A stretch of DNA of 64,000 nucleotides from Klebsiella phage vB_KpnM_KB57, in the sequence record NC_028659.1; one strand, given 5' to 3'. How positions within the stretch are numbered: position 1 is the first letter of the stretch; the number at the start of each line of letters is the position of its first letter. Positions 1-64,000 of the stretch are shown here, piece by piece. Position numbers and translations under genes: made by a program. Under the pieces are notes generated by a model that saw nothing but the letters and a program-made list of their open reading frames with translations, did no database searches and was not told where the DNA came from.

Positions 1-92
1 TTCGCTCCCACACATTCGGGTCAAGACGTGTCCTATAGTCTTTCGACGCTTCCACAGCTCGGAGTAAACCCGTCCCGGCTGTCCTGTGAATT

Positions 93-174
93 TGGCGAAG
101 GCGGCAGGATTCGAACCCGCATACTCCAATTACTCGATTAACGACGGGTTAGAAGCCCGTTGAGATACGCCCTC
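93..174 (-). tRNA. tRNA-like gene with encoded 3' CCA and T-arm GCGGG-TTCGAAT-CCTGC. Candidate anticodon arm ACGGG-CTTCTAA-CCCGT would give anticodon UCU (Arg?). D-arm not resolved.
   Basis: Reverse complement shows acceptor GAGGGCG/CGCCTTC, TTCGAAT T-loop and CCA. No ORF. Fold incomplete by eye. Confidence 0.45.
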
Positions 175-183
175 TTAAACTGA

Positions 184-258
184 TGCGCCCTCCCGGACTC
201 GAACCGGGAACCCTGGGGGCTTAACACCCATGCCTCTGCCAGATTGGACCAAGGACGC
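184..258 (-). tRNA. tRNA gene (anticodon unresolved). T-arm CCCGG-TTCGAGT-CCGGG. CCA not encoded.
   Basis: Acceptor pairing GCGTCCT/AGGGCGC with one GU pair, canonical T-loop, ORF-free region. Confidence 0.5.
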
Positions 259-423
259 AAAGCATTTATGTGCTGCGACTCTCTCAAAACACTTGTCGGG
301 AGAAGGTCAAGAAATATCCGCGAAATACCCCTATCGTCACACCCTATGCAATGTCTGTCGTTTCGGTTTGCAACCCTTGCGACTTCTATTCCAAATGGAG
401 AAAGCCCAGCCATAAATGTTTTG

Positions 424-533
424 TGGAGCAGGGTGGTGGAATCTAACCACCTATGTATTCTCCACCGCACGTATGTAGCGGGGATATTTTCAGGTCTGGA
501 TGGACCTCGCGGTTGACAAACCGCCTACCCTGC
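424..533 (-). ncRNA. tRNA-like element. Encoded CCA and T-arm GGTGG-TTAGATT-CCACC at the 3' end, but the distance to the best 5' acceptor partner is ~110 nt. A tRNA with an insertion, or another structured RNA.
   Basis: Acceptor ACCCTGC-T-CCA at 424-433. Complementary GCAGGGT at 527-533. Internal hairpin AGGTC-CATCCA-GACCT with a 6-nt loop. No ORF. Confidence 0.3.
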
Positions 534-535
534 AT

Positions 536-610
536 TGGCTTCTCGAACAGGAATCGAACCTGTACCGTCCCTATCGTGGGACCGCTCTAACCAAAGTAAG
601 CTATCGAGAA
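536..610 (-). tRNA. tRNA gene. Anticodon loop ACGATAG, candidate GAU (Ile), with an atypical C at position 33.
   Basis: Acceptor TTCTCGA/TCGAGAA, D-arm GCTT..GAGC, anticodon stem GTCCC/GGGAC, T-arm ACAGG-TTCGATT-CCTGT, encoded CCA. Confidence 0.55.
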
Positions 611-616
611 ATTGTT

Positions 617-692
617 TGGTGCTCGCAGTAGGACTTGAACCCACGACCTTCTCCTTACAAGGGAGTTGCTCTACCAACTGAGCTATACGAGC
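617..692 (-). tRNA. tRNA-Thr (anticodon UGU)
   Basis: Clean cloverleaf: acceptor GCTCGTA/TGCGAGC, D-arm GCTC-AGTTGGTA-GAGC, anticodon loop CTTGTAA, T-arm GTGGG-TTCAAGT-CCTAC, disc A, CCA encoded. Confidence 0.7.
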
Positions 693-1093
693 AAGAAATG
701 CTGTTTCCGATTAACAGCCTGGAGGAGTCAGTTAGCCATATCTTGTGAGCTAAGATCCTATATCCAGGATTTAAGTAATCAAAGAAATTTTAGCTTTATG
801 GTTTAGAAGTTTCAAGTTTAAACATTAAGCTTTGAACGATAATCTTTGAATGTTGAATGTTGAAGTCTTTCGAATTCGCGATTCGACAATTTCGATCAAA
901 CCGCATCATTGTGCGGACTGACGGAAACATACGTTTAAGTATCATCCTGTACGATTATGTTCGGAGCAGTTTAACCTCCGGCCCCGGTAGAGGCAAGATG
1001 TTTCTGACTTCGCTAACCAAAAACAGCATTTAAAAACTTTACCAGCTATCCGCAGGAATTACAAGATGTTAATCAAGAATTCCTGCAAATATT

Positions 1094-1741
1094 TTAGATT
1101 GATCCTTCAATCTCTACTTCAGTCCGTGCATTTGACTCGGAAAGAACAAAGTCAACGTTAGACTTAAAGTCTTCAATCTCTGCTTCCAGAGAACGAATGC
1201 GATCTGCCAGACCCAGTGGGTCAACAATGGAAGGAGTTCCCATGCTACGAACTGGCGCTTCTACTACAGCCAACTGTGCAGCGTCTGGCGCTTTATCACG
1301 TTGGACATATGGAGCACGAGCAGCTTCAAGCTTCGCCTCGAATTCCTGTGTATCACGGTTCAGGCGAACCTGAGCATGATTATACTGAGACTTCAGTTTG
1401 CCAAGCAGAAGCTCTTTGAAAACGATGGTGCGTTTACGTTCAATCGCCTGAGCTACGGTCATAGACTCGCCAGCGATCTCAACTTTTGTTACAGCGTTTG
1501 ACTGAACAACTTTCGCCTTCAGGTCGTCGCGAACAGCCAGAAGATCCTGAACACCCTGGAAGTCTGCCTGAGCAGATTTCTCGAAGTCCTCAACGCTCTG
1601 GATAGAGCCTGGGATCTGACGGTTTGCGTCAGTGCCTTTCGCGATGTGAATCGTGTTCAGCGCTTCGATACGCTTCTGAATCTTTTCCTCAACCTTGGTC
1701 AGGGTAGCCAGAGCGCGGGTTACAGACATCTTAGTAGACAT
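1094..1741 (-). CDS. Hypothetical coiled-coil protein (215 aa)
   Basis: Long ORF with strong RBS GAGGAG upstream of the ATG. Charged heptad-like sequence. No recognisable catalytic motif. Confidence 0.6.
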   Translation of the reverse strand: MSTKMSVTRALATLTKVEEKIQKRIEALNTIHIAKGTDANRQIPGSIQSVEDFEKSAQADFQGVQDLLAVRDDLKAKVVQSNAVTKVEIAGESMTVAQAIERKRTIVFKELLLGKLKSQYNHAQVRLNRDTQEFEAKLEAARAPYVQRDKAPDAAQLAVVEAPVRSMGTPSIVDPLGLADRIRSLEAEIEDFKSNVDFVLSESNARTEVEIEGSI

Positions 1742-1815
1742 AGAATTCTCCTCTCATGAAATTTAAAATTTGAGTTACTTCAAATATTTGCCGACATCCG
1801 TGTCGGCACTACGCA

Positions 1816-2427
1816 TTAGTTTTTGCCAGTGTTGACAACAACGCCCTGGCGGTTAGCATCAGCTTTTGCGATTTCCAGACGGGTTTCGCGTTCAGCCTTC
1901 AGATCACCACGCGCTGCTTCAAGCTGTTCTGTCAGCATTGCAATACGGTCATCCTTAGCCTTGCTATTCGCAGTAAGTTCTGCAATTGCAACCTTGTGAG
2001 CAGATTCCAGATTTGCCTTAACCGCATTCAGTTCGATTGCAGCGCTACGTTTAACGTCGGCAACTGCGCTTTCTACAGCTTCAGCATTGTTCTGCTGAGA
2101 GATCGCCAGCTCTGCACGAAGGTCTTCAACAACACCCGGTTCTACAGCTACAAGGCCGCGAGCTTTCAGGATAGAATTCAGAACGGAATCTTCGTTTTCC
2201 AGAACTTTGATCTTCAGCTTGGATTTTTCTTCTGCCAGTTTTTCGTTGAACTGAACTTCAATTTGTCCCAGTTCCTGCTGCTTAAACTGAATTTCCTGAC
2301 TGATCTTTTCAGACCCTTCTGCCAGAGATTGCAGTTCAGCGACTACTTTAGTCAGACCAGTAGCGGCAGTGGTTACTGCTTTAGTGGCACGTTCAGTTAC
2401 GGAAATTACAGTTTTAGAATCAGTCAT
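1816..2427 (-). CDS. Hypothetical coiled-coil protein (203 aa)
   Basis: ORF with RBS AAGGAG. Minus-strand promoter TTGACA-N17-TAGTAT immediately upstream. Confidence 0.6.
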   Translation of the reverse strand: MTDSKTVISVTERATKAVTTAATGLTKVVAELQSLAEGSEKISQEIQFKQQELGQIEVQFNEKLAEEKSKLKIKVLENEDSVLNSILKARGLVAVEPGVVEDLRAELAISQQNNAEAVESAVADVKRSAAIELNAVKANLESAHKVAIAELTANSKAKDDRIAMLTEQLEAARGDLKAERETRLEIAKADANRQGVVVNTGKN

Positions 2428-2458
2428 TAAGTTCTCCTTTGCGTTAAATTAGGTTTAA

Positions 2459-2487
2459 ATACTACACTTACAGATTGTGTTTGTCAA
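2459..2487 (-). promoter_or_regulatory. sigma70-like promoter (TTGACA-N17-TAGTAT) for the 1816-2427 gene
   Basis: Reverse complement reads cTTGACAaacacaatctgtaagtgTAGTAT. RBS and ATG follow ~25 nt downstream. Confidence 0.5.
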
Positions 2488-2605
2488 GCGAATCTTTGAT
2501 TATTTCTTCGGTGGTAGGGTTGTTTTCAAACCATGACCAATAATACCAAAGAACAAGCAGGAAAGAGATCACTGACATGATGATAAAGATAACACCGCCA
2601 CTCAT
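2468..2605 (-). CDS. Possible small membrane protein (45 aa, MSGGVIFIIMSVISFLLVLWYYW...)
   Basis: Short ORF with ATGA start/stop overlap to the 2602-2838 ORF and a hydrophobic helix. Overlaps the promoter above, so uncertain. Confidence 0.3.
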   Translation of the reverse strand: MSGGVIFIIMSVISFLLVLWYYWSWFENNPTTEEIIKDSLDKHNL

Positions 2606-2838
2606 CGTACAACGTCCTTAATGGAGTCACAAACTTCACCAACGACGCCTGCGGTAGGTGATACGATAATCTCATCAGCGGCGTCAAGAACTTCTGCGGC
2701 TACATCTACAAAAGGTTCTGCAACAGTTGCCGTGACAACAACAGCAGTACCAACAATATCGCCAGCCATACGTAACAGGGATCCGAACATTTCGTTCTCC
2801 TTTTGGTTTAGATTTGAAACGAGAGCACTTTCGTCCAT
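2602..2838 (-). CDS. Hypothetical small Gly/Val/Ala-rich protein (78 aa)
   Basis: ORF in the tRNA interval. Composition suggests membrane or structural character. Confidence 0.45.
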   Translation of the reverse strand: MDESALVSNLNQKENEMFGSLLRMAGDIVGTAVVVTATVAEPFVDVAAEVLDAADEIIVSPTAGVVGEVCDSIKDVVR

Positions 2839-2918
2839 TTAAGCTATCGCCCTGTGCCACTACGCGAGCCGGGCCAGCAAGAACGGGAGTCGAACCCGTA
2901 TCTCTCTCATTTCAAACT

Positions 2919-2994
2919 TGGTGGGGCATGAAGGATTCGAACCTTCGACCTTCGGCTTAAGGGGCCGCTACACTAACCGCTGTGTTAATACCCC
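2919..2994 (-). tRNA. tRNA gene. Anticodon loop CCCTTAA (candidate CUU Lys, but position 33 is C). CCA encoded.
   Basis: Acceptor GGGGTAT/ATGCCCC, D-arm ACAC-AGCGGTTA-GTGT, T-arm GAAGG-TTCGAAT-CCTTC. Confidence 0.55.
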
Positions 2995-3055
2995 GAAAAC
3001 ATGCCCGTGTTTTTAAAGACGTTTCACGGAATCGTCATTCCCCATGCCGGAGAAA

Positions 3056-3367
3056 TTACTTTTTCTTCTTACTCTTCGTGGCTACGGTTTCAACAACCTT
3101 AGTTTCCTTTACCTTACCAGCACGTTCACGCTTGGTCTTGCCTGTGCGGATGCGGTAAGAAGCAGAGATAATCTGACCACCTTCAATCCGGGTTTCGGAT
3201 TTATACTCTCCTTTACGGCGATCGAAAACTGATACGGTTTTCTCTACACCACCGAGACGCACATCGTGCGGCGCAGAATGAGTCTGAGTAGACTTCGACT
3301 CAAACTGGAAAGGCTGTTTGATAGCGTCGATGGCGGATACTTTCTTAGCAGTATTTTTCTTAGTCAT
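3056..3367 (-). CDS. Lysine-rich basic protein (103 aa). Possible nucleic-acid-binding or abundant virion/internal protein.
   Basis: ORF with RBS AAGGAG and its own TTGACG-N17-TAGTAT promoter. Very basic C-terminus (KSKKKK). Confidence 0.6.
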   Translation of the reverse strand: MTKKNTAKKVSAIDAIKQPFQFESKSTQTHSAPHDVRLGGVEKTVSVFDRRKGEYKSETRIEGGQIISASYRIRTGKTKRERAGKVKETKVVETVATKSKKKK

Positions 3368-3420
3368 AATTTTCTCCTTTGCATTTTATTTGGGAATTTG
3401 TCCCGTTTATGTTCATGAGG

Positions 3421-3449
3421 ATACTAACTCAATCAGATATCCTCGTCAA
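3421..3449 (-). promoter_or_regulatory. sigma70-like promoter (TTGACG-N17-TAGTAT) for the 3056-3367 gene
   Basis: Reverse complement reads TTGACGaggatatctgattgagtTAGTAT. Confidence 0.5.
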
Positions 3450-3459
3450 CATTTTTAAT

Positions 3460-3537
3460 TGGTGGCCCCCGGAGGATTCGAACCTGCCTACCTCTCGATT
3501 ATGAGTCGATTGCTCATACCTAATGAGCTTGAGGGCT
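3460..3537 (-). tRNA. tRNA with anticodon CAU (Met or lysidine-Ile). CCA encoded.
   Basis: D-arm GCTC-ATTAGGTAT-GAGC, anticodon stem TCGA/TCGA with loop CTCATAA, T-loop TTCGAAT, acceptor GGGGGCC-A-CCA. Confidence 0.55.
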
Positions 3538-3539
3538 TA

Positions 3540-3612
3540 TCGTTCAGAGTGGAATTGAACCACTGACCTTGTCCGTATGAAGAACCTGCTCTACCAACTG
3601 AGCTACTGAACG
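3540..3612 (-). tRNA. tRNA, candidate anticodon CAU (loop TTCATAC). CCA not encoded.
   Basis: Acceptor CGTTCAG/CTGAACG, perfect D-arm GCTC-AGTTGGTA-GAGC, T-arm AGTGG-TTCAATT-CCACT. Confidence 0.5.
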
Positions 3613-3628
3613 CTTGATGTGGTAGATA

Positions 3629-3823
3629 TTATAGATCACCTGTTTCATTGTCAACGTCTTTTTTACTATTACTGCAAATAAAACAGAAAATTTCTCTTTT
3701 AGGACCTATGTACTCCTTCCCGCAGTTAGTACAGGCTGAATGATAATACATACCCCGCAGACTTTCACCAGGCCAGTCTCTTTCAGAGAATGCGATGCAG
3801 TGATTAGAGGTCAGGTCGTTCAT
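3629..3823 (-). CDS. Small Cys-rich zinc-ribbon protein (64 aa)
   Basis: CxxC...CxxC spacing (CTNCGK ... CFICSN). Confidence 0.45.
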   Translation of the reverse strand: MNDLTSNHCIAFSERDWPGESLRGMYYHSACTNCGKEYIGPKREIFCFICSNSKKDVDNETGDL

Positions 3824-3992
3824 CAGTGTATACCTCTGGGAACAATTGTCTTGCCCTAGCCTTCATTTCAACAATGATGTCATTCAGTCTAAGACTGAGG
3901 CTATGCATTCTTTCTAAAGTTTCCATATAATGCCTCTCAGAAGTCTGGGTGCTCGTCAGAAGAAATCCCCTCTCCGAAACCAACGAAAACAT
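3804..3992 (-). CDS. Hypothetical protein (62 aa)
   Basis: ORF in a minus-strand small-gene run. Confidence 0.4.
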   Translation of the reverse strand: MFSLVSERGFLLTSTQTSERHYMETLERMHSLSLRLNDIIVEMKARARQLFPEVYTDERPDL

Positions 3993-4119
3993 CTACGTCT
4001 TCAGACTGACGAATCCCTTCGCCGTAACCAATAAAGCCGTCAAATTCATCTTTCATCGTTTTGCTCCTTTTCGTTTTGAACGAATGATCGCCGCTTCAGC
4101 ACGACGTTGTTTTCGATTC

Positions 4120-4365
4120 TTAAATTGTTCGGAAGATTCGGAGAGCGTATTTGATTGTGAGATCTTCATCATTGGGGTAGAAATAGTATAATCCACCTTC
4201 TTCACCGAAGGAGGCAACGTATTTCCAGGCTTCAATTCCAAAACCAGTTGTAGAAAAAGCGATCTCATCCGCTTCATCAGTAGCTTCATCCAGTTCCCTA
4301 TGATTCGATTCGTGTTCAATATACTCTCCGTTATCAGATTTATAAACGAGTTTTAGTTTAAACAT
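4120..4365 (-). CDS. Hypothetical acidic protein (81 aa)
   Basis: Preferred over the overlapping 4053-4319 ORF on protein-like composition. Confidence 0.45.
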   Translation of the reverse strand: MFKLKLVYKSDNGEYIEHESNHRELDEATDEADEIAFSTTGFGIEAWKYVASFGEEGGLYYFYPNDEDLTIKYALRIFRTI

Positions 4366-4439
4366 AGTGTCCTACCGTGTAAGTTGTTAAGAGTCAAGTT
4401 ATTTTGATAACTCAATCTTACCAGCGGACACCTTTTTTG

Positions 4440-4688
4440 TCAATCCATGATACCGGAGTCGTTGACACCACGACGGTATTCTGCTATGGAAAGTGCTCTG
4501 ATACGTTCTATGAACTCATCATCAGTTTCCCATTCACAGTCATCATCGTAATATTCATCAAGACCATCTTCAATCTCAGGAACCCAAGACTTCTTCTGAT
4601 CTTCATGAACAGATGCCCTATTGAAATCGTGTTTAGCGACTAAATTACGCACTGAAATCAGACCCCTTAATCTGTTTTGCGGTTTCAA
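4440..4688 (-). CDS. Hypothetical acidic protein (82 aa)
   Basis: ORF. Overlaps the next gene by 44 nt, so the true start is uncertain. Confidence 0.4.
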   Translation of the reverse strand: MKPQNRLRGLISVRNLVAKHDFNRASVHEDQKKSWVPEIEDGLDEYYDDDCEWETDDEFIERIRALSIAEYRRGVNDSGIMD

Positions 4689-4956
4689 CGAGATCTACAT
4701 TTCCCGTTTTCGTGTTTACCCAGCGGGTTTCGGTCTTTGTTGCGTGCATTGTATGTCCACAACCAAAGGAAATGATGCAAACACCTGGTCCATGAGCCTC
4801 AAGATCGGCTTCAAACTCCTGTTTACAGACTTTACATTCCATCATTACGGGTCCAAACATTTTAGGCTCCTTAATATAATACGGGTTTGTCGGTGTATTA
4901 TTACATGTCAGGCAATCATGTACCGGGACTTCATGCCACTTGCATGGATTTTCCAT
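4645..4956 (-). CDS. Cys-rich hypothetical protein (103 aa)
   Basis: Several CxxC pairs (CLTC, CKVC, CGH). Confidence 0.45.
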   Translation of the reverse strand: MENPCKWHEVPVHDCLTCNNTPTNPYYIKEPKMFGPVMMECKVCKQEFEADLEAHGPGVCIISFGCGHTMHATKTETRWVNTKTGNVDLVETAKQIKGSDFSA

Positions 4957-4964
4957 AGTGTACC

Positions 4965-4990
4965 TATCAGAAAAGCCCCCGAAGGGCTTA
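4965..4990 (-). terminator. Rho-independent terminator downstream of the NAMPT gene
   Basis: Minus-sense AAGCCCttcggGGGCTT hairpin followed by TTTTCT. Confidence 0.6.
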
Positions 4991-4994
4991 TTGA

Positions 4995-6674
4995 TTACAG
5001 TTGAGCGGCTGCGCGTTCACGAATCGTTGTCAGATCTTCATCGACAATAAGTTTACCGTTGTAGAACACACGACGCAGTTCGTTATCGTCAGACTGTACA
5101 TCTTCAAGCTGACAATTGTCAATCAGTTCTAACTGACCGAACATGTTGCGAACAACTTTGAGGAAACCTTTCGCAGATTTCTTACTGAGGTCGGTCTTAG
5201 GCTCTTTGACAACCATGATTTGCTGACCATCAATAACAGCGCCAGTTGCTTTCACAGCCATACCCAGTGAATCACGGGTTGTGTACTGGGTGGTAAAGGA
5301 ACCAACACCGTACACGATATTGCTGGATGCAAAGCCTTTATCTCTCAGACGTTCAAAGATGTCTTTTGCACGCGCGACAGTGATAGAATCACCGTAGATC
5401 AGACCAATATGACTATCAAGAACCTTATAGCCCTTGGAATTAACTTCACCACCGAAAATATCCCATAAACATTGGACTGCACCTACAGCTTCATGGTAAG
5501 GAACTTCATCTGTTTCATCAATAACATCAAAACCTGAAGACTGCTTGACACGATAGAACTTACCAAGAACCTGAACAAGTTCATATCCGGCTTCCGCATT
5601 GGCATCATAAGCTTCTTCAAAGCTTGCATAATCACCGCCATCTGTGTAGTAACCAGCAATGATATGCTCAGGGACACCGGAGTCCGGGCGGAATACAACA
5701 CGTCCATCGCGAGCCATGATTTCCTGTTTCAGGATCGCTGCTGCTTTGGTGATAATCGCCCAGAAGTCATAACTGTCTGCCACGTAGGAAACAAAACCTT
5801 TAGGGAAAATTTCCGTAATGTAGCGTTTCATGAATTCAACTTCAGCCAAGAAACGTGCTTCGTCCAGAGTCAGTTCCGGGTGTTCACCTTGTAGGCGACC
5901 GACGATAAATCCGATGTTCGTGGTTGCAACAGAGTGTTCAGATGCAGGAATAGAACCAGCAACGAACTTGCCTTTCATGTTGTAATAACGACGAGCATAC
6001 AGAATCGCTGGGATAGTGTCTGTACCCATAGAGTTGATCAGTTGACCGAATTCGCTCTGTGCTGCGTCGTGAGTACCAGCTTCACCGCGATATGCGAAGC
6101 AGTGGTTCTGGAATGCAACATGGTCGTTGTTATCACAGGTCTCAGCAGCCCATTTTTCAGACAGCTTGCGATACTGCCAGAACGTCGTTGCAGTTGTGAT
6201 AGTTTTCCAAGTTTCTGCGGAGATCACACTTTCCAGGAAGTTAGGCAACCAGTAAAAATCCGGGTGCGTATTCTGGATTGTAAACATTGGGACCTGAACC
6301 GGAGAAAGAGTTCCTTCTGGAAGAGCACGGATTTCCAGAGGAAGATAACCGAGATCATGAAGAGCCTCAAAGCCCCAGGTTTCTACCATGCCAATGCCGA
6401 TGCTGGAGTCGCAAACCTCACGATAATCAGCAACCGCTTCTTCTTTCGGGAGGTTGAAGAAGTTATTGTTGAACATGTCGATAAGGAACCACTTAATAAA
6501 TCCCTGAAGGCCAGCAAACATGACACGCTGGTCGTTATCAGCGAAGTGGATGAAGTGCTTCGCATTACGAGGGGTCATGTTATCCTGAACAATTTCAGAA
6601 CGTTTATCATACATGGAGATATGTGAAGGTTTGTAAAAGTCAGCGAACAGGATAGGACTTTCTTGATTAAGCAT
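4995..6674 (-). CDS. nadV: Nicotinamide phosphoribosyltransferase (NAMPT / NadV-like)
   Basis: ~560 aa. N-terminal ILFADFYK...SHISMY resembles NAMPT ILLATDSYK..THY. Internal DSYD motif and GVGSF...RD..G..VKATG C-terminal region. Start set at the internal Met preceded by AAGGAG. Confidence 0.75.
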   Translation of the reverse strand: MLNQESPILFADFYKPSHISMYDKRSEIVQDNMTPRNAKHFIHFADNDQRVMFAGLQGFIKWFLIDMFNNNFFNLPKEEAVADYREVCDSSIGIGMVETWGFEALHDLGYLPLEIRALPEGTLSPVQVPMFTIQNTHPDFYWLPNFLESVISAETWKTITTATTFWQYRKLSEKWAAETCDNNDHVAFQNHCFAYRGEAGTHDAAQSEFGQLINSMGTDTIPAILYARRYYNMKGKFVAGSIPASEHSVATTNIGFIVGRLQGEHPELTLDEARFLAEVEFMKRYITEIFPKGFVSYVADSYDFWAIITKAAAILKQEIMARDGRVVFRPDSGVPEHIIAGYYTDGGDYASFEEAYDANAEAGYELVQVLGKFYRVKQSSGFDVIDETDEVPYHEAVGAVQCLWDIFGGEVNSKGYKVLDSHIGLIYGDSITVARAKDIFERLRDKGFASSNIVYGVGSFTTQYTTRDSLGMAVKATGAVIDGQQIMVVKEPKTDLSKKSAKGFLKVVRNMFGQLELIDNCQLEDVQSDDNELRRVFYNGKLIVDEDLTTIRERAAAQL

Positions 6675-6735
6675 GTTTTGTTTCTCCTTTGTTTGTTTAA
6701 TAGGGCGATTGTACGCCCACTTATTCATTTGTCAA

Positions 6736-7536
6736 TTAAAAGTTTTCGGTCCAGTCGTGGTACGCGTAGATTTCATCAACGCCGCCTTCGTAGATAACTT
6801 CTTTACCGAAGGAAAAGATACCGTGAGTTACGTAAAGAATAACACGTTTTGCTCCTTTTGCCTTCAATGCTTGTGCCAGGGCGATGAATGTGCGACCACC
6901 ATCGCAGATATCATCGACAATAACACACTCGCGGCCTTCAACATCACCGAAAACAGCAGTCCCGGTAATTTCATTTGTCTTCAGATCGCGCACTTTTCCA
7001 GCTTCCACCAGAGGGAGGCGGAGACGATCGGAAACTTTCTGAGCTTTTTTACGTGCTCCGGCGTCAGGTGCCACGATAACAACATCTTTTCCAACCAGGC
7101 CTTCATGGAATTCCGCAATAAGAGCATCCTGACCACGAATTTTAACGTTGTTAAGCAACGCAGCAGAGACATCGCTGTGCGGATCATCGACAATGACCTT
7201 GTCAAACCCAAGAGAGTTGACGATATTTGCGAAAACTTTGATGGATAACGCTTCACCAGGTTGCATTACGCGGTCCTGACGTGCATATGGGATGTACGGC
7301 AAGTGCAAAGTGAACTGTGCAGTATGATGGAGGCCTTCAAGGCGAGAACATGCATCAACCAACATGGCAAGTGCCATAACATCAGTAGAATTTTTAATTT
7401 TCGCAGTGATGTCTACGAAACCAATACCACCTTTCGGGGTATGCGCCATATCGATTCTAACCTGTTCTTCACCACCTTTGAACGTAAAGTGATCGACAGG
7501 AACTACCAGTTTGTTCAGACGAAGTTCTAAACTCAT
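6736..7536 (-). CDS. prs: Ribose-phosphate pyrophosphokinase (PRPP synthetase)
   Basis: 266 aa with the PRPP-binding signature VIVDDICDGGRTF. Sits immediately upstream of NAMPT in the same orientation. Confidence 0.8.
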   Translation of the reverse strand: MSLELRLNKLVVPVDHFTFKGGEEQVRIDMAHTPKGGIGFVDITAKIKNSTDVMALAMLVDACSRLEGLHHTAQFTLHLPYIPYARQDRVMQPGEALSIKVFANIVNSLGFDKVIVDDPHSDVSAALLNNVKIRGQDALIAEFHEGLVGKDVVIVAPDAGARKKAQKVSDRLRLPLVEAGKVRDLKTNEITGTAVFGDVEGRECVIVDDICDGGRTFIALAQALKAKGAKRVILYVTHGIFSFGKEVIYEGGVDEIYAYHDWTENF

Positions 7537-7907
7537 TTCATATATCCTCTATTAACAATTATGTAATGTCTAGGTTTTGCATTCCCATTTGAATCCTGAA
7601 AACCAGAACGTATCCTTCGAATGTATCCAAGAGACTCCATCTTTGTCAAGAACTCTGATACTTTCGGTTGTGACTTTTCGCTCAACCCAAACAGATGACA
7701 CAAAGATTTTTGAGATGGGTAAAAAACTTCATCGCCACCATCTGGGTTTAGACTCTTGAAGTAATCATACCTCCACCAAAGCTTGATTAATCTTTGCAAA
7801 TCTTGGGGTGAGAGACGATCATCAAAAAGCCACTGCGTCGGAATGGTGACATATGCCCCATCTCTGATATTCACAGTGTTGTCACCAATCTTTATCTCCA
7901 CCACCAT
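7533..7907 (-). CDS. Hypothetical protein, possible winged-helix DNA-binding regulator (124 aa)
   Basis: ATGA overlap with prs. RBS AGGAG. First gene of the leftward operon, adjacent to palindromic operators. Confidence 0.45.
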   Translation of the reverse strand: MVVEIKIGDNTVNIRDGAYVTIPTQWLFDDRLSPQDLQRLIKLWWRYDYFKSLNPDGGDEVFYPSQKSLCHLFGLSEKSQPKVSEFLTKMESLGYIRRIRSGFQDSNGNAKPRHYIIVNRGYMK

Positions 7908-7974
7908 CTCCTATTTATTCCGCGATAGGTATAATTAGAGCCTACACCACTAAATCAATACTGTCAACTCTAAT

Positions 7975-8016
7975 TATTCCCGATTAGGAATATCTAATTA
8001 TTCCCGAAAAGGAATA
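7975..8016. promoter_or_regulatory. Two operator-like palindromes TATTCC-N6-GGAATA (7975-7992 and 7999-8016) in a divergent promoter region
   Basis: Perfect 6-bp inverted-repeat arms, tandem, 24 bp centre to centre. A third palindrome ACTCTATatcATAGAGT lies at ~8104-8122. Confidence 0.45.
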
Positions 8017-8176
8017 CAATACTAACTTATCATTTAAACTAACTTATGATCTTTAAAAACAATAAAACATAAGATCTAAAACAAGATCTTTTACTACAGA
8101 GTATAAATACTCTATATCATAGAGTCGGTGACTCGATGAGTTGGATTATCGTATGAAGAAAAGATGATGTCAAGTG

Positions 8177-8204
8177 TTGACATGAAATTTTTAACGTGTA
8201 GAAT
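8177..8204 (+). promoter_or_regulatory. sigma70-like promoter TTGACA-N16-TAGAAT for the rightward operon
   Basis: TTGACA at 8177-8182, TAGAAT at 8199-8204. RBS AAGGAG and ATG at 8230 follow. Confidence 0.6.
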
Positions 8205-8229
8205 CTAGGTAATGTTAAAGGAGATTGTT

Positions 8230-8553
8230 ATGTTTTCAAGTAAAGAAACAAAAGTTATCGGTGAAATGGTCTGTGGTAAGCCACGACGGAAACCGGAGCA
8301 GACCGATGAAGAGAATACCAAGTTGATGATGATACGTGAAGTGTATCATGAATGTGGTGAAGACCACAATGTGTGCGTGGTATTACCAGATGGTATACCT
8401 GTTGACAAGTTCTTCGATAACTTCTATGCTTCAATAAAGTCGAGACTAGCTCGACGTAATGTGTGTGTAACATATTCAAAGGACTTGACTGTGGAACACA
8501 TCGAGAACAACATTGTTGTGGTGGATCTAAGTGAAATCCATGTAACGCTCTAG
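8230..8553 (+). CDS. Hypothetical early protein (107 aa)
   Basis: Start chosen at the ATG preceded by AAGGAG. Confidence 0.5.
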   Translation: MFSSKETKVIGEMVCGKPRRKPEQTDEENTKLMMIREVYHECGEDHNVCVVLPDGIPVDKFFDNFYASIKSRLARRNVCVTYSKDLTVEHIENNIVVVDLSEIHVTL

Positions 8554-8670
8554 AACGTGTTCTAAGGCGTTTTAATGGTGTGGTAGTACACTTGGGTTAC
8601 CAACCCATATTAAATTAAATACAGGGCCTCCCAGAGGCTCTGAGAGGTATTGTGGAGGATTATTTTGGAT

Positions 8671-8940
8671 ATGAAGAGCATTACCCGTGATGACTCCATC
8701 TATAAAGGTGCTTATCTAGCTCTGAGAGACATCATGAAGTCTATGGAGAAAAAGTATGGTGTGAAACTGTACTTAGATAGCCGGGTAGACTGGGGAAAGA
8801 CATGGATGGATGCTTCAGTTTACATTCATGGTGATAGGCATATCGTTAACCTGGTGTGTATGAAACTTATTGTGTGGCAGCATTACCAGAAAATAAGGGA
8901 TGGAATTCTTTTCGCCTACCCCGCTGAGGATATGAAATGA
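8671..8940 (+). CDS. Hypothetical protein (89 aa)
   Basis: ORF with GGAGG upstream. Confidence 0.45.
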   Translation: MKSITRDDSIYKGAYLALRDIMKSMEKKYGVKLYLDSRVDWGKTWMDASVYIHGDRHIVNLVCMKLIVWQHYQKIRDGILFAYPAEDMK

Positions 8941-9221
8941 AGAAAGATATCAAGAAACCTGTCAAGGAAAAGTTTGATACCTCTGCATTTGTGTTCACAA
9001 CCGATGTGGGTGTGATTAAAGATGCTCTACAGCAACTGCATGAACAGGAGGAAGACCGTGAATCGGAACCACTAACAAGGGATCAGATCTATTGGATGGG
9101 TTGGTGGGAGCTTAACATGCCGGAGGTTGATCGTCGCGGGTTAACACATGTATTGACATGTGCTCAGGAAAATGCTGCACTGGGTCTGTATAAGAAAACT
9201 ACGAAGAGGAAGAAAAAATGA
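8937..9221 (+). CDS. Hypothetical protein (94 aa)
   Basis: ATGA overlap coupling. Confidence 0.45.
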   Translation: MKKDIKKPVKEKFDTSAFVFTTDVGVIKDALQQLHEQEEDRESEPLTRDQIYWMGWWELNMPEVDRRGLTHVLTCAQENAALGLYKKTTKRKKK

Positions 9222-9457
9222 GCAGACTTGCAAAACTAAACAGAAGAAAGAAAATGTTGAAAGAGAAGCAGAAAAACATCACGGCTACTTTCCAAGTATG
9301 CCGAGAGGCTATGAAGGCAAATTTGATAACACCTTCGCAGAGACAGTTGATCCGTGATATTCTTCGTCCTGTACTCCACGACCTTGAAGGTGAAGTTCGT
9401 GATGTTACACTTCATATTCAAGAGGAACTTGTAAAAAGATATCAGGAGGATACATGA
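9218..9457 (+). CDS. Hypothetical protein (79 aa)
   Basis: ATGA overlap coupling. Confidence 0.45.
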   Translation: MSRLAKLNRRKKMLKEKQKNITATFQVCREAMKANLITPSQRQLIRDILRPVLHDLEGEVRDVTLHIQEELVKRYQEDT

Positions 9458-10047
9458 TCGACCACGTCACGTCAGACACGCATTGGTGGCATACCAACAT
9501 CCTTGGTTTCCCATCGTGTGATAAATTCCGTAAGAACCTGTACGGTCCAAAAGAAGACCGTGAAAGTCTGTATGCCATGAATGCAGGCATGATTGAAATC
9601 TGGAATAAGCACGTCAAACCAGATGATGTCGTAGCACATCTTGGTGATTTCGTGATTGCTTACGGACGCTATATTGAGCCTCGTGTTCGTGACATCCTTG
9701 AAAAGATCAACGGAAAGATCATTCTCGTTGGTGGAAATCACGATAACCGTGATACGAAACGTATCTTCCGTGAGTTTGGTCATGAAGTTGTTGATTATAA
9801 AGAGATTGACTTTAGCACAGGGAAAGAGAAGGTGCGGGTATGTATGTCTCACTATCCGTTTGCATCGTGGAACAAAGCACACCACGGGTCAGTTATGTTG
9901 CACGGGCATAGCCACGGCTCCTATACGGCCCCTGGTGGACGTATTCTGGATGTTGGCTGGGATGTACATGGTCGTCCTCTTACGATGCGTGAAGCCGTCC
10001 TGATGTGCCTCAAAAAACCAATCTACACTGCTGACCACGGAGAATAA
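9454..10047 (+). CDS. Calcineurin-like metallophosphoesterase (197 aa). Candidate RNA 2',3'-cyclic phosphodiesterase / 3'-phosphatase.
   Basis: Motifs GDFV (GDxxD), GGNHD (GNHD), HGHSHG (GHxH). Confidence 0.65.
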   Translation: MIDHVTSDTHWWHTNILGFPSCDKFRKNLYGPKEDRESLYAMNAGMIEIWNKHVKPDDVVAHLGDFVIAYGRYIEPRVRDILEKINGKIILVGGNHDNRDTKRIFREFGHEVVDYKEIDFSTGKEKVRVCMSHYPFASWNKAHHGSVMLHGHSHGSYTAPGGRILDVGWDVHGRPLTMREAVLMCLKKPIYTADHGE

Positions 10048-10048
10048 G

Positions 10049-10405
10049 ATGCATAACAAAGAACGGAATTTCATAGCACGTAACACGGCGAAGTCTTTCT
10101 TCGCCACTATTCATATCGCCGGGGACTATACTCAGGCAAAGAATCTTTGTCGTCAGTGGGTTATGCAAGGTGCTTGTGTGCAGATTTCCCCATGCACTTA
10201 TATCTACACAGGCGGTGCGGAAGAGGGTATGACTGTTCGGTTAATGCAGTATCCGCGTTTCCAGAGAACTGAGATTGAAATCCTTGAGATGGCTCGGGAG
10301 TTGGGAACTTACCTCGCTCAAGAGCTTTGCCAGATCAGTTTCAGTATTGAAACACCTTACAATACCACTTATTACCAAGCTGAGGGATACGATAAGCGCT
10401 CATGA
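10049..10405 (+). CDS. Hypothetical protein (118 aa)
   Basis: ORF packed between neighbours. Confidence 0.45.
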   Translation: MHNKERNFIARNTAKSFFATIHIAGDYTQAKNLCRQWVMQGACVQISPCTYIYTGGAEEGMTVRLMQYPRFQRTEIEILEMARELGTYLAQELCQISFSIETPYNTTYYQAEGYDKRS

Positions 10406-10605
10406 AAATACACAACATAACCAAAGACAGGATTCATTTCATAATGGATTCAGGAGCTTACGGATCTATCTCCAAGGCAGATGCCATGAAATTTCTGTAT
10501 GCTTCAAATATTCCTCAGGCAAAGCTTGACTCCCGTTCAGGAGAGTGTATTATTGACTCTATCACGAATATACAAGACCTGTGGGAGATATATCATGAAG
10601 TTTAA
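10402..10605 (+). CDS. Hypothetical protein (67 aa)
   Basis: ATGA overlap. Confidence 0.4.
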   Translation: MKIHNITKDRIHFIMDSGAYGSISKADAMKFLYASNIPQAKLDSRSGECIIDSITNIQDLWEIYHEV

Positions 10606-11557
10606 TGTTGACGATCTGGTCGCTAAAAATCTGGTAACCAAAAAGACTTACACCGAAGGCCCGTTCGCGGGTCTGTCTGTGCTGAAGTATAAGAACAATG
10701 TGTTCTGGGATAACCTGTGGCATACTGACCCACGCCTGCTTGAGTGCCGTGGCATGGTTGTTGATTCAGAAGACAACGTGATTATCTGGCCTTTCACTAA
10801 GATTTTCAACCGCTTCGAGAATGGAACTGACCTTCCTCTTGACAAACCGGTTGTTTGTTCCCGCAAGGTCAATGGTTTTATGGCCACAGCGGCAATACAC
10901 AAAGACAAGCTCCTCGTTTCAACAACAGGGACATTGGATTCTGAGTTTTCAGAATTGGCTCGTAAGTACCTCGAAAAAATGAATTTTGATCTGATTTCTT
11001 TCCGTGAAGATTACACTTTCATTTTCGAAATATGCGATAGCAGCGACCCACATATTGTGGAAGAGAAAGAAGGTGCTTATCTGATTGGTGTCCGTGACCT
11101 CGCTTTAAACGGTGTTATGGTTGAAGAGCACAAACTTGATCGCATCGCTGAAGTGATCGGTGCAAAACGTCCTCAATGGGATGTCCGTGCATTTGGCGAT
11201 GTCGTTGCAGCCAGTCATGCTGTTAGCCACGAAGGTTTTGTTGTCCGAAATATCGGGACAGATGACGAAAATAGCGAACTACTTTTGAAAATCAAGTCCC
11301 CACATTACCTGGCGAAGAAATTCCTGATGCGTGGAGGTGATAACAAGTGGGATATGATCTGGGATAACCCGAAAGAGGCCAAGAAGCGTATTGACGAAGA
11401 GTATTACGAGTTGCTAGACCATATTCGTGAGTATTACTCTAAAGATGTTTGGTCCGCGATGGATTCTCAAAAACGACGTCAGGTTGTTGAAGATTACTTC
11501 GCTATCGAAGACATGTTTGATCGTGGTAGTCGTTTTTATGTTGGGGTTCCAAAATGA
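10595..11557 (+). CDS. ATP-dependent RNA ligase (Rnl-type covalent nucleotidyltransferase, ~320 aa)
   Basis: Nucleotidyltransferase motifs: I KVNG, III FIFEIC, IV EGFVVR, V LLLKIKS. Size fits Rnl2. Confidence 0.6.
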   Translation: MKFNVDDLVAKNLVTKKTYTEGPFAGLSVLKYKNNVFWDNLWHTDPRLLECRGMVVDSEDNVIIWPFTKIFNRFENGTDLPLDKPVVCSRKVNGFMATAAIHKDKLLVSTTGTLDSEFSELARKYLEKMNFDLISFREDYTFIFEICDSSDPHIVEEKEGAYLIGVRDLALNGVMVEEHKLDRIAEVIGAKRPQWDVRAFGDVVAASHAVSHEGFVVRNIGTDDENSELLLKIKSPHYLAKKFLMRGGDNKWDMIWDNPKEAKKRIDEEYYELLDHIREYYSKDVWSAMDSQKRRQVVEDYFAIEDMFDRGSRFYVGVPK

Positions 11558-11898
11558 TTATCTGGCTTGATGACCTGAGAGATCCAAAAGACTACGGGTA
11601 TCCTGATGCCTTGTGGTTCAAGACCTCTCAGAAATTTATGGACTTTCTGGACAACAGGTCAAAGTTCTATCGTTATGTCACAGAGTGGCATTTCGATAAT
11701 GACCTTGGGGAAGGGTCAGAAATGGAGGGCTATGACTGCCTGTTGGCCTTGGAAGAGAAGCTTGTGTATGGAAAACTTCCTGTGCATGATGCTAAACTCT
11801 ATGTCCACACGTCTAACCCTTCTGCGGCACAAAAGTTCATGCTTGCAAAAGAGAGCTTCTTGAAGTATCGTATCACGATCTTAAGAAACAATTACTGA
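11554..11898 (+). CDS. Hypothetical protein (114 aa)
   Basis: ATGA overlap. Confidence 0.45.
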   Translation: MIIWLDDLRDPKDYGYPDALWFKTSQKFMDFLDNRSKFYRYVTEWHFDNDLGEGSEMEGYDCLLALEEKLVYGKLPVHDAKLYVHTSNPSAAQKFMLAKESFLKYRITILRNNY

Positions 11899-11907
11899 GG
11901 AGAAGAG

Positions 11908-12312
11908 ATGGAAAAGACTCTGATTATCCTGCGTGGTGTGTCTGGTGCGGGTAAGTCTACAGTTGCTGAGACAATCGCTGGTAAAGCATGGCCTGTGTTT
12001 GAGGCCGATAAATACCATTATCGGGACGGGGTTTACGACTGGAAGCCTGAAAACATGGCTGTTGCTCATAAGTGGTGTCAAGAACAGGTACGTGAGGCTA
12101 TGGTGTGCCGTATTGCAAAAATTATCGTATCCAACACTTCGACAACAGAGAAGGAACTAAAACCCTACATTGCCCTTGCTGATGAGCACGGATACCAAGT
12201 TATTAGCTTGGTGGTCGAGAATAGGCATGGTAATGATTCTATTCACAATGTTCCGCAGGAAACTCGTGATGCTCAAGAGCTTCGTCTGCGTAACTCATTG
12301 AAATTACAGTAA
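11908..12312 (+). CDS. P-loop polynucleotide 5'-kinase-like protein (134 aa)
   Basis: Walker A GVSGAGKST. Downstream IIVSNTSTTEK resembles the T4 Pnk kinase-domain motif. Confidence 0.5.
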   Translation: MEKTLIILRGVSGAGKSTVAETIAGKAWPVFEADKYHYRDGVYDWKPENMAVAHKWCQEQVREAMVCRIAKIIVSNTSTTEKELKPYIALADEHGYQVISLVVENRHGNDSIHNVPQETRDAQELRLRNSLKLQ

Positions 12313-12320
12313 GGAAAGAT

Positions 12321-12545
12321 ATGTATAAAGGAAATAACCTACGGGAATCGTTCGAAAATTGGTGGGACTCTCTTAGCGATCCTTGGTCAACACCAGAAGC
12401 AAAATCTGCTGCATGGGAAGCCTGGAAGTTTTCAAATTTACGAGTTCTTAATAAAATTCGTTATATGAAAGGTATTACCGAGCGGTGCAATGGTTATAAT
12501 GAGGCTATGAATGAGATAAATAATGTTATAGGGGAAAATCCATGA
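12321..12545 (+). CDS. Hypothetical protein (74 aa)
   Basis: ORF. Confidence 0.4.
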   Translation: MYKGNNLRESFENWWDSLSDPWSTPEAKSAAWEAWKFSNLRVLNKIRYMKGITERCNGYNEAMNEINNVIGENP

Positions 12546-13318
12546 GACGTCTTATCGTTATAAGTGGTGCTGGCTTCTCTGCGGAGAGTGGTGTACGTAC
12601 ATTCCGCACAGATACTGAATCTGGTAAAGCCCTGTGGGATGAATACGACCTTGAGGAGGTTTGTAACATACACGCCTTCCGTGGTAACTTCTACCATAAA
12701 ACGCACATGTTTTATAACAAGCGTCGTGCAGAGTTACCAACGGTACATCCGAATGCGGCGCATCTTCGCGTGGCTGAGTGGTACAGACGTTATCCTGGGC
12801 AGGTTGTTAACATGACAACTAACGTTGATGACCTTCTGGAACGTGCGGGTGTCCCTAAAGAAGATACTCTTTACATCCACGGGTATCTGAAAGAAATTCG
12901 ATACAAGCTCCATGAAGATTCTGAAGAGCAGTTGGTTGACATCGGTTACGATGAGGTAGACCCCGACCAATTTCATTGGTGTAAACCAAACGTAGTTTTC
13001 TTTGGTGAGAATGCTCCGGCCTATGGCCCTATGAATGATACCTTGGAGTCATTGACAAATCAGGATCTTGTAATTGTTGTAGGCTGTTCAAATACAGTTA
13101 TTAACTTCAACTGGGAGTTGTTCCCTGCGGTTATGCGGGGGACCAAAGTTGTTGTTGTTAATCCTGCTATTAGGTATGATGAACAAATGATGTATGAGAA
13201 TGCGGGTGTTCTTGTATATCGTACCGGAGCTGTTGATGCCTTTAATAATCCAGGCCTTATCAAGATAGTTGAGAATCACCTTGAAGGTAAGACACCATTG
13301 CAAAGCAAGGAGAAATAA
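12542..13318 (+). CDS. SIR2-family (sirtuin-like) NAD-dependent protein
   Basis: N-terminal GAGFSAESGVRTFR matches Sir2 GAGIS.ESGIP.FR. HPNAAH (PN.AH) and TTNVDDL (TQNIDGL) motifs present. No obvious CxxC..CxxC zinc ribbon. Confidence 0.65.
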   Translation: MRRLIVISGAGFSAESGVRTFRTDTESGKALWDEYDLEEVCNIHAFRGNFYHKTHMFYNKRRAELPTVHPNAAHLRVAEWYRRYPGQVVNMTTNVDDLLERAGVPKEDTLYIHGYLKEIRYKLHEDSEEQLVDIGYDEVDPDQFHWCKPNVVFFGENAPAYGPMNDTLESLTNQDLVIVVGCSNTVINFNWELFPAVMRGTKVVVVNPAIRYDEQMMYENAGVLVYRTGAVDAFNNPGLIKIVENHLEGKTPLQSKEK

Positions 13319-14631
13319 TGCAACAAGTAAACAGTACACTGTACGCCCTTAATAAAGATGGTTCTTTCCAGTGTTGGAAGGTGTTTATTGCTGGTAATCA
13401 GGTAGTTGTAGAGTTTGGCAAGGTTGGTGGTAAGAAGCAACAAAAGGTTACCACCTGTGAACCGAAGAACGTTGGACGTTCTAACGAAACCACCGCAGAA
13501 CAGCAGGCATTGGCTGAGGCGGTTTCCAAATGGGAGAAACAGGTTCGCCTTGGATATCGTGACGATACAAGTAAGCTTGAGCAGGAAGAGAACTTCTCCC
13601 CAATGCTGGCCCATGATGCAACTAAACGTTCAAAATCAATAGTTTATCCTGCATACGTGCAACCTAAGCTCGATGGTGTACGTGCTCTGGTTACTCTTGA
13701 TGCAGATGGCTTCCCACAATTCAATAGCCGTGGTAACAAACTGTATCCTGTACCGCTTGATTCTGAGTTGTCTGAACAGGTTAAATCCCTTTCTGAGCAT
13801 TCAGGGTTTGACAAATTCGATGGGGAGCTGTACATTCATGGTCTGAGTCTGCAAAAGATTGTCGCTCTTGCTAAGAAGTGGCGTACACCAGAGCAGATCG
13901 AGGAAGAGATTGAAAAGGATTATCAGTCTGACCTGAAGCGCCATCAGAAAGCTATTGACAATGGGGAAGACAGTTGGAAAGATTTCGATGGTGATGTTTA
14001 CTCTGTCGCGATCGAACCAGTTAAAGATGTTGATCGTTATGGCGGCTATTCAAGCCTTGACCTAGAGTACCATATCTTTGACATTCCGTGTTCAAATAAA
14101 CCCTGGATGATTAACGATGGGATTTCAGACTATACAGATAAGGAGTGTCGATACAAAGACCTTATGGACACTGACCACTTCACCTCTGTTATTAAAGCAG
14201 ATAAAATAAATGTGGTCCAAGGTAATGTCTTTGACACTGAGGATGAGGTTAAGCAATCAATCGGACATTTTATGCAGCAAGGCTTTGAGGGTGCTATCAT
14301 CCGAAATTTCAAAGGTGTCTATGAATTTGGTCAGCGATCTTCTGATCTCCAGAAATGGAAACTTTTCCAAGACGGCGAGGCTAAAGTCCTTGATTCTGTG
14401 GAAGATAAGAACGGTGAGGGTGTATTACTCTGCGAAGAGAAAGATGGTACACGTTTCAACTGTAAAATGAAGGGAACCCACGCAGAGAGATCTCAGGAAC
14501 GAATGCTCCTGCTGGTGGGTAAGTTTATTAACTTCACGTTCCAAGCTAGAACTGATGATGGTGTTCCTCAGTTCCCTGTGGGCCAAAGCGTTCGTGAACT
14601 CGATACATTAACATGGGAGCCTGTATACTAA
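13318..14631 (+). CDS. ATP-dependent DNA ligase (437 aa)
   Basis: Motif I PKLDGVRAL (KxDG), size and position within a DNA-metabolism operon. Confidence 0.55.
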   Translation: MQQVNSTLYALNKDGSFQCWKVFIAGNQVVVEFGKVGGKKQQKVTTCEPKNVGRSNETTAEQQALAEAVSKWEKQVRLGYRDDTSKLEQEENFSPMLAHDATKRSKSIVYPAYVQPKLDGVRALVTLDADGFPQFNSRGNKLYPVPLDSELSEQVKSLSEHSGFDKFDGELYIHGLSLQKIVALAKKWRTPEQIEEEIEKDYQSDLKRHQKAIDNGEDSWKDFDGDVYSVAIEPVKDVDRYGGYSSLDLEYHIFDIPCSNKPWMINDGISDYTDKECRYKDLMDTDHFTSVIKADKINVVQGNVFDTEDEVKQSIGHFMQQGFEGAIIRNFKGVYEFGQRSSDLQKWKLFQDGEAKVLDSVEDKNGEGVLLCEEKDGTRFNCKMKGTHAERSQERMLLLVGKFINFTFQARTDDGVPQFPVGQSVRELDTLTWEPVY

Positions 14632-15092
14632 TGGGATTTTATCGTAAAAAACCTGTAGAGGTTGAAGCACATAAGTTTGACGGGTCGTCAACCAGCGCAG
14701 GGCAGATCCATAATTGGATGGAAACTGGTGTGTGGAAGGATTCCGAAATCCACACTCGTGATTGTGGTCGTACTGTAGAGATAAAAACCCCAGAGGGTGT
14801 GGTTGTAGCCTCTGCTGGGGATTATGTAATTAAAGGGGTGGCTGGAGAATTCTATCCTTGCAAATCAGAAATTTTCCATGCAACATATGACCCGCTGGAA
14901 GACACTGATCGGGAACCTGGGAACTACCCAGCTAAAGCAATCCGTAAGGGTGATGAGATCATGTTTTGCGGAAAGGTTTATACCGTAACGAATACTGGTG
15001 CGATGGGGGAGGATGTTATCCTGACTCTCGGTGATGGTTCCCAAATCCCTGTGCGCCCTGATACTCAAATTATCGTAACAAAGGCACAGTAA
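14613..15092 (+). CDS. Hypothetical protein (159 aa)
   Basis: ORF. Confidence 0.45.
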   Translation: MGACILMGFYRKKPVEVEAHKFDGSSTSAGQIHNWMETGVWKDSEIHTRDCGRTVEIKTPEGVVVASAGDYVIKGVAGEFYPCKSEIFHATYDPLEDTDREPGNYPAKAIRKGDEIMFCGKVYTVTNTGAMGEDVILTLGDGSQIPVRPDTQIIVTKAQ

Positions 15093-15093
15093 A

Positions 15094-15444
15094 ATGATCT
15101 GGTATTGGCTGGCGCTACTAGGCGCATCATTTGTAACAGGAGGCGGCATTTATGCCGCTTACAGATTCCGAAAAGATAAGTTGGATGATTTCTTTGACTG
15201 GGTTGCTGGAAAGGTTAAACGTCTGCTGATCATCTGGGTATTTGTTATGGGCCTTGTTACGCTGGCCCTTACTGTCCCATTATGGCATACTATGACTTGT
15301 CAGTTCGACGGCTGGGCCGCGAATACAGAGACCAGTTATTCATGGTACAAATCAACCTGCCTGTATAAAAGCAAGACAGGGGCATGGCTACCTTTAGGTA
15401 TCAGTCGTGATCAACCGCAAGGAGATGGTGATGCATCAAATTAA
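15094..15444 (+). CDS. Membrane protein (116 aa, 2 TM)
   Basis: Two hydrophobic helices. Confidence 0.45.
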   Translation: MIWYWLALLGASFVTGGGIYAAYRFRKDKLDDFFDWVAGKVKRLLIIWVFVMGLVTLALTVPLWHTMTCQFDGWAANTETSYSWYKSTCLYKSKTGAWLPLGISRDQPQGDGDASN

Positions 15445-15685
15445 AGAAAATACTGTAGATTTTGAAGCGCATATCTACGATTCTGCGATGAACGACAACT
15501 ACAGATGGTCAATTCGTCCAGATCCTGATCTGCCAGGTTCAGTTAATCTTTCTTACAATGAGTTAGCTCATTATGACAACCGTTCTCGCCAAGGCTATGA
15601 GCAGCGAGGTATGGTAGGTTTCGATAAAGAAACTTGGGAAAAAATTAAATACGCCATCGATGGTGTTTTTGAAAAAACAATTTAG
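15431..15685 (+). CDS. Hypothetical protein (~84 aa)
   Basis: Start at the Met preceded by GGAG. Confidence 0.4.
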   Translation: MHQIKENTVDFEAHIYDSAMNDNYRWSIRPDPDLPGSVNLSYNELAHYDNRSRQGYEQRGMVGFDKETWEKIKYAIDGVFEKTI

Positions 15686-15693
15686 GAGATTTA

Positions 15694-16359
15694 ATGAAAG
15701 AAGCTTACGAAACCCTCAACTCAATGCTGCGCCCAACCTCCCTTGTTAAGTATGCGAAACATGTGGTAGATTGGAATTCTATCGCAGCTTCTGCAAAGGG
15801 TGAATTTACCCCATTGGAAAAGCAGTGGGAGTTTGTCGGAGAGGAGTTAGAAGAAACCGTTAAGGCATTAGCCGAAAATGACCGTAAGGAAGTCATTGAT
15901 GGGGCATGTGACTTGTTTGTTGTAGCGTCGTATGCTTATTGGTTGAGTAATAACCATTCACTATCCTTAAATTATAACCCTGATCTTAAGTTTTCGCTTG
16001 GTAAAGCTTTGGATGCTTTTGCGAATGAAGACTACGAAGAAATGCTTAAATTGAGCACAGCTTTGTTGTTTGGTATTGATATGCAATTGGATAAGAACAT
16101 GAGTAGCGTTCTTGAGTCTAACGATTCTAAATATCCAACACTTAACGAAGTTCAGTCTTTGCATAAAGATCTTGACTTGGTAAAAGCCCTTGAGGCAGAA
16201 TGCGCCTGTATCGAACGGCGTAACGGTGGACGTTATGAAGGTGTTCATTTCTCGATTGTTGATGGGAATATGAAAGAAGAGCCTCGTGTCGTATTCTTCG
16301 ACAAAGGTGGTAAAATCATGAAGCCTGGAACTTTCAAAAAGCCAAACATTATTGTTTGA
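15694..16359 (+). CDS. MazG-like all-alpha nucleotide pyrophosphohydrolase domain protein (221 aa), tentative
   Basis: EELEE...E..D acidic cluster (VGEELEETVKALAENDRKEVIDGACD) resembling the MazG EExxE..E..D motif. Confidence 0.35.
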   Translation: MKEAYETLNSMLRPTSLVKYAKHVVDWNSIAASAKGEFTPLEKQWEFVGEELEETVKALAENDRKEVIDGACDLFVVASYAYWLSNNHSLSLNYNPDLKFSLGKALDAFANEDYEEMLKLSTALLFGIDMQLDKNMSSVLESNDSKYPTLNEVQSLHKDLDLVKALEAECACIERRNGGRYEGVHFSIVDGNMKEEPRVVFFDKGGKIMKPGTFKKPNIIV

Positions 16360-16636
16360 CAATCGCATCGGGGTCTGTATGATGACCCCATCAAGACAAA
16401 AGGAGAACGAAGTGGAAGAAAATATTGATTATTCTGAAATTGTTGCCTTAGCTAATCGCCTTAAAATTACCATCATGAATCGCGGGGCATCTTCCCGTCA
16501 TGTTATCCGCTTCACGATGAAGCGTCGTTGGGGCGGCGTAAAGAAATACGCTTATGAATGCACACTCGGCACACTGGTATCTCATGTCAACCAGATCGAG
16601 AGAATGGGCGGAAAAATTGTCGGCATTGACAATTGA
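16352..16636 (+). CDS. Hypothetical protein (94 aa)
   Basis: ORF. Confidence 0.4.
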   Translation: MFDNRIGVCMMTPSRQKENEVEENIDYSEIVALANRLKITIMNRGASSRHVIRFTMKRRWGGVKKYAYECTLGTLVSHVNQIERMGGKIVGIDN

Positions 16637-16698
16637 AGCTTGACAAATAAAACTGAACGGTTATACTGACCACACTAAACCAAACAAAGGAGCAATAT

Positions 16699-17058
16699 AT
16701 GCCACGTATGCCAAAAATCAAAATCGAACTGATCACCTCTCTGCCGTCTGACCCAGTTCAGCGTAAACGCCTGAAAGATAGCGTAACTGAAGTGGTTGAT
16801 CTCCAGCGTCAAATCGCTGATCTGAAAGACCAGATCAAAGACATTCGCTCTGTGGAGAAAGAGACGCATAATATCTCTCCAAAATTCTTCAATAGTTTGG
16901 TGAAGCGCGAGTATGATGTTCGCTTCGAAGCCGAAAAGAAAACTGCTGCATTAGAGGCTGAAAAAGAAGTCTTCACCGAGGCAGACATTCTGTTTGGTCG
17001 TGGAACCCCAAATGTTGCACAGACTGAAGCCGATGATGGTGCTGAGGACACTGAATAA
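16699..17058 (+). CDS. Hypothetical acidic coiled-coil protein (119 aa)
   Basis: RBS AAGGAG. Confidence 0.5.
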   Translation: MPRMPKIKIELITSLPSDPVQRKRLKDSVTEVVDLQRQIADLKDQIKDIRSVEKETHNISPKFFNSLVKREYDVRFEAEKKTAALEAEKEVFTEADILFGRGTPNVAQTEADDGAEDTE

Positions 17059-17258
17059 TGAAATACTACCTGAATGGTGTTGGCCTGTTTGTCTTCATCT
17101 GTGTCGTATTCGGGTTTGGTGTTCCAACTCTGGTGTCTGCCAAAGATACAATTAGTGTTATTGGCGGGTTTACCTTAGTCTTCACTGCCCCGGTTGTCGT
17201 GTGGTACTGGTTGCGTAAGGTCTTCATTCCGAAGATAAGCGCTGAAGGAGATCGATAA
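17058..17258 (+). CDS. Small membrane protein (66 aa, 2 TM)
   Basis: ATGA overlap. Hydrophobic. Confidence 0.45.
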   Translation: MKYYLNGVGLFVFICVVFGFGVPTLVSAKDTISVIGGFTLVFTAPVVVWYWLRKVFIPKISAEGDR

Positions 17259-17422
17259 TGTTGCTAAATCTGAAGGCTGCAACTTGGGAAAAGTTGCAGC
17301 ACTTGGCAAAGTCCAAAGGTAAGTCTGCGGCATCTTATGTTGCAAAAATCGTAGATGACCACGTTGATGAAAACGTAAAGACTGAGTATAAAATCAAAGA
17401 GGAGAAACAAACTAATGCTTAA
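17258..17422 (+). CDS. Ribbon-helix-helix (CopG/Arc-like) small protein (54 aa)
   Basis: MLLNLKAATWEKLQHLAKSKGKSAASYVAKIV fits the RHH beta-strand/helix pattern. Overlaps the start of the SPFH gene. Confidence 0.4.
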   Translation: MLLNLKAATWEKLQHLAKSKGKSAASYVAKIVDDHVDENVKTEYKIKEEKQTNA

Positions 17423-18305
17423 GAATATCAAACGCGTAGTATTTGCTGGTCTGATCGCCCTGGGTGCAATTGGTCTGACTGGTTGTGAACGTGCAACTGT
17501 TCCGGCGGGTTATGTGGGCGTTAAGGTTGACCTGTATGGTGATGAGAAAGGCGTTCAGCAGCAAGAAGTTGGCGTTGGTAAGTATTGGTTAACCTGGAAC
17601 GAAGAGATCTATCAGTTCCCGACGTTCAACCAGTTGAACAACTACGAACAACCGTTTAACTTCCAGACCAAAGATTCTATGACGGTTACTGCGAAGATCG
17701 GTGTTGAGTATTACGTTGACCGCTCTAAGGTTACCAAGATCTTCCAGACCTACCGTAAAGGCGTCCAGGAGATTACCGATGTCAACATTCGTCAGAATAT
17801 CTCTGATGCGTTGATCAAGGAAGCGGGTACAATGGACATTGGTACACTGGCTGGTGATGGTAAATCTCAGCTTCTGGACCGAGTGACCAAGACCCTGAAG
17901 CAGAAACTTGACCCGGTAGGTATCGTTATTGTGAAACTGTCTTACACTGATGACCTTGGTTATCCTCCTCAGGTAACTGCGTCCATCAACGCTAAGATCG
18001 AAGCGACTCAGAAAGCGCTGCTGCGTGAAAACGAAATCCAGCAGACTAAAGCTGAAGCTCAGAAACAAATTGAAGCAGCTCGCGGTGAAGCAGAATCCCA
18101 GCGACTGCAAGCTCAGGGCCAGGCAGATGCTAAAGTAGCTCTGGCAAAAGGTGAAGCAGAATCCATCCAACTGCGTGGTGATGCTCTCCGTAAGAACCCT
18201 GAAATCATGCAACTGGAAGCGATCAACAAGTGGGACGGTAAAACCCCGACCATTATGGGTGGCAACGGTGCAGTACCTTTCGTAAATCTGCCAGCAGGTA
18301 AGTAA
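17415..18305 (+). CDS. SPFH/Band-7 (prohibitin/HflK-like) domain lipoprotein
   Basis: Lipobox LTGC after a signal peptide. Central SPFH-like region and C-terminal AEAQ/coiled-coil repeat typical of the HflK/stomatin family. Confidence 0.65.
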   Translation: MLKNIKRVVFAGLIALGAIGLTGCERATVPAGYVGVKVDLYGDEKGVQQQEVGVGKYWLTWNEEIYQFPTFNQLNNYEQPFNFQTKDSMTVTAKIGVEYYVDRSKVTKIFQTYRKGVQEITDVNIRQNISDALIKEAGTMDIGTLAGDGKSQLLDRVTKTLKQKLDPVGIVIVKLSYTDDLGYPPQVTASINAKIEATQKALLRENEIQQTKAEAQKQIEAARGEAESQRLQAQGQADAKVALAKGEAESIQLRGDALRKNPEIMQLEAINKWDGKTPTIMGGNGAVPFVNLPAGK

Positions 18306-18307
18306 AG

Positions 18308-18336
18308 GTTGACAAAAGGCCCGGTGATTAGTATCA
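18308..18336 (+). promoter_or_regulatory. sigma70-like promoter TTGACA-N17-TATCAT overlapping a hairpin
   Basis: TTGACA at 18308-13, TATCAT at 18331-36. Inverted repeat CCCGGTGAT/ATCATCGGG. Confidence 0.5.
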
Positions 18337-18367
18337 TCGGGTCTCTACTTACAAAAGGAGATACACA

Positions 18368-18562
18368 ATGATCCGCACAAAAATTCTTATCGCAGCATTG
18401 CTGCTCTCTTCTCCGGTATTCGCAACTGTAAACACTCTCGATTTGGTTGATGAATATACCAACGGCAGCTCTAAGGTCTGCGTTTACAGCGACGGTCATC
18501 GAACAGAGACTGTAACAAAAGATGGCGCTGGTTCTTGTCCAAGTAAGAAAACATTTCATTGA
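18368..18562 (+). CDS. Small secreted protein (64 aa) with signal peptide
   Basis: N-terminal MIRTKILIAALLLSSPVFA signal. RBS AAGGAG. Confidence 0.5.
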   Translation: MIRTKILIAALLLSSPVFATVNTLDLVDEYTNGSSKVCVYSDGHRTETVTKDGAGSCPSKKTFH

Positions 18563-18569
18563 GGGAATA

Positions 18570-19076
18570 ATGCGAGTAACTGATAAATACGTCTTTTTCT
18601 TCACTTACCGGGATATGTTCAGTAATCACTACCGCCAAGTTATTCCTATTCGTTGTGGTGGTTACGAGTTTTTCACTGTAGAACATTACATGATGTTCCA
18701 GAAGGCAATGCTCTTCGATGACAAAGAAATTGCTTCCCGTATCGCTACGGTTGATAACCCTAATGAGGCCAAAGCTCTTGGTCGTCAGGTAAAAGGTTTC
18801 GACAACAGCGTCTGGGAAGAAAATAGAATGGATATAGTGACTTCAGGTCTTGTATTGAAAATGAAGGCCAACAGATCTGTTCTCGAAGCTGCTCTTGGGC
18901 ATCGAGATGCTGGGCGTAAGTTTGTGGAAGCCTCCCCTTATGATGCCATCTGGGGTGTTAAATTAAACGAATATGACACACGTATCGATGACCCAACCAA
19001 CTGGCGTGGTTTGAATCTTCTCGGTAAGTGCTGGGAACGAGCTATTGATATTGTTGTTGCTGCAACGTGGAGGTGA
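18570..19076 (+). CDS. NADAR (YbiA-like, DUF1768) domain protein. Predicted ADP-ribose / N-glycosidic hydrolase.
   Basis: FFFTYRDMFSNHYRQ...GGYEFFTVEHYMMFQKAMLFDD...AKALGRQV...WEENR...ASPYDAIWGV matches NADAR family hallmarks (F.SNF...F.T.EHY.QA.KF...LGR...W.....SP.D.WG). Confidence 0.65.
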   Translation: MRVTDKYVFFFTYRDMFSNHYRQVIPIRCGGYEFFTVEHYMMFQKAMLFDDKEIASRIATVDNPNEAKALGRQVKGFDNSVWEENRMDIVTSGLVLKMKANRSVLEAALGHRDAGRKFVEASPYDAIWGVKLNEYDTRIDDPTNWRGLNLLGKCWERAIDIVVAATWR

Positions 19077-19515
19077 TTTGAAATTAGAGATTGAACTAGT
19101 TCCAAAGACCGCGTGGTTTACTAATCTCCGATCTCGTCTCCCCAAAGCCCAGTGGGATGTTGTCAGAAAGAAGTGTTATGCTAAGGCCAATTATCGATGT
19201 GAAATCTGCGGGGGCAAAGGAACAAAACACCCTGTTGAATGCCATGAGAAGTGGAATTTCGGAGACGGTAAGATAACTCTGATAGGTCTAATCGCGCTAT
19301 GTCCTTCCTGTCATGAAGTCAAGCATATTGGTTTGGCAGGGATCCGTGGGCGTGGTGAAATTGCCCTTCGTCACTTTATGAGAGTGAATGAAGTTAGTCG
19401 CCCTGTGGCAGAGAAATATGTTAAGGAAGCGTTTGATTTGTATCATGAACGAAGCAAGCGCGAAAAGTGGGAATTGGATGTCCGGTATTTGGACGAGTAT
19501 TTGAGTAAAGATTGA
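19045..19515 (+). CDS. HNH endonuclease
   Basis: CEICGG...HPVECHEKWNF...LCPSCHEVKH: CxxC + His + Asn + CxxCH. Start uncertain because of overlap with the upstream gene. Confidence 0.55.
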   Translation: MILLLLQRGGDLKLEIELVPKTAWFTNLRSRLPKAQWDVVRKKCYAKANYRCEICGGKGTKHPVECHEKWNFGDGKITLIGLIALCPSCHEVKHIGLAGIRGRGEIALRHFMRVNEVSRPVAEKYVKEAFDLYHERSKREKWELDVRYLDEYLSKD

Positions 19516-20645
19516 GAGGGCTAGTGGGATATCCGTATGATAAAGATTGGAAAAATAAAGTCACAAAAGACTGCGTATTAGCTTTGGATCTCGACCAGAC
19601 ATGCTTTGTATCAGCCGCTGGTGCTGAAAAGCGTACAATTGAGGTCACTCACATTGAGTCTGGAAGAACAAAGATTTTCAAAAACAGGACTGAGTTTTGG
19701 GGATCGACAAAGAAAGTTGTCGGTGGATGGATCAAAGACCAAAACATGAACATGGAGGCGAAGGCAAAGGCCGAAGGCCGAGTGTTTGTACCGTGGGGTA
19801 GGGATGACTTCACGATTAAAGACATTCAGGAACCGGAACCTGTAGAAAACTGCCTTCATATCCTGAAGACAAAGATCAATGCTATCTTTGAACACCTTGA
19901 GATGGAAAGCAATACAGGGATGGGTGTACTTGGTGGTGAGGGTAACTTCCGCCTTATGCTCCCAGCTCCAGAGCGTTACAAGGGTAATCGTGAGGATACA
20001 TTACGCCCACTCCTTCTTCAGGAAACAAGGGATTATGTTACCCGGAAGTATAACGCTAAGGTGATCAATGGTGTTGAAGCAGATGACTATCTGTCTGTTC
20101 TTGCTTATATGGGGTGGGAGAATTACCAGAAGACCGGGAAGTTCAACTACATCGTGGCATCGTTTGATAAAGACCAGAAAGGAAACCCTGGGCTTATCTT
20201 CGATACTATGCGCGATTCAGAAGAGAAGACATGGAAGCACCCGATCCCTATGTTGATCGACGATTCGATGGGAGAGATCTGGATGGAAGGTAGTAAGGTC
20301 AAGGGATGGGGACGTAAGTTCTTCGGTTACCAGATGCTTTGCGGTGACAGCTCAGATAACATCAAGCCTTACCAGTGTTTCGATATCGCTGGACGTTTCG
20401 GTGATACGGCGGCATTCAATCTGATCGGACACCTTCAGGATGAGAAATCCATGTGGCAAGCGATCATTAACCAGTATAAAACCTGGTTCCCGAACGGTGT
20501 TGAGTTTACTTCGTGGGACGGCACACAACGGAAAATGAGTGCAGGCCAGTGGGCATCTATCATCTTCCAGATGGTCTACATGAAACGTTCTGCAAATGAT
20601 AAGACAACCCTTTCAAGCGAGTTACGCCGTGTGGGGGTTATATGA
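19512..20645 (+). CDS. FEN-family 5'-3' exonuclease / flap endonuclease (T4 RNase H / T5 D15-like)
   Basis: N-terminal VLALDLDQT and GVEADDYLSVLA (G.EADD motif of 5'-3' exonucleases). Confidence 0.6.
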   Translation: MRGLVGYPYDKDWKNKVTKDCVLALDLDQTCFVSAAGAEKRTIEVTHIESGRTKIFKNRTEFWGSTKKVVGGWIKDQNMNMEAKAKAEGRVFVPWGRDDFTIKDIQEPEPVENCLHILKTKINAIFEHLEMESNTGMGVLGGEGNFRLMLPAPERYKGNREDTLRPLLLQETRDYVTRKYNAKVINGVEADDYLSVLAYMGWENYQKTGKFNYIVASFDKDQKGNPGLIFDTMRDSEEKTWKHPIPMLIDDSMGEIWMEGSKVKGWGRKFFGYQMLCGDSSDNIKPYQCFDIAGRFGDTAAFNLIGHLQDEKSMWQAIINQYKTWFPNGVEFTSWDGTQRKMSAGQWASIIFQMVYMKRSANDKTTLSSELRRVGVI

Positions 20646-20962
20646 TTGATAACTTAATCATGCAGGCAGTTATGAGGGATGCTGAGGCGCTGGCTGTTCC
20701 CAGCGTCAAGGGTAAATTCTTAGTCGCCACAGGATTGTGGCGCATGGTTGAGTCTGGTGATGATTGCTATGTGATTTTCACTGATGACTATACTGATCCG
20801 AATGTTGCATTCACCGTATTGCTTCTGGATAATTGCGAGCTGGTAGAAGGTGAGAAGCTGTTGATGTTAACAAGCGTTTTGCTAGACACTCAAGAATTCT
20901 CGCTTGTTGTCTTCAAGGACCAAAATGACTCGGAGGTAACCGATGAAGCTGATGTCGGTTGA
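20642..20962 (+). CDS. Hypothetical protein (106 aa)
   Basis: ATGA overlap. Confidence 0.45.
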   Translation: MIDNLIMQAVMRDAEALAVPSVKGKFLVATGLWRMVESGDDCYVIFTDDYTDPNVAFTVLLLDNCELVEGEKLLMLTSVLLDTQEFSLVVFKDQNDSEVTDEADVG

Positions 20963-21557
20963 TCAGAGTCTTAGCCATTGTGCTGTTGTCATATTCGATG
21001 ATGGAGTGCCTGTTTACCGGGAAATGATCAGAACAGGCTCAAACAATAGCAAGAGCAAGAAAAACAAGGATGTTATTTATTTTGACAATGTTCATGAACA
21101 GATTAGGTTCATTGTTGGCAGAATCCTTACTTTGGCTGAAGAACATCGGATTGACAAATATGTTATGGAGGCCCTTAGCCTTAGTTCTATCGGCAGCGCC
21201 ACTCGGGATTTGGCTGGTCTGTTCTACTGTATTGTGTACGGGTTGTATCAGTCAGCAATTTTGGGGTATCAAGCGATCCATACTGTAGCCCCTACCTCTG
21301 TGAAGGCTTATGCCAGAGCACTTTTGCCTGAATCAGAACGCACAGTTGTTAAAGAAAAGGTTGACAAAAAGACCGGGAAAAAGGTATACTCAACAGGTCA
21401 GGTTAAAATGGAAAAATCGCACATGGTGAGAGCAGTAGATTGTGATTTTCCAGGTTGGCTTGATGGAATGACTCTTGCCGCCGGAAAGGCTGACTACGCA
21501 GATGCATATTTGATAGGGAAGAAGTTCTTGGAGGATATATCCGTAGGAAAAGAATAA
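20943..21557 (+). CDS. RuvC-like Holliday junction resolvase (tentative)
   Basis: N-terminal Asp (SVDQS), MEAL Glu, and C-terminal ADYADAYLIG resembling the RuvC D.ADA..IA motif. Confidence 0.45.
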   Translation: MKLMSVDQSLSHCAVVIFDDGVPVYREMIRTGSNNSKSKKNKDVIYFDNVHEQIRFIVGRILTLAEEHRIDKYVMEALSLSSIGSATRDLAGLFYCIVYGLYQSAILGYQAIHTVAPTSVKAYARALLPESERTVVKEKVDKKTGKKVYSTGQVKMEKSHMVRAVDCDFPGWLDGMTLAAGKADYADAYLIGKKFLEDISVGKE

Positions 21558-21625
21558 AGAGTCGAGCATCCAAACCAAAAGCAAGGAAGAAGCCAGTAGT
21601 TGTACCATTAACACCGGAACTTTGG

Positions 21626-22096
21626 GTGAAAGATGCAAAGCAGATTGCTGCTTTCAGAAACAAATTGATTCTGGAGCAGCAAGGGTTAGATCCTATACTC
21701 GGCGAGCCACTTCGCAAACCGTGCTTGGATCATGACCACTTCGAAGGTAAATGCAGAGGTGTCCTTAGTCAGTGCGTGAATACTTTTGAGGGATATGTCC
21801 TGAAGGCTTGGATGAAGTACGTTTCAGAGAATACTCAGACGTCGTTATCCACCGCTCTTAGAAATTTGGCAGATTACTTAGAGCAAGACTTCAGTGGCTA
21901 TCCGCTTCACGGCGGGTTTAAGAACGATATGTTGAAGTTTTTGAGAAGATGCACCAACGAGAAGATAATTGAAAGAGCTAAGGCAGACCTTGGCATAATT
22001 ATCCCCGAAGGTACTCAGAAACAAGACAGCCTCTTGCTATACCTTACAGAGTTCGTCAAGCAGACGGAGGAAAAACATGCCAAAGAAACCACTTAA
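21626..22096 (+). CDS. Endonuclease VII-family recombination endonuclease
   Basis: CLDHDHFEGKCRGVLSQCVN matches the Endonuclease_7 signature LDHDH..G..RG.LC..CN. Confidence 0.65.
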   Translation: MKDAKQIAAFRNKLILEQQGLDPILGEPLRKPCLDHDHFEGKCRGVLSQCVNTFEGYVLKAWMKYVSENTQTSLSTALRNLADYLEQDFSGYPLHGGFKNDMLKFLRRCTNEKIIERAKADLGIIIPEGTQKQDSLLLYLTEFVKQTEEKHAKETT

Positions 22097-22280
22097 GTTC
22101 TTTTACAGAAATTGGCGAGGTAAGTGCGGATATCGTACTGTAGAAGAACCCGTCATGTGGTATGGGTCTACCCAGTATCACAAGAACTCTCAATGGTTTA
22201 TTAGAGGTTATGATCTCGATAAACAAGACTTTAGAGATTTCGCTGTGAATGATATCATTGAATTCGTCCGAGAGGTGTAA
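22077..22280 (+). CDS. Hypothetical protein (67 aa)
   Basis: ORF. Confidence 0.4.
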   Translation: MPKKPLKFFYRNWRGKCGYRTVEEPVMWYGSTQYHKNSQWFIRGYDLDKQDFRDFAVNDIIEFVREV

Positions 22281-23221
22281 TGCTACCTGTAGATAAAAAG
22301 ATTATAGAACTTCATGAAAGCGGAATGAGTAACCGTGAAATTGCTCGCACATTCCTTGGAAAAGAGTCGAGAGAGTCATACATCCGTTTGGTTCTTAAGC
22401 GTCATAGCGCAGAGTCTACGCCTTTGACAAAGTCCTTAGTATCTGATTATAAGAAAGCTAAAATCCTGTTCTTAGACATCGAGACCGCGCCGCTGAAGGG
22501 ACATCTCTGGAGTCTTTGGCAGAACGGGATTGGATTGAACCAGCTGGTTTCTGACTGGTACATGCTATCTTTCGTAGCCAAATGGGCTGATCAGGACGAG
22601 GTCATTTATCGCGATATCCGTGATAACTACGATAAGGAAAGTGATGCATCTATCCTTCAAGACCTGTGGGATTTGCTTGATGAAGCGGATTTTGTTGTTG
22701 GGCATAATGTCCGTAAGTTCGACATTAAGAAGGTCAATGCTCGTTTCCTGTTGAATGGAATGGATAAGCCGTCAACTTTCCGTATTATCGATACCATGCT
22801 TATTGCCAAAGCCCTGTTTGGATTCACCTCCAACAAGCTGGAATACTTGACAGATCGCCTGTGTACGAAATACAAGAAGTCTAAGCATACCAAGTTCCCA
22901 GGACATCTCCTGTGGGATGAGTGCCTGAAAGGCAACCCTGAAGCTTGGGATGAGATGGAAGAGTATAACAAGTTCGACGTTTTATCGAACCAAGAGTTGT
23001 ACGAAATCTTCATGCCTTGGGATTCTCGTCTGCCTAACTTCGATCTGTATGTTGATGGTGTTCTGGATATGAGTGAGTGGATCGAGGATGGCTTCCATTA
23101 CACCAACCTTGGCAAGTACCAACGTTACCGTCACAAGGTCACCGGGCAACAGCGCCGTGGGAGAACAAACCTTCTCTCGAAAGAGAAACGAGCGCAACTG
23201 CTATCAAATATTTTGGTTTAA
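22280..23221 (+). CDS. DnaQ-like DEDDh 3'-5' exonuclease with N-terminal HTH
   Basis: Exo I FLDIETAP, Exo II VVGHNVRKFD, Exo III Y...D region. N-terminal LHESGMSNREIARTF is sigma70 region 4-like. Confidence 0.6.
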   Translation: MLPVDKKIIELHESGMSNREIARTFLGKESRESYIRLVLKRHSAESTPLTKSLVSDYKKAKILFLDIETAPLKGHLWSLWQNGIGLNQLVSDWYMLSFVAKWADQDEVIYRDIRDNYDKESDASILQDLWDLLDEADFVVGHNVRKFDIKKVNARFLLNGMDKPSTFRIIDTMLIAKALFGFTSNKLEYLTDRLCTKYKKSKHTKFPGHLLWDECLKGNPEAWDEMEEYNKFDVLSNQELYEIFMPWDSRLPNFDLYVDGVLDMSEWIEDGFHYTNLGKYQRYRHKVTGQQRRGRTNLLSKEKRAQLLSNILV

Positions 23222-23225
23222 CTTT

Positions 23226-23246
23226 AAGGGCTTCGGCCCTTTGCAA
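23226..23246 (+). terminator. Rho-independent terminator (GGGCttcgGCCC + TTT)
   Basis: TTCG tetraloop hairpin followed by a T run. Confidence 0.55.
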
Positions 23247-23256
23247 AGGAGATTCT

Positions 23257-23442
23257 ATGGGAAGAGAAATTGTTGTTAAAGTTCCTGATGCCGCAGATGA
23301 TGATTGGCTGCGAGAGCAGATCGAATCCTTACGTGTAAGGATCGAGGCTGTTGTAGAGGTTGAGGATAACGAAGAAAGCTTTAATAAGTTAGGGGCTTGC
23401 CTTGACATCATTGATGCACTTCAACAGTATACGGGGTACTAA
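23257..23442 (+). CDS. Hypothetical acidic protein (61 aa)
   Basis: RBS AGGAG after the terminator. Confidence 0.45.
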   Translation: MGREIVVKVPDAADDDWLREQIESLRVRIEAVVEVEDNEESFNKLGACLDIIDALQQYTGY

Positions 23443-24047
23443 TGGATATTATTGTTCTGAATGCTCCCCCACAGAGCGGTAAAGATGAGATTTCTGCGTA
23501 CCTTTGTAAAGGTAACCCAAACATCAACCACGAAGAGGTAAAGGAACTCCTTTTTGAGGTTGCTATTCGTTCAGCGGGAATTTCCCGTGAGTTGTGGGAT
23601 GCAATGTATACCCGTCGGTATAAAGAGATCCCAAGCCCATACCTGATGATTGATGGTGTGAATGTGTCGCCACGTCAGTGGATGATCCATTGCTCCGAAA
23701 AGGTAATCAAGCCATTGTTCGGCAAGTCAGCATTCGGTAAAGCTGCTGTGGAAAAGTTGAAGCAGACCTATGCAAATGACGAGGTGATTGTATTCTCAGA
23801 TGGTGGCTTTGCTGAGGAAATCAAAGAGTTGTCCGATTATGCATACTCGACTGGTGGTGAATTCTTCCTTGCGCGTATCCACCGAAAAGGTTATGATTGG
23901 GGGAATGACAGTCGTAACTGGTTATACCTTGACGGCATCCGAGGTCATGAACGTGACTTCGATAACAAAGAGGGCGGTATGAACGACTGTGCAGAAGAGA
24001 TCCTTGAGTGGGCAAGAACAATTAGCTATGGAGAAGACGATGCGTAA
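23442..24047 (+). CDS. P-loop dNMP-kinase-like protein (201 aa), tentative
   Basis: NAPPQSGKDEISAYL resembles T4 gp1 GVKRSGKDT. Confidence 0.4.
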   Translation: MDIIVLNAPPQSGKDEISAYLCKGNPNINHEEVKELLFEVAIRSAGISRELWDAMYTRRYKEIPSPYLMIDGVNVSPRQWMIHCSEKVIKPLFGKSAFGKAAVEKLKQTYANDEVIVFSDGGFAEEIKELSDYAYSTGGEFFLARIHRKGYDWGNDSRNWLYLDGIRGHERDFDNKEGGMNDCAEEILEWARTISYGEDDA

Positions 24048-24642
24048 ACCGATGAATATAGGTATTGATGTCGACCTAACTTTTGTAGATTCTGGTACTC
24101 CTTGGCTTCATTGGTTGGAACTGATGTATGGCGTTAAGGCCGACTGTAGTTTGCCACCCCCGAACCCACAGGGGAAGACTTACTATAATCTTTCTAAATA
24201 TTTTCCACCCGCGAAGGTGAATCAATTACCTCCGTATGAGTTCTGGGAAGACCCTTATTTGTACGATAGGCTGAAACCACGCCCTGGCGCTGTTGAAGCA
24301 GTGGCCGCATTTGCTGAAGCTGGCCACTTCAACCAATTTGTATCATACTGCAAAAAGGGACACTTCTCGTCTAAGGTACGCTTCTTGAAACGTGAGACAG
24401 AAGAGTTCTTCAGCCTTGAGCCGGGTTCTGGTCATGGTTTTTATGCGACGAAGAACAAAGCCGGTCTTAAGCTTGAAGTCATTATTGATGATCGCAATGA
24501 ATTCCTGAATCAGTTCGGAGATGACGTACTTAAGATTAAGTTCTGGACGCCGTATGACCAATCTGAGGAGTTGAAAGTCTCGATTGACCTTGAGACATCC
24601 GACTGGAGTCATATTCAGGACTTTATTCTGGACCTCTCCTGA
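24040..24642 (+). CDS. HAD-superfamily hydrolase-like (possible 5'(3')-deoxyribonucleotidase)
   Basis: N-terminal IGIDVDLTFVDSG approximates the HAD motif I DxDxT. Confidence 0.35.
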   Translation: MRKPMNIGIDVDLTFVDSGTPWLHWLELMYGVKADCSLPPPNPQGKTYYNLSKYFPPAKVNQLPPYEFWEDPYLYDRLKPRPGAVEAVAAFAEAGHFNQFVSYCKKGHFSSKVRFLKRETEEFFSLEPGSGHGFYATKNKAGLKLEVIIDDRNEFLNQFGDDVLKIKFWTPYDQSEELKVSIDLETSDWSHIQDFILDLS

Positions 24643-24842
24643 TGAAAAGGAATAGATGCGAGGGCGGTGATTTCATCGTCCGTCAGGGTAAGTGGTACGA
24701 AGTGTTCGATGAGAAGGATAATTTCGTGTACTCATTCAAAGCGACAAGCGACATGTGTAAGAATGTGCTTAACCGCTACTTGGTGTTCAAGGCAGACCTT
24801 GATCCAAATGTTAACTACAAAATTAAGAGGGTTGGAAAATGA
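24642..24842 (+). CDS. Hypothetical protein (66 aa)
   Basis: ORF. Confidence 0.4.
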   Translation: MKRNRCEGGDFIVRQGKWYEVFDEKDNFVYSFKATSDMCKNVLNRYLVFKADLDPNVNYKIKRVGK

Positions 24843-25156
24843 CAAAGGATGAAATGGCGGAACACATCCGTACACAAGCAACGGCTCGTGTGAATCGTGT
24901 TATTGAAGGGATGTTCCCAGGTACAGGACTGACTGCGGATATCATGGGAATTGATGCAGATTTTAATAAAGGTCTTTTTGATGACGTCTATCTGAACTTA
25001 TTCTCTCTCAGCGAACTGGAAGAGATTATTACCCCCCAGATCAAATACAAAGGCCGTCTTGCTGAACTTGACCTGCTAGTTGAAACTGCCGTCGCCGCCC
25101 GTATGGCTGAAAACCAAGACAAGATTATTGAGAAATTAGGAGCAATGAGTGAGTAA
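24839..25156 (+). CDS. Hypothetical protein (105 aa)
   Basis: ORF. Confidence 0.4.
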   Translation: MTKDEMAEHIRTQATARVNRVIEGMFPGTGLTADIMGIDADFNKGLFDDVYLNLFSLSELEEIITPQIKYKGRLAELDLLVETAVAARMAENQDKIIEKLGAMSE

Positions 25157-26168
25157 TTTGATTTCCGTAAAAATTGTAGCTGACAGCATTTCACCTTCTG
25201 GTTCTCGGATCACAACTTTCGAGCTTGAATATCCACGAATTATTCACAGTGAGTTGATGACTCACCGACTGTTAAGTAGGAATGCGATGAGCAGTCGTGC
25301 TATTCCGATCAATAAGATGATCGACCAAGTACGTAATGACCCCGCAATGCCAGTTAAGTTCGGAAAGAATCAGCCGGGTATGCAGGATGCTGGTGAACAT
25401 GGGGCCTATGTAATGTACGAATGGGATGGCCTCACTTATGTGAATACCGCAGAAATGGCGTGGCGAGCTGCTGGACAATCTGCCTGTATCTTTGCTGAGG
25501 CTTTCTCAAATGCGGGTTACCACAAACAGATTGCAAACCGCCTCCTAGAACCATACCAAAGGATGAAGACAGTTGTCACCGCTACAGACTGGAATAACTT
25601 CTTCTGGTTGCGTGTTGATAAGGATGCTGATCCTACGATCTATGAACTAGCTAAGGCAATGAAAGAGGCTAGCGATAACTCTATCCCAGACCCTCTTGAA
25701 CCGGGACAGTGGCATACACCATACGTTGACCACGTTTATGGCTTTGAAGATATCGACGACAAAGAGTGTGCAGTATTTGAAGGCTATTGCGTTCTTGACG
25801 AAGAGAACAAGCCTGTAATGCTGACCCTAGAAGAGGCTTTGGCTGTTTCCGCATCTTGTTGTGCTCAGGTGTCTTATCGTGTTCTGAATACGAGCAAAGA
25901 AAAGGCTCTGGATATCTATGAGAAGTTGGTGAGTGGTAACAAGGTTCATGCCTCTCCATTCGAACATCAGGCTACACCTATGGCAGAATACAGGGAAATT
26001 GAGAACTCTGATTATTTAACTATCGGGCATATTAACTTTCCCCGTGATCCAAGCTCTTGGGAAGAAGGTATCACACACGCAGATCGTCAAGGGCAACTCT
26101 GGTCCGGTAACCTGCGTGGGTGGCGACAACATCGCCAGTTAGTGCCTGACAATGCAATTTCAGGTTGA
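25149..26168 (+). CDS. thyX: Flavin-dependent thymidylate synthase ThyX-like
   Basis: ELMTHRLLSRNAMSSRAIP approximates the ThyX RHRxxSxxxxSxRY signature. Sits next to nrd genes. Confidence 0.6.
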   Translation: MSNLISVKIVADSISPSGSRITTFELEYPRIIHSELMTHRLLSRNAMSSRAIPINKMIDQVRNDPAMPVKFGKNQPGMQDAGEHGAYVMYEWDGLTYVNTAEMAWRAAGQSACIFAEAFSNAGYHKQIANRLLEPYQRMKTVVTATDWNNFFWLRVDKDADPTIYELAKAMKEASDNSIPDPLEPGQWHTPYVDHVYGFEDIDDKECAVFEGYCVLDEENKPVMLTLEEALAVSASCCAQVSYRVLNTSKEKALDIYEKLVSGNKVHASPFEHQATPMAEYREIENSDYLTIGHINFPRDPSSWEEGITHADRQGQLWSGNLRGWRQHRQLVPDNAISG

Positions 26169-26193
26169 CAAAGATATAGTTAATTCGTATCTT
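26165..26193 (+). promoter_or_regulatory. Candidate sigma70 promoter TTGACA-N17-TATCTT
   Basis: TTGACA at 26165-70. Confidence 0.4.
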
Positions 26194-26248
26194 AGAAGCA
26201 TATTAATTAGGGGCGATTTTGCCCCTTGTCAGGCAGAATGGAGATTAC

Positions 26249-26728
26249 ATGAGTAAAGAAAAACGCAAGCCACCCCAACACATTTCGGTCACCATTGACT
26301 TCCTGAGAACGGTCCCAGGGTTTGATGTCCAGAAAGATAATGACCTCCGCGCTGCCTTATACGCACTCGGTTTTCAGGTTACCGATAAAGATGGGAATCC
26401 TAAACACGTAACTGTGTTCCAAAACAAAAATGTAAGATGTGCCAACATGCCATCGACGTATCGTAAGACAATGATTTTTGTAGGAGAAATGCGACCTGAT
26501 TATAAATACGCGAAGATATACAACGGTGTTGAAATCCTTGATGTAGGGGTTTATTCAGGCAGTGATATGGAATTTGTTTTAGATCTTCCTTACGACATCC
26601 CTGTAATTGAAAAAGTTAACACCCGCAAGTATACCAAGCGAGGTGATCGACCAGAGACATTTGAAATCACTTTCGATATTGAAGACGAAGCTCGTCTGGG
26701 CGATGTATTTGGCCTGGAGGACGAATGA
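26249..26728 (+). CDS. Hypothetical protein (~159 aa)
   Basis: Start at the Met preceded by GGAG. Confidence 0.45.
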   Translation: MSKEKRKPPQHISVTIDFLRTVPGFDVQKDNDLRAALYALGFQVTDKDGNPKHVTVFQNKNVRCANMPSTYRKTMIFVGEMRPDYKYAKIYNGVEILDVGVYSGSDMEFVLDLPYDIPVIEKVNTRKYTKRGDRPETFEITFDIEDEARLGDVFGLEDE

Positions 26729-26955
26729 GTAAAGAAAAAACGAAATGGAAAGACCGTGGCTTCGATGATAAGCATCATTATGCCGGGTGGCTCTACTTCA
26801 ACGATTTAACCGATGACAGTAAAATGTACGACGATGTTTACTATGATGAGTTTTCTGGTAAAATAGTTAACATCGTTGCGCCAGATCAAAACGAGAAAGA
26901 CGATCAGGATGTTGACGAGGCAGATAAGTTTTTGTCTCAATTTGAAGAAGAATAA
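26725..26955 (+). CDS. Hypothetical acidic protein (76 aa)
   Basis: ATGA overlap. Confidence 0.45.
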   Translation: MSKEKTKWKDRGFDDKHHYAGWLYFNDLTDDSKMYDDVYYDEFSGKIVNIVAPDQNEKDDQDVDEADKFLSQFEEE

Positions 26956-26964
26956 GGGGAAAGT

Positions 26965-29274
26965 TTGATCAATACAGTTGTGAAGAGTGATGGCAGTGTG
27001 GTTCCATTTGAACCAGAACGTCTAAACAAGGCCGCTATCTTTGGTGATGACGGTAATGGTAACTGGTCGTATATCTCAATGGATGCATATAAGCGACTGT
27101 ATGACGGCTGCACCACTCGTGAAGTTAACCAGGCATTGATCGACGCCTGTGTGAGTCGTAAAGACGAAGCCCATTCACGGATGGCTGGGCGCGTCCTGAT
27201 TGGACAAATCTACAAGGAAGCTTTTGGCGGATTTAAGAAAATCCCAAGCCTTACCGAGTTTTACCAGGACATGGTGATGCGTGGGTACTGGGAAGAAATG
27301 GGCTATACTGGACCTGAGCTGTTAAACTTTGACCAAGTCATTGACCACAGTAAGGACCTGAGTTATGGGTATGCGGTTCTGAAACAGTTCCGGGATAAGT
27401 ATGGCATCAAAGATAACATCAATGATATCCTGTTCGAATCCCCACAGATGATGTTCATGGGTATTGCTATGGCTGTTATGAAGAATATGCCATTATCCCG
27501 TAGGAAGAATGACGTCATCAGACTGTATACGTATCTCTCTGATCTTAAGATCAATGCACCAACGCCGTACCTGAATGGGTTGCGTACTGGTAAAACTGGA
27601 TATGCATCCTGTTGCATTATCAAAGCAGACGATACAGCTAAAAGTATTGGTGTTGCTCGTGAGGTGGCATACACTATGACGGTAGCACAAGCGGGGATTG
27701 GATATTATCTGTCTTCTCGTTCTATCGGCGATGGTGTTCGTGACAATACGATCAAGCATATGGGTAAACTCCCTTATTACCGTGGAATTGATGTCGGTGT
27801 TAAGGAAAATCGCCAACAATCCCGTGGTGGTTCTGCAACGGTATCTTTCCTTGCGCTAGACCCGCAAGTTGAAGAACTGATGCGCCTTCGTAACCCGATG
27901 ACGGTTACCTCAAAGCGTATAAATACGATGGACTATTCGATCGGTGTCAACCACTCGTTCATGAATCGAGTGGCTAAGAATCTGGACTGGATGTTGGTGT
28001 CGTATAAGGATGCCCCTCAGCTGCATGAGGGTATGTTCCGAATGACAATGCAGGAGTTTGATGCTGAGGTTGCCCGTGTAGCAGCAGATACGAAGATTCC
28101 AAAAACTTGGGTGAAGGCGCGTGATCTGGCAATGGAGCTGATCACTCAACGTGCAGAAACTGGTCGTCTTTATGTTTACTGGCCTGACGAAATGAACCGT
28201 CATACGCCATTTCTTGAGACAATCTATTCATCTAACCTGTGTCAAGAAATCTGTCTACCAACAAAAGGGTATACAGATATGCGGAACATTTTCAACCCGA
28301 CTGTCGATGATGGTGAAGTTGCATTGTGCTTTATCGCCTCTCTTGTTGCTGGTCGTATTTCCGAAGAAGAGTACGAGGATGTTGCTTACTACACCGTCCT
28401 GATGATCGACAACGTTATGGATATCATGGATTATCCATATGAGAACATGAAGTACACAGCCGAATCTCGTCGTTCGATTGGTGTTGGCCTGACCAACCTT
28501 GCACACTACATCGCGAAACACAAAGTCGCGTATGGTTCTCCTGAGAGCAAACAGTTGGTTCACGATCTGGCAGAACTGCATAGCTTCAGCCTGCATAAGG
28601 CAAGTCTGCGACTGGCTAAAGAGCGTGGTGTTGCTCCGTGGATGAATAAGACTAAGTACCGCAGTTGGTTGCCTATCGATACCTATAATAAGGCAGTTGA
28701 TAGTGTTGTGAAGAATCCGAGCCTGAAGCAGGACTGGGAAACTTTGCGCCAGGAAATCATCGAAAATGGTGGTATCCGTAACAGTGTTCTGGAAGCTTAT
28801 ATGCCGAACGAAAGTTCATCATTGGCTACCAACACAACAAATGGCCTGTATCCGGTACGTGACCATGTGATCTTCAAGAAATCTCCTCAAGGCTCTGTGC
28901 TGTTTATCGTGCCCGAGTATGAAGAGCTGAAGGAATATTACACGTCGGCTTGGGATATCGATACGAATGACTTGATTGATATCTATGCAATCATTCAGAA
29001 GTTCGCAGGGCAAGCAATTAGTGCGGATCTTTACATCGACTATACCCAGTTACCTGATGGTAAGATTTCCATGAAACAACAACTGGGATATCTGATCCGC
29101 GCCACGAAGATGGGGATGAAGACATGGTATTACCTGAACTCCAAGGTTGGGGCGGGAGACTCCCTCACTGAGGAACTTCATGCTAAAGCAAAAGCTGAGG
29201 AAGAGACAAGGGCTGTTGCACCACTTATCGCCGGGGATACTGAAGATCCTTATTGCGAAAGTTGTTCTTTATAA
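26965..29274 (+). CDS. nrdA: Ribonucleoside-diphosphate reductase alpha subunit (class Ia NrdA)
   Basis: 769 aa. N-terminal ATP-cone (VVKSDGSVVPFEPERLNKA), active-site SNLCQEI, C-terminal CESCSL CxxC tail. Probable TTG start. Confidence 0.9.
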   Translation: MINTVVKSDGSVVPFEPERLNKAAIFGDDGNGNWSYISMDAYKRLYDGCTTREVNQALIDACVSRKDEAHSRMAGRVLIGQIYKEAFGGFKKIPSLTEFYQDMVMRGYWEEMGYTGPELLNFDQVIDHSKDLSYGYAVLKQFRDKYGIKDNINDILFESPQMMFMGIAMAVMKNMPLSRRKNDVIRLYTYLSDLKINAPTPYLNGLRTGKTGYASCCIIKADDTAKSIGVAREVAYTMTVAQAGIGYYLSSRSIGDGVRDNTIKHMGKLPYYRGIDVGVKENRQQSRGGSATVSFLALDPQVEELMRLRNPMTVTSKRINTMDYSIGVNHSFMNRVAKNLDWMLVSYKDAPQLHEGMFRMTMQEFDAEVARVAADTKIPKTWVKARDLAMELITQRAETGRLYVYWPDEMNRHTPFLETIYSSNLCQEICLPTKGYTDMRNIFNPTVDDGEVALCFIASLVAGRISEEEYEDVAYYTVLMIDNVMDIMDYPYENMKYTAESRRSIGVGLTNLAHYIAKHKVAYGSPESKQLVHDLAELHSFSLHKASLRLAKERGVAPWMNKTKYRSWLPIDTYNKAVDSVVKNPSLKQDWETLRQEIIENGGIRNSVLEAYMPNESSSLATNTTNGLYPVRDHVIFKKSPQGSVLFIVPEYEELKEYYTSAWDIDTNDLIDIYAIIQKFAGQAISADLYIDYTQLPDGKISMKQQLGYLIRATKMGMKTWYYLNSKVGAGDSLTEELHAKAKAEEETRAVAPLIAGDTEDPYCESCSL

Positions 29275-29280
29275 GTTGTA

Positions 29281-29300
29281 GGGGCTTCGGCCCCGTTTTT
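29281..29300 (+). terminator. Terminator/attenuator hairpin GGGGCttcgGCCCC + GTTTTT between nrdA and nrdB
   Basis: Perfect TTCG tetraloop hairpin with a T run. Confidence 0.6.
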
Positions 29301-29311
29301 GAGGAGAGAAA

Positions 29312-30400
29312 ATGGCAGTTTTTAACGTAGAAAACACCGCACATAAGACCGGGGACTACCCACTGTTCCTTGGTCAACAGATGGGGATGTATGACTCCAT
29401 CAATAAAAAGTATCCGCAACTGTTTGACCTGTATAAAAAGCAGAAAGAACAGGACTGGTCAGAAGATGAAGTTGAACTGAGCCAGTCTATCACTGACTTT
29501 GCTACTTGCAGCAAATCGACTTACGACGTCATGGTGCAGACCCTGATGTGGCAATGGGAAGCTGATAGTGTTGCAGCACAGTCTATCATCTGTCTGTTTG
29601 CACCGTTCATCACGAATAGTGAACTGTTCGCCATGATGATGAAGCAATCAGAGATTGAAGTCCTACATGCTCTGACGTATTCTGATATTGTTCGTCAATG
29701 TCTGCCTAATTCTCGCCAGATCATTGAAGATATTCAGAACAACCAGGCAGTCCTTGAACGCTCTGGCGTCATTGTCAAATTCATGCGTGAATTAGAGATC
29801 CTCGGTGCTCGATACCGTATTGACCCGGACTCTGTTGACAAAGAGGAAATCCGTCGAGGAATCCTGAGAGCGATGTTCTCCCTGTTGGGGCTGGAAGGTA
29901 TTGAATTCATCTCTAGCTTTGCCTGTACGTTCGCTCTTGCAGAACAGGGTGTTTTTGTCCAGGTGGGGCAGCTGGTGCAGAAAATTATGTTGGATGAGAT
30001 GCTGCATACCAAGATGGATTTCGGAGTTATCGATATCCTTCTGAAAGACCCGGTATGGAAGGCCAGTTTTATCGCAATCAAGCACGAGCTGAAAGCAATT
30101 CTGGATGAAGTTCGTACCAATGAATATGGTTGGGGCGATTATCTCTTCAGTGAAGGCCGTGCGATCATCGGGTTGAACGCTCCATTGCTGAAAGATTGGA
30201 CTGACTGGAACTGTGCTCCGATCTACGATTACTACGGCATTGAAAAAGATTTCGTAGCACCAAAACGTGATCCTCTCCCGTTCATGGATGTTTGGATGAA
30301 CCCTTCCAAGCAACAGAATGCGAATCAGGAACAAACAAACACTGATTATCGTCTTAATGCGACAGTCAATGACGCTGAAGATGAAGTCTGGGATTTTTAA
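29312..30400 (+). CDS. nrdB: Ribonucleoside-diphosphate reductase beta subunit (NrdB)
   Basis: 362 aa immediately after nrdA. Conserved Glu/His-containing helices (EMLHTKMDF). RBS GAGGAG. Confidence 0.8.
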   Translation: MAVFNVENTAHKTGDYPLFLGQQMGMYDSINKKYPQLFDLYKKQKEQDWSEDEVELSQSITDFATCSKSTYDVMVQTLMWQWEADSVAAQSIICLFAPFITNSELFAMMMKQSEIEVLHALTYSDIVRQCLPNSRQIIEDIQNNQAVLERSGVIVKFMRELEILGARYRIDPDSVDKEEIRRGILRAMFSLLGLEGIEFISSFACTFALAEQGVFVQVGQLVQKIMLDEMLHTKMDFGVIDILLKDPVWKASFIAIKHELKAILDEVRTNEYGWGDYLFSEGRAIIGLNAPLLKDWTDWNCAPIYDYYGIEKDFVAPKRDPLPFMDVWMNPSKQQNANQEQTNTDYRLNATVNDAEDEVWDF

Positions 30401-30409
30401 GGAGTAATA

Positions 30410-30757
30410 ATGGATAGCGCCAATTTTGAATCTGTAGTATACGACCCGTCCAAGCTGGTAGTTACTTTTGGAGGCGAGCGTGTGGTAGGCTTCTCAAGTG
30501 ATATGAAAATTTCCATTTCCCGTCGATTGCACGGAGTAGCTAAGGCTAAAATCTATTTACAGGCTACCAGCCCTTGGGTATTAAAGCTTAAACAGGCGCT
30601 AGGCCATCCTGCAAGGGTTGAGGCAGCGTATCCCGTTTTTGGCAGTCTATCAGAGTCCATGCGTTTCGTTGGGGACTTGGTAGTTAAAGGGTATGATGTT
30701 GACTACACATCAGAAATCCCAGTATTCACATTCCTTCTTGAATCGGAGAAACAATGA
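30410..30757 (+). CDS. Hypothetical protein (115 aa)
   Basis: RBS AAGGAG. Confidence 0.45.
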   Translation: MDSANFESVVYDPSKLVVTFGGERVVGFSSDMKISISRRLHGVAKAKIYLQATSPWVLKLKQALGHPARVEAAYPVFGSLSESMRFVGDLVVKGYDVDYTSEIPVFTFLLESEKQ

Positions 30758-31026
30758 ATCTGAAGAATTCAACCTTCACCATTTATGGTAAGGATAACTG
30801 CTTACACTGCGTCCGTGCGAAGGAGTTTGCCATTGCAAATGGGATCGAGTATATCTATCTGACACTCGGGAAGAATTACACCAAGGAAGAGCTGGTGGAG
30901 CAGTGCGCCCCGGTTATCCCTCGCACCGTCCCGCAGATTTTCCGTGAGACGGACTCCTCAACGGAGTACATTGGTGGCGCGGATGACTTCATTGCTTTTG
31001 TGCAAAAACATATGAAATCCTGTTGA
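30754..31026 (+). CDS. Glutaredoxin/NrdH-like redoxin (90 aa)
   Basis: IYGKDNCLHCVRAKEF: CxxC in a Grx-like context. Downstream of nrdAB. Confidence 0.55.
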   Translation: MNLKNSTFTIYGKDNCLHCVRAKEFAIANGIEYIYLTLGKNYTKEELVEQCAPVIPRTVPQIFRETDSSTEYIGGADDFIAFVQKHMKSC

Positions 31027-31051
31027 CATAGCAACCTTCTGTCTGTATGAT
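31023..31051 (+). promoter_or_regulatory. sigma70-like promoter TTGACA-N17-TATGAT
   Basis: TTGACA at 31023-28, TATGAT at 31046-51. Confidence 0.55.
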
Positions 31052-31105
31052 TTATGTAATCCTGCCGAGAAATCTGTCCGGCGGGAAATTTAGAGGAGAA
31101 TTCGA

Positions 31106-31249
31106 ATGAGTAAAAAAGCACTGCGTAAGGCATATACCAAGGAACTGGCTCTGGAACTGCGTGGCAAAAAGCCGAAGAATAAACGCTCTTCTGATGAAGA
31201 ACTTCAGCAACTTGCAGCAGACGCTGCCGCTCGCGGGGGTTACTAATGT
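31106..31249 (+). CDS. Small basic protein (47 aa)
   Basis: RBS AGAGGAG. ATGA-type overlap with the next gene. Not in the supplied track (<60 aa). Confidence 0.4.
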
Positions 31250-31626
31250 CAAAAAAGGCCGAAGTTGTAACCACTGACTTACGACCTTCTCTGGCAAAGG
31301 AGTTTGTTTCTCTGGTGTGGGACCGACTGATCGGGGATTTTGCTACTGGATTGCAGGTGCAGGTTGAAAGTCTCCAGAACATGGTGAAGGGAGAGAAAGA
31401 CGTATATTTTGCCAAGGAAATAAAGGAGAAAAAAGAACGCCTTCGTAAAACTCTCTCTACAGGGGTTCAACAGAAAGTGTTTGATAAATTGGTCTGCCAG
31501 TTGGCAGAGGCTTTGACAGAAGAAGAGCTGAGATACGCGATCTTCCAAGAGAAGATTACGATCAAGATTCATGGGGTAGCCTCCCAGCTCGAAGCGGCTT
31601 TTGAAGAGGCAGTGGGAGAGGCCTAA
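31246..31626 (+). CDS. Hypothetical protein (126 aa)
   Basis: ORF. Confidence 0.5.
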   Translation: MSKKAEVVTTDLRPSLAKEFVSLVWDRLIGDFATGLQVQVESLQNMVKGEKDVYFAKEIKEKKERLRKTLSTGVQQKVFDKLVCQLAEALTEEELRYAIFQEKITIKIHGVASQLEAAFEEAVGEA

Positions 31627-31644
31627 CCTGAAAAAGGAGGTCTT

Positions 31645-32199
31645 TTGAAACTTACGCTGGAACAACTCAACAAAATATTTCCGAATGGCGCGAAGGCTGG
31701 CAGAAATGCCAAGTTTATTGGTCCTTTGAATGATTTGTTTGAGAAGGGTGGTATTAATACTGTCAACCGCATTGCCGGATTCCTTTCCCAAATCGGTGTG
31801 GAGTCCGCAGAGTTCCTGTATACCAGAGAGCTTGGAAACAATGCCTACTTTAATAAGTATGATACCGGACCAATTGCAAAGCGACTTGGCAATACACCAG
31901 AAAAGGATGGTGACGGAGCTAAGTACAAGGGACGTGGTCTGATCCAAGTCACCGGGCTTGCAAACTACAAAGCTTGTGGTAAAGCCTTAGGGTTGGATCT
32001 CGTCAATCACCCTGAATTACTTGAACAGCCGAAATATGCAGTTGACAGCGCTGGTTGGTACTGGAACATGAGAAACATCAACGCCGCTTGCGATGCTGAT
32101 GATATCACCAAAATCACCAAGCTGGTAAATGGCGGGACTAACCACCTCGCAGAAAGAACCGCATACTACAAAAAGGCAAAATCTGTTCTAACCTCTTAA
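31645..32199 (+). CDS. Endolysin, glycoside hydrolase family 19 (chitinase-like lysozyme)
   Basis: RIAGFLSQIGVESAEF...KYKGRGLIQVTGLANYKACGKALGLDLVNHPELL matches the GH19 catalytic core. RBS AAGGAGG with TTG start. Confidence 0.65.
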   Translation: MKLTLEQLNKIFPNGAKAGRNAKFIGPLNDLFEKGGINTVNRIAGFLSQIGVESAEFLYTRELGNNAYFNKYDTGPIAKRLGNTPEKDGDGAKYKGRGLIQVTGLANYKACGKALGLDLVNHPELLEQPKYAVDSAGWYWNMRNINAACDADDITKITKLVNGGTNHLAERTAYYKKAKSVLTS

Positions 32200-32209
32200 G
32201 GAGAACCAC

Positions 32210-32998
32210 ATGGGAAGAAGCAAAGAGGCTCGTGCAACCAAACTCAGCGTTCGCCAGCAACAACGTGCTGAGAGACAAGCCAAGCACCACCCTAAATTCG
32301 ATGAGGAAAGGAATAGCGCTCCACCGCTGACTCCTCTGAATGACAAGCAGCAAGATTACCTTCACAAGTTGCAAACTTGCAATATTGTTATCGCAAAAGG
32401 TATCTTCGGTACAGGTAAAACTTACCTGGCATCGGCCTACGCTGCTGATCTGCTCCGTAAGAATGAACTCGACAAGATCATTGTCGCTCGCCCTTATGTG
32501 CAGACGGGTAAAACCTCCGGCTTCAAACCGGGAACATCGTTGGAAAAACTCTTCCCGTATGTTCGTAACATGTTAGACACCATCCGTAAACGTATGGGCG
32601 ACGGTGCCTATTACAATGCGCTTAAAGATGGTCTGAATGGGCGTATTGAAGTTCAGGAATTGGAAAGCATCCGTGGTCGTTCATTCGATGAAAGAAGCTA
32701 TCTCCTGATCGACGAAGCCCAGCAGAGTACCCCAGAGGAAATGTTGAGTATCATCACACGTATCTCTGACAACTGTACACTCGTGGTCATGGGGGATGCC
32801 TCTCAGAAAGATATCCACGGAATCTCCGGTCTGGAGTGGGTGGAAGATTTCCTGAGCCGGAACGGGATCGCGGGTGTGGGTATTGTAAACTTCGACAACC
32901 CAGATGATGACATCGTCCGTGGTGGTATGGTTCGTGACATTGCCAAGGCGTTAATCGCCGACCGTGCAGAAGGACGCTATACCCCACTGGCTTCGTAA
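32210..32998 (+). CDS. phoH: PhoH-like ATPase
   Basis: Walker A GIFGTGKTYLA and PhoH-family layout (262 aa). Confidence 0.8.
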   Translation: MGRSKEARATKLSVRQQQRAERQAKHHPKFDEERNSAPPLTPLNDKQQDYLHKLQTCNIVIAKGIFGTGKTYLASAYAADLLRKNELDKIIVARPYVQTGKTSGFKPGTSLEKLFPYVRNMLDTIRKRMGDGAYYNALKDGLNGRIEVQELESIRGRSFDERSYLLIDEAQQSTPEEMLSIITRISDNCTLVVMGDASQKDIHGISGLEWVEDFLSRNGIAGVGIVNFDNPDDDIVRGGMVRDIAKALIADRAEGRYTPLAS

Positions 32999-33007
32999 CG
33001 GAGGATT

Positions 33008-33646
33008 ATGGCTTATTATACAGGCGTGGGGTCGAGGGAGACCCCTCCTGAGGTTATCAGCATCATGGAAGATGCTGGTTTCCGCCTTGCAAGGTGCGGA
33101 TTCACCTTGAGAAGTGGAAAAGCAGGTGGCGCAGATGAAGCATTCCAGGTCGGAATGCAAAAATATTACGAATCTCTTGACAATGGGAAGCAAGAAGAGT
33201 ATCGTACACATTTGGCGGAGATCTATATCCCCTGGGATGGATTTGCATCTGACAATGACAATCTCTGGGATTTCTGGGATTATCCTTTAGATTATCTTGA
33301 TTATCTGATTCCCGACCAAAAGGTTGTACGTGAGGAACTGGTTGAGGAGATTCATCCTAATTTTGAAGCTCTTAAAAGAAAAAGAGGAGCTTTTGCGCTC
33401 CATTCTCGTAATGTGCATCAAGTCTTGGGGGCCAATATCCTCGATCCACGTCCCTCTGCATTTTGTTTGTACTATGCCAAAGAAGATAGGAACGGAAATC
33501 CTAAGGGAGGTACTGCAACCGCAGTTAATTTAGCCAGAAAGTACGGAGTTCGGGTTCTTAACCTGAACACACCTGATAAACTAGCCTTGTTGGAGAGGTT
33601 CTTAAGATCCTTGGAGGAAAAACGTGGCATCCAGATTTCGCGATAA
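33008..33646 (+). CDS. DprA/Smf-like Rossmann (SLOG-superfamily) protein, tentative
   Basis: YYTGVGSRETPPEV...GFTLRSGKAGGADEAFQVG resembles the DprA/SLOG GSR...SG.A.G.D.A..G nucleotide-binding core. Confidence 0.35.
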   Translation: MAYYTGVGSRETPPEVISIMEDAGFRLARCGFTLRSGKAGGADEAFQVGMQKYYESLDNGKQEEYRTHLAEIYIPWDGFASDNDNLWDFWDYPLDYLDYLIPDQKVVREELVEEIHPNFEALKRKRGAFALHSRNVHQVLGANILDPRPSAFCLYYAKEDRNGNPKGGTATAVNLARKYGVRVLNLNTPDKLALLERFLRSLEEKRGIQISR

Positions 33647-33935
33647 GCTTAATAATTCTTATTGTCTCGTTAAAGTTGATGGGCTGGGGTGGTCAGTTGG
33701 TAAAATCGGTAACAAAGTGATTTTCATTACTTACAAGGATGGCGGGATGAAAAACATCTGTAACACAGACGATACTGATTTATTCAGATACTTCCTGGAA
33801 TCCATTGAGTATCAAAGTAAGAGAGAGTTATTCGTTGGTGACAAGGTCAACGTTGATAAGTTCGGACCGTACTATGTGGTAGATATCGGTCACCGTGAGA
33901 AAGACGGGAGTATTAAGTACCTTATAGCTCGATAG
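33624..33935 (+). CDS. Hypothetical protein (103 aa)
   Basis: ORF. Confidence 0.4.
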   Translation: MASRFRDKLNNSYCLVKVDGLGWSVGKIGNKVIFITYKDGGMKNICNTDDTDLFRYFLESIEYQSKRELFVGDKVNVDKFGPYYVVDIGHREKDGSIKYLIAR

Positions 33936-33942
33936 GAGGAGT

Positions 33943-34437
33943 ATGACAGTTAGTATTCATGGGATTCTTTCCCATCGGAGACTGATGGAACTGAAGAATT
34001 GTGGAGTCGTCGAGCCTGAATTTTTCGAGTCCGAGGTGACAAAGTATTACAATCTCTATCTAAAGGTTGTGGCTGAATCACTTTATAGAATGAATGACGG
34101 GTTCTTTACCCGGATGATTTATAGTCGTTCCGCTGCCGAGCGGGATGCCTCTTGGATGTTCCCGGATCGTCGTGACCTGTTGGAACATTTGATTTACCTA
34201 GATGGAAAATCTCAGTACGTGAGTTTGACCAAAGAAGAGCTTAACCACTTTACGCTGTTGCATCAAGCGGCAGTAGCCTCAGAACGCGCCAAGAGGGTAC
34301 TCCTGTGCTTTAAGTACAGCGACCAAGTCCTTGTGGATGATGATTCAGGGTTCAATATAGACTGGTTGTTACGGAATGCATATACATTACGACAACTGAT
34401 TGTAGACGCGAATGGGGAGACACAAGATGCAGAATAA
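33943..34437 (+). CDS. Hypothetical protein (164 aa)
   Basis: RBS GGAGGAG. Confidence 0.45.
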   Translation: MTVSIHGILSHRRLMELKNCGVVEPEFFESEVTKYYNLYLKVVAESLYRMNDGFFTRMIYSRSAAERDASWMFPDRRDLLEHLIYLDGKSQYVSLTKEELNHFTLLHQAAVASERAKRVLLCFKYSDQVLVDDDSGFNIDWLLRNAYTLRQLIVDANGETQDAE

Positions 34438-35338
34438 CGACAAAAAGAATTACTTTGGCTTTGGCGGTGGTTTTGGTGGGGAAGGTTCTTTCTGCTATCC
34501 AATGCCCTCTCATGAGCATGTGATCTATATTCATGATTTGGATTATATGGAAGATCATTTCAATAAATTGCAACAAATACGCCAAGCCAACCCAGACGAT
34601 ATGGTGCGTGTTATCATCAACACTTACGGTGGACGTGTAGATATCGCAATGGCTTATGTTAGTGCGATGCGCGAGAGTCAAGCAACTGTAGTTACCCATG
34701 CAGAGGGGCAGGTGTGTTCTGCTGGAACAATCTTATGGCTGGCTTCTAAAGAGCGAACTGTCGCCCCAATGACGGAATTTATGTTCCATAACTATCAGGG
34801 CGGGGCATTTGGTGATGGGGCTAATATTTATACCCAGGTGCTGTTCTATAAACAACACTTCGATCGCTTAATCGATTATTTCTACAAAGGTGTATTGACC
34901 GACGGGGAGATCAACACAATCAAAGGTGGTGGGCAGGTGTGGCTGGATGAAGTTGAGATCACGAAACGAACCCGCGCAGTGATTTTGGATGATAAAAATA
35001 TCGAAAGGATGAAATCCGGTAAAAATCCGATCGTAACCCCTGTTGGTGTGAAAGATACCCAGAAAGAGGACACTGTTACTGGAGATCCTGACCGCAGTGT
35101 TGTCCTGAAGGTACATGTCGATGGTGAGACTTTCTCGTTGGATGTGAGAAACCTGAAGGCCTCTGATTTCGATATCTTCAACATCGATGAGCTGCAAAGC
35201 ATTCTGTCACAGGTTGGGGCTATTGCACAAGGAGAAGAAAAGGCACTGGAGATTACCTCTCGTGATCGCCAAGCACTAATCGAAGCTCTCCTGACCGCAG
35301 GTGAAGTTATCATCGATACCTTTGGGAATGCCGAGTAA
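34412..35338 (+). CDS. ClpP-family (S14) serine peptidase-like protein
   Basis: INTYGGRVDIAMAYV...VCSAGTILWLASKERTV...MFHNYQGG matches ClpP/prohead-protease core elements including the catalytic Ser context. Confidence 0.55.
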   Translation: MGRHKMQNNDKKNYFGFGGGFGGEGSFCYPMPSHEHVIYIHDLDYMEDHFNKLQQIRQANPDDMVRVIINTYGGRVDIAMAYVSAMRESQATVVTHAEGQVCSAGTILWLASKERTVAPMTEFMFHNYQGGAFGDGANIYTQVLFYKQHFDRLIDYFYKGVLTDGEINTIKGGGQVWLDEVEITKRTRAVILDDKNIERMKSGKNPIVTPVGVKDTQKEDTVTGDPDRSVVLKVHVDGETFSLDVRNLKASDFDIFNIDELQSILSQVGAIAQGEEKALEITSRDRQALIEALLTAGEVIIDTFGNAE

Positions 35339-36021
35339 TGAGTGCCCCCCTGAAGAAAAAGGGGGAACGTAGGGATTATGACGTCTATGAGACTCCTGAA
35401 TGGGCCGTACAGGCCCTTTTGGATGTTATCCCTATCAATCCCTCATGGACATACCTAGAGCCTTGTAGAGCGTCTGGGAGGTTCTATAATCATATGCCTC
35501 TCGGTTCGGCTTGGGGTGAAATTCGTGAAGGTGTAGATTATCTCAATACCTATTATCCAAATCATGTTGATTGCATCATCACCAACCCGCCATATTCGTT
35601 GGCCCAAGAGTTTGTGACAAAAGCACTTGACGATGCAGATGTCGTGATTATGCTTTTGCGGTTAGGGTTCCTTGAGAGCATGAAGCGATGGGAATGGTGG
35701 CAAGAGAATCCTATTACCAGTCTGATGGTGTTGTCTCAAAGACCATCGTTTACTGAAGATGGTAAAACAGACGGAAGTGGTTACGCTTACTTTATTTGGG
35801 ACCGTAAGAACAGGCTGAATCTTAAGCCATTTTATTTTTTGGAGGGACAAGACGATGAGTGCCGCAAGCAAGATGCGAGGGATCGCAGAAATCGCAAACG
35901 CAGCAATCCCGCCCGAGATGAACCAGTTGTACGACAACATGGTGGAGGGGATTCACCAATGTGCCAAGAAGGGACTTTTGGGGATGGGGATGGTGATAGA
36001 CCTGCCGGATCACCTGCTTGA
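35338..36021 (+). CDS. N6-adenine (or N4-cytosine) DNA methyltransferase
   Basis: Motif IV IITNPPYS. Upstream EPCRASGRF approximates motif I. The low-complexity Arg/Gly-rich tail after ~residue 165 overlaps another ORF. Confidence 0.65.
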   Translation: MSAPLKKKGERRDYDVYETPEWAVQALLDVIPINPSWTYLEPCRASGRFYNHMPLGSAWGEIREGVDYLNTYYPNHVDCIITNPPYSLAQEFVTKALDDADVVIMLLRLGFLESMKRWEWWQENPITSLMVLSQRPSFTEDGKTDGSGYAYFIWDRKNRLNLKPFYFLEGQDDECRKQDARDRRNRKRSNPARDEPVVRQHGGGDSPMCQEGTFGDGDGDRPAGSPA

Positions 36022-36133
36022 TTATTTGCCTCATATTATTGCTGATCTTCGTGGTGGAGGTTTCGAGGTTGATGTCGTAGAAGTTGAACCCTCTATGCAA
36101 GGTATTAGAGCACGATTGTATATTACATGGTAA
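35855..36133 (+). CDS. Hypothetical protein (92 aa), overlapping the MTase 3' end in another frame
   Basis: Globular-looking sequence ending exactly at a strong terminator. Confidence 0.45.
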   Translation: MSAASKMRGIAEIANAAIPPEMNQLYDNMVEGIHQCAKKGLLGMGMVIDLPDHLLDYLPHIIADLRGGGFEVDVVEVEPSMQGIRARLYITW

Positions 36134-36153
36134 ACCCGCTTCGGCGGGTTTTT
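36131..36153 (+). terminator. Rho-independent terminator AACCCGCttcgGCGGGTTTTTT
   Basis: Perfect stem, TTCG loop, T6. Confidence 0.7.
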
Positions 36154-36164
36154 TCGTTTTTGTA

Positions 36165-36193
36165 CTTGACTCCCTGCACAGCTTCAATTATGC
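36165..36193 (+). promoter_or_regulatory. sigma70-like promoter TTGACT-N17-TATGCT
   Basis: Immediately after the terminator. RBS GAGGAG and ATG at 36217. Confidence 0.5.
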
Positions 36194-36216
36194 TTCTTGT
36201 ATTAGAGGAGATTGCT

Positions 36217-36498
36217 ATGAAATTCTACATTTATCACCGCCCTATGCATACCATCAAATTCAAAGAGTACATGGGTGACCTGATCCATGTTTCTTGTGAA
36301 GAGAAGGATTTTAGCCCGGATGGGGAACAATGGAAAATTAAACGTTGCAATCGTCCTGAGGCTGTGTATAATCGATTGAACAAAATGCTAGCTTCTGGCG
36401 GCGTCCCTTCAGATGGTATTTACCCATTGTCTGACAAACGCTCGCTTAAGGATCTACTTTCTTATATGAACTCTTGGGAGAAATACAATGACCAATAA
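36217..36498 (+). CDS. Hypothetical protein (93 aa)
   Basis: Start at the Met preceded by GAGGAG. Confidence 0.5.
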   Translation: MKFYIYHRPMHTIKFKEYMGDLIHVSCEEKDFSPDGEQWKIKRCNRPEAVYNRLNKMLASGGVPSDGIYPLSDKRSLKDLLSYMNSWEKYNDQ

Positions 36499-36796
36499 AA
36501 CTTATACCGTTATTAAAGACCTGTGTAATGAAACTGTGGGAACACCATCTACTGTTGGACAAAGGGTAACAACAGTCGTAGCAATCCCTGCCGGGACAGA
36601 AGTGGCTGTGTATTCCGATGATACGTTGTGCGGGACCTCACGCACTCTTCGGGATGTTTACTTAACCACGGGAGGAGGATCAAGAACTTCAAGATTCGGT
36701 CAGATTGTTGATCGTACCTTTGTTGTCCGTATTGGCAATGACATGTACGAAGGTAATGATGTATATTCAGCAGAAGAGCTGGGGATTACTGAATGA
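36488..36796 (+). CDS. Hypothetical protein (102 aa)
   Basis: ORF. Confidence 0.45.
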   Translation: MTNKTYTVIKDLCNETVGTPSTVGQRVTTVVAIPAGTEVAVYSDDTLCGTSRTLRDVYLTTGGGSRTSRFGQIVDRTFVVRIGNDMYEGNDVYSAEELGITE

Positions 36797-37077
36797 ATCT
36801 TTACGCAAAGCTTACTAACCCGAATGCGGGTTGGCCTTATGATGAGAAACGAGCAAAAGAGTTTTTGAAAACTCATGATGAGGAAGAAATTCTCTCGGTG
36901 CTTGAAGTCGCTATTGGTCGTAGCAGCACAGCCATAACTCTTAATGAGCATGGAAACGGCTGGAACAGTGTTCAGTTTACATTTTTCGTTGAGGGTGAAA
37001 ATGGTCTTGAAGAGTACGATATCTTCATGAATAGAAACAATCTTCCCCAAATTTATAAAACTTACGTGATGTGGTGA
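36793..37077 (+). CDS. Hypothetical protein (94 aa)
   Basis: ATGA overlap. Confidence 0.45.
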   Translation: MNLYAKLTNPNAGWPYDEKRAKEFLKTHDEEEILSVLEVAIGRSSTAITLNEHGNGWNSVQFTFFVEGENGLEEYDIFMNRNNLPQIYKTYVMW

Positions 37078-37081
37078 GACT

Positions 37082-37348
37082 ATGAAAGTAACTGCATTTG
37101 TGAAATATGATCTGTATCCGTATTACACTGTTGTTTTGGGTGATCTGCAAGAGAATTTTGATGTGAAAACGGCATCTGGCACATACAGTCACGAAAAGGT
37201 CCTCCATGTGAGGCCGTCACATGAGATAGATGGTCATAGGAATACCCTTATTTCCATTAAAAAAGACCACGATCTTCTTTTACGGAAATTAAAGGTTGAC
37301 TTGTTGAAGAAGAACGGTATACACTTCATCAACACAGACAATTTCTAA
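37082..37348 (+). CDS. Hypothetical protein (88 aa)
   Basis: ORF. Confidence 0.45.
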   Translation: MKVTAFVKYDLYPYYTVVLGDLQENFDVKTASGTYSHEKVLHVRPSHEIDGHRNTLISIKKDHDLLLRKLKVDLLKKNGIHFINTDNF

Positions 37349-37357
37349 GGAGAAAAG

Positions 37358-38605
37358 ATGAAAGTATATCTGGTAGGTGGCGCTGTTCGTGATGGTCTGC
37401 TGGGTCGTCCAGTTCATGACCGTGATTACGTGGTTGTGGGTGCAACACACGAAGAGATGATTGAAAAAGGTTTCACCCAGGTTGGCGCTGCTTTCCCGGT
37501 GTACTTGCATCCTGAAACCAAAGAAGAATACGCACTGGCCCGTACTGAGCGTAAAACTGGTGAAGGCCATACTGGCTTTGAGACCTTCTTCAGCCCGGAT
37601 GTAACTCTGGAAGAGGATTTATCGCGTCGTGACCTGACGATCAATGCGATGGCTAAAGACATGGAGACAGGATTTATCATTGACCCGTTCAATGGTATGC
37701 ATGACCTGTCGAATATGATTCTTCGTCATACTACGTCGGCGTTCATGGATGACCCTCTGCGTATTCTGCGTCTTTTCCGTCTTAAGTCGCAGTTGGGTGA
37801 GAGTTGGTCTGTTGACCATAAAACATACACACTTATGTTTAATAATCGTCACCGTCTTGCGGAGATTAGCCCTGAGCGGAAATGGAAAGAAATGGAAAAG
37901 GCCTTAAATTCCAAAAACTTCCATAATTACGCCTACCACATGTCGATTATGGGCGAACTTCCAGAACTGGATGCCCTACGTGGAGTAGAGCAGCCACCAG
38001 AACATCACCCTGAGGGAGACGCTTTCATTCATACGTTGATGTGTCTGCAACAGGCCGATAAAACCTTTTGCTCTCCTCAGGTGAAATTTGCGGTGCTGTG
38101 TCATGACTTTGGAAAGGCGATCACTTTCCGTAAGTACGGTAATCTTCTCGGTCATGAAGAGGCGGGTCTTGACCCTGTGCGGACGCTGTGCAGTCGAATT
38201 CGAGTTCCTAACGAATTCAGGGATATTGCACTGTACGTGACAGAGCACCATACTCGTGTGCATTGCATTTTGGGCCGTGGGAATAATAAAGGAATCAAGC
38301 CCCGTTCCATGATGAAGCTTTTCGAGGCCGCAGGTAACGTGGCTAGTCAGAAGACACAGGATAAGGTGTTTTCCTTAGCAGACGCCTGTTTCTGCGATGC
38401 CCGTGGTCGTGGTGCCGCCCACGCAGACAAGGAATACCCTCAAGGAAAAATTCTCCTTGATGCTTTCGAGGCAGTTGTAAATATGGACAGCAAGGCGGTA
38501 TCTTCCGCAATGCTGGAGAAAGGCAAAAGCGGTAAGGAGATCGGTGAGGCGATCCGTGTTGCACGTATCGATGCAATCCGTAATGTTCTTAAGGAGAGAT
38601 CATGA
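37358..38605 (+). CDS. cca: tRNA nucleotidyltransferase (CCA-adding enzyme, class II with HD domain)
   Basis: N-terminal MKVYLVGGAVRDGLLGRPVHDRDYVVVGAT is the canonical class II CCA head motif. HD-domain HHPEGD further on. 415 aa. Confidence 0.85.
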   Translation: MKVYLVGGAVRDGLLGRPVHDRDYVVVGATHEEMIEKGFTQVGAAFPVYLHPETKEEYALARTERKTGEGHTGFETFFSPDVTLEEDLSRRDLTINAMAKDMETGFIIDPFNGMHDLSNMILRHTTSAFMDDPLRILRLFRLKSQLGESWSVDHKTYTLMFNNRHRLAEISPERKWKEMEKALNSKNFHNYAYHMSIMGELPELDALRGVEQPPEHHPEGDAFIHTLMCLQQADKTFCSPQVKFAVLCHDFGKAITFRKYGNLLGHEEAGLDPVRTLCSRIRVPNEFRDIALYVTEHHTRVHCILGRGNNKGIKPRSMMKLFEAAGNVASQKTQDKVFSLADACFCDARGRGAAHADKEYPQGKILLDAFEAVVNMDSKAVSSAMLEKGKSGKEIGEAIRVARIDAIRNVLKERS

Positions 38606-39060
38606 AACTTGTAAGTCACGAAGACTTTAACCTGTGGTGGATAAGACGCTCTCCAAAGAATACTATAGACGCGAAGGCAGAGTATGCTCGACTTGTGGCG
38701 AGATGTGATTACCCGGCTTGGGAATTCCTTAAGTTCTTGGAAAAAGAGGCGAGCAACTTTAGGACCAGAAATGAAGGGAAAAGGAAATTTCTTGTGTGGA
38801 AAAATGGAGAGCTTCCTTTCCGCATAGAGAAGGTGGAAATCTTCGATATAACTGAGTATGGGACTGATCACGCAATCAGCTTCAAAGGAATTTCTTGGGC
38901 TACTCTGTTTGAGAGAACGCTGCTCAACCATGCGTTAGCAAGACTTTTCAACCTGGCAGACAGGCTCACGGAAAAAGATGAAAAACTGCTTGAACTTGAG
39001 TCTTTCAAACAGACCAGGAATGAACTTGGGAATTGGCTGGAGGAGCAGAATAATGCCTAA
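38602..39060 (+). CDS. Hypothetical protein (152 aa)
   Basis: ATGA overlap with cca. Confidence 0.45.
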   Translation: MKLVSHEDFNLWWIRRSPKNTIDAKAEYARLVARCDYPAWEFLKFLEKEASNFRTRNEGKRKFLVWKNGELPFRIEKVEIFDITEYGTDHAISFKGISWATLFERTLLNHALARLFNLADRLTEKDEKLLELESFKQTRNELGNWLEEQNNA

Positions 39061-39262
39061 GGACAAAGAAGAGTACACCTACGAGAAACATCATTTCTTT
39101 CTGGACAAACATGCAGGGAAGCAAGTTTGTGCATGGTGCGGTTTAGTAGTCCTGCGTAACAAGGCCACAGACTGGTGTATCGAAAAAGGTTGTAATTATC
39201 GCTTGCATCCAAGCTACAAGGGTGCTATGTTTAAATACACAGAGTTCTTCAAAAAAGGATAG
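39053..39262 (+). CDS. Small Cys-containing protein (69 aa)
   Basis: Start at the Met preceded by GGAGG. CAWCG...C..KGC. Confidence 0.4.
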   Translation: MPKDKEEYTYEKHHFFLDKHAGKQVCAWCGLVVLRNKATDWCIEKGCNYRLHPSYKGAMFKYTEFFKKG

Positions 39263-39266
39263 AAAA

Positions 39267-39578
39267 ATGAATTATATCGACGATGTTGTACTTCCTGTAT
39301 GGAGATTTATCTTTAATAACGCATTCTTGCTTATGTTCGTGTTCAGCCTCCTGGCTGGGCTGGGGATTGGTATCAGTTACCGGGCAGAAGATGATACTAT
39401 CTGGTACAAGTATGGCCTGCCAGCTTGCCTTGCGGTTATGTGTGGATTATTCCTTCCAGTAATTATTGCAATAGGTGTGCTACTGCTCCCTATTCTTGTG
39501 CTTGCTGCGGGGGTTGCTATCTTGGCATTAGGGGCATTCCTTCTTGGTAAGTTTTTGAAAGAAAGGAAAGAAAAATGA
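39267..39578 (+). CDS. Membrane protein (103 aa, 3 TM)
   Basis: Hydrophobic helices. Confidence 0.45.
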   Translation: MNYIDDVVLPVWRFIFNNAFLLMFVFSLLAGLGIGISYRAEDDTIWYKYGLPACLAVMCGLFLPVIIAIGVLLLPILVLAAGVAILALGAFLLGKFLKERKEK

Positions 39579-39790
39579 TTTTTGCCATTATTTATATTGT
39601 TCTCGGTATCATCACAGCAGTGGCGATAATTTATCACATCCTTCGTGAACAAGATTTACTGAGGGTCGAAGATATTTTAATTTCCCTGATCTGTGGTGTT
39701 TTTTGGTGGTTAGCTATTTTATGCGCTATTTGTGGTTGGGTAGGGAAGCATCTGAATAGCAGGACAGTTGTGTATAGGAGAAAGAAATAA
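39575..39790 (+). CDS. Membrane protein (71 aa, 2 TM)
   Basis: ATGA overlap. Hydrophobic. Confidence 0.45.
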   Translation: MIFAIIYIVLGIITAVAIIYHILREQDLLRVEDILISLICGVFWWLAILCAICGWVGKHLNSRTVVYRRKK

Positions 39791-40281
39791 TGAAGACACG
39801 CATGTATTGCGTAGTAAATCAGTATATTGCAGGTATCCATGCCGGAATTCAGTCTGCTCATGCCATGACAGAAGTGTTCTTAGACTACCCACAGCGTAGG
39901 AACAAGGCCAGCAACCTTCTGTGGGACTGGGCGGATAGCGATAAGACGATGATCGTCCTTAATGGTGGTTACCAGTCAAACTTACAGGACCTTTGCTCAA
40001 AATTGAGTATTCTCAGCGGCACTTACCCGTGGGCCTTTTTCTGTGAAGAACACGATGCTCTCAACGGAGCAATGACAGCAGTTGCTGTTGTGCTGCCGGA
40101 GTATATGTACAACCCACAATACATGGAAGTTACGGATCTCGTATACCGACCAGGCCAACTCGTGGGGCCGCAGATTGCTAACCAGTACCGTGACGAGCTG
40201 GGTAATGTGATCCACAACTACACCCAGACAGAGAAAGACCTGATCACCATGATCAAATCTTTCCGCCTGAAAGGAGAATAG
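39790..40281 (+). CDS. Hypothetical protein (163 aa)
   Basis: ORF. Confidence 0.45.
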   Translation: MKTRMYCVVNQYIAGIHAGIQSAHAMTEVFLDYPQRRNKASNLLWDWADSDKTMIVLNGGYQSNLQDLCSKLSILSGTYPWAFFCEEHDALNGAMTAVAVVLPEYMYNPQYMEVTDLVYRPGQLVGPQIANQYRDELGNVIHNYTQTEKDLITMIKSFRLKGE

Positions 40282-40282
40282 C

Positions 40283-40657
40283 ATGAACGATGTCCGTGGC
40301 GACACACTTAAGGTAGGTGACTCTGTTTACATCTATTTCGGGTACAATGAGCTGAAGCCTGGCATTGTAAAAGAGATCCGTGGTAAGATGGCTAAGGTAT
40401 TGGTTGATGCATACCCAAACCGGGAAGATGATGAAGACCGATATTCTTTGTCTAAGTGGAAACCTGGTATCTGCATGATCAAGGCGGAAGAGCCTACTGG
40501 TTATTATCCAGATGAGGTGATCCTTCTGCTTGAAGAGATCCGCCGTCTGCGTGACGAAGCTCCGATGAATAAAGATGGTCTGCCCACAAAGCAACTGTGT
40601 CAGGGCCTCCTGAACTTTTGGGATATGAAACGCCCGATGAAACTGGTAACCTCCTAA
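40283..40657 (+). CDS. Hypothetical protein (124 aa)
   Basis: ORF. Confidence 0.45.
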   Translation: MNDVRGDTLKVGDSVYIYFGYNELKPGIVKEIRGKMAKVLVDAYPNREDDEDRYSLSKWKPGICMIKAEEPTGYYPDEVILLLEEIRRLRDEAPMNKDGLPTKQLCQGLLNFWDMKRPMKLVTS

Positions 40658-40663
40658 GGAGAG

Positions 40664-41737
40664 ATGATGGAAAATTTCGAAGTGATGCGATGCCACTCAG
40701 GAAGTTTGGCTTATGGCACAAATCTGCCAACTAGTGATGTGGATATCCGGGGTCTGTTCTGCGCCCCTCCTAAATTCATTCGCACACCGTTCTTTAACAT
40801 TAAAGAGCAAACACTGGAAGACGAAGAGGATGGAAAGATTTATGAGCTGACAAACTTCATGAAGTTGTTTGCTGAGATGAATCCTAACATTATCGAGCTG
40901 ATGTTTGTCGATGATGTGGATATCCTGCAAACCTCCGAAGTTTATGAATACCTACGCACAATGGCTCCGGCGCTGCTGACAAGTAAGGTCGCATTTTCCT
41001 TCTCTGGCTATGCGATGGCACAGCTTAAGCGTATTCGCGGTCATGATAAGTGGATCAGCAATCCTCAGCCAGAGGCAAAGCCTACGCAAAAGGAGTTCTT
41101 CCGCTTAGTTCACAACTATAGTGAGAACGAGTTCCTTGCTGGGGCAATTAAACATGATCGTTTCATGGAAGCAATGAACAATCTCAACGATATGTGTATC
41201 CTTGTGCCTTATGGGAATGATATCTACGGGGTGATGGAAAACTTCAGCAGCTCAGGGATGTTCAATGCTGACGGTTCAATTCGCCATGTTGACTATCAGC
41301 AACTTTCTGACTCCGACAAGCGGAGAAAACCTGTCTTTATTGTCAAATATTTGGCAGAGGAACACAAACAGGCCAAAGAGAAGCATCGTAACTATTGGAC
41401 ATGGAAACAGAACCGAAATGAAGTTCGTCACCAACTCGAAGTTGATTTTGGTTATGACACGAAACATGCGATGCACCTTGTACGCCTGATGCGTATGGCA
41501 GAAGAGATTCTTTCTGATGGGAAGGTCCTCGTGAAGCGTCCTGATGCTCAGGAACTTCTCGATATCCGGGCGGGTAAGTGGACGCTTGATGAGCTACTCT
41601 CATGGGCTGATGAGAAGGATCGCTATATCCGTGAGGATTTGTACAAAAAGACACAGCTTCCTAAAATGGCGGATCTCGACCTGTTTGCTAGGGTTCTCAT
41701 GACGGCTCAGGATATGTGTTGGAGTAAACTGGTATGA
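40664..41737 (+). CDS. Pol-beta-superfamily nucleotidyltransferase-fold protein (357 aa) of unknown specificity
   Basis: N-terminal GSLAYGTNLPTSDVDI = minimal NTase signature [GS]-x9-13-DxD. Long helical C-terminal domain. Confidence 0.5.
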   Translation: MMENFEVMRCHSGSLAYGTNLPTSDVDIRGLFCAPPKFIRTPFFNIKEQTLEDEEDGKIYELTNFMKLFAEMNPNIIELMFVDDVDILQTSEVYEYLRTMAPALLTSKVAFSFSGYAMAQLKRIRGHDKWISNPQPEAKPTQKEFFRLVHNYSENEFLAGAIKHDRFMEAMNNLNDMCILVPYGNDIYGVMENFSSSGMFNADGSIRHVDYQQLSDSDKRRKPVFIVKYLAEEHKQAKEKHRNYWTWKQNRNEVRHQLEVDFGYDTKHAMHLVRLMRMAEEILSDGKVLVKRPDAQELLDIRAGKWTLDELLSWADEKDRYIREDLYKKTQLPKMADLDLFARVLMTAQDMCWSKLV

Positions 41738-41946
41738 TTGAAGCGCTGGTAGGAATATTTGGTGTTGCATATTCAATCATAGCCGTGGTATACTCAATCA
41801 GTATGGAAAAGGACACAGTCCTGAAGCAAATCTATAAGGCCAAGACGGATCGGGATTGGTCTGAAATTTGTTTTGCCATCGGTTTTGCATGGCCCTTCGG
41901 GGCCTTAATCCACTATGTTATGAGGAGAAGAAATGCGACAGCTTGA
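41734..41946 (+). CDS. Small membrane protein (70 aa)
   Basis: ATGA overlap. Confidence 0.4.
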   Translation: MIEALVGIFGVAYSIIAVVYSISMEKDTVLKQIYKAKTDRDWSEICFAIGFAWPFGALIHYVMRRRNATA

Positions 41947-42108
41947 GTTTATGGGTAGAATGGTAGAACTGATTTCCGAATGGCAATCAGAATATAAAAT
42001 GCACAGGAATCTCTCCGAAGAGCCTGAGAACTGGCCCGACACCAGAGATCAGGAAGATTGGTTGGAGGATTTCTTTGTTTGGCTACAATGTAAGGGGTAT
42101 ACAGTATG
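41932..42108 (+). CDS. Small hypothetical protein (~58 aa)
   Basis: Overlapping coupling. Not in the supplied track. Confidence 0.3.
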
Positions 42109-42336
42109 AGTTATGGTCTTCTCACTCCAGAACAGGCAAAGATTATGAGAGAAAGATACTATGCCCAGCAAGGCATCGAGAAAGTTGTATGGCCTTCTTC
42201 CGGTGATACCGGAACTGTGAAGTGCTTGCATGACTCTTGTCCGAGTTGTGGTGGCACTGGTGTTAGAAAAGATGGCACGGGTTTATGCTTCCACGGCATC
42301 TCTTGTCCTTGTCCAAAGTGCAGTTTTAAGTGCTGA
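42106..42336 (+). CDS. Cys-rich zinc-finger protein (76 aa, DnaJ-type CxxCxGxG repeats)
   Basis: CPSCGGTG ... CPCPKC. Confidence 0.45.
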   Translation: MSYGLLTPEQAKIMRERYYAQQGIEKVVWPSSGDTGTVKCLHDSCPSCGGTGVRKDGTGLCFHGISCPCPKCSFKC

Positions 42337-42408
42337 ATCGTCCCTATCTTATATGATAACCCTGTTTTTCATGATAAAATGGATCTATCATTAAGATAGG
42401 AGGTTAGT

Positions 42409-42888
42409 ATGTTTCAAAAGATTGTACGTGAACACCCTATCCTTCGAGAGCACTGGCATACTCTGCTGGAAAAGGGTTTTATAGAAAACTCAAAAGGTTG
42501 CATCGCTCTCGTAAGGGAGCCTGTGACAGAAGAACGAGTTCTCGTCATAAGGGATGCCAAAAACGGCATCCTTTTTTCTATCAAAGTTGGTAGTCTGGAC
42601 GTCACTAGGGGTTCAAATACCATAAGACCAACAACTTACACTTTTCGTGTTGGAGACATGGGGAAGCTAGATCCAGAACATCTGGAAGAGGCCTTTGATA
42701 GTTATGAAGGGTTCGAAGCCTCTATTCGTGATCTCTATAGATCGTTGGATAGGATTATCAGTGAACACAAGAAAACGCTAGGTGTAAAATACCGAGTAAA
42801 AGACTGGTTCAGAAATTCCAATAACCGCTGGTTTCTTCTGGCGGCAGTTCTCTACGGCCTGTTAACGGTATTTCTGACCTTGCATTAA
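42409..42888 (+). CDS. Hypothetical protein with C-terminal TM helix (159 aa)
   Basis: RBS AGGAGG. Confidence 0.45.
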   Translation: MFQKIVREHPILREHWHTLLEKGFIENSKGCIALVREPVTEERVLVIRDAKNGILFSIKVGSLDVTRGSNTIRPTTYTFRVGDMGKLDPEHLEEAFDSYEGFEASIRDLYRSLDRIISEHKKTLGVKYRVKDWFRNSNNRWFLLAAVLYGLLTVFLTLH

Positions 42889-42900
42889 GAGGAGATTCTT

Positions 42901-43275
42901 ATGAGAGATCGTCAGGAGTATTATCGTCAGTATGCCGCCCGTCGTCGTGAGATTGACCGTCAACGTCGTTCCACACCGGAAGGTAAAGCAGAACAACTTC
43001 GTATCCGTCTTGCTCGTATTGAAGCAGAGAAACGTGCCACCCTTCATAGTGAGTGGGATGAGTTTGTTAGGGATGAGGCTGATCACTTGTGCTCTGTTCG
43101 TTGTGAAGATACCGGTATTAAGTGGGAACCAGACCATATGTTTCCGCTAAGGGCAACCAAAGTATCCGGCCTTAACTGTGGTGATAATATCCAGGTGATA
43201 CCTGCGACTCTCAACAGGAAGAAGAAAAACCGTATGATTTATACCGAAAGGAATGAATGGTTGAAAGATGTATAG
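42901..43275 (+). CDS. HNH endonuclease-like protein (124 aa)
   Basis: EPDHMFPLRATKVSGLNCGDNIQVIPATLNRKK approximates the HNH DH..P...GG.N...N.Q..C..CN.K pattern. Confidence 0.45.
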   Translation: MRDRQEYYRQYAARRREIDRQRRSTPEGKAEQLRIRLARIEAEKRATLHSEWDEFVRDEADHLCSVRCEDTGIKWEPDHMFPLRATKVSGLNCGDNIQVIPATLNRKKKNRMIYTERNEWLKDV

Positions 43276-43278
43276 AAG

Positions 43279-43305
43279 AAACCCGGCGATTGCCGGGTTT
43301 TTTAT
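43279..43305. terminator. Bidirectional rho-independent terminator AACCCGGCgattGCCGGGTT + T run, at a convergent gene junction
   Basis: 8-bp perfect stem. The plus-strand operon ends and minus-strand genes converge here. Confidence 0.7.
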
Positions 43306-43598
43306 TGACCTTTTGATAGCCTTTCTATCACGAGATGATCTGAATCATCGAGGTGCATCAGGTGATCAACCCGGATATCATGCAGATATGGAAGTCCATC
43401 AACGTGGCAAAGAAACCAAGATTCGTTACGAGGGTAATACCCATTTACGCCAAGGACGGTCTTCTCCAGCACAAGACAACGTTTTCCGTTAAGGATATTA
43501 TCCTCAGAGAATCCATACAACAGGCAGATTGAATCAACACAAACCTTATGGTCTGGCTCATTACGATCAGGCATACCACTATCTTCTAATTTCAGCAT
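43302..43598 (-). CDS. Hypothetical protein (98 aa)
   Basis: ORF. Confidence 0.45.
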   Translation of the reverse strand: MLKLEDSGMPDRNEPDHKVCVDSICLLYGFSEDNILNGKRCLVLEKTVLGVNGYYPRNESWFLCHVDGLPYLHDIRVDHLMHLDDSDHLVIERLSKGQ

Positions 43599-43831
43599 TT
43601 TTTATCTCCAAAGTTAAGTTCACCATTTAGCTTTTGTACACGGTGCGGGAGAATCTCCTCGTACCACCAATCCTTCTCGTGAAGACGATAAGACACATAG
43701 ACCTCTACGGTATCCTCGTCCTTGCGGACAGTCCGGGTAAAGATATCCCGAATGGTTGCTTCGAATTGACCGTCAACAAGGACGACTTCGTAAATTTTGT
43801 ACTTATCTTGTTCAAGAACTTGTTCTGACAT
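43592..43831 (-). CDS. Hypothetical protein (79 aa)
   Basis: Overlap coupling with the upstream gene. Confidence 0.45.
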   Translation of the reverse strand: MSEQVLEQDKYKIYEVVLVDGQFEATIRDIFTRTVRKDEDTVEVYVSYRLHEKDWWYEEILPHRVQKLNGELNFGDKKC

Positions 43832-43839
43832 TTTATCCC

Positions 43840-45486
43840 CTATTTGATTCTTTTTCCACCATGTTTTTCATAAATGGCGATGACTTTTTCTAAGTCTAGC
43901 ACAGAAACGGTCTCTGTCCAACCATCTTTCATCTCACGAGCAGAAAGAACACCTGTTTTCAGAGTTTGTTTACACTCTTCTTCTGCCAGCCTACATATAT
44001 GTACAGAGGAAAACTCCCAAACACCTAAATTCTCACAATGGAATATACTTTTTAAATTCTGCTGCTTTATTCGCACCCTGTAGTCTTTGGCTATACCGAT
44101 CTTTAATGCTACAGCCGAATCTGAATCAAAAACAATATTCACATAGGCTTGAGTTTGAATTTGTCCAGCGCACATTTTACAGCCTCGGCCTCTAATATGG
44201 CTCTCAGCCAACTGTTCAAAAACACCATGAGTCTTGCAAATTATTTTAACCTTCTTTCTTGCGGTTTTGTAATCCACAAGGCTGTAGTCGTATGTCTCTC
44301 CGTGAACAGTCTTAGCCTCTTGGATAAATTTAATGACCCCCTTATTTGTGTTCCGTACCCCACATCTAGGGCAACCAGCCCCCTGGCGGACTGAAGAATA
44401 CTTGGTTGTGAAAACACCATGAATACTGCAACGCTGCATCACGACTGCATCCACCCAAGATTTGGTGTCTTTAGACACTGATATAAAATCCAGATGGTGT
44501 TTCAGTGCATTGGCACGACACCTGTCTTCTACTTGGCTTTGCTTAAACCTTAAAAATCCAGATGTGTGAGAATCAGCACATTTAGGACAACCGTGTTTTG
44601 CCTTTTTAATTTGTTGGATCTGTGTCTCAAAGAACCCATGCAACTTACATTCCAAAGTGACTGGCGTTTTTGCACCATTAAAATCCCCCGTCGCAACCAG
44701 TCTGAACGCCAAACCCTTCTTTTTTAGAATGTTTTTTACAACGAACGCCACATCTTCGGTTTTTTTGTATTTTTTGGTAACACATCTGCAAGGCATCTTA
44801 CCAGCCTTTAAATTATCCCTTGAGGATGTGAAAATCCCAGAGCATAAACCACTTGAGACAAACTCATCTTCACTGCATACCGGGCATCTATAAGACCACA
44901 TATCCTTTTTCCCTAGAGATCTCCCAAATATGGTTCCCTCTTTAAACATCCCTGTATTGTAAAAATCCGAAATGTGGTCTTCATCTTTCTGGAATTTACT
45001 CCTAGATATATTTAATCCTTTACATGACGGGCACTTATAGCCTTTTTTTAGAAATTTAAACTCCTGTGTGAAAGATCCATGCAATGCACAACCCCTTTTG
45101 ACAAGCGTGTTCTGACCTAAAAATTCACCTTGAAGACCCTCGAAAGGATGCTCCGAATCTTTGCATAACCTTAAGGAGAGTGTTTTAACTCCTTGCTCTG
45201 TATAACGTGGGTTTTTTGAGCAATAGCAGGGGAGATAACCAAGTTGAAGAGATCTTTTTTCAGAGTAAAAAACACCATCCCCATGTAACTCAGGGTCCAT
45301 AGAACATGTGCTACAAGAAAGTATATAGCGCTGCCTATTCCTACCTTTAGAGCTAACCCAGATCAACCCTACAACCTTCAACACCCCACCCTTCGGTGTC
45401 TCGAATGTTGGTCTTGTCAAACTCCATTCATCCTGTTCAAGGTCTTCTGCACAAGTAACACCAAAATCACTGTAGTTCAAAATCAA
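43840..45486 (-). CDS. Multi-zinc-ribbon repeat protein with C-terminal T5orf172 (GIY-YIG-like) domain. Putative homing-endonuclease-like or defence-related nuclease.
   Basis: At least five repeats of C-x2-HG-x-F-x12-15-G-C-(P)-x-C (e.g. CKLHGFFETQIQQIKKAKHGCPKC, CSIHGVFTTKYSSVRQGAGCPRCG). C-terminal AYVNIVFDSDSAVALKIGIAKDYRVRIKQ matches the T5orf172 KIGxT...R motif. Confidence 0.55.
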   Translation of the reverse strand: MILNYSDFGVTCAEDLEQDEWSLTRPTFETPKGGVLKVVGLIWVSSKGRNRQRYILSCSTCSMDPELHGDGVFYSEKRSLQLGYLPCYCSKNPRYTEQGVKTLSLRLCKDSEHPFEGLQGEFLGQNTLVKRGCALHGSFTQEFKFLKKGYKCPSCKGLNISRSKFQKDEDHISDFYNTGMFKEGTIFGRSLGKKDMWSYRCPVCSEDEFVSSGLCSGIFTSSRDNLKAGKMPCRCVTKKYKKTEDVAFVVKNILKKKGLAFRLVATGDFNGAKTPVTLECKLHGFFETQIQQIKKAKHGCPKCADSHTSGFLRFKQSQVEDRCRANALKHHLDFISVSKDTKSWVDAVVMQRCSIHGVFTTKYSSVRQGAGCPRCGVRNTNKGVIKFIQEAKTVHGETYDYSLVDYKTARKKVKIICKTHGVFEQLAESHIRGRGCKMCAGQIQTQAYVNIVFDSDSAVALKIGIAKDYRVRIKQQNLKSIFHCENLGVWEFSSVHICRLAEEECKQTLKTGVLSAREMKDGWTETVSVLDLEKVIAIYEKHGGKRIK

Positions 45487-45541
45487 TCTCCTCTAAAATC
45501 TATACGGAGAGTATAACAGTAAATTTAGTTGCGATCAACAG

Positions 45542-45571
45542 TTGACAGCGGCTATCTTCATGTCATAATGC
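45542..45571 (+). promoter_or_regulatory. sigma70-like promoter TTGACA-N16/17-CATAAT
   Basis: Precedes the RBS GGAGAA and the ATG at 45600. Confidence 0.45.
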
Positions 45572-45599
45572 CAGGATAAACAATTTCAGAGGAGAAATC

Positions 45600-45803
45600 A
45601 TGGGTAGATATGAGAAAGATCTGATTGAGATGGGTAGGCTACAAGAAAGAGGAGAAATCCTTGAGCATATTGTCAAAGCTGTCACCAACAACCAGAGAAA
45701 GAGAGATCAGTTTGAAAGAGGATCATTAAATCGGGCAGCGCTGACAGTGGCTATCGATGAGCTTTTGTATGTTGGCGATTTTATAATGAAGAGGGGCGCA
45801 TGA
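45600..45803 (+). CDS. Hypothetical protein (67 aa)
   Basis: ORF. Confidence 0.45.
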   Translation: MGRYEKDLIEMGRLQERGEILEHIVKAVTNNQRKRDQFERGSLNRAALTVAIDELLYVGDFIMKRGA

Positions 45804-45949
45804 AAAAATTCTGCATCTATGGTCGGGTGAGCGTTGACAACGGCTGGTATTTGTGCAAATCTGGTATCAGTGAAGAAGAACTTGCCAAGTGGCTGGCCTA
45901 TTACCGGGAAACTTGGCGTTATGTTAAGGGGATTTCTTACGATGAATAA
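45800..45949 (+). CDS. Small hypothetical protein (49 aa)
   Basis: ATGA overlaps at both ends. Not in the supplied track. Confidence 0.35.
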   Translation: MKKFCIYGRVSVDNGWYLCKSGISEEELAKWLAYYRETWRYVKGISYDE

Positions 45950-46217
45950 ATTTAGGCTAAAATGTCAAGGTGGGCGTTGGTGGGTGCAGGAAAAATTCTT
46001 TGGGTTCCTGTGGCTAACCATTTGGAATTCCTCTTTGACGAAAGAAAGTGCAATGGCAAAGATTGCAGAGCACGTCCAGGAAAAAGAGGATGAGTGCATT
46101 TACTATCCACACGGGAAGAGATTATCGCCGCAGTCTCTGCTAAAATGTTGCGACCAGGTCCACCACCAGCCCCTCCTTCCAAGCCTTGATGAGGATAAAA
46201 AATATGATTTACGATGA
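45942..46217 (+). CDS. Hypothetical protein (91 aa)
   Basis: Start at the Met with ATGA overlap. Confidence 0.4.
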   Translation: MNKFRLKCQGGRWWVQEKFFGFLWLTIWNSSLTKESAMAKIAEHVQEKEDECIYYPHGKRLSPQSLLKCCDQVHHQPLLPSLDEDKKYDLR

Positions 46218-46449
46218 TTTGGTTTTGATAAAGTCTGCTCTGAAGAAATCTCGAAGCAATGGAATTTACTTCAGGGACCCGAAGTGGTTGCAGGGCATTT
46301 ACATCTACCTTTCTCAAAAAGGTAGTCTGTACATAGTCTACAGCTTGGGAACCATGTTTGGAGGAGAGGGCTATCGATGCACTCAGATTAATGAGCACGT
46401 CCTCCCCAGTCTCGGCCACAAATTTGAGATTTGGGATGGTGCTTTATGA
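46204..46449 (+). CDS. Hypothetical protein (81 aa)
   Basis: RBS GAGGA. Confidence 0.4.
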   Translation: MIYDDLVLIKSALKKSRSNGIYFRDPKWLQGIYIYLSQKGSLYIVYSLGTMFGGEGYRCTQINEHVLPSLGHKFEIWDGAL

Positions 46450-46619
46450 TTGAAATCTGGAAAACCCTAGGATGTGTTTTCATGTCCTTTGTGATGGGAA
46501 CCGGGCTGGCGCAAACTGCCGAGTCCCATGATTTTGTCGGGATGTTGCTGTTTGGAATGGCCTTTGCTTCTGGACTAACCTCTCCCTTCTACGTATTTTT
46601 GGCGATCATTAGGAGTTAA
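46446..46619 (+). CDS. Small membrane protein (57 aa)
   Basis: ATGA overlap. Hydrophobic. Confidence 0.35.
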   Translation: MIEIWKTLGCVFMSFVMGTGLAQTAESHDFVGMLLFGMAFASGLTSPFYVFLAIIRS

Positions 46620-46620
46620 T

Positions 46621-46779
46621 ATGGGAAGCACTTTTACTGTACAATACTGGACAAACGCCTACGAAGGTGAGTATAAATATTATGTATTCTGGCAGGGCGA
46701 AAGCTTTGACGAGGCCATTCGGCAGATGGTAAAATGTAAGGACAAAGGCTACGGTTGCGTAAAGATGGAGTGGCGGTGA
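46621..46779 (+). CDS. Small hypothetical protein (52 aa)
   Basis: Stop overlaps the next start (GTGAATG). Confidence 0.35.
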   Translation: MGSTFTVQYWTNAYEGEYKYYVFWQGESFDEAIRQMVKCKDKGYGCVKMEWR

Positions 46780-47328
46780 ATGAAGATAGAAAGCAAAAAT
46801 ATGGCTATGGGAACGCAGTCTTTACAGCAGATGGCAAGAGATTACCAATGGTGGGACCCGAGTGGGACCCCCAATGGGAGATCGCTCTCAAACGAGGAGG
46901 TTATCTTTCTGAAAGCCATCAAGAAGTACACCAAATGGCCTTTGACGAAAGTAGCCGAAATGATGGGAATCTCATACCACAAGGTTATAAAGGCCGTCAG
47001 ATTAAGAGATCCTGTGCTGGTTCCTTCAAGAATCCCGGAATACTTTTATGAGGCCACGGGGATGGTGAAGGGTAAAAATGGTCCCGAAGGTACTGCTAAG
47101 AACATCAAGGCTGGAAATCAAGCACTCAGTGACGAGGATGTCGCGGTCATAAGGGAACTGCACAAGAGAGGATATGCTGTGGAAGACATCGCCACAGCCT
47201 TTAATAAAAGTATCGGCTACACCGGAACACTTATCAGAGGTGATAGTCGGCACTTCTTGGCCGCAGACCCTGAACGGGTGAAAGAAAGAATGGTCACCTT
47301 TGAAAAACTGCTGGGTGATCGCGTATAG
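46780..47328 (+). CDS. Putative DNA-binding protein with two HTH-like repeats (182 aa)
   Basis: Two similar segments LTKVAEMMGISYHKVIKAV and VEDIATAFNKSIGYTGTLIRG. Confidence 0.35.
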   Translation: MKIESKNMAMGTQSLQQMARDYQWWDPSGTPNGRSLSNEEVIFLKAIKKYTKWPLTKVAEMMGISYHKVIKAVRLRDPVLVPSRIPEYFYEATGMVKGKNGPEGTAKNIKAGNQALSDEDVAVIRELHKRGYAVEDIATAFNKSIGYTGTLIRGDSRHFLAADPERVKERMVTFEKLLGDRV

Positions 47329-47416
47329 GCGCGAAGCGCCGCGCCGTCCAAATCCAGTACCCCCCGCTACGCCGGGGCCTGGATTTTGCCGTCGATCTTT
47401 TTGTGAAGGAGTTCTT

Positions 47417-47731
47417 GTGAAAAATTATTATGTCCTCGATGAGACATGCACGGGCCACCGCCAGCGTATCTTCCAGTTAGTGATGAGAAGTTTCAGCATC
47501 GATGCAAATACCAGAGACACCTGGTGTAGCCTGTTCAAAACTAAAGGTTATAAACGTGCAGTGGAGACCCGTAGAAAAATAAACGAACATCTTCAGGGTG
47601 TGGTAAAAAAGGAATTTCCTGAAGTAAAATCATGGAAGATTGCAAATCTTCTCGGCAGTACAGGTATGCATGATGTAAGGGTGCGGCGGAGACAAAAATA
47701 TCTCCTGGAGGTTGATGATGGAAAATGTTAA
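47417..47731 (+). CDS. Hypothetical protein (104 aa, GTG start)
   Basis: AAGGAG 6 nt before the in-frame GTG. Upstream part of the long ORF overlaps a structured terminator-like region. Confidence 0.4.
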   Translation: MKNYYVLDETCTGHRQRIFQLVMRSFSIDANTRDTWCSLFKTKGYKRAVETRRKINEHLQGVVKKEFPEVKSWKIANLLGSTGMHDVRVRRRQKYLLEVDDGKC

Positions 47732-47957
47732 GAAGGCATTAGAACATCTGGAGGCAAAAAGGGGTGGTATCCGGTGGGCGGAAGGTGTTTCTCGTGGGTA
47801 TCAGGGCGCACTTGAGTATGTAAAAAATATTCGTGCAGCGGCGTCGGCTTGTTGGTACATTCAGGACATGGCTGACTGGACAAAGCGGTTCGCTCTGAAG
47901 GAAAAGACGAAGGCTATTGTTGGTCATGATCGTATTCTTTTTGGAAAAGAGCCTTGA
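47718..47957 (+). CDS. Hypothetical protein (79 aa)
   Basis: RBS GGAGG. Confidence 0.4.
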   Translation: MENVKKALEHLEAKRGGIRWAEGVSRGYQGALEYVKNIRAAASACWYIQDMADWTKRFALKEKTKAIVGHDRILFGKEP

Positions 47958-48009
47958 CACCTCATGGATAGTAATATATCCTCAGGGTATCTAATCAAGA
48001 GGAGGAGCT

Positions 48010-48165
48010 ATGAATTTCTGGATAATGAGAGCGATCGTCCGCGATCACTTCAATGCGGAAAGAAGCGGTGTTTATGAGAACCTCGGATGTCTGCCTTTTA
48101 TCCTGAAAGTCGTAGCCATTGTTCTCATCATCGCGGTACTTAATCACTTTGGTCTTTGGGAGTAA
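48010..48165 (+). CDS. Small membrane protein (51 aa)
   Basis: RBS AAGAGGAGG. Hydrophobic helix. Confidence 0.4.
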   Translation: MNFWIMRAIVRDHFNAERSGVYENLGCLPFILKVVAIVLIIAVLNHFGLWE

Positions 48166-48169
48166 TGAT

Positions 48170-48352
48170 ATGTTTGTCTTAGTATTTACGTTTTTCTTGT
48201 TCATTTTGAACACGGTTTGCTGTGGGTTGCAGGGATTAACACTCCTGCTTCGTAAAAAAGAAGATCCGTTTGTTTTCCCTGGTCTCATGATGATTGCCCA
48301 TGCATTTCTTTCAGCATGGATGTTCAATGTTTGGTGGGAGATGACAGCATGA
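48170..48352 (+). CDS. Small membrane protein (60 aa)
   Basis: RBS GGGAG. Hydrophobic. Confidence 0.4.
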   Translation: MFVLVFTFFLFILNTVCCGLQGLTLLLRKKEDPFVFPGLMMIAHAFLSAWMFNVWWEMTA

Positions 48353-48594
48353 ATATCTTTACGGATGCACGGATGGGAACCCCAATAACACCTGAAGAGC
48401 GTGAATGGATAAAGCAAGAAATTGCTACCACAGAGACGCTGTTAACAGATGAAGTTTGGATCGAAAACTATGTAAAGAGTTGCCATGAAGACGGCATGAC
48501 ATCTTTCGATCGTGAGTTGGTCATCATGTGTATTCAGGCCGACCTTTATGGTATGAAGAGATGCTTGAAGTACAATTACGTTCTTCTTTGGTGA
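48349..48594 (+). CDS. Hypothetical protein (81 aa)
   Basis: ATGA overlap. Confidence 0.4.
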   Translation: MNIFTDARMGTPITPEEREWIKQEIATTETLLTDEVWIENYVKSCHEDGMTSFDRELVIMCIQADLYGMKRCLKYNYVLLW

Positions 48595-48603
48595 GGAAAA
48601 CCA

Positions 48604-48837
48604 ATGAAAGATATTGATAAGGTGGGGACACCGCACAGTGCGGGCATGGTTGGGGATATAACCATCTGTGCTACAGGCGCAAAATACCCTCGTCTTCGCG
48701 GAATAACTCTGACTCAACCATTACACGCAAACGGTGATGATGACGATACCATCATGATCGAACTTGATGATCTTGATGAGTTCATCGCGAAGCTACAGGA
48801 AGTCAGAAAATTTTACACCGAGAACCCGAGGCTATGA
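48604..48837 (+). CDS. Hypothetical protein (77 aa)
   Basis: RBS GAGGAAAA. Confidence 0.45.
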   Translation: MKDIDKVGTPHSAGMVGDITICATGAKYPRLRGITLTQPLHANGDDDDTIMIELDDLDEFIAKLQEVRKFYTENPRL

Positions 48838-48838
48838 A

Positions 48839-49081
48839 ATGAATACCCTCAACACCTACACAAAAGTATTCCACTTCTGGTGGCAAAATCTTAACCGTTC
48901 TGTTTACGGCACAAAAGATGAGGCACTTAAAGGTTGGACAGACTGTATGCTTAAGAAGCACGAAATCAATGACAAGGGGAGTATCCTCCGGGGAACAGAT
49001 GCTTATTGCCTGGGATGGAATGCCGCTGTCGAGTTTATTCTTGGGGAGAATTACGATGACAAATTATCATGTTTTGAATAA
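48839..49081 (+). CDS. Hypothetical protein (80 aa)
   Basis: Start right after the upstream stop. Confidence 0.4.
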   Translation: MNTLNTYTKVFHFWWQNLNRSVYGTKDEALKGWTDCMLKKHEINDKGSILRGTDAYCLGWNAAVEFILGENYDDKLSCFE

Positions 49082-49478
49082 GTGGGTTCTTGCAAATAGA
49101 GATGGGCCTTTGTTGGTTATTTACAAAAAGGGTTCAAAAAGCATTAAAGAATGCCTTGAGCTTACCCCGCTGGAAAGTCTACACTTCCATCACGACGGAG
49201 AGGACCTCAGGAACAGGATCTGCGGCTACCAGGTTGGTGGCATCGTTGTTGAACCGGGTGCAAATTTTGGCAAACACAACCTTCGTTATGCCATCTCCCG
49301 TCTTCGGTCTGAAGATAATGTCTACCTTTTCCTGATGGATGAGGAACATGAGGACATATTGGAAGATATTTTTGAAGAATACTACGAGAGTGCTACAAAC
49401 AAAGAGATGGTTGAGAGCCTCCGTAGCCAGATCGTAATCTATGACCCGGAGTGCTTCTATGGCCTACAGAACATTTGA
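49056..49478 (+). CDS. Hypothetical protein (140 aa)
   Basis: RBS GGGGAG. Confidence 0.4.
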   Translation: MTNYHVLNKWVLANRDGPLLVIYKKGSKSIKECLELTPLESLHFHHDGEDLRNRICGYQVGGIVVEPGANFGKHNLRYAISRLRSEDNVYLFLMDEEHEDILEDIFEEYYESATNKEMVESLRSQIVIYDPECFYGLQNI

Positions 49479-49662
49479 AGAATGGAACGCCCGTGGAAGG
49501 ATCGTCAAAAAGGGCGAGAAAGCTATGGGCCACCTTCTTGACGGGACTGCTCTTTTTGGAAAGGAACAGACCAAAGGGAAAAAGAGTAGAGACTGGGGAG
49601 AGGCTGATCTAGGGGATGCACCAGACTCCTGGTACATGGGTGGGCCTGAGGATTATTATTAA
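49459..49662 (+). CDS. Hypothetical protein (67 aa)
   Basis: ORF. Confidence 0.35.
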   Translation: MAYRTFEEWNARGRIVKKGEKAMGHLLDGTALFGKEQTKGKKSRDWGEADLGDAPDSWYMGGPEDYY

Positions 49663-49946
49663 TGAAACATATCCCTCTGAAGAAGTGCAAACCTATAACC
49701 TACTGCAAATTCTGCAAAGCCATTGGCATCCGCAGGCGATGCACAGTCATGACGAAATACCAACCGCCGTGGGGACTGCGTGACTGGTACAAGCACTACG
49801 CCTGTGATGAACACAAAGGCCTGATTGAAGACCCAGACCCACGGGGCATCATGGAAGCTGCTGCAAAGAACCCTGCTCCACCCCAAGAGGTTGCAAGGGA
49901 AGACCACTACACAGAAGCTGACTATCAAACCTGGATGAGGCTATAA
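49662..49946 (+). CDS. Cys-rich hypothetical protein (94 aa)
   Basis: ATGA overlap. CKFC, RRC and C..HKG motifs. Confidence 0.45.
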   Translation: MKHIPLKKCKPITYCKFCKAIGIRRRCTVMTKYQPPWGLRDWYKHYACDEHKGLIEDPDPRGIMEAAAKNPAPPQEVAREDHYTEADYQTWMRL

Positions 49947-50375
49947 ATGATAAAACATTGCCATAATTGCAGTGCCTGTTGTGAAGTTATCGCTATAGAT
50001 AACATCACGCACGAAGAATTTCACGAAAAGGTCAGGACCGGAAGAGTATCGGCTATCCACGGGGAGATGATGAAACCAATCTCCAGGGACGAGGCCTACA
50101 AACGGAATCCTCTTGTTGTTACAGGTCGTGAAGAGGTTGGTAAAGGAACAAAACACTTCACCAGCTACTTTACCTGCACAAAGCTGAAAGACAACAAGTG
50201 CTCAATATACGAGGATCGCCCGTACATGTGCAGCGGATATCCGTTCTATGACCGAGGGCCTGTGGACACACAATCACATGCTTCTCTGTGCAAGACACAG
50301 CTTCGCAGGAAGGACACCCCGTACTCCTCAACATGTACGTATGTCCCAAACCTGATCGCAGTCAAGAATATCTGA
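49947..50375 (+). CDS. YkgJ-like CxxCxxCC (putative Fe-S / zinc-chelating domain) protein
   Basis: CHNCSACCEV ... CSIYEDRPYMCSGYPF fits the UPF0153 CxxCxxCC...C..RP..C..YP pattern. Confidence 0.4.
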   Translation: MIKHCHNCSACCEVIAIDNITHEEFHEKVRTGRVSAIHGEMMKPISRDEAYKRNPLVVTGREEVGKGTKHFTSYFTCTKLKDNKCSIYEDRPYMCSGYPFYDRGPVDTQSHASLCKTQLRRKDTPYSSTCTYVPNLIAVKNI

Positions 50376-50439
50376 CCCACACAACAAGGGGCCTGAAGAG
50401 GCTCCTTTTCTTTTATCTAAAGTGGCACATCAATTTCTC

Positions 50440-50468
50440 TTGACCTGAAGTGTACAGTCGATTATACT
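50440..50468 (+). promoter_or_regulatory. Strong sigma70-like promoter TTGACC-N17-TATACT
   Basis: Followed by RBS GAGGAG and a 39-aa ORF. Confidence 0.55.
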
Positions 50469-50497
50469 CCTCTCATACAAAACACGAGGAGAATTCT

Positions 50498-50617
50498 ATG
50501 GACGACACGGGTTTCTTATTACTGGGGATGCTGATTACAGCGTTCCTGATCCTTATCCCTTACGGGATGATGTTGTACGTATCTATTGGGCCAGTGGCTA
50601 AGAAGGACGATTGTTGA
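50498..50617 (+). CDS. Small hydrophobic peptide (39 aa, MDDTGFLLLGMLITAFLILIPYGMMLYVSIG...)
   Basis: Good promoter and RBS. Single TM helix. Confidence 0.35.
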   Translation: MDDTGFLLLGMLITAFLILIPYGMMLYVSIGPVAKKDDC

Positions 50618-50645
50618 GACTGCTATGCGGCTGACCACACAAAAG

Positions 50646-50674
50646 GGTTGACGTAAACTGTCAGCCCTGTTATG
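50646..50674 (+). promoter_or_regulatory. Orphan sigma70-like promoter TTGACG-N17-TATGCT with no ORF downstream
   Basis: Consensus-like hexamers. Next >1.7 kb is non-coding. Confidence 0.45.
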
Positions 50675-50902
50675 CTTTATGTAAGCCACATCTCCTGAAG
50701 CTGGAGGATACAATCACCACTCCTGCGTGAAAGGTTGTACATCCTGTTAACACACAATCTGAAGTGACTTACCGATATGTCGATAAAGCACCCTTTCATA
50801 AACACATTGCCGTAACGTGTCGATGCCATAAGCATGTCTGAAGTGGCCTCCGTTTTCTCCACATAACCACCCCCGCCCCCGTGGGGAAATCAAAACATGC
50901 CC

Positions 50903-50932
50903 CTGCCGAAAATATCACTTGCCGAAAATATC
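50903..50932. repeat. Tandem direct repeat CTGCCGAAAATATC x2 (third partial copy CTTGCCGAAAC at 51081-51091)
   Basis: Seen directly in the sequence. Confidence 0.6.
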
Positions 50933-51796
50933 TGTCTGGGTGTTTTGGAGCATTCGTACTGTCTGAGGTGCTAGACGGACAGCTCCGGGCGTCAACTATC
51001 TTTACGGATCTTTACAAAATATCATGGGCAAGGTCGATCCGGTCCCCGGTTCCTCGGGGCCTCTTCAGGAATGAAAGTTACTTGCCGAAACTAATAATAA
51101 TCAAATGTGACAGATAGCAAGCATATGGTTTGCCAGCTTAGAGCACGATTTGCTATTGACTTGTTTATATTTGTGTGAATTACGCCATTTAACATAAAAC
51201 ACGTTATACGCACTAGCTAACAACACATAGCAAGCTAATAATGCCCCAGTGTTACCAGTGTGACGCATAGGCCAGTCGCTTCAGGTCATTACATGGTGTG
51301 ACTGTTACTGTGGTGATAGTTTCATGTGTGATTATTCATGTTTTAGGGTTGTTTTGTGAATGAGACGACGAATGAGAATCATTACTATTTCGATTTCGAA
51401 TTCAATTTCGAAATGAGAATCATTCCGCAAATATAAATATTTTGTAAATTTATAAATAAAAGCTTGACAAGAGAAGAGAATCGTGTTTAGCAATACATAC
51501 TCTTTGAGCATCATTATCATTTGCGACTAATTCCCATCAACCCCGTTACGGACCGGATACCCGGCAATGCTAAAGCATTGAAATAGTTACAATAAGTAAC
51601 TATTTTCTTTATTGCTACGCAAGGGATTGATAGATATTTTCGATAATAAAAACACTTGACAGTTTACACTTCTTCCATGCTCAAAATCAGGCCTTTCCAT
51701 AGGCCATAGGCCCACATTAGCAAGTGATTTATTGCTATTTGTCAATCATTAAATTTCATTTAATCACATAATAATAACGGGTTGTTACCATCACCA

Positions 51797-52000
51797 GCGA
51801 CACAATAACACGGGAGCGATCACGCAGGGCGTGATCGGTGTTATCGTGGCGATGTGATAAAATAAGTTTGCTAATCATTACGGATGTAATGATCTTAATG
51901 ATAACAATTTTCATTCGCTCTTAGGCGTCTACGAGCCACGATAACGCGAACGAAAATGATAAGTATTATCATTTGAGTTACTCCCGTGTTATTGTGTCGC
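51797..52000. repeat. Perfect 20-bp inverted repeat (GCGACACAATAACACGGGAG / CTCCCGTGTTATTGTGTCGC) flanking 164 bp that contains two perfect hairpins (CGATCACGCaggGCGTGATCG, ATCATTACggaGTAATGAT)
   Basis: Seen directly. Flanked by direct repeats CACGAT(A/T)ACGCGAACGA (51937, 52023) and TGATAA(A/G)(A)GT(A)TTATCATTTGAG (51957, 52101). Confidence 0.65.
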
Positions 52001-52373
52001 TCGCTACGCTCGCGCCACTCCCCACGATTACGCGAACGATTTTTATTTGACAAGATTTTATTTTTATGCTCAATAAAACCAGTTCACACAATAGGTTAGA
52101 TGATAAAAGTTATCATTTGAGAGTGATTCTCACAGTATGCATACATAATGCTTAAAAATGCATGTTTTATTCAGTTAATAACATGCGTTATTAATTGTTG
52201 GGGTTGTTAGGTAGGGCCATACCCTTTTAAGCGCAATATGCGCCATTCTGAGAGGCTTTATCTCTTACCCTGGCTAGTGGGTTACCGCCTGGAGATCTCG
52301 ATTATGCAGGTTTTAGTCACCTATCACTTTTTGATTATTGATTGATAAAACCTAAAGTATAAAAACACAAAAG

Positions 52374-52400
52374 CCGGGAGTTACCCGGCATTATTTTTGG
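52374..52400. terminator. Bidirectional terminator hairpin GCCGGGAGTTACCCGGC with flanking T/A runs
   Basis: Sits at the boundary between the non-coding region and the minus-strand small-gene block. Confidence 0.5.
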
Positions 52401-52414
52401 GGAGTGGTGGAACC

Positions 52415-52678
52415 TTACAGCGCGATTGCCAGCAGGCCAGCGACCACGAAAGGGAGATCATAACGATCTAAACGCTTAAAGCGATTAAGTTTAATCAGGG
52501 TGTAAAACGTTAATTGTAAAACATCGATCATGGTGTTAAACCCTTGCGCCGTTGTTTCCGTCGTTACCAGGCCGACAAGGCAGTTAAAACACGTATTAGA
52601 CACTAAAGCAATAAGGCAAGCCAGCAGGGTAGCGCGTAAAATGCTTGTTTTGCTTACAGTGTAAATCATGTTTGTCAT
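52415..52678 (-). CDS. Small membrane protein (87 aa, 2-3 TM)
   Basis: Hydrophobic segments. Last gene of the leftward block. Confidence 0.5.
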   Translation of the reverse strand: MTNMIYTVSKTSILRATLLACLIALVSNTCFNCLVGLVTTETTAQGFNTMIDVLQLTFYTLIKLNRFKRLDRYDLPFVVAGLLAIAL

Positions 52679-52831
52679 TTGGTGTTACTCGTTTAATGAA
52701 GGAGATAGAAGAATAACAGACGAAAAAGGGCGCTGCAATAGCGCCCCGATGTTATTTTGCTAATTAAGCTAATTCAATCTCAAATAAAACGCCCATATAG
52801 CGATCATCACCTGAAAGCGTAGTAACAATTT

Positions 52832-53044
52832 TCATACATTCTTCAAAGGTCCAAGCCATTGTAGACCCCTGGCGAACATAAGACACATAACCGGTTTTTG
52901 AAGTGCTTTTGATATTGTAGCGGATATTTGACATTTATTTACCTTCGGTTTTGCGGGTTGGTTATCTTCCCGCTCTGAAATAAATAATAGTCGAAAACAT
53001 CTGGCGAGGCAAGCGTTTTGCCTTTTCTTTACAACCTCATTCAC
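52832..53044 (-). CDS. Hypothetical protein (70 aa)
   Basis: ORF in the cassette array. Confidence 0.45.
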   Translation of the reverse strand: MNEVVKKRQNACLARCFRLLFISEREDNQPAKPKVNKCQISATISKALQKPVMCLMFARGLQWLGPLKNV

Positions 53045-53249
53045 TGATTAGTTTAAATTCCGCCTCAGGGTGATAAAGATCAGCCATATAGCGAGTTTTG
53101 TAATAGAAAGATACTTCCACAATGTGAGGCGCTTCGATTTCTATTTGTGTGATGAGGACGCTACCCGGCTTAAAGCCTGGTGCAATGTCCGGTAACTCAA
53201 TGACCATTCCGCCTTTTAATTCCTTCGCTTTTACAGTTCTCATGATCAT
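53037..53249 (-). CDS. Hypothetical protein (70 aa)
   Basis: Overlap coupling. Confidence 0.45.
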   Translation of the reverse strand: MIMRTVKAKELKGGMVIELPDIAPGFKPGSVLITQIEIEAPHIVEVSFYYKTRYMADLYHPEAEFKLISE

Positions 53250-53479
53250 TAACCTTTTTTGCGTTTAATTACTTTTATTACTTTAAGGCCCTTTTGTTCT
53301 AAAAACTCCGGGCGGCGCAATTGTGCGGCGCTGCTACGGCTTTTCACCTTGTTAGACAACACGCCATAATAGCTACCGTCCTCATACTGCCCGATGAAAT
53401 AAAAATCATTTACGCCATATTTCTCATCTCCTGCCTTCTGGATGATTTCGGCTAACTTGTCAACACTAATATTAATCAT
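53249..53479 (-). CDS. Hypothetical protein (76 aa)
   Basis: Preceded by hairpin GGGGCGCTAGCGCCCC and GAGGTAAAG RBS. Confidence 0.5.
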   Translation of the reverse strand: MINISVDKLAEIIQKAGDEKYGVNDFYFIGQYEDGSYYGVLSNKVKSRSSAAQLRRPEFLEQKGLKVIKVIKRKKG

Positions 53480-53526
53480 AATTGCTTTACCTCAAAGGAT
53501 AACGGGGCGCTAGCGCCCCGGTTTGA

Positions 53527-53856
53527 TTATTTGTTAAGCTCTTTATATTCAGCGATCCAGCGGGTAAAAATCTTATGTTGCTTTTCTGCCGCCGCTTTTG
53601 TTCTATGTGAGATAGCGGTGATATACCAACAATCCGCAAGGCACCAACCGGAAGAATGAAAAATCCAAGGATAATTTGAATCCGCCGCTTTAAGTTTCAC
53701 GATCTTCTCTTCTGGCTCGCTATGTGTGAAGGCCTCGATCTCGTTTGCTGTATACTGGCGATCCTGTCGCTTGATTCGATTTCCAATATGATCGAAAGTG
53801 TAGTTGTGTGATTCTAGATGATTATCCAGCATTTTAAAGAATTCTGATTTAGTCAT
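53527..53856 (-). CDS. Hypothetical protein (109 aa)
   Basis: RBS AGAGGTAAAAAAC before the ATG. Confidence 0.5.
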   Translation of the reverse strand: MTKSEFFKMLDNHLESHNYTFDHIGNRIKRQDRQYTANEIEAFTHSEPEEKIVKLKAADSNYPWIFHSSGWCLADCWYITAISHRTKAAAEKQHKIFTRWIAEYKELNK

Positions 53857-53931
53857 TGTTTTTTACCTCTTTTGATTGTTGGTGATAACTTATCAAAAGG
53901 CGCTCATCTAAACGCCTTTTAATCTGTTAAC

Positions 53932-54291
53932 TTAGTTGCTTTCTGTAACGTCTACCCAAAGAGCTAAATCAATAACGCCTTTTTCTTTAATCTTTTGCAG
54001 GAGGCGATCAGCGCGATCAGAGCTATTGATATAATAATCAAAATCTTGTCCGGTCTCTTCGTCTGTCAGTGATTCAATTCTACCGATAATCACACGATCA
54101 AGAGCATAAGTTTTGTTAGTGTACCAGTTAGTGAGACGAATTTCACATTTGTAATCGTCGCTCGGGCCGTCCAGGGTAACGACGTCGATTAAATCGCCTT
54201 TGAAAACTGACAGTGACCACATCGGATCATGATCTACTACGCCGCCAAAATCTTTACCTTTAACAGTAGAATTCAGATTGATGATAGTCAT
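53932..54291 (-). CDS. Hypothetical protein (119 aa)
   Basis: RBS GAGGTAAAC. Own promoter upstream. Confidence 0.5.
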   Translation of the reverse strand: MTIINLNSTVKGKDFGGVVDHDPMWSLSVFKGDLIDVVTLDGPSDDYKCEIRLTNWYTNKTYALDRVIIGRIESLTDEETGQDFDYYINSSDRADRLLQKIKEKGVIDLALWVDVTESN

Positions 54292-54340
54292 TTTCGTTTA
54301 CCTCGTTAAGTTGTTTTCGTTTGTTTGCCCTACGAGATAA

Positions 54341-54369
54341 ATAATAATATAAGCGGGGATCGCTGTCAA
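54341..54369 (-). promoter_or_regulatory. sigma70-like promoter TTGACA-N17-TATTAT for the 53932-54291 gene
   Basis: Reverse complement reads TTGACAgcgatccccgcttatatTATTAT. Confidence 0.55.
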
Positions 54370-54737
54370 TAGCTCTTTACGTATCTTTACATTATTCACT
54401 TTTTGCATCTTTATGCATCGCTATGCAATTGATTTCATGGTGAAATTACTTTTTAGCTGTTTTCCCGTGTCAAGTTGTTTTTATATGGCCTTTAAACGTC
54501 CTGTAACGAGTTTTAAGCGGTTTTTCGTCCAGGCTGTACCCTAGTCCATTTTATCGGAGATCTCGCCATATTCACTATTTTGCATAAGATTTTAGGCGTT
54601 GTTGAGAGTAATTCTCATTACCGGAATAGCGGGCACCTCCGGTGACTTTCCTCCGGTGTCCATCGTTGCCGCTTCAAACAAAGAATAGCAAAAACCAGGA
54701 CCGAAAGCAAGCCCTGGAATTGTAAAGATTTTACCTA

Positions 54738-55205
54738 TCATGCCAGGCCGGATCTCTTCGCCTTTGCAATGTCGGAATATAATTTTCTAAAGTATGCCGG
54801 GCCTCGCTCGTTTACTCTTACATATTCATCACGCGCCGCCACCTGGAGATCGTCGGGTAATAATCCATGATAACCACTGTTAACAATAGCGATCCGTTTT
54901 TTGTTGCAATCATAGTAGACATATGATCCATCGGCTAGATAAATTGTGCAATTCTGCCGGATGTAGGGGATCAAATAAGCCTCGCCCTGGTGCCGGATTT
55001 TGTAAAGCGCCATTTGTCCATTGTAGATCCGGCGGACGTGATAGGGGTCATTAATTGCCCGGTGAATGTTTTCCTTCCAGGCGTTGCGAGCGTTGCCAAC
55101 ATTACGGATCAGCGCTTCCACCTCGGGGATCACCACGTTAGCGCGGGCGGCGGCTTTTGCCTGGTCTGATAATTCATCGTAATAAAACATTCGTACACTA
55201 ATCAT
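54738..55205 (-). CDS. Hypothetical protein (155 aa)
   Basis: ORF. A 31-nt repeated element lies in its upstream region. Confidence 0.5.
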   Translation of the reverse strand: MISVRMFYYDELSDQAKAAARANVVIPEVEALIRNVGNARNAWKENIHRAINDPYHVRRIYNGQMALYKIRHQGEAYLIPYIRQNCTIYLADGSYVYYDCNKKRIAIVNSGYHGLLPDDLQVAARDEYVRVNERGPAYFRKLYSDIAKAKRSGLA

Positions 55206-55346
55206 TTTTGATTCCTATAAACGGAAAATGTGGGAGGTCGGCGGGGCGAAGGTGCTGACTTCGAACCCACTCGCCAGACATGAGGACCAGGACACGGGAA
55301 CCCCGCCAGCGGTATCGATTCCCGTTTAAAACGTTGACGTAAATGA

Positions 55347-55574
55347 TCATGCGCCGTAAAGGCCATCACCATCAAAATCATCCTGAAAAAATGACAGATA
55401 TTCGAAAAACTCGAATTCCATCGCTACCGTATGTTTTACCAGATCGGTGTTTGCATATTCAGCGGGTGATAACCGGATCGGCGCGTCACTATATAGGTCA
55501 GTAAGTTCGATGTATTCACCGACTTTTTGAGCGGTCACCGTGTTTTTCTTGTTGTTAAAAATTACTGTTTTCAT
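55347..55574 (-). CDS. Hypothetical protein (75 aa)
   Basis: Preceded by the conserved hairpin + AAGGTAAACC. Confidence 0.5.
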   Translation of the reverse strand: MKTVIFNNKKNTVTAQKVGEYIELTDLYSDAPIRLSPAEYANTDLVKHTVAMEFEFFEYLSFFQDDFDGDGLYGA

Positions 55575-55627
55575 GGTTTACCTTCCAGGTTATGCCGGGG
55601 ACGTTCCCCGGCTTGTCGGCGAGTGTA

Positions 55628-55888
55628 TTAGAGCGCTTTTTCGATATCACTTAAAATCTTTTTGGCCAGGTCATAGCCTACATTCAGATCCCGCGTGATA
55701 TCCTCGGCTAACAGTTTACGGCCTACGTTGCCGAAACTTAGCATTCTTTTAACTTCCGGTAAACACTTACCCCAATAATTATAACAGGAGTTACCGATAT
55801 ATTTTGAATAAAACGCGTTATCGTTGCGAACTCCACCCAAAACAGCGACATTAACAGAGATAACGTGTTTAAAATTGTGCTTTTCCAT
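55628..55888 (-). CDS. Hypothetical protein (86 aa)
   Basis: Preceded by GGCCGGGGAATACCTCCCCGGC hairpin + AAAAGGTAAACC. Confidence 0.5.
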   Translation of the reverse strand: MEKHNFKHVISVNVAVLGGVRNDNAFYSKYIGNSCYNYWGKCLPEVKRMLSFGNVGRKLLAEDITRDLNVGYDLAKKILSDIEKAL

Positions 55889-55985
55889 TTTGGTTTACCT
55901 TTTCGGCTTGCCGGGGAGGTATTCCCCGGCCTCAAAAAGATATTAACCGATCCGCGACTGGCTTGCAAGCGTTTTTATTTAATAA

Positions 55986-56218
55986 TTACGCCCACGTTTT
56001 AGCATAAGAAAACAGGTCAGAGACATAGCCGCGATAGCCGCCGGGGCGTTTTGCCTTTGCGTTGCGATACCATGCGACAATTACAGATCCGCCGCTTGTC
56101 ACGCCACCAAAAAACCTTTCATCTCCGCTTCGCCAGCTTCCACCCATTGCCCACGCTGTAAAGTTTTAGGATCTACGTTGTCGGCCAAAATGTTAACAGT
56201 TTTTTGATATTTAGCCAT
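55986..56218 (-). pseudogene. Possible frameshifted small gene. A 39-aa ORF (MAKYQKTVNILADNVDPKTLQRGQWVEAGEAEMKGFLVA) continues in another frame after a T6/A6 run.
   Basis: Two consecutive protein-like frames joined at GAAAGGTTTTTTGGTGG. Neither is in the supplied >=60-aa track. Confidence 0.3.
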
Positions 56219-56234
56219 CTTTTATTTACCCCAA

Positions 56235-56558
56235 TTAGTTAGCACGGAAAACATCGTTAACAATAGCCGTTGTAAACATCCAGACTAGATCCGGGGTAGT
56301 TATAGGCAGGCTGTCAGCCTGTTTTATTGTTACTCCGCTTCTTTCAAGCGTGTAGGCGATAAAATGACGGTTTTCAAGTTTCCCGCTATGGGATTGAATG
56401 GATTTTTCAGTGCGGATCAGGACAGTTAAACGGTCAGTTTGTTCGCTGTCATTCTCATGACAAAATACTAACATGGTTTTTTCACCCTGGCGATTAAAGT
56501 CGCAATTAACATTATCGTTAACATTTTCCAGAAAGAAAAATTTGTTTGCCTTTTCCAT
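56235..56558 (-). CDS. Hypothetical protein (107 aa)
   Basis: RBS AAAAAGGTAAAATAG before the ATG. Confidence 0.5.
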   Translation of the reverse strand: MEKANKFFFLENVNDNVNCDFNRQGEKTMLVFCHENDSEQTDRLTVLIRTEKSIQSHSGKLENRHFIAYTLERSGVTIKQADSLPITTPDLVWMFTTAIVNDVFRAN

Positions 56559-56629
56559 ACTATTTTACCTTTTTGTTAGTGGGCCAATCTTGCCCGGTCC
56601 AAGTAATATAACCTAACCGGGCCGGGGGA

Positions 56630-56833
56630 TCAATGATTATTTTCGCTTTCCGGCATCGGTTCGACTTCCGGCGATGGTATGCAGGCCGGATTAATCCAGC
56701 GCCCCTGGCGCTGATAGTCGACGGCGACGATCTCGCAAGTCAATTGATCATCATAGCTTTCTACTACATAATCATCACACTGTTTTAAAGCCAGCGCACC
56801 ATAAAAGCACATACCCGCGAATACTTCAAACAT
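56630..56833 (-). CDS. Hypothetical protein (67 aa)
   Basis: ORF. Confidence 0.45.
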   Translation of the reverse strand: MFEVFAGMCFYGALALKQCDDYVVESYDDQLTCEIVAVDYQRQGRWINPACIPSPEVEPMPESENNH

Positions 56834-56843
56834 GATCGTTACC

Positions 56844-57086
56844 TTACTTTTTGAGGGTGAGAATAGGGCGCTTATCGCCTTCTTTAACGCCGGGGTCTAA
56901 CTCATCGCAGATCCCGATCTGCTCGCCTTTGCCTAACGTGTATTCGTTTTCGTACACGTTGCAAGCCTGTTCCGTGGGGAATGTTTTTTTAACATTCCAA
57001 TCACATTGTAATGCCATCGAACTAACAGAAATATGACAAGCCAATATAATAAATCCAAACATGGTAGCCGCCTTAATGGGGCGCAA
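56844..57086 (-). CDS. Small secreted Cys-containing protein (80 aa) with signal peptide
   Basis: MRPIKAATMFGFIILACHISVSSMA signal-like N-terminus. Preceded by hairpin GGGGCCTTGCGCCCC. Confidence 0.5.
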   Translation of the reverse strand: MRPIKAATMFGFIILACHISVSSMALQCDWNVKKTFPTEQACNVYENEYTLGKGEQIGICDELDPGVKEGDKRPILTLKK

Positions 57087-57100
57087 GGCCCCGCTATTGA

Positions 57101-57460
57101 TTATTTGTTGATCTGGTTTGTCTGATTATAGATCCCATATTGAACACGGGACACGGTAACAGATTGAGGGAGTAAGCAACGAACACGATCCGCGCGGTTG
57201 TCATATTTTTTGATATGCGCCGGAGTATTGTTGCGGGTAAACTTCACGCGTAAACGTAATTTATTGGGATCGCGATCATCGATTCCGGTTACCACGCCAA
57301 AAGCGATTTGACCATAGTTATGATACACCATTTTACCCAGGAATTTTGATTCAAGATCGGCGATGTTAGATTTTACGTTTTGCATGTTATTTACCTTTTG
57401 GTTATTTGTTTCACTTGTCAATGTCTGGGAATTGTAAGCCCAGACATTAACCAGTGTCAA
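57101..57460 (-). CDS. Hypothetical protein (119 aa)
   Basis: Preceded by a 10-bp perfect hairpin AATGTCTGGG/CCCAGACATT and AAAAGGTAAATAAC. Confidence 0.5.
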   Translation of the reverse strand: MTLVNVWAYNSQTLTSETNNQKVNNMQNVKSNIADLESKFLGKMVYHNYGQIAFGVVTGIDDRDPNKLRLRVKFTRNNTPAHIKKYDNRADRVRCLLPQSVTVSRVQYGIYNQTNQINK

Positions 57461-57463
57461 CTG

Positions 57464-57715
57464 TTATTTTACGCGTTTAACCAATTCCCAGACACTGGCC
57501 GCCTCTTTACTGTTAAAGTATTGATCCCACCAAGAAAAATCATTAACAGCAAGAGCATATTTTTCGGCGCTTTCTGCCGTGTTAAAAACTTCGGGTGAGT
57601 ACCTGCAATTACCTTTTTCATCCGTGATCAACACGTCATAAGTTCCGTCCCCAAAATCCGAGGAGATATCACGAATAACGATACCAGGTTTTTTGATTTC
57701 ATTTACAATTGTCAT
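57464..57715 (-). CDS. Hypothetical protein (83 aa)
   Basis: Preceded by GGCGGGAATAGGTCCCGCC hairpin and GGAAGGTAAAG. Confidence 0.5.
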   Translation of the reverse strand: MTIVNEIKKPGIVIRDISSDFGDGTYDVLITDEKGNCRYSPEVFNTAESAEKYALAVNDFSWWDQYFNSKEAASVWELVKRVK

Positions 57716-57803
57716 ATCTTTACCTTCCAGCTAGTGGCGGGACCTATTCCCGCCTTATTGAGAATAATAGGCCTTTTTGTCAACAATTAAAGACAAAATT
57801 TTT

Positions 57804-57962
57804 CTAGTTCTGACTCACGAAAAAGGAAATTATCCAGCCCTTTGCCACATTTGAGCACTCAAAAATCCATTTACCATTTGAATCTTTCCAAGCGCGATTA
57901 ATCCCAACATAACAACAAAATTCAGAACTATAGGCCGTTTTATACATGTTTTGCTTTTCCAT
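57804..57962 (-). CDS. Hypothetical protein (~52 aa from the internal Met; 65 aa if from 58001)
   Basis: Hairpin GTGGCGGAATTCACCGCCAC + AAAAAGGTAAAC precedes the internal ATG. Confidence 0.4.
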   Translation of the reverse strand: MEKQNMYKTAYSSEFCCYVGINRAWKDSNGKWIFECSNVAKGWIISFFVSQN

Positions 57963-58264
57963 AGTGTTTACCTTTTTCAGTGTGGCGGTGAATTCCGCCA
58001 CTGATTAAAGGATAGCATAACGCCGCCAGGATGCAACAAATATTTTTAAGAATTGTTGAGAACTGTTCTCATATGCAGTGATGTGCATAGAAAATCGCTG
58101 TTATGCAATTAGTTTCAACCGGTAACTAAATTTGTGGCGTTTTTAGCGGGGCGCGGTTATCGGATACCATCTAAAACGCCCTCAAATCGATTCTAAGCGC
58201 TTCAATGTGTAACCCTGGTAAGTGCATTGCTGCGCTGAGATCTCGCCATATTCACTATTTTGCA

Positions 58265-58294
58265 TAAAAAAGCCGGGGAATTATCCCCGGCCTG
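58265..58294 (-). terminator. Rho-independent terminator GCCGGGGATAATTCCCCGGC + TTTTTT (minus sense)
   Basis: Perfect stem and T6 immediately after the stop of the 58296-58511 gene. Confidence 0.65.
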
Positions 58295-58295
58295 G

Positions 58296-58511
58296 TTATT
58301 CACCTGCTACGGCGTATCGCTGCAAATTACGTTTACGATCCGCAAGGCGTTTATTCAACTTCGGATCATACTGGTCCGGCGACCATTGAACCGCGATCCG
58401 TTCCGGCTTATGCCGTTTGTTGTTACGCTCGCGCCGTTCATTAGTCTCACCAAAAGCAAGGCGATCGCGCTGGCTTGTCATCTTCTCAAAGTTGCGGCTT
58501 TTTGCTGTCAT
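58296..58511 (-). CDS. Small highly basic protein (71 aa)
   Basis: Arg/Lys-rich (ERRERNNKRHKPER). Confidence 0.45.
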   Translation of the reverse strand: MTAKSRNFEKMTSQRDRLAFGETNERRERNNKRHKPERIAVQWSPDQYDPKLNKRLADRKRNLQRYAVAGE

Positions 58512-58848
58512 ATCTTGATCCCCTGTGGTTGTATGTTTCCGCTCGCCATTCCGCGATCTGTTTTTTGCGATATTCGATCAGCTCTTCGATGTAGTCGAAG
58601 GATCCCTCTTTATGTACCAGGACCACGCCGCCCCGGTGTTTAATCTCACAAATCAGGCCGCTACCCTCCAAATCATTTAACGGCCCGGATCGCCTGGTGT
58701 GGTACTCCTCCCCCTGGAAGCGATATTCTATATAGTGGAACATTGTTTTAACCCTGTACCAGTAGTAAAACCATTTTACAACACGCCAGATCCTGGCGTG
58801 AATTTTTGCATAATAACAAAATATGAGTAGAATCAAAAATTCTTTCAT
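58486..58848 (-). CDS. Hypothetical protein with N-terminal hydrophobic segment (120 aa)
   Basis: ORF. Confidence 0.45.
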   Translation of the reverse strand: MKEFLILLIFCYYAKIHARIWRVVKWFYYWYRVKTMFHYIEYRFQGEEYHTRRSGPLNDLEGSGLICEIKHRGGVVLVHKEGSFDYIEELIEYRKKQIAEWRAETYNHRGSRYDSKKPQL

Positions 58849-58849
58849 A

Positions 58850-59245
58850 TTACGCGGCGCTGTTTTTAAATGGCTTATCCCACGATCCGAACTGTAGATC
58901 GATATAGTGACCTACATTAAAATAGTCTGTCATGATGTCGCTTCTATCATAATTATCAGTGTTTAGCGCGTTGATGATTTTTTCAAGCGTTGCGGTGAAC
59001 TCTTTATCACTCGAATAAGTATGAGCATGATAATGGTTAATATTGATATATGTAAAGCCGTCCGGGTATCCTTCTTTAACTGATTTATGATCCATTTTAG
59101 ACACAAGATCAAACGGCCCGGATCGGATAGTGCAAACAATAGTTGAATAGTGACGGATCGCAAATGTTGCTTTCCAACCTTTTGGCAATACAGCTTTTAC
59201 CGCTTCGACAATTTTCGCTTTCTTCTCTTTATTCATGTAGGCCAT
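58850..59245 (-). CDS. Hypothetical protein (131 aa)
   Basis: Preceded by AAGCCGGGGAATTGTCCCCGGC hairpin + AAAAGGTAAACAAA. Confidence 0.5.
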   Translation of the reverse strand: MAYMNKEKKAKIVEAVKAVLPKGWKATFAIRHYSTIVCTIRSGPFDLVSKMDHKSVKEGYPDGFTYININHYHAHTYSSDKEFTATLEKIINALNTDNYDRSDIMTDYFNVGHYIDLQFGSWDKPFKNSAA

Positions 59246-59304
59246 TTTGTTTACCTTTTAGGTTATGCCGGGGACAATTCCCCGGCTTTAATCAGTATAG
59301 CGGT

Positions 59305-59817
59305 TTAAAGAATCTTTGCAACGTCTTTATAAGACCATGCAAAAAGAGAATTTTGTTTACCTGGTGCAACTTCCGCCAGACGTCCAGCAAATCGGGCGCG
59401 GTTATGCGGGAACTCAAAGACTACCACGCGCCCGGATATCATTTCCACGCGATCACCATTTTTCAGGATCTTGATCCGATCAATCAATGCTTTTTGCTCT
59501 TTTTTGTATTTAGCATGTTGACGGCAAGCGGCGCGCCAATTAACGGAAAATTCATCTTTTTGCATGGATCGCTTAAGGAATTTTTCAGGACAGTTGTAAT
59601 AACACGGGCCGCAAGATTCATCCATGTCTTTATAAAAAACCATACCATCTTTACGGGAAAGAATTGTAACACGAATGTAAAGACTTTCATCTTTCGCCCT
59701 TGCAAGCTGATAAACTTCATTGCCTACAATAGAAGTTTCGATCACGCGGTTATCAGTCAGATAATTTTCAACAAATTTTTTGTTATTAAGATTAGAATAA
59801 ATGCCAGTCCAGCCCAT
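59305..59817 (-). CDS. Hypothetical protein (170 aa) with CGPCYYNC motif
   Basis: ORF. Confidence 0.5.
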   Translation of the reverse strand: MGWTGIYSNLNNKKFVENYLTDNRVIETSIVGNEVYQLARAKDESLYIRVTILSRKDGMVFYKDMDESCGPCYYNCPEKFLKRSMQKDEFSVNWRAACRQHAKYKKEQKALIDRIKILKNGDRVEMISGRVVVFEFPHNRARFAGRLAEVAPGKQNSLFAWSYKDVAKIL

Positions 59818-59886
59818 GATATTTTACCTCGTTTAGTGTTTAGTTTGTTGGTGCCTGGTAATTATAGGCCCTTTCCGGGCCTGGTG

Positions 59887-60672
59887 TCAAATGATACGTT
59901 CGAATTTATCGAATCTTTTTGCGGATCTGCCGTGAACGTCGATCACGACGTTGGCGCGTTTACCATCGCATAAGCCGCAATCTAAGCAGCTAATATTGTG
60001 AGTGGTATTAACGCAAGTGATCTCCCCTTCCAGGCGTCGCATGTTGGGAGTTTTCACGCGAAAAGTTTTATAACCCTTGCGCCATGCTGTGATCGCTTGC
60101 TTTTCCGTATCAGCGGAGATCTGGCAAATGGTAGCGATCCGATGGTCAAAATTTTTATGGTGGATCTGGTGAGTGTACCCCGTGTTACCTTGCGTATGGT
60201 TGATCATGTTTTGCCATACCTCAAAAGGGACCGCCGCCGGATCACCGTAGGAACCTAAACGGATATAACGCCCCGCAAAATGTACCAGATCGCGAGAATC
60301 AAGATCTTTATAGTTGCCTTTTTTGTAAGACTTCCAGACTGACAGTGGGGCCTGGTGTAACGTCACATAACAAGCGCCGTTTAAGCTGGTACGATGGGGA
60401 CACATACCGCAAACGGATGAATCAAGTTTTTTCGCGCTTGCTTCCAGTGGGCTAACATCTTCTCGCATGATCCAGGTTTGAACCATGTCGCCTGTTTTAT
60501 CGTTAGCGGTTGACATTGTAGCAATGACCACGATCGGGGCCTTATCCAGAACTGACGGGCCTTTATATAATACATAACCCTTTTTTGCTGTGGATTTTTT
60601 ACCCGGTACACTATGCACGATCTCGGATTCTGAGTTGACAACCAGACCATTATTAAGTTTAAACGTAGACAT
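59887..60672 (-). CDS. Hypothetical Cys-rich protein (261 aa). CGMCPHR ... CLDCGLCDG motifs.
   Basis: Largest ORF of the block. Two Cys clusters suggest metal binding. Confidence 0.5.
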   Translation of the reverse strand: MSTFKLNNGLVVNSESEIVHSVPGKKSTAKKGYVLYKGPSVLDKAPIVVIATMSTANDKTGDMVQTWIMREDVSPLEASAKKLDSSVCGMCPHRTSLNGACYVTLHQAPLSVWKSYKKGNYKDLDSRDLVHFAGRYIRLGSYGDPAAVPFEVWQNMINHTQGNTGYTHQIHHKNFDHRIATICQISADTEKQAITAWRKGYKTFRVKTPNMRRLEGEITCVNTTHNISCLDCGLCDGKRANVVIDVHGRSAKRFDKFERII

Positions 60673-60765
60673 TGCTTTTTACCTCGATTTATCGCGGCCC
60701 TTGCCGCCTGAGAAAACACTTTATCAAAGGCGCTAACTGAAAGCAAGCGCCCAGGATAAAATATT

Positions 60766-60933
60766 TTATTTAGCCAGGGATAAGGTTTTGCCGTGGTTGA
60801 TCCCAGGGATAACCCATTGCCCGGCGCCATCTTTAACAGGTTGACGTAAACGCGCCGCCGTGGTTACCTTGCTGTTAACATTACGGGCAAAAGCGCGGGC
60901 CTGGTCACGGGTAGTAAAAGAAATGTTTTTCAT
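60766..60933 (-). CDS. Small hypothetical protein (55 aa)
   Basis: RBS GAAGAGG. Not in the supplied track. Replaces the spurious overlapping 60381-60830 ORF. Confidence 0.35.
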   Translation of the reverse strand: MKNISFTTRDQARAFARNVNSKVTTAARLRQPVKDGAGQWVIPGINHGKTLSLAK

Positions 60934-61219
60934 GTTGTAGCCTCTTCAGTAGTGTAATTTTGTTTTGCCCTGGATTTTGGAGATCCTCACCTTTCCGGGC
61001 CAGATTGAATCCTCATCACTTGCGCTTTACTCCACGCCCCACTATTTCAACCGGGGGCCTTGGATTCACCCCGCCCCGGTGAGATGAATATTAAGTGATA
61101 GCGATCCCCGCGTCAATCCCCTGGATGAAAATAAATTAAAAATATTTTGTTCGTGTGGGCTTGCGCCCCGGCCTGGTTAGTATACTATATAAGAACGCCC
61201 ACAAATAAAGGTAAACGAA

Positions 61220-61405
61220 ATGGAAAACGGAAAAGTGATAACGAGTGAAACAATGGTTACCCTTTCCACCTGGGAAACGGAAAGCGCAGCGCCCCAGGTT
61301 AGGATCGTGCCTTTACCCTTCGCGTTGAAAATGTATAATGCAGGATTTACCAGGGGGAGAATTGTTGCGGAAAATGGAGAAGTGATCGCGGACTCCTGGG
61401 AGTAA
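61220..61405 (+). CDS. Hypothetical protein (61 aa), plus strand, with the same AAAGGTAAAC RBS as the minus-strand block
   Basis: ATAAAGGTAAACGAAATGG precedes the start. Upstream TATACTAT -10-like element. Confidence 0.45.
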   Translation: MENGKVITSETMVTLSTWETESAAPQVRIVPLPFALKMYNAGFTRGRIVAENGEVIADSWE

Positions 61406-61802
61406 AAAATATTTTATCGCGGGGCTTGCAAACGGCCCCGGCCTGGATTATATTTATCAGACAGAAGAGGAAACGCCACCCCACGGCGAAAAGGCGGGGC
61501 TAACATACCAGGCGCGGAGACCTGGTTGGAAGGTGGATCGCTGGTAGCTCGCCTTGAATAGTTTTGTAAAGAATTGTAAAGACGCTTGCAACCTGGGGCC
61601 GTGTATCCTATATTATACACATAGCGGGAACATTGAAACCGGAGTACAAAACACCGGGGGTACCTGTCATTCAGCAAATGAGAATGATTATCATTCAAAT
61701 AACTAAATAAGAATGCTTATCATTCAACAAAAAATTTAAATATTGACTTCTGATTTTTCATGTGAGATACTGAACGATACCCATAAAAAATTTTTTCGCG
61801 TA

Positions 61803-62010
61803 AGAAAACAAATACGATCTGGAAATTGAGATCTCGATCGAGAACCGGGCCGAAAAATTTTTCTAGAGAAAAAACAATTACGATCTCGATTTTGAAAAAC
61901 CGATCGAGAACCCGGTTGATATAGAGAAAAATTTTTTGATAGTGAGAGCAAATACGTTTTTGAAAACGAAAAGTCGATCGAGAACCCAGAGTTTTCTACC
62001 TGAAAATTTG
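61803..62010. repeat. Three ~70-bp degenerate tandem repeats (iteron-like), each ending in (C/T)CGATCGAGAACC(C/G)
   Basis: Core motifs TACGATCT-GA..TT and CGATCGAGAACC recur at 61834, 61900 and 61973. AT-rich flanks. Confidence 0.6.
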
Positions 62011-62261
62011 AGATATCTTTTTCGCCTATTTGAGATAAATGTCCAATCTTGATGCCAAGATACCTATAGCAATCATACACTTGTGCATCATTTTTCGACA
62101 TAGCTTCCACAAAGGTTTGAGATAATCTACTCCCAAAACTCTTGATTTAAAATTTGCAGGGAAGATGAAATCCGTTTCAAAAACGATTTTGAAAACCATT
62201 TCGAATTTTAAAATATCTTTGGGATATTAAATATCGTACAAATATCCCACAGTTTTGAATC

Positions 62262-63098
62262 TTATCTTGGATTGAAAATATCCTTCCATTTAATAATATC
62301 ATAGGTTGTGCCTGTAGAAATTTCATACATTTGAACCTCATCTGGAGTCGGATTACAAATGTCAATGAAAAATGTGCTCAATACAGAAATCAGGAACCGT
62401 TCTGTCTTTCCTGGGACTGTGTAAACAATACGCATATCCCCGGGAATAGGAGAAAGGACCAAGGAAGTAGGGCCATTCATAAGTGTAACGGTATTATCAG
62501 AAATCTTGATACGACCATCGACACCATACACCAAATCATGAGCAGAAGAATAATGTGCAAGCACCTCTACTACCGGGTTACCGACAAGGTTCACGAGGTA
62601 ATCAAGATACAGGTCTCGCCATCCTCGATTCTGCATCATGTACCGTATATGGGAGCCTCCATCAAACATCTCACCCAGTTGCTCTGCGATCCAGGCAACA
62701 CCATTTGCAATGTCTTCTCTGTTCCAGGTATTGTCGATATCTAAGATATCCTTGCTGAACTTGTTCATGCGCCGCATGGCATTGAGTACATACTCACCTC
62801 TTTCAACAAAGGCACGTTCAGTGTCCTTGGCATAATCGAGAAGCCCTTCAACCTCTGAACCTGTAGCGTATTGCTTAAGGTCATCAAGCACACTTTCCAC
62901 GCTGGCCTTGGCCTGATTGAAAGTCCTCTCATCAGTCTCGTCAGTAGAGAATTCTACACCACCAAGGGCATATACTGCATCAAGGTAAAGCCTTTCAAGG
63001 TCGCCGCGCACGTTAGGAAAATCATAACTAACCTTGTTATGGGGGATAAGTTCGAGAGTGTTTAAAATAGTAGTCATCGTGTAACGTCCTGTAATCAA
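62262..63098 (-). CDS. Hypothetical protein (278 aa)
   Basis: Long ORF. No recognised motif. Confidence 0.55.
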   Translation of the reverse strand: MITGRYTMTTILNTLELIPHNKVSYDFPNVRGDLERLYLDAVYALGGVEFSTDETDERTFNQAKASVESVLDDLKQYATGSEVEGLLDYAKDTERAFVERGEYVLNAMRRMNKFSKDILDIDNTWNREDIANGVAWIAEQLGEMFDGGSHIRYMMQNRGWRDLYLDYLVNLVGNPVVEVLAHYSSAHDLVYGVDGRIKISDNTVTLMNGPTSLVLSPIPGDMRIVYTVPGKTERFLISVLSTFFIDICNPTPDEVQMYEISTGTTYDIIKWKDIFNPR

Positions 63099-63203
63099 TC
63101 CTGAGGAGTTTTATGAAAAGGCAGTACGTTTGCCTACCTTATGTGCTAAAAACCCCGCCTCAGCGTTTCTACGCATCATACGGGGCATCATAGCATATGT
63201 TTT

Positions 63204-63362
63204 TCAGTCACGTTTCATTTGGTAGCGCATATACGCCATATTCATCTTATGTTTGACATCGTAAGTTACCGGGAGGTTTCCAAACACCAGGTAGCAGACA
63301 TCATACATGATCTCCCAGAACTTAAAAACCAAATATTTAGATCGTTTTTCCAAGCTCATCAT
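63204..63362 (-). CDS. Small hypothetical protein (52 aa)
   Basis: RBS GGAGGTAAG. ATGATGA start/stop overlap with the upstream gene. Confidence 0.35.
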   Translation of the reverse strand: MMSLEKRSKYLVFKFWEIMYDVCYLVFGNLPVTYDVKHKMNMAYMRYQMKRD

Positions 63363-63769
63363 CTTACCTCCACAGGTTCAATAAAATAGTTCTGGCCTTG
63401 TTTTGTTTGACAAAATGAACCAATGTACCAGACACCGCCGCCGCCATGCTGGGTGCTGCGGAGAATATCATACCCACCAAGATTTTCCGCTTTTTGGACA
63501 TTTTCTGGTGCATCGACTATCTTCATCAGCAAATCAAAACCAGACATCGACATCAGGAACTTGTTCCCACCTTGATCGACCATTTCGATATTAGCAGCAG
63601 AACGACCACGACTGAATCCAGTGTACTGGAGTTTCAGCTCGCGAATTTCATGACGATCGGAAACATCCACCTTATCTTCCATCTTCCAGTCATGGGCATA
63701 CCCGGTATACCAAGCATTACTGCCTTTGAGGTATAGTGCGGGATATCCACGCTTTCCTAACTTAGCCAT
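63359..63769 (-). CDS. Hypothetical protein (136 aa from the internal Met)
   Basis: RBS GGAGG before the internal ATG. Confidence 0.5.
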   Translation of the reverse strand: MAKLGKRGYPALYLKGSNAWYTGYAHDWKMEDKVDVSDRHEIRELKLQYTGFSRGRSAANIEMVDQGGNKFLMSMSGFDLLMKIVDAPENVQKAENLGGYDILRSTQHGGGGVWYIGSFCQTKQGQNYFIEPVEVR

Positions 63770-63965
63770 ATCTAACCTCCTGCGGGACGGCTGCGAGCAT
63801 GGCGGCGCGGCAGGATTCATACTTCGCCATCACGACCAAAACGCCATGATTCCATGCATGCTCATCAATTGAGTCGCACGTTTTACATTCTTCAATTGCC
63901 GCTTCGAATATCGACACATCATCCGGCACTACCGGAGAGTTGCCAGCCTCATAAGCTACGCGCAT
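63762..63965 (-). CDS. Hypothetical protein (67 aa)
   Basis: Overlap coupling. Another ORF continues beyond the window end. Confidence 0.4.
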   Translation of the reverse strand: MRVAYEAGNSPVVPDDVSIFEAAIEECKTCDSIDEHAWNHGVLVVMAKYESCRAAMLAAVPQEVRYG

Positions 63966-64000
63966 CCAGTGATAAAAAGCTTCTGCGGTAACACAGCCGC

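Follow-up and report, generated by a model that had tools for sequence, protein, structure and literature searches.

A stand-alone NADAR-domain protein of a Klebsiella Mydovirus as a predicted counter-defence enzyme against DarTG1

The DNA analysed here, a 64,000-nt stretch of the genome of Klebsiella phage vB_KpnM_KB57 (NC_028659.1; hereafter the window), comes from a lytic Klebsiella Mydovirus (Vequintavirinae) and carries a real gene encoding a clear NADAR-domain protein. We propose, with a probability of roughly two in three, that this protein is a stand-alone NADAR ADP-ribosylglycohydrolase that strips guanine-linked ADP-ribose (ADPr) from phage DNA and in this way overcomes DarTG1, a bacterial defence system. 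The family, the fold and the active site of the protein, its lack of a toxin partner, the accessory nature of its gene and its relation to the experimentally tested phage protein AdfN(Bas60) are described below, together with the other functions that might be considered for it.

Results

The gene and its family

The coordinates of the gene and of the elements around it are collected in Table 1. The first-pass annotation had recognised a NADAR domain in this ORF, and profile search, predicted fold and residue conservation all bear that assignment out. When the recommended search with the Pfam PF08719 profile was run, it matched residues 15-156 with an E-value of 4.4e-35 and a score of 121.8 bits (cut-off 35.1). 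The protein also matches phrog_1017 (E 1e-52) and scores 125.7 bits against TIGR02464 (cut-off 73.7). In the PDB search, structure 8BAU was matched with an E-value of 2e-15 by the single sequence and of 1e-34 by the family profile, and YbiA (2B3W) with values of 2e-4 and 4e-18, respectively; the family profile gave no match at E≤1 to the DarG1 structure 8BAT. The label 'YbiA-like' proposed earlier fits only loosely, the protein being much nearer to the general NADAR family represented by 8BAU. Likewise, the motifs listed at that stage are present (FSNHY at residues 17-21, EHYMMFQK at 38-45, LGR at 70-72 and SPYDAIWG at 122-129), but their spacing had been quoted slightly wrong, the second one being in fact E-x6-K.

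Table 1. Features of the NADAR locus and of the Sir2-family gene, in positions of the window
Feature	Position	Strand	Basis or remark
Sir2-like/Sir2-family gene	12542-13318	+	same strand as the NADAR gene, about 5 kb upstream
Sigma-70-type promoter-like site TTGACA-17 nt-TATCAT	18309-18337	+	11/12 consensus positions
12-bp stem-loop GGCCCGGUGAU-UAGU-AUCAUCGGGUC	18317-18344	+	overlaps promoter spacer and -10 hexamer
Small ORF, 64 aa, putative signal peptide	18368-18562	+	ORF list; operon gene 1
Shine-Dalgarno GAGGG of the NADAR gene	18561-18565	+	direct reading; overlaps the small-ORF TGA stop (18560-18562)
NADAR-domain protein gene	18570-19076	+	ATG 18570, TGA 19074-19076, 168 aa
Shine-Dalgarno GGAGG of the HNH gene	19069-19073	+	direct reading; within the last NADAR codons
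HNH endonuclease gene, 145 aa	19078-19515	+	phrog_5200, E 9e-74

A longer version of the protein, starting at the ATG at 18522, is unlikely, since MRVTDKYVFF is where the homologues begin and M1 hardly varies. NCBI already lists an identical protein under the name "NADAR family protein", and several GenBank records use labels such as 'GTP cyclohydrolase II' or 'riboflavin biosynthesis intermediates N-glycosidase'. We disregarded the label 'nicotinamide-nucleotide adenylyltransferase' that covers the region in phage K23PH08C2, as the features of that record are mis-registered pseudo-CDS. Two antisense ORFs cross the locus (18113-18604 and 18471-18686, both on the - strand); they are without support and were taken as spurious.

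Fold and predicted active site

The AlphaFold2 model of the protein (pLDDT 97.2, pTM 0.91) was compared with the PDB using Foldseek, and at E≤0.001 it retrieved the two solved structures of the alpha+beta NADAR fold, 8BAU (PnNADAR:ADPr, TM 0.82) and 2B3W (YbiA, TM 0.76), and nothing else. Assignment to a different fold, which had been named as an outcome that would overturn the initial proposal, was thus not what we found. PnNADAR, the best solved-structure match, comes from a eukaryote, Phytophthora nicotianae. The identity of the phage protein to it and to the general NADAR family is 28-33%, and all the residues that contact ADPr are conserved. Specifically, E38, K45, K68, R72, W82, E120, D125 and W128 are invariant in an alignment of 28 homologues and align with E43, K50, K75, R79, W89, E125, D130 and W133 of PnNADAR, the positions that contact ADPr and carry out catalysis in that enzyme. 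R86, the counterpart of the ADPr-binding R93 of PnNADAR, is also present and is the sole member of the ADPr-binding set that is not invariant in the family alignment.

E38 and K45 form the E-x6-K pair, equivalent to E43/K50 of PnNADAR and to E88/K95 of the NADAR domain of E. coli C7. K68 is the equivalent of K115 of the E. coli C7 NADAR, a residue required in vivo to counter DarT1; a lysine is also found here in AdfN(Bas60), and an alanine in YbiA. The third acid of the active site is a glutamate, E120, at the position of PnNADAR E125. Judging from the alignment, K45, R72, W82, R86 and W128 would bind the pyrophosphate, while F77, which we list among the predicted key residues, would stack against the adenine of ADP-ribose and E38 and E120 would lie on either side of the distal ribose.

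Genomic context

The NADAR gene is the second one of a tightly packed small operon. Its head is the small ORF, whose hydrophobic N-terminus reads by eye and by hydropathy as a putative Sec-type signal peptide, MIRTKILIAALLLSSPVFA|TV, and whose mature part contains two cysteines; this agrees with the small secreted protein that had been placed before the NADAR gene. The ORF matches phrog_4641 (E 5e-31), a phrog of unknown function, and its counterpart in Seunavirus SSE121 is 81% identical and occupies the same position. As for a promoter belonging to the NADAR gene itself, a promoter-like site does exist, but it precedes the small ORF and is not private to the NADAR gene; it probably drives the small ORF, NADAR, HNH, exonuclease and the following genes. 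SSE121 has the same two hexamers and an identical sequence over most of the spacer, and the pattern TTGACA-N17-TATNNT occurs seven times in the window, six of them on the + strand, when 0.23 occurrences would be expected. The stem-loop that overlaps this site comes directly after the upstream lipoprotein gene and folds as RNA with -19.4 kcal/mol (z = -3.5 compared with shuffled sequences); SSE121 keeps the stem and has a different loop. No U-tract follows the stem-loop, which might act as an operator or as a hairpin of the terminator-like or stabilising kind. An Rfam scan of the window detected tRNAs only, none of them close to the NADAR locus.

Downstream, the HNH nuclease expected from the initial inspection was confirmed by its phrog_5200 match, with no Pfam match at E≤0.01. 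Its TTG start at 19078 is consistent with the NDO71 and SSE121 annotations, and the protein is 88% identical to its SSE121 counterpart. The position of its Shine-Dalgarno sequence, inside the last NADAR codons, suggests that translation of the two genes might be coupled. The two genes occur as a conserved pair in Mydovirus, Seunavirus and Septuagintavirus. Nevertheless, we rejected the idea that both genes form a functional module. HNH occurs in 235 phage records, among them rV5-like phages without NADAR at this locus; in one of these, Bas51, HNH occupies the same locus. Since phages without NADAR there also have HNH, the two are not partners. We regard it as a core Vequintavirinae gene, co-transcribed downstream of NADAR and unrelated to its function.

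The NADAR gene, on the other hand, is an accessory insertion in a conserved block that runs from the lipoprotein gene to HNH-exonuclease-RuvC-EndoVII; at this locus Mydovirus, Seunavirus and Septuagintavirus have it and rV5-like Vequintavirus lacks it. Its product is 59% identical between the window and SSE121, against 81-92% for the neighbouring genes, and this faster divergence fits an arms-race gene. There is no ADP-ribosyltransferase gene within the operon or among the flanking genes (lipoprotein, small ORF, HNH and exonuclease), so that the phage NADAR is an orphan lacking a cognate DarT toxin alongside.

Relation to characterised NADARs

By sequence comparison, which among the AdfNs covered those of Bas60 and T4, the closest experimentally tested relative of the phage protein is AdfN(Bas60), from Escherichia phage PaulScherrer (Justusliebigvirus). 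The protein compared, bas60_0111 (QXV83846.1), is 42% identical over the full length (E 1e-37), and, as the sole NADAR match in the Bas60 genome, it is presumably AdfN(Bas60). AdfN(Bas60), which belongs to a phi92-like phage, needs no further phage factor to neutralise DarT1 (Johannesman et al. 2025, PMC11825919); it rescues RB69, T5 and Bas25 on DarTG1 and does not rescue T5 on DarTG2, and AdfN(T4) and AdfN(Bas32) act like it against DarT1/DarTG1 (PMC11825919). The anti-DarT role suggested for the Klebsiella phage protein at the outset is therefore backed by experiments on relatives, the effect against DarTG1 having been demonstrated for the T4, Bas32 and Bas60 proteins only (PMC11825919).

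Both proteins come from large enterobacterial myoviruses and are NADARs that stand alone, with lengths of about 170-180 aa. They share the catalytic set E/K/K/R/W/E/D, pass the TIGR02464 cut-off (109.4 bits for Bas60), match PADLOC PDC-M42C, lack DarG1's N-terminal extension and fall in a group that is neither YbiA nor DarG1. They differ in that Bas60 has a tyrosine at the position of W128, and in their surroundings: the Bas60 gene comes after a gene for an FtsH-like/ATPase protein and one for a CapR-domain protein, whereas that of the Klebsiella phage has the gene for the small, putatively secreted protein on one side and the HNH-exonuclease block on the other. Furthermore, the Bas60 protein has been assayed, whereas its Klebsiella phage relative is known from its sequence and a structural model. 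In the tree, the two phage NADAR clades have bootstrap values of 94% and 99.8%, and the sister grouping with the Bas60 clade 34%, all computed with capped distances and with a very divergent T4 sequence included. Because of this low value and the different genomic context, we dropped strict orthology to AdfN(Bas60) and kept membership of the same broad group. The phage protein resembles bacterial NADARs of unknown role just as much (39-51% identity).

The resemblance to other NADAR groups is more distant. AdfN(T4)/gp30.3 is also a phage-encoded orphan, located, as the Klebsiella phage gene seems to be, in an early gene region and with a shown anti-DarTG1 role, but it has no BLAST-detectable similarity to the Klebsiella phage protein, and T4-type 'phage NADARs' carry a histidine at the conserved glutamate that is retained here as E120. 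Full activity of T4-type NADARs requires T-even infection. In the PDB search, T4 gp30.3 gave no match to 8BAT. The DarG1 proteins (E. coli C7; G. lovleyi, 8BAT) share with the phage protein the superfamily, the predicted hydrolysis of guanine-ADPr and the lysine equivalent to C7 K115. However, the phage NADAR has no adjacent DarT1 and no N-terminal extension, its domain beginning at the N-terminus of the protein, and the catalytic aspartate that DarG1 has two residues before the glutamate (C7 D171) is replaced by F118 in the sequence K-F-V-E120. YbiA has the NADAR fold, the E-x6-K motif and a glutamate at the third site, but it is only 24-29% identical, and it differs from the phage protein in having a housekeeping role in riboflavin damage and affording no DarT1 protection in vivo.

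Discussion

What would a lytic Klebsiella phage gain from an orphan NADAR? In the mechanism that we favour, the enzyme would be made from a host-type (sigma-70-like) promoter, within a block of DNA replication and recombination genes. The DarT1 toxin of DarTG1 would ADP-ribosylate phage DNA at the guanine N2 and bring replication to a stall. The phage enzyme would then bind the ADP-ribose moiety and hydrolyse the N-glycosidic bond, releasing free ADP-ribose and leaving unmodified guanine, so that replication could resume. The phage NADAR would thus serve in counter-defence as an AdfN-type enzyme, 'antitoxin-like' but orphan. Its predicted target would be DarTG1 (guanine N2-ADPr) and not DarTG2, because no NADAR tested reverses the thymidine modification made by the latter. 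We infer its enzymatic activity, its guanine specificity, the timing of its expression and the relevance of DarTG1 in Klebsiella hosts; a literature search on DarTG1 in Klebsiella yielded nothing specific.

All NADAR subtypes tested to date hydrolyse G-ADPr in vitro (PMC11125620, PMC12945103). Not every NADAR with in vitro activity neutralises DarT1 in vivo: YbiA and T4 gp30.3 do not do so in uninfected cells, and the sigma70-linked EcNADAR gives only partial protection (PMC11125620).

Members of the general 'NADAR' family, to which SCO5665 and the sigma70-linked EcNADAR belong, remove cytidine-ADPr as well as G-ADPr, from both DNA and RNA, whereas C-ADPr is left in place by DarG1s and T4 AdfN (PMC12945103). 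For this reason, DarT1 lesions may not be the sole or the main substrate. The phage protein might be a broad nucleic-acid de-ADP-ribosylase whose main targets are cytidine- or guanine-ADPr in RNA or DNA, produced by pierisin/ScARP-like or undescribed Klebsiella ADP-ribosyltransferase (ART) toxins, neutralisation of DarTG1 being one facet of its action or incidental. Its grouping with the general family in the structure searches (8BAU first, then YbiA, and not DarG1) points in this direction, as does the proposal by the authors of the AdfN paper that phage NADARs detoxify other ADP-ribosylating defences (PMC11825919). Nevertheless, no enterobacterial defence that makes C-ADPr or RNA-G-ADPr is known, and the sole in vivo phenotype of a relative is the one against DarTG1 (PMC11825919), so we consider a broad specificity of this kind unlikely. 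We are similarly doubtful of an extended form, in which the Vequintavirinae NADAR clade, with its retained general-family active site, would not be dedicated to DarT1 but would erase ADPr from guanine and cytidine in DNA and RNA to resist undescribed Klebsiella ART defences, and in which the released ADP-ribose could be recycled into NAD+ by a NARP1-like gene pair of the same phage; if true, counter-defence by repair and by metabolism would be connected through NAD+ recycling.

The genes related to NAD and ADPr in the same phage, namely the NARP1-like pair and Sir2, do leave room for a metabolic role. Iyer et al. predicted that NADARs act on small molecules. An enzyme that cleaves N-glycosidic bonds in soluble ADPr derivatives, for example in immune signals of the cADPR-isomer type or in RNA-repair by-products, and that assists the genes for RNA repair and for NARP1-like reconstitution of NAD+ instead of repairing DNA, would suit the content of the window. 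This contains Sir2 and a NARP1-like Adps/Namat pair with 42% identity to its Bas63 counterparts, together with an Rnl1-like RNA ligase, a kinase-like protein, a phosphoesterase and RlaP. Yet these genes are 5-13 kb distant, none of them is in the NADAR transcription unit, and the Adps/Namat pair lies on the opposite strand. In addition, the prediction predates the experiments, in which every phage NADAR tested de-ADP-ribosylated DNA (PMC11825919, PMC11125620), and action on cADPR-type signals has been shown for no NADAR; a small-molecule substrate is, in our opinion, less probable still. The Sir2-family gene could also be seen as the source of the substrate, the NADAR reversing or editing ADP-ribosylation that this Sir2-like enzyme, or a further ART encoded by the phage, puts on macromolecules of host or phage; certain sirtuins do ADP-ribosylate, and toxin-antitoxin systems include Sir2/ART-NADAR pairings. 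The two genes share a strand, but they are neither adjacent nor in one operon, phi92-like phages have a NADAR without such a pairing, and the phage Sir2 as an ART is without evidence, all of which makes this arrangement very improbable. Finally, the TIGR02464 score and the GenBank labels quoted above would suit a YbiA-type housekeeping N-glycosidase that destroys reactive intermediates of the riboflavin pathway. However, the TIGR02464 label does not discriminate between subfamilies, because the validated AdfN(Bas60) passes it too; the protein is much nearer to PnNADAR than to YbiA, which has an alanine at the K68 position; neither the NDO71 annotation nor the scanned ORFs of the window contain riboflavin genes; and it is hard to see why a lytic phage would need such an activity. 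We give this reading hardly any credence.

Since the gene annotation and the anti-DarTG1 role of related phage NADARs have already been published, our finding is correct and ordinary rather than new: it brings no new idea, and adds one further member, of predicted activity, to a known kind of phage NADAR. Klebsiella Mydoviruses are in use for phage-therapy work. If the predicted activity holds, they would possess a ready enzymatic escape from DarTG1-type abortive infection, which would be relevant to the prediction of host range and to the choice or engineering of therapeutic phages.

Family, fold and active site

The 168-residue protein belongs to the NADAR family, as the first-pass annotation had proposed, and profile, fold and structure comparisons all agree on this. 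Pfam PF08719 matched with E = 4.4e-35 (121.8 bits; gathering score 35.1 bits), PHROG phrog_1017 with E = 1e-52 and TIGR02464 with 125.7 bits (cut-off 73.7), the last being a model that AdfN(Bas60), the anti-DarT factor NADAR of phage Bas60, also passes. Among solved structures the single sequence retrieved only 8BAU, the Phytophthora NADAR:ADP-ribose complex (E = 2e-15), and 2B3W, E. coli YbiA (E = 2e-4); with a 28-sequence family profile the values were 1e-34 and 4e-18. An AlphaFold2 model built on the same 28-sequence alignment (mean pLDDT 97.2, pTM 0.91) was matched by Foldseek in the PDB to 8BAU (TM 0.82) and 2B3W (TM 0.76), with no other match below E = 1, so that neither profiles nor model point to a different fold. 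The earlier description as YbiA-like is correct only in a loose sense, as the protein falls in the general NADAR group and is much closer by E-value to 8BAU than to YbiA.

Residues were mapped by HMMER and by a separate multiple alignment. In the Phytophthora enzyme, ADP-ribose is held by E43, K50, K75, R79, Y84, D86, W89, R93, E125, D130 and W133 (Schuller et al. 2023, PMC11543638), with which E38, K45, K68, R72, F77, N79, W82, R86, E120, D125 and W128 of the window protein align; of these, E38, K45, K68, R72, W82, E120, D125 and W128 are invariant in 28 aligned homologues. The third acidic position is Glu here, as in the general and YbiA families, whereas T4-type phage NADARs have His, and two residues before it the protein has Phe where DarG1, the DarT1-associated antitoxin, has Asp. 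Mutagenesis of the E. coli C7 NADAR identified E88, K95 and D171 as catalytic, and K115 as required in vivo against DarT1 (Schuller et al. 2023, PMC11543638). The window protein and AdfN(Bas60) carry Lys at the K115 position, whereas YbiA, which gives no in vivo protection from DarT1 (PMC11125620), has Ala; this correlation between the Lys and protection is suggestive only. The family, fold and active-site residues of the protein are established.

Relatives of the protein

The gene is already known: an identical protein is named 'NADAR family protein [Klebsiella phage vB_KpnM_KB57]', and counter-defence by the group was reported in 2025. In further records it appears as 'GTP cyclohydrolase II' or 'hypothetical protein'. 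Klebsiella phage VLCpiM5b shares 99.2% identity with the region, and about 98% is shared with vB_KpnM_NDO71, KpS8 and Seu621, all Mydovirus (Vequintavirinae); NDO71 names the gene 'NADAR family protein' and the next one 'HNH endonuclease'. In the record of another Mydovirus, Klebsiella phage K23PH08C2 (OY757067.1), the deposited annotation does not line up with the sequence: most CDS are pseudo or partial, and product names mismatch the underlying genes.

Phage Bas60 (PaulScherrer) has a sole NADAR-like gene, bas60_0111, a 'putative YbiA-like N-glycosidase' that we infer to be the assayed AdfN(Bas60). Full-length identity of the window protein to bas60_0111 is 42% (E = 1e-37), and its identity to YbiA is 26-29%; BLAST detected no similarity to T4 gp30.3. 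In a distance tree (500 bootstraps), it groups with the NADARs of SSE121 (Salmonella phage, Seunavirus; 59% identity) and A5-4 (Septuagintavirus; 49%) at 94-95% support, and Bas60 groups with phAPEC8 at 99.8%, the two clades being joined at only 34%. At least 598 bacterial loci (actinomycetes, myxobacteria, Pseudomonas, Burkholderia, Xenorhabdus and others) lie at 39-51% identity, as close as Bas60. The protein therefore cannot be taken for an orthologue of AdfN(Bas60), but the two share one broad group from which members have been assayed. The PADLOC candidate defence component PDC-M42C matches the window protein (E = 4e-29) and AdfN(Bas60) (6001-6552 of the Bas60 stretch; E = 2e-34), and NCBIfam NF053876, 'NADAR family anti-phage protein', weakly matches both; near bacterial relatives therefore sit in putative anti-phage systems.

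Organization and conservation of the locus

Features of the window discussed in the text
Feature	Position	Strand	Details
tRNA cluster	96-3612	-	ARAGORN, Rfam
NAPRTase-family gene, 577 aa	4995-6728	-	42% identity to Bas63 Namat, E 1e-130
PRPP-synthetase-like gene, 266 aa	6736-7536	-	42% identity to Bas63 Adps, E 1e-51
Metallophosphoesterase	9454-10047	+
Rnl1-like RNA ligase	10499-11557	+
AAA_33 kinase-like protein	11908-12312	+
Sir2-family protein	12542-13318	+
ATP-dependent DNA ligase	13318-14631	+
TTGACA-N17-TATNNT sites	8402, 18309, 26165, 31023, 33177, 47954	+	pattern search of window
Near-consensus sigma-70 site, TTGACA-17-TATCAT	18309-18337	+	sequence scan
12-bp GC-rich hairpin	18317-18344	+	z = -3.5; directly past lipoprotein gene stop
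Small secreted ORF, 64 aa	18368-18562	+	5' of NADAR gene; ORF list
Shine-Dalgarno GAGGG of NADAR gene	18561-18565	+	overlaps stop codon of 64-aa ORF
NADAR ORF, 168 aa	18570-19076	+	ATG 18570, TGA 19074-19076; sequence reading, ORF list
HNH gene	from 19078	+	TTG start one base past NADAR stop; GGAGG site within final NADAR codons
Exonuclease, small ORF, RuvC-like genes	19512-21557		3' of HNH; same gapless run
RlaP RNA-repair nucleotidyltransferase	40664-41737	+
CapR ORF, 548 aa	43840-45486	-	two CapR homology domains and DUF723

The small secreted protein before the NADAR gene and the HNH gene after it were both found as first described. From the small ORF to the RuvC-like gene the packing is gapless and no terminator was predicted. 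Homologues begin MRVTDKYVFF with a nearly invariant M1, which makes an earlier NADAR start at ATG 18522 unlikely. The promoter first assigned to the NADAR gene corresponds to a near-consensus sigma-70 site, but it sits ahead of the small ORF; NADAR is therefore the second cistron of an operon, without a promoter of its own. Both hexamers are kept in SSE121. The hairpin overlaps the promoter spacer and -10 hexamer, has no U-tract on its 3' side and keeps its stem, with a different loop, in SSE121. A general promoter scan of the window gave no enrichment over shuffles. TTGACA-N17-TATNNT occurs seven times in the whole window (0.23 expected by shuffling), six of them on the + strand, which suggests that the gene block is served by several strong promoters of host type.

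Gene order in SSE121 (lipoprotein, small secreted ORF, extra small ORF, NADAR, HNH, exonuclease, RuvC-like, EndoVII) matches that of the window except for the one extra small ORF before NADAR, and in A5-4 an HNH homologue (57% identity) and the exonuclease come, in that order, after the NADAR gene. HNH homologues occur in 235 phage records, including about 100 rV5-like genomes, and at the same locus of the rV5-like Vequintavirus Bas51 the HNH precedes the exonuclease with NADAR absent. The HNH adjoins NADAR, as first noted, but is unrelated to it, and was rejected as a partner; NADAR is an accessory gene inserted into a conserved replication/recombination block. Between the window and SSE121 it has also diverged more than any of its neighbours, with 59% identity against 92% (lipoprotein), 81% (small ORF), about 89% (HNH), 86% (exonuclease) and 84% (RuvC-like gene). 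Both its variable presence and its faster divergence are consistent with pressure from host defences.

The NADAR gene of phi92-like and phAPEC8-like phages has a different setting, behind an ATPase/FtsH-like gene and one for a CapR-domain protein, which suggests independent placement or acquisition. The CapR ORF of the window is 30-36% identical to the large protein just before NADAR in those phages (bas60_0110, phAPEC8_00253); no counterpart of it is present in the NDO71 stretches examined, and it is probably a mobile, endonuclease-like insertion.

ARAGORN and Rfam each report six tRNA genes, ARAGORN including one with an irregular anticodon loop (536-610) that Rfam omits and Rfam including 96-174, missed by ARAGORN. 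In the NDO71 record most corresponding tRNAs and the NAPRTase-family gene are annotated on different strands, which may be an annotation error.

Predicted activity and role

All NADAR subtypes tested remove ADP-ribose from guanine in DNA, not from thymidine (PMC11125620). T4 gp30.3 (AdfN) de-ADP-ribosylates phage DNA and defeats DarTG1 (Johannesman et al. 2025, PMC11825919). The same study assayed two further, unrelated NADARs, those of T5-like Bas32 and of phi92-like Bas60-62; each neutralises DarT1 in uninfected cells too and lets RB69, T5 and Bas25 plate again on DarTG1, but does not rescue T5 on DarTG2. By analogy with these homologues, the window protein very probably has NADAR activity. 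An anti-DarTG1 role, its target taken from AdfN(Bas60), is our main reading (probability about 0.65-0.7); NADARs active in vitro are not always protective in vivo (PMC11125620). The anti-DarTG idea first put forward is supported by this assayed relative, but for DarTG1 specifically and not for DarTG in general.

A broader eraser acting on cytidine-ADPr, RNA or the products of other ART toxins is a less likely reading but compatible with the general-family active site; general-family and YbiA-type NADARs also remove cytidine-ADPr and act on RNA (PMC12945103). A role in soluble ADP-ribose or NAD metabolism was predicted before the experiments. The phage does have an adjacent pair, 4995-7536 (-), that resembles a NARP1 operon for NAD+ reconstitution (nicotinate phosphoribosyltransferase and ribose-phosphate diphosphokinase in GenBank), together with Sir2 and RNA-repair genes. 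NARP1 NAD+ reconstitution counters NAD-depleting defences. However, these genes are kilobases away, none in the NADAR operon, and the Adps/Namat pair is encoded on the other strand. RNA-repair and NAD-related genes cluster at 9454-14631 (+), and, as in T4, a few kb separate the NADAR gene from a DNA ligase gene. Partnership with the phage Sir2 finds no positional support. A YbiA-like riboflavin role derives solely from database labels, and the same labels fit the validated AdfN(Bas60) (TIGR02464).

Under the anti-DarTG1 reading, the protein would bind ADP-ribose on guanine N2 in single-stranded or replicating phage DNA, with K45, R72, W82, R86 and W128 predicted to contact the pyrophosphate and F77 to stack on the adenine. 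E38 and E120 would sit on either side of the distal ribose and help to hydrolyse the C1''-N2 bond, freeing ADP-ribose and intact guanine, and replication would resume despite active DarT1. Promoters of host type and the location among replication genes suggest that expression is early or middle, a timing that, if true, would suit an enzyme clearing template lesions.

Follow-up and report, generated by a model that had tools for sequence, protein, structure and literature searches.

What function, if any, is served by the roughly 1.8 kb between positions 50620 and 52410 of the DNA analysed here, a stretch that lies between two gene blocks and seems to hold no gene of its own? The window, by which we mean the whole 64,000-nucleotide stretch of Klebsiella phage vB_KpnM_KB57 (NC_028659.1) under analysis, is that of a Mydovirus (Vequintavirinae) Klebsiella myophage. 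The original prediction, made from the letters alone, had found no credible ORF here, and this is borne out: the longest ORFs within the region reach only 35–78 aa, and none of 13 small ORFs compared against 16 relatives is both intact throughout and biased at the third codon position, the best being a 40-aa GTG ORF that is intact in 11 of the 16 and has 128/99/110 substitutions by codon position. At 50621–50845 relatives carry small extra ORFs, none of which the window has. A tRNA/tmRNA scan found none inside the region, and an Rfam cmscan of 50000–53000 (E<=1) returned two chance-level matches only, both elsewhere in the gap and outside the folded element described below. On its right side the region is closed against the minus-strand gene block (first gene 52415–52678) by a bidirectional intrinsic terminator, GCCGGGAGTTACCCGGC (52373..52389), which is also annotated in Mydo and PVP-SE1.

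Gaps of this kind have been seen before in related phages. The rV5 paper draws a 'non-coding' box at the corresponding position and gives neither function nor termini, and the curators of the PVP-SE1 record annotated no CDS there. Like the window, the rV5 box and the CDS-free gaps of FV3 and PVP-SE1 combine the same position, between the two convergent transcription units, with about 2.2 kb without ORFs and a turn in GC skew. The simplest explanation would be decayed or spacer DNA between convergent gene blocks in which repeats arise by chance in AT-rich sequence, as the absence here of the relatives' small ORFs at 50621–50845 and the chance-level counts of several short repeat families might suggest. 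We regard this as highly improbable for the gap as a whole, since nucleotide conservation of the gap across genera exceeds that of the flanking genes, the termini of the virion chromosome map within it, and the covariation statistics are strong. These three lines of evidence contradict it for 50950–52130, while it may hold for part of 50680–50860. We posit instead, with somewhat more confidence than doubt, that this gap holds the genome ends, or concatemer junction, of a Mydovirus myophage, comprising a direct terminal repeat (DTR) and an adjacent conserved fold.

Homology to the ends of KPP-1, DP, KP12 and Hena1 shows that positions 50974..51487 correspond to a 514-bp DTR of the virion chromosome, which occurs once and mid-sequence in the window, as in a collapsed or permuted assembly. 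For KPP-1, twofold read coverage and PhageTerm place a DTR at MT438396 116316–116829, and PhageTerm classes the packaging as T7-type (KPP-1 paper). Bases 1–514 of that repeat align to 50974–51487 with 96.5% identity over 514/514 positions and no overhang. The DP record carries identical 514-bp repeats at both ends, which map to the same interval, and the start/end of the KP12 record maps to 50973|50974; the window repeat is 92–97% identical to those of KPP-1, DP and KP12. In Erwinia phage Hena1, which belongs to a different genus (Henunavirus), a 519-bp DTR is annotated at the homologous place with identical repeats at both record ends, and the order is that of the window, namely a gene, about 950 nt of non-coding DNA and the DTR. 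The KPP-1/DP and Hena1 repeats thus share both boundary motifs and position between convergent gene blocks with the window, from which they differ in that the window holds a single, mid-sequence repeat whose ends are assigned by homology. A DTR as such is already known in relatives, including those published for BME3 (342 bp) and Jab (475 bp). The termini analysis that had been suggested as a check on the original prediction has therefore been carried out in close relatives, and their ends fall inside 50620–52410. As the DTR and both terminase cut sites, judged by the termini of these relatives, lie within the region, its designation as a possible 'other cis-acting site' was well founded.

The two boundaries are marked by conserved motifs. 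On the left, TGTCTGAGGTGCTA|GACGGACA (50959..50981, + strand) places the cut between 50973 and 50974, which coincides with the start of the KPP-1 DTR, the end of the DP record and the start/end of the KP12 record. This motif is kept in Mydovirus and Seunavirus, and the annotated DTR of Hena1 ends at a homologous TCTGATCTGTTA|GACGGACA. On the right, TTGACA (51464–51469) followed by N18 and |TAGCAAT (51464..51494, + strand) places the cut between 51487 and 51488, where the spacer of an overlapping promoter-like site (P2) meets its -10-like hexamer. Here TTGACA and GTGTTTAGCA are invariant while the intervening spacer is variable, and the corresponding annotated boundary in Hena1 reads CTTGACAGGAAGATAGAAAAGTGTT|TAGCAC. 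The boundary motifs common to the window and Hena1, TCTGAnnTGnTA|GACGGACA and CTTGACA-N13-GTGTT|TAGCA, are also kept in Seunavirus. Homology to these relatives indicates that, during packaging, terminase cuts replicated concatemers at a left-hand motif, TGCTA|GACGGACA, and a right-hand motif, GTGTT|TAGCA, and that the DTR is duplicated such that each virion DNA carries it at both ends.

Upstream of the left end, the 'orphan consensus promoter' of the original prediction was located at 50648..50676 on the + strand, where a promoter scan identifies a sigma-70 promoter (P1) consisting of TTGACG (50648–50653), a 17-nt spacer and TATGCT (50671–50676) with a TG upstream, and it proved to be conserved as such across genera. 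P1 reads rightwards into the DTR and is kept as TTGAC(G/C)-N17-TAnnnT in 13 of 16 relatives, with TATGCT, TATTCT, TATAGT and TACTAT as -10 variants; it is the TTGACG variant of the phage's own class TTGACA-N17-TAnnnT, of which the window has 12 sites (0.72 expected). Several TTGACA sites beyond the right side of the DTR are oriented like P1. The P3-like site (51656..51686, + strand) consists of an invariant TTGACA (51656–51661) and ATGCTCAAAA (51677–51686), of which TTGACAGTTTAC is also kept in Hena1. It has no good -10 hexamer at 16–18 nt, and its function as a promoter is doubtful because the spacer length varies in EC152 and KE23. The P4-like site (52047..52121, + strand) combines TTGACA (52047–52052), N17 and TCAATA (52070–52075) with a downstream hairpin, ATGATAAAAGTTATCATTTGAG (52100–52121), that resembles hairpin H3 of the fold described below; in Mydo, a 53-nt insertion separates its two hexamers. 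At none of P2, P3 and P4 is TTGACA followed by a good -10 hexamer, and the spacers contain insertions in some relatives.

The remaining repeat content that first drew attention to the gap is all present, though not all of it is enriched. Two adjacent copies of C(C/T)TGCCGAAAATATC lie on the + strand at 50902..50932, 42–72 nt left of the left genome end, and are 86–99% conserved in Mydovirus and about 38% in Seunavirus. The predicted tandem repeats of CTTGCCGAAAATATC are real insofar as two good copies are adjacent (50902–50916 with one mismatch, and 50918–50932; a degenerate third copy lies at 51081–51095), but their number, 4 matches against 2.4 expected, is not above chance. That these repeats bind terminase or an accessory protein is only a guess. 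The GC hairpins CCCCGCCCCCGTGGGG (50871–50886) and CCCCGGTTCCTCGGGG (51044–51059) were found as described. Window-wide counts of TCTGAAGTG and ATGCTCAAWA are at chance level, with local clustering only. A single-copy 68-nt cassette of three hairpins ending in a T-run (51544..51611, + strand) is present or absent among relatives regardless of genus, and in several phages its last hairpin has an inverted loop. Consensus folding of 50680–50975, the DTR, 51488–51800 and 52075–52395 gave weak structure only on either strand (-4 to -38 kcal/mol over 174–525 columns), the stretch just downstream of P1 included, and we do not claim further structured RNAs elsewhere in the gap.

The recurrence of AATGAGAATCATT noted earlier holds up and is a genuine enrichment, with 11 matches in the window against 3.85 expected, a number reached in 0/100 shuffles; copies lie at 51371–51383 and 51412–51424, and a related cluster at 61677–61724. 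The first two are palindromes in the right-hand part of the DTR (51371..51462), where they precede the most AT-rich block of the region (GC 0.22 at 51410–51469), and this part is 99–100% conserved in Mydovirus and 64–82% in Seunavirus. Such features might indicate a replication origin, in which transcription by host RNAP, starting at the TTGACA sites and crossing the AT-rich block, and/or a structured transcript would provide a primer for the family-A DNA polymerase and gp4-like primase-helicase that rV5-type phages encode. The layout is consistent with this reading insofar as the AT-richest block adjoins a TTGACA site and the two palindromic motifs, direct repeats are iteron-like, and cumulative GC skew turns within the region at about 50–51 kb. 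However, the skew turns just where the genes change from the + strand to the - strand, and the authors of the rV5 paper likewise attributed the turn to the change in transcription direction. The direct repeat copies number only two, and the AT-rich block, being inside the DTR, may serve packaging instead. An origin here is compatible with our main explanation and resembles T7 promoter-primed origins, T4 oriF/oriG and ColE1 RNA II, although we consider it unlikely. With ColE1 RNA II and the T4 oriF/oriG R-loops the region shares a promoter-like site, a structured transcript (here predicted) and an AT-rich tract, a likeness by layout only and without homology.

Adjoining the DTR is a structured element of about 205 nt (51796..52001, + strand), for which folding and covariation indicate a cloverleaf-like four-way junction. 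It lies 308 nt beyond the right DTR boundary in the window; the corresponding distance in Hena1 is 261 nt, and in BME3 it is about 700 nt. Its closing stem A (51796–51816/51981–52001) corresponds to the inverted repeat of the original prediction, which is indeed perfect but 21 rather than 20 nt long, with 164 nt between the arms; about 5e-7 such pairs would be expected by chance in 2.1 kb. Within it the prediction had placed two perfect 8–9-bp hairpins, and these are perfect but three in number, namely H1 (51817–51825/51829–51837), H2 (51874–51881/51886–51893) and H3 (51954–51962/51966–51974, with an AAC/GUU extension at 51949–51951/51977–51979), to which must be added a nested 13-bp stem B (51838–51850/51935–51947) that carries H2. 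The MFE of the element is -98.4 kcal/mol (z -12.8), and the RNAalifold consensus recovers the same four-way-junction fold. It is followed by a near-invariant 3' tail (52002..52046, + strand) of CGCTCGCTACGCTCGCGCCACTCCCCACGATTACGCGAACGA and then TTTTTATTT, predicted to form a terminator-like imperfect hairpin, which contains a second copy of CCACGATnACGCGAACGA and is 89–95% identical to Seunavirus. The T-run after the 3' hairpin is kept in Mydovirus and Seunavirus and missing in Henunavirus.

Two families of direct repeats accompany the fold. Copies of CCACGAT(A/T)ACGCGAACGA at 51936–51953 and 52022–52039 are real as predicted, but their description as flanking the inverted-repeat unit is inexact because one copy sits within it. 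The repeat TGATAA..TTATCATTTGAG is present at 51956–51977 and 52100–52121. The second of these, the H3-like hairpin copy, fails to change along with H3 in BIS47, KNP2, KpS11 and Seu621, and we rejected H3 as a palindromic operator, as it becomes ATGCGA/TCGCAT in five phages in which the copy at 52100 stays ATGATAA/TTATCAT. A switch in which the 5' strand of stem B pairs with the second CCACGATnAC copy was likewise set aside, as there is always one mismatch and its positions vary.

Comparison of 23 phages from three genera (Mydovirus, Seunavirus and Henunavirus) revealed that the fold is under selection through compensatory changes, confirming that the inverted-repeat unit is structured. In a MAFFT alignment, the paired fraction of cells is 96.5% and double changes occur at 20 pairs, which 0/500 shuffles reach; in a model-fitted alignment, the paired fraction is 99.3% and double changes occur at 19 of the 52 pairs, 12 of these 19 lying in stem A, compared with 21–53% paired in slid controls and no match to the observed values in 500 shuffles. 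Stem A is wholly re-written and still perfectly complementary in the Henunavirus phages pEp_SNUABM_01 and Hena1, loop insertions are tolerated in Mydo, and the element is 84–96% identical to Seunavirus compared with about 67% for the neighbouring CDS. The 13-bp stem B has no covariation in the 23-phage alignment, and three copies of its sequence exist as a direct repeat, CCACGATnACGCGAAC, one of them inverted. Invariance of stem B together with this recurrence would be equally compatible with DNA sites to which a protein binds.

Bounded by a perfect 21-nt inverted repeat, this short non-coding unit could also be a MITE, or else a target on which a site-specific recombinase or invertase acts, as the original prediction had proposed on both counts. 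Neither comparison survives. The unit is present in one copy in the 64 kb by covariance model and BLAST, is found at one and the same site throughout the 23 relatives, which span three genera, and has edges without target-site duplication, all of which speaks against a MITE; its interior is never flipped, being identical in orientation and collinear in 23/23 genomes, no recombinase or transposase ORF lies nearby, and there is covariation of the internal hairpins, for which a recombination site offers no explanation. There is also no copy among 596 Gb of bacterial genomes, where an exact 17-mer scan gave 39 matches, approximately the chance number by our own estimate, none of which fits the model. 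Mobility of the element is unlikely, and its identity as a MITE or recombinase target is extremely improbable.

The element has no Rfam match and appears to be new, with a function that we can only infer. Its covariance model, a 209-position core without the 3' tail, found no significant match in the rV5-like FV3, PD06, KP2025 and BME3 (best E 0.04), and since the FV3 gap lacks a model match, the element as defined is confined to Mydovirus, Seunavirus and Henunavirus. An analogous fold does occur in the same gap and on the same DTR side of Justusliebigvirus-type phages (BME3, PD06, KP2025; Stephanstirmvirinae; phi92-like), where a closing stem of 14–16 bp carries AATAAC(A/G)C and is accompanied by three internal arms, with a 3' hairpin after them. 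On the equivalent strand it has 11 pairs with compensatory changes and four G-U pairs that are invariant, and it folds there at -81 to -83 kcal/mol compared with -61 to -69 kcal/mol on the opposite strand. In contrast to the window element its interior is about 130–147 nt rather than 205 nt and differs in sequence, it lacks the GTTATCGTGGC/GCCACGATAAC stem, and its match to the model is marginal (E 0.04), such that homology of the two predicted folds is plausible.

Sequence comparison suggests that the element is probably a non-coding RNA. The strand signal favours the + strand, with 38 G-T cells against 6 A-C cells; one U-G pair is kept in 21 of 23 sequences, and 8 have G-U in place of one A-U pair. 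The MFE is likewise lower on the + strand (-98.4 vs -90.3 kcal/mol), as is the consensus energy (-72 vs -61). The strength of this signal is moderate because few independent positions carry the G-U and energy asymmetry, and since G-T pairs are also tolerated in single-stranded DNA, the asymmetry is no proof of RNA. The loops of H1 in Henunavirus are GNRA tetraloops. As to signals for transcription, the TTGACA sites upstream have poor -10 hexamers, the terminal T-run is present in two genera and not in Henunavirus, and the structured RNA candidate begins about 1.1 kb right of P1; among the titles and abstracts retrieved from the literature, none reports a transcriptome study of a phage carrying the region. 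We suggest that the + strand would form the fold as a non-coding RNA that terminates at the T-run near 52046. Transcription would begin either at the TTGACA sites or at P1, in the latter case reading through the DTR, which could happen on concatemers or circles only. It may act at or near the genome ends, in concatemer processing and packaging or in replication priming.

Alternatively, the fold could act as DNA, following the hairpin-intermediate model proposed for T7: the long inverted repeat of a + strand displaced in the course of replication or concatemer processing would snap back into a hairpin or branched form, which would prime or guide duplication of the DTR, or be recognised by terminase. 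The element always shares its gap with the DTR, no well-formed promoter lies directly upstream, and the invariance of stem B and the CCACGATnACGCGAAC repeats is that expected of DNA-binding sites. Moreover, T7 infection yielded hairpin DNA containing the terminal repeat (Chung & Hinkle 1990), which has been used in models of repeat duplication. However, covariation extends to three short internal hairpins and the four-way junction, beyond what a snap-back primer needs, the Henunavirus tetraloops and the T-run after the 3' hairpin are more in keeping with RNA, and loop insertions are tolerated in Mydo. We consider action as DNA unlikely.

Known systems offer partial parallels to the proposed genome-end region and its RNA. 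Like the window, the T7 concatemer junction combines a short DTR with same-direction promoters on both sides and an inverted repeat in the adjacent unique DNA, phiOL and phiOR being reportedly positioned around the terminal repeat. It differs in having phage-RNAP rather than host sigma-70 type promoters and a repeat of 160 bp rather than 514 bp; T7 has no known counterpart of the covarying multi-hairpin fold and no sequence similarity to the window, so the comparison is one of analogy only. The pRNA of phi29 is a phage-encoded structured RNA of roughly 120–174 nt, the gene for which lies within a few hundred bases of the genome end and the fold of which is conserved among relatives via covariation. 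The window element is similarly structured, covarying and close to a genome end, whereas phi29 DNA is protein-primed and without a DTR; with no Rfam match in 50000–53000, the likeness is a lead and not a classification.

Taken further, the fold might be the first representative of a phage RNA class not described before, located just inside the DTR of rV5/PVP-SE1/phi92-type myophages and serving as a genome-end cofactor, a proposal that we put forward as decidedly speculative. The full RNA would perhaps be made only when P1 reads across the joined DTR in a concatemer, and it could license terminase cutting and DTR duplication or prime replication. If true, this would be the first case of an RNA taking part in terminase/DTR packaging or in an end-replication pathway, with a loose resemblance to phi29 pRNA.

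The exact virion ends and conserved cut motifs provide a guide for orienting genomes in annotation, and the mapped ends help to explain permuted or broken assemblies at the gap. The 140–150-kb myophages concerned (Mydovirus, Seunavirus and rV5-/phi92-like phages) have been isolated widely for use in phage therapy, and the gene-free box of roughly 2 kb that they carry has lacked an explanation since the rV5 paper of 2013. A covarying fold beside the DTR is a mutable target for the study of concatemer processing or the start of replication in DTR phages with host-type promoters, and, if it is an RNA, it would add a new family to the structured RNAs, from phages that are in culture and genetically tractable.

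The stretch at 50400–52500 matched 58 phage records (megablast), the closest being Klebsiella phages KpS8 (97%), KPP-1, NDO71 and VLCpiM5a and Proteus phage Mydo; the best-matching phages are ~145-kb myophages of the genus Mydovirus (Vequintavirinae). Left of the region at 50620–52410 the genes lie on the + strand, the final small ORF stopping at 50617, and right of it they lie on the − strand, starting with 52415–52678. Combined with a flip in the sign of the GC skew within the region, this places the gap between two convergent gene blocks. The original prediction that the gap lacks a credible ORF is supported, as across 16 relatives none of its 13 ORFs of 35–78 aa both stays open and shows third-position bias, and the curators of phage PVP-SE1 left its homologous 2.2 kb without any annotated gene. 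A ‘non-coding’ box was drawn at the same place, without explanation, in the rV5 paper. Relatives including Mydo and KPP-1 have two or three additional small ORFs separating the final + strand gene from the direct terminal repeat (DTR). The window (50621–50845) lacks them, so a deletion scar accounts for part of the left side of the gap. Six tRNA genes cluster on the − strand of the window at 182–3612: those for Leu, Thr and Lys, two for Met, and a sixth whose anticodon loop is irregular.

The central 514 bp of the gap is a known kind of feature, a DTR, already published for close relatives. Two records have ends inside the region: that of Klebsiella phage DP, in which identical 514-bp copies annotated as repeat_region at both ends map to window 50974–51487 (BLAST), and that of KP12, which runs from window 50974 round to window 50973. 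Approximately two-fold read coverage at MT438396 116316–116829, a 514-bp DTR confirmed with PhageTerm and T7-type packaging were reported in the KPP-1 paper, and this DTR is 96.5% identical to window 50974–51487 with all 514 bases aligned. In a different genus, Erwinia phage Hena1 has 519-bp direct terminal repeats annotated at both ends, whose boundaries in window orientation (slash, cut) are tctgatctgtta/GACGGACA and CTTGACAGGAAGATAGAAAAGTGTT/tagcac, compared with tctgaggtgcta/GACGGACA and CTTGACAAGAGAAGAGAATCGTGTT/tagcaa in the window; both motifs are also kept in Seunavirus. On sequence grounds we assign 50974–51487 as the DTR, and the two boundary motifs as its probable terminase cut sites, with high confidence. 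Collapse and permutation of the assembly explain why the window shows the repeat once; by analogy with the established behaviour of DTR phages, terminase would cut at both motifs and the repeat would be duplicated. A sequence resembling the left cut-site motif GCTA/GACGGACAG, GGACGTCTAGACGGTCAG, occurs in the rV5-like phage FV3 (7419–7456 of the fetched locus) within a 2.27-kb CDS-free gap, and might mark an rV5-type genome end. Words resembling TCTGAAGTG number 18 in the 64-kb window, which is at chance level, and only their clustering is odd, with five in the 555-nt stretch 50416–50970, all on the + strand and the last stopping 3 nt short of the left genome end.

Host-type promoters appear to be used by the phage, as evidenced by 12 TTGACA-N17-TAnnnT sites in the window against 0.72 expected. 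A TTGACG variant of this class, the sigma-70 promoter P1 (50648–50676, + strand), is retained in 13 of 16 relatives, its −10 letters varying yet remaining TAnnnT. As P1 points into the DTR, transcription on incoming linear DNA would run off the end, and read-through would be possible only on joined repeats. Three TTGACA sites in the same direction (51464, 51656 and 52047) are invariant and without a good −10 hexamer, with spacers that carry insertions in some relatives, and are best described as promoter-like; that at 51464 spans the right cut site, which lies precisely where its spacer meets the −10-like hexamer. The T7 concatemer has the order phiOR-TR-phiOL, which the co-directional promoter–repeat–promoter order here recalls as an analogy rather than as membership. 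The terminal repeat is bracketed by two perfectly inverted 11-nt arms, GTAAACTGTCA/TGACAGTTTAC (50653–50663/51657–51667), one in P1 and the other in the promoter-like site at 51656; judged on length alone, the pair is close to chance, and TGACAGTTTAC is retained in Hena1.

Non-coding DNA of the gap is conserved across genera (64 records including Seunavirus and Henunavirus; blastn), most strongly at 51920–52120, where identity to Seunavirus is 78–96% compared with ~67% for the neighbouring gene. The inverted-repeat unit (51796–52001) is a real, strongly selected fold. The sequence 51794–52003 is predicted to form a four-way junction of stem A, stem B (which bears hairpin H2) and hairpins H1 and H3 (−98.4 kcal/mol, z −12.8), and RNAalifold recovered the same fold from 23 sequences with 15 compensatory pairs. 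In a MAFFT alignment pairing was kept in 96.5% of cells and both partners had changed in 20 pairs, figures reached by none of 500 shuffles, and slid controls were 21–49% paired. A model-fitted alignment, which leans towards structure by construction, gave 99.3% pairing and double changes in 19 of 52 pairs, 12 of the 19 in stem A. In the two Henunavirus phages stem A is entirely different in sequence and yet remains perfectly paired, and their H1 loops are GAAA and GCAA; H3 occurs as ATGATA/TATCAT, ATGCGA/TCGCAT, ACGATA/TATCGT and ATC(A/G)AAAC/GTTTTGAT, and its loop tolerates a 53-nt insertion in Mydo. Consensus structure in the rest of the gap is only weak. No description of the fold was found in Rfam or in literature titles and abstracts.

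All features listed in the original prediction were found in the sequence, and the observation holds with corrections of detail, its interpretation being partly right. The perfect inverted repeat is 21 rather than 20 nt long, and inside it are a nested 13-bp stem and three, not two, perfect hairpins; one copy of the supposedly flanking direct repeats lies inside the unit, and the CTTGCCGAAAATATC repeats, though present, are not above chance in number.

Mydo carries two ~53-nt insertions, each of three short hairpins, in the H3 loop (~4005–4057 of the fetched locus) and between TTGACA and TCAATA of the site corresponding to 52047; the two seem to belong to one small family of inserted hairpin cassettes. 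A 68-nt cassette at 51544–51611 (three small hairpins and a T-run) occurs once in the window. Its presence among relatives does not follow genus, and its sequence hardly varies in the phages that have it; in several phages its last hairpin has a flipped loop (AATAA versus TTATT/CTATT). The SalP219 GenBank record starts partway through the structured element, and the ends of two fetched IMG/VR loci fall within that element; the long inverted repeat may disturb assembly, or these ends may only reflect data cutting.

Several features favour a + strand RNA: an excess of G-T over A-C cells among the element pairs (38 versus 6), a U-G pair kept in 21 of 23 sequences and an A-U pair that is G-U in eight, lower energy on the + than the − strand for both single-sequence (−98.4 versus −90.3) and consensus folds (−72 versus −61), and a near-invariant 3′ tail with an imperfect hairpin followed by TTTTTATTT. 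Tempering this, a good promoter directly upstream is absent, the T-run is missing in Henunavirus, and stem B never covaries and its sequence recurs as CCACGATnACGCGAAC. G-T is also tolerated in single-stranded DNA. The fold could instead work at the DNA level, for example as a snap-back or branched intermediate as proposed for T7, which we consider rather improbable. We lean slightly towards the element acting as + strand RNA.

The suggested MITE-like unit is excluded by a single copy, a fixed site in all relatives and no target-site duplication, and an invertase or resolvase/recombinase site by fixed orientation, an absent recombinase gene and covarying internal hairpins. A replication origin in the region is possible, given an AT-rich block (GC 0.22 at 51410–51469) beside two AATGAGAATCATT palindromes, although the skew signal is confounded by transcription direction. 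Two Fur-box-like palindromes, GAGAATGATTATCATTC and AAGAATGCTTATCATTC, lie at 61677–61772 just upstream of a TTGACT-N17-GATACT promoter-like site; their core, TTATCATT, recurs in the gap (51371, 51412, 51504, 51956 and 52100) and near the DTR of the phi92-like phage BME3 as GATAATGATTATCATTTGC, and could be a common operator recognised by a regulator from the phage or the host (Fur-like). H3 itself is unlikely to be an operator palindrome, as it and the 52100 copy do not change together.

A covariance model found exactly one copy of the element in the 64-kb window and one per Mydovirus, Seunavirus and Henunavirus locus, nothing significant in FV3 or the phi92-like PD06, KP2025 and BME3, and no copy in bacterial genomes; Rfam gave no match for the region. 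The phi92-like phages have an analogous fold in the same gap, on the same side of their DTR, in which a 14–16-bp closing stem that includes AATAAC(A/G)C holds three arms and is followed by a 3′ hairpin. Compensatory changes affect 11 of its pairs, four G-U pairs are invariant on the equivalent strand, and its folding energies are −81 to −83 versus −61 to −69 kcal/mol. The distance from the DTR to the start of the element is 308 nt in the window, 261 nt in Hena1 and ~700 nt in BME3, and from this constant closeness we infer a putative role for it at the genome ends.

Follow-up and report, generated by a model that had tools for sequence, protein, structure and literature searches.

Candidate cassettes of promoter, stem-loop and strong Shine-Dalgarno sequence in the small-gene block of a Klebsiella Mydovirus

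The small-gene block of Klebsiella phage vB_KpnM_KB57 appears to be built of portable early-expression cassettes, each of which would combine a promoter, a 5'-terminal stabilising stem-loop and a strong Shine-Dalgarno (SD) sequence, with genes being shuffled at these motifs; we give this reading a probability of roughly 0.55. The window analysed here is a 64,000-nt stretch of the genome (NC_028659.1) of this Mydovirus (Vequintavirinae), a member of the rV5/PVP-SE1 group. The relatives KNP2, BIS47 and Mydo are ~96% identical to the window, with mosaic coverage of 59-94%. The block lies at 52415..60933 on the minus strand, where the ORF list and start refinement give 24-25 small ORFs of 39-261 aa, in agreement with a preliminary description of an array of tiny minus-strand genes. 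PHROG family matches were obtained for 20 of the 21 block ORFs tested, and every matched family is of unknown function; apart from one T4 Gp30.8-family protein, the PHROG comparison assigned no known function to block ORFs. Together with the mosaic coverage, these matches support the block as an early, accessory, ORFan-rich, hyperplastic region of Mydovirus. A host-takeover or anti-defence role for its genes is a guess.

Results

A hairpin-SD unit precedes block genes

A GC hairpin ends 15-23 nt before the ATG in 9 of the 24 block genes. Shuffled sequences yielded 0.14 +/- 0.38 such genes (maximum 2), demonstrating that the arrangement is not random, and only 3 of 61 genes in the plus-strand block have a GC hairpin in this position. 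Eight units, all on the minus strand of the block, consist of a hairpin, 7-9 nt, RAGGTAAA, 2-6 nt and the ATG; no hairpin-RAGGTAAA-ATG unit was found in the rest of the 64 kb. There are 21 occurrences of RAGGTAAA where 4.5 would be expected by chance, and 13 of them are in ribosome-binding site (RBS) positions in the block, where 13 starts use the motif and one more uses a near-variant. The plus-strand replication genes have GGAG-type SDs (GGAG or AGGAG) and lack these hairpins. The distance from stop codon to hairpin varies from 6 to 294 nt, whereas that from hairpin to ATG is confined to 15-23 nt, and thus the hairpin belongs to the downstream gene.

The unit noticed in the preliminary description is therefore real and far above chance, but its extent was overstated. 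It had been placed in almost every spacer; a hairpin does precede the ATG of the nine genes, but nine of the 24 junctions overlap or span at most 16 nt, and these tightly coupled junctions are free of the element. Among spacers of at least 38 nt, 9 of 16 have the hairpin next to the RBS, and in the remainder it lies close to the stop codon or within a promoter. GC hairpins are present at the positions reported, but a perfect 8-bp GCCGGGGA stem occurs only four times, one being a true terminator, and other stems are different sequences of 5-7 bp; GCCGGGGA forms the stem in only three of the nine hairpins adjoining an RBS. A repeat finder (families D2 and D8) and alignment recovered the ~45-nt similarity claimed for the units at 59268 and 55582, and the short recurrent element CCCCGGCCTGG(T/A)TA exists at 58284, 61165 and 61435 (repeat family D13). 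Most hairpins have predicted stabilities of -12 to -20 kcal/mol with z = -2 to -7; those at 57092 and 60707 fold no better than shuffles.

Promoters lie beside the hairpins

Hairpin-bearing spacers contain sigma-70-like promoters, about 11-12 for the 24 genes. These had escaped the preliminary description. In most units a gap of 7-10 nt separates the -10 hexamer from the stem, which would put the start of the hairpin 1-4 nt from the predicted 5' end of the mRNA. Five of the nine window hairpins have a promoter-like site of score 8/12 or more whose -10 lies this far (7-10 nt) upstream of the stem (background, 3.5% of positions). Across Mydovirus, Seunavirus and rV5 loci such a site accompanies 35 of 114 unique non-terminator GC hairpins (background 3.1%), a count that takes in orthologous copies, so that the hairpins are not independent. 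Those 35 represent at least 10 different promoter-stem combinations, and in 28 of them the -10-to-stem distance is 9-10 nt. At a stricter threshold, none of 41 terminator-like hairpins had such a site. Several promoter calls score only 8/12, and the hairpin-SD units at 60707, 53520 and 57092 (and, weakly, 55612) lack a convincing promoter, so the hairpin there would be internal to a longer transcript. The outermost block promoter, TTGACG-17-TAATAT (61088..61116, minus strand), lies ~150 nt upstream of the first gene.

Anatomy of the cassettes

Type I is represented by six copies with a recognisable promoter and three hairpin-SD units without one; all features in this section are on the minus strand. 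At 59243..59321, the promoter TTGCAA-16-TATACT (59321-59294) is followed after 7 nt by the hairpin GCCGGGGA-attg-TCCCCGGC (59286-59267; -19.8 kcal/mol, z = -5.1), 9 nt, the SD AAGGTAAA (59257-59250) and ATG 59245. Its paralogue at 55572..55650 has a weak promoter, GTGATA-17-TACACT (55650-55622), then 9 nt, GCCGGGGA-acg-TCCCCGGC (55612-55594), 9 nt, AAGGTAAA (55584-55577) and ATG 55574; the L013 orthologue reads GTGACA-17-TATAAT, 9 nt, hairpin. The cassette at 57960..58036 comprises TTGCAT-16-TATCCT (58036-58009), 7 nt, GTGGCGG-aattca-CCGCCAC (58001-57982; z = -3.7), 7 nt, AAGGTAAA (57974-57967) and ATG 57962, and precedes another gene (MQNV...) in Seu621, AV124, VLCpiM5b and P8734. The promoter at 57713..57783 is damaged: a 9-nt deletion leaves just 8 nt between TTGACA (57783) and TATTAT, which precede GGCGGGA-atagg-TCCCGCC (57754-57736), AAGGTAAA (57726-57719) and ATG 57715. 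The KpS8 and L010 counterpart has TTGACA-17-TATTAT, 9 nt and the hairpin, and a compensatory stem variant, GGCGGGG..CCCCGCC, is found in Mydo, KpS8 and Csp-D17. The most conserved copy, at 55886..55968, consists of TTGCAA-17-TAATAT (55968-55940), 9 nt, GCCGGGGA-atacc-TCCCCGGC (55930-55910), 8 nt, AAGGTAAA (55901-55894) and ATG 55888. The sixth, at 52932..53012, has TTGCCT-17-TATTAT (53012-52984), 10 nt, GCGGG-N11-CCCGC (52973-52953), 7 nt, AAGGTAAA (52945-52938) and ATG 52934, and is kept in eight relatives, one a Seunavirus.

Without a convincing promoter, the unit at 60670..60707 has GCGGC-aagg-GCCGC (60707-60694; a marginal fold, z = -1.65), 8 nt, GAGGTAAA (60685-60678) and ATG 60672. The unit at 53477..53520, with a doubtful promoter, has CGGGGCG-ctag-CGCCCCG (53520-53503), 9 nt, GAGGTAAA (53493-53486) and ATG 53479; its orthologues keep the stem and have indels in the loop. 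A paralogue of this spacer (repeat family D10) at 57060..57092 carries a weak hairpin, GGGGC-cttgc-GCCCC (57092-57078; z = +0.47), 15 nt before ATG 57062, with the SD AAGGCGG.

A second type of cassette (type II, three copies) has its hairpin within or around the promoter. At 59815..59890 a perfect TTGACA-18-TATAAT (59890-59861; 12/12 match) holds AGGCCC-ggaaa-GGGCCT (59882-59866) within its spacer and is followed by an unstructured A/C-rich leader, GAGGTAAA (59830-59823) and ATG 59817. At 57383..57460, TTGACA-18-TACAAT (57460-57431), a leader, AAGGTAAA (57397-57390) and ATG 57385 accompany a 10-bp inverted repeat (57448-57420; z = -7.1) whose 7-nt loop holds the -10 hexamer. Covariation of this stem was demonstrated in a family of nine variants, with 94.7% pairing and 4 of 11 pairs changed on both sides; slid controls had no double-sided changes, and 0 of 500 shuffles reached the observed score. 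At 56556..56633, the stem GCCCGGT..ACCGGGC (56622-56592; z = -3.05) surrounds the -10 of TTGATC-17-TATATT (56633-56605), with AAGGTAAA at 56571-56564 and ATG 56558. Two tandem promoters at 54289..54473, TTGACA-19-TAATTT (54473-54443) and TTGACA-17-TATTAT (54369-54341), have no hairpin and lead through a leader and GAGGTAAA (54304-54297) to ATG 54291 of the Gp30.8-family gene.

The preliminary description counted two hairpins with T-runs; there are four. An intrinsic terminator, AGGCCGGGGA-taat-TCCCCGGCTT then TTTTTT (58266..58293), follows the sixth gene, a terminator-like hairpin, AAAAGGCG-N10-CGCCTTTT, lies at 53895..53920, and GGGCGCT-attgc-AGCGCCC then TTTTT forms an intrinsic terminator at 52723..52746. 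The block is closed by the terminator GCCGGG-taact-CCCGGC then TTTTGTGTTTTT (52361..52389), which is also a recombination breakpoint.

Conservation and recombination junctions

The 95-nt cassette at 55881-55979 is 91-94% identical in PVP-SE1, SSE121, GAP31, LNA4 and EC152, where the flanking genes are unmatched, and its conservation reaches into Seunavirus. Aligned copies share the hexamers and the stem but differ in the loop, and at least three different genes follow the cassette. Orthologue loops vary generally (tacc, tgg, gcggt, ttg) and stems are kept. Sense-strand G.T wobbles outnumber A.C mismatches by 12 to 3, and the 5' stem arms contain 221 G against 89 C. We count these features, the compensatory change in the 57754-57736 stem and the covariation of the type II stem as support for selection on stem structure at the RNA level.

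Breakpoint clusters fall outside deep coding sequence in 19 of 25 cases (25% expected; P = 1e-7). Among relatives, junctions directly follow TTGACA, the -10 or the stop codon, fall at the ATG, or lie within or just past AAGGTAA(A). In the 59815..59890 cassette they directly follow the -35 (59885-59892) or the -10 (59860), and at 54289..54473 the junctions to different genes fall right after the SD (54296) or after ATGAC (54287).

Discussion

In a type I cassette, the main type, a host sigma-70-type promoter is followed, 7-10 nt after its -10, by a GC stem-loop whose 5' arm is G-rich and whose 3' arm is C-rich, and then by 7-9 nt, the SD block RAGGTAAA, 2-6 nt and the ATG. Judged by the promoter consensus, the primary transcript would enter the stem at about +2 to +5. 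A stem-loop so placed would shield the mRNA 5' end against RppH and against RNase E acting in its 5'-end-dependent mode, and short early mRNAs would thereby be stabilised and then translated from a strong, unstructured RBS. In E. coli, secondary structure at the 5' end stabilises mRNAs, since both RppH and RNase E require that end to be single-stranded (PMC3997798). Three to four unpaired 5' nucleotides would leave only partial protection from RppH. Type II cassettes have a GC inverted repeat that lies in the promoter spacer or encloses the -10; an unstructured A/C-rich leader comes next, and the SD is that of type I. The four T-run hairpins are ordinary terminators dividing the block into transcription units. 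Among the functions proposed in the preliminary description, stability elements fit best, and its view that the hairpins are not simple terminators holds: those before SDs lack T-runs, and a terminator lying at +2 to +25 would defeat its own promoter. The other two suggestions of that description, RNase III sites and translational coupling, are not supported.

The hairpins may instead act mainly on upstream read-through transcripts, as weak attenuators or 3'-end protective stem-loops (PeSL-type or promoter-coupled terminators) that insulate genes and set relative mRNA levels, their place at the next transcript start being incidental. The GGGG..CCCC PeSL hairpins of T4-type phages have demonstrated terminator activity (PMC2839356), type II hairpins, 4-15 nt past a stop codon, overlap with the promoter that follows, a promoter is missing from some units, and among the GCCGGGGA hairpins the one at 58293 is a true terminator. 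We consider this account unlikely, as the class A hairpins lack T-runs, are fixed relative to the -10 and SD and not to the stop codon, and lie downstream of their own promoter, whose transcripts efficient termination would abort. Distinctly less probable is a translation element, either a standby or insulator keeping the SD accessible or an operator through which a phage translational regulator or nuclease would distinguish early mRNAs (SD AAGGUAAA) from middle and late ones (SD GGAG). T4 RegB and RegA are precedents for SD-directed control of early mRNAs, the stem-SD spacing is tight and the SD is block-specific, but scrambling the 5' arm of the native hairpin, or deleting the hairpin, leaves the predicted SD accessibility unchanged. 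Loops and stems differ among units and orthologues, leaving no common protein-recognition sequence, and rV5 hairpins have variable spacing and other SDs.

We give slightly less credence still to the palindromes acting as DNA, whether as recognition or cruciform sites for a recombinase or nuclease mobilising cassettes or as structural promoter features displaying the -10 in a loop. Junctions do cluster at cassettes, the covarying type II stem does present its -10 in a loop, and a protein targeting the GGGG..CCCC stem was speculated upon by the PeSL authors (PMC2839356); however, the majority of mapped junctions fall at the -35, -10, SD, ATG or stop and not within the hairpin, stem sequences are diverse, and the sense-strand G.U wobbles and G-rich 5' arms point to RNA. 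RNase III cleavage of a single long polycistronic early transcript at the hairpins is very improbable. The hairpins recur between early genes, and T7 early mRNAs provide a precedent for such cutting of a polycistronic transcript, but the stems of 5-10 bp are far below the roughly two helical turns that RNase III needs and offer no internal-loop duplex of about 20 bp. Most long spacers have promoters and four internal terminators interrupt the block, and a single polycistronic early transcript is not supported. Coupling within such a transcript does not fit the promoters of the hairpin spacers, and the truly coupled genes, with overlapping stop and start codons, have neither hairpin nor RAGGTAAA.

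The cassette follows an already known phage design and is not a new kind of system. T4-type PeSLs are the closest analogue, but the order of elements differs. The promoter-hairpin layout of rV5 is the same, with a longer and variable hairpin-to-SD distance and other SDs; the fixed 7-9 nt spacing seen here may simply reflect common descent. Type II hairpins resemble the promoter-coupled terminators of bioRxiv 10.64898/2026.08.19.745784.

Breakpoints at gene boundaries are also expected from selection acting on random illegitimate recombination. As judged from sequence comparison, related phages swap genes at the edges of cassette parts. We infer a causal role of the motifs in this recombination: the -35, -10, hairpin and SD, recurring before unrelated genes, would serve as micro-homologies for the deletion, insertion and replacement of genes among related phages.

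Results

Gene content of the early block

The phage of the window belongs to the genus Mydovirus (Vequintavirinae, rV5/PVP-SE1 group). Its early block, an array of small genes at 52415-60933 on the minus strand, contains 24-25 ORFs encoding proteins of 39-261 aa. The block is approximately 96% identical to its counterparts in KNP2, BIS47, KpS8 and Proteus phage Mydo over a coverage of just 59-94%, in 3-8 pieces, and the replication genes beside it are collinear with those of relatives at 97-99% identity. PHROG families were matched by 20 of the 21 block ORFs tested, every one of unknown function, and the sole Pfam assignment in the block is to a T4 Gp30.8-family protein. According to the rV5 genome paper, the corresponding region is made up mainly of small ORFs (PMC3606486), and on the basis of its small ORFs, mosaic coverage and PHROGs without function we equate the block with the variable, ORFan-rich early region of that paper.

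The largest product, a Cys-rich protein of 261 aa (59887-60672, minus strand), falls in PHROG 2554, of unknown function, and has homologues that are 35-41% identical in Mycobacterium, Gordonia, Ruegeria and Microcystis phages. For this protein and the 170-aa protein the searches returned no Pfam family above cut-off and no relative in the PDB by sequence; both have PHROG matches only, all of unknown function. A single-sequence AlphaFold model of the 261-aa protein had a pLDDT of 33.5 and was unusable. Elsewhere in the block, overlapping ORFs of 39 and 53 aa (55986-56218, minus strand) resemble one gene frameshifted near AAAGGTTTTTTGG; a sequencing error, pseudogene formation or programmed slippage could each account for the split.

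A hairpin and ribosome-binding unit repeated beyond chance

The preliminary description placed a GC hairpin followed by a conserved translation-initiation element in almost every spacer of the block. This is too strong, as 9 of the 24 junctions overlap or are no longer than 16 nt and carry no such element. Of the 16 spacers of at least 38 nt, 15 possess a GC hairpin. Nine spacers place the 3' end of the hairpin 15-23 nt ahead of the ATG; measured from the upstream stop codon, the hairpin is anywhere between 6 and 294 nt away. Most of the stems have folding energies of -12 to -20 kcal/mol, with z scores of -2 to -7; the 5-bp hairpins at 57092 and 60707 fold no better than shuffled sequences.

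The repetition itself is real. Hairpins in this position before an ATG number nine, against 0.14 +/- 0.38 in shuffled upstream regions, and the same kind of hairpin precedes 3 of 61 genes in the plus-strand block. A strict scan, in which a perfect GC stem had to be followed by RAGGTAA and that in turn by a start codon no more than 9 nt away, recovered eight units in which 7-9 nt separate stem and SD, all of them on the minus strand of the block and none elsewhere in the 64 kb. The SD sequence RAGGTAAA occurs 21 times compared with 4.5 expected, and 13 of these occurrences are ribosome-binding positions in the block. A repeat finder independently recovered both the hairpin-RBS family and the CCCCGGCCTGG element. 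Taken together, the scan, the shuffles, the RAGGTAAA excess and the repeat finder establish that the repeated feature is genuine and well beyond chance; it is also conserved. The GCCGGGGA stems singled out in the preliminary description also exist, but there are just four of them and one is a terminator.

The SD type distinguishes the block from its neighbors: RAGGTAAA is used at 52415-60933 (minus strand), whereas GGAG, AGGAG or AAGGAG is used at 8230-50000 (plus strand), where the genes function in replication and metabolism.

Promoters and terminators share the spacers

The spacers that carry hairpins also contain sigma-70-type promoters, which the first reading of the sequence had missed. 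Five of the nine hairpins adjacent to an RBS are preceded by a promoter-like site with a score of at least 8/12 whose -10 ends 7-10 nt ahead of the first paired base, against a background of 3.5% of positions. The unit at 57754 is a sixth case, in which the promoter spacer has been shortened by 9 nt in this phage (57764-57783). In KpS8 and a related contig the same unit reads TTGACA-17-TATTAT, then 9 nt, then the stem, and to judge from this comparison the deletion probably inactivates the promoter. We refer to the arrangement promoter, GC hairpin, RAGGTAAA, ATG as a type I cassette, the main kind in the block.

The association between promoter and stem extends to relatives. Early regions were pooled from eight Mydovirus, nine Seunavirus and one rV5 locus, and a promoter was found 7-11 nt upstream in 35 of 114 unique non-terminator GC hairpins against a background of 3.1%, a comparison for which the P value is indicative only because the counts include orthologues. 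These 35 cases comprise at least 10 different promoter-stem combinations, and the distance is 9-10 nt in 28 of them. Among the 41 pooled hairpins with T-rich tails, none has a promoter at a stricter threshold.

Intrinsic terminators, consisting of a GC hairpin and a T-run, are found on the minus strand of the block at 58293, 53920, 52746 and 52389. Most hairpins do lack a T-run, as originally noted, but such runs follow four hairpins and not two. None of the nine RBS-adjacent hairpins is followed by one, and for that reason we rejected simple intrinsic termination as their role.

Type II promoters enclose an inverted repeat

In a second arrangement (type II), a GC inverted repeat lies within the promoter, either in the spacer or around the -10 with the hexamer in the loop, and is followed by an unstructured A/C-rich leader and a RAGGTAAA-type SD. 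Three promoters on the minus strand have this form, at 59890 (a perfect TTGACA-18-TATAAT), 57460 and 56633. Pair counting was restricted to the 57460 family, the only one that aligns without gaps. Its nine variants retain an 11-bp stem with 94.7% pairing, and four pairs have changed on both sides; slid controls gave none, and 0 of 500 shuffles reached the observed score.

Evidence for selection on an RNA stem

In the most conserved type I cassette (55881-55979), comparison of Mydovirus with Seunavirus revealed conservation of the -35, the -10, the 8-9 nt past the -10, the stem and the SD, and variation in the promoter spacer and the loop (tacc, tgg, gcggt, ttg). One type I stem exhibits a compensatory change from A-T to G-C. 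At the first position beyond perfect stems, G.T outnumbers A.C on the sense strand by 12 to 3, and the 5' arms contain 221 G and 89 C. This strand polarity of G.T and the G-rich arms are not expected for a DNA palindrome.

The covariance model proposed in the preliminary description could not be built from the units themselves. RNAalifold found no structure in MAFFT alignments of hairpin-RBS units (25 in one, 15 in another) because the aligner had put the length differences at the 5' end and not in the loops, which left the stems out of register. A descriptor scan with shuffles, orthologue alignments and the pair counting described above took the place of the model. An Rfam search of the window, run at gathering score and also with E values of up to 1 allowed, gave no relevant match in the block. 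Its matches were tRNAs elsewhere in the window and one chance-level match in the block, at 24.5 bits against a gathering score of 88.

Cassettes are probable joints of gene shuffling

The cassette at 55881-55979 is 91-94% identical in PVP-SE1, SSE121, GAP31, LNA4 and EC152, and the genes flanking it on both sides are unmatched. At least three different genes follow it in the alignment, with products starting MEKHN, MQNFI and MKIIT. Its 24-nt core was present in 6 IMG/VR stretches and in none of the bacterial or archaeal genomes searched.

Alignment of the window with eight relatives in Mydovirus gave segments that repeatedly end at the same window positions. Of the 25 breakpoint clusters, 19 are in spacers or no more than 10 nt from a gene end, compared with 25% expected (P = 1e-7). 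The junctions fall at the borders of expression signals. One lies inside AAAAGGTAAA at 57399, where two genes have been deleted between two RBS copies, and another at ATTTGACA (59885-59892), which flanks an extra gene on both sides in KNP2, Seu621 and VLCpiM5b. Others occur directly after GTTGACA (57461, 57778), the -10 (59860), the SD (54296, 56839) or a stop codon (57101, 56232, 53031), or at the ATG (59245, 57062). Selection acting on random illegitimate recombination would also favor junctions at gene boundaries.

Other repeats in and around the block

A perfect 31-nt direct repeat, GAGATCTCGCCATATTCACTATTTTGCATAA, which contains the palindrome GAGATCTC, is present at 54557-54587 and 58237-58267; in the minus-strand sense, each copy marks the start of a non-coding spacer of about 300 nt after a gene end or terminator. 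A further palindrome, AATGAKAATSATT, occurs in seven copies against 0.94 expected, clustered in non-coding sequence on both sides of the block (51371-51521 and 61677-61724), and these copies could be operators or iteron-like sites. The region at ~50500-52400 is a ~1.9-kb AT-rich stretch with no convincing ORFs and dense repeats of the ATGATAA/TCATT type. It is probably the counterpart of the 'non-coding' box of rV5 and may be an origin or regulatory region. Upstream of the block, three imperfect 63-nt direct repeats (61787-61989) are 70-76% identical and spaced 66-74 nt apart; Tandem Repeats Finder gave them no score. The heptamer CCAGGCC, which contains the Dcm site CCWGG, occurs 14 times compared with 4.7 expected, and four copies are located directly 5' of GC hairpins (58289, 59878, 61170 and 61440, minus strand). 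The divergent small gene at 61220-61405 (DUF7170) also has a AAGGTAAAC RBS, at 61208-61222 on the plus strand.

Discussion

The reading that best accounts for the repeated feature is a set of modular cassettes for early-gene expression, which also serve as recombination joints. The feature is tidy and of practical use, and it comes as only a moderate surprise. Each type I unit would act as a portable early-expression cassette, whose hairpin would form a 5'-terminal stem-loop on the primary transcript. The -10 ends 7-11 nt before the stem, which predicts 1-5 unpaired nucleotides at 5' ends placed by promoter consensus; if transcription starts at the usual 7 nt after the -10, the stem would begin at about +2 to +5. 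Such stem-loops stabilize E. coli mRNAs because RppH and RNase E require single-stranded 5' ends (review PMC3997798), and with 3-4 free nucleotides the protection would be partial. This reading is favored by the position of the stem, which is tied to the -10 and the SD and not to the upstream stop codon, and by the lack of a T-run, since a terminator at this point would abort the transcripts of its own promoter. Against it, the start sites are predicted ones, and three or four units have no convincing promoter. In the early region of rV5 (106000-121500 in that locus), a promoter, GC hairpin, CA-rich leader and SD likewise precede many small ORFs, with a longer and more variable gap between hairpin and SD and with AGAGG or AGGAG as the SD. 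This layout supports the link between promoter and hairpin, and weakens the case for a special role of the 7-9 nt spacing.

Several other roles for the hairpin were considered. The suggestion in the preliminary description that the hairpins may be RNase III elements was rejected because the stems are 5-10 bp and sites of the T7 early type have a duplex of approximately 20 bp or more, frequently with an internal loop. An insulating function was abandoned since scrambling the 5' arm or deleting the hairpin leaves the predicted unpaired probability from SD to AUG as it was. Antitermination hairpins of the nut/boxB type, in which an N-like protein recognizes a conserved loop, were rejected because the loops here differ between units and orthologues, and no boxA-like motif common to the aligned cassettes was seen. 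It is also conceivable, though we consider it improbable, that the units define an early-mRNA class recognized by a phage factor for protection, translation or shut-off, or that they are, instead or in addition, mobilized in the manner of PeSL mini-circles. Under the phage-factor proposal, the AAGGUAAA SD and the 5' stem would separate early messages from GGAG-bearing middle and late ones. One lead to a candidate factor is an Srd-like protein that has been reported from rV5; no Srd-like gene turned up when ten flanking ORFs of the window were scanned against Pfam.

The closest known system is the promoter-early stem-loop (PeSL) of T4-type phages (Arbiol et al. 2010, PMC2839356; Comeau et al. 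2014, PMC4122927), and the cassettes are a variant of the same kind of thing. Both are short conserved composites in which a sigma-70-like early promoter adjoins a GC (GGGG..CCCC) stem-loop, both are repeated and concentrated in hyperplastic ORFan-rich regions, and in both the indel and replacement junctions between close relatives fall within the elements. However, the PeSL stem-loop precedes the promoter and is an effective terminator, whereas in type I cassettes the order is promoter, stem-loop, SD without a T-run, and in type II the stem overlaps the promoter. Moreover, a fixed SD block, RAGGTAAA, belongs to the unit here, and the phages are Vequintavirinae and not T4-like. Because the parts are arranged in another order, the stem probably has another role and the SD is built into the unit, we do not file the cassettes as PeSLs.

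Stabilizers of the 5'-terminal stem-loop kind were reportedly described by Emory, Bouvet and Belasco in 1992. The ompA, papA and T7 gene 10 leaders are such mRNA stabilizers (PMC3997798), and type I units are predicted to share with them a stable hairpin within a few nucleotides of the 5' end, an unstructured leader and a strong SD; in contrast to these leaders, the element described here is repeated many times and moves with its promoter and SD. Type II units resemble promoter-coupled terminators (bioRxiv 10.64898/2026.08.19.745784) in that a stem-loop overlaps the promoter of the next tandem gene where the intergenic distance is short. In those terminators a T-tract lies just upstream of the -10, whereas the type II stem has no T-tract and encloses the -10 or fills the promoter spacer. 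T7 early RNase III sites and REP-type intercistronic stabilizers likewise place hairpins between the genes of early or multi-gene regions, but RNase III substrates are much longer than the stems described here, which are tied to promoters and SDs, not to 3' ends. The searchable literature yielded no transcript maps or description of such elements in Vequintavirinae; the rV5 genome paper lists promoters and terminators and nothing further of the kind (PMC3606486).

These results provide a predicted map of early transcription for the therapeutic phages of the rV5/PVP-SE1 group, with about 12 promoters, four terminators and nine leader hairpins in 8.5 kb. Since cassettes of about 80 nt bring promoter, proposed stabilizer and RBS together, they offer ready-made parts for gene expression in Enterobacteriaceae and for phage engineering. 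They also carry the idea of the mobile regulatory cassette beyond T4-type phages into a second subfamily, where the elements come in a different order, which suggests that a general way for large lytic phages to shuffle accessory genes is to reuse short expression signals.
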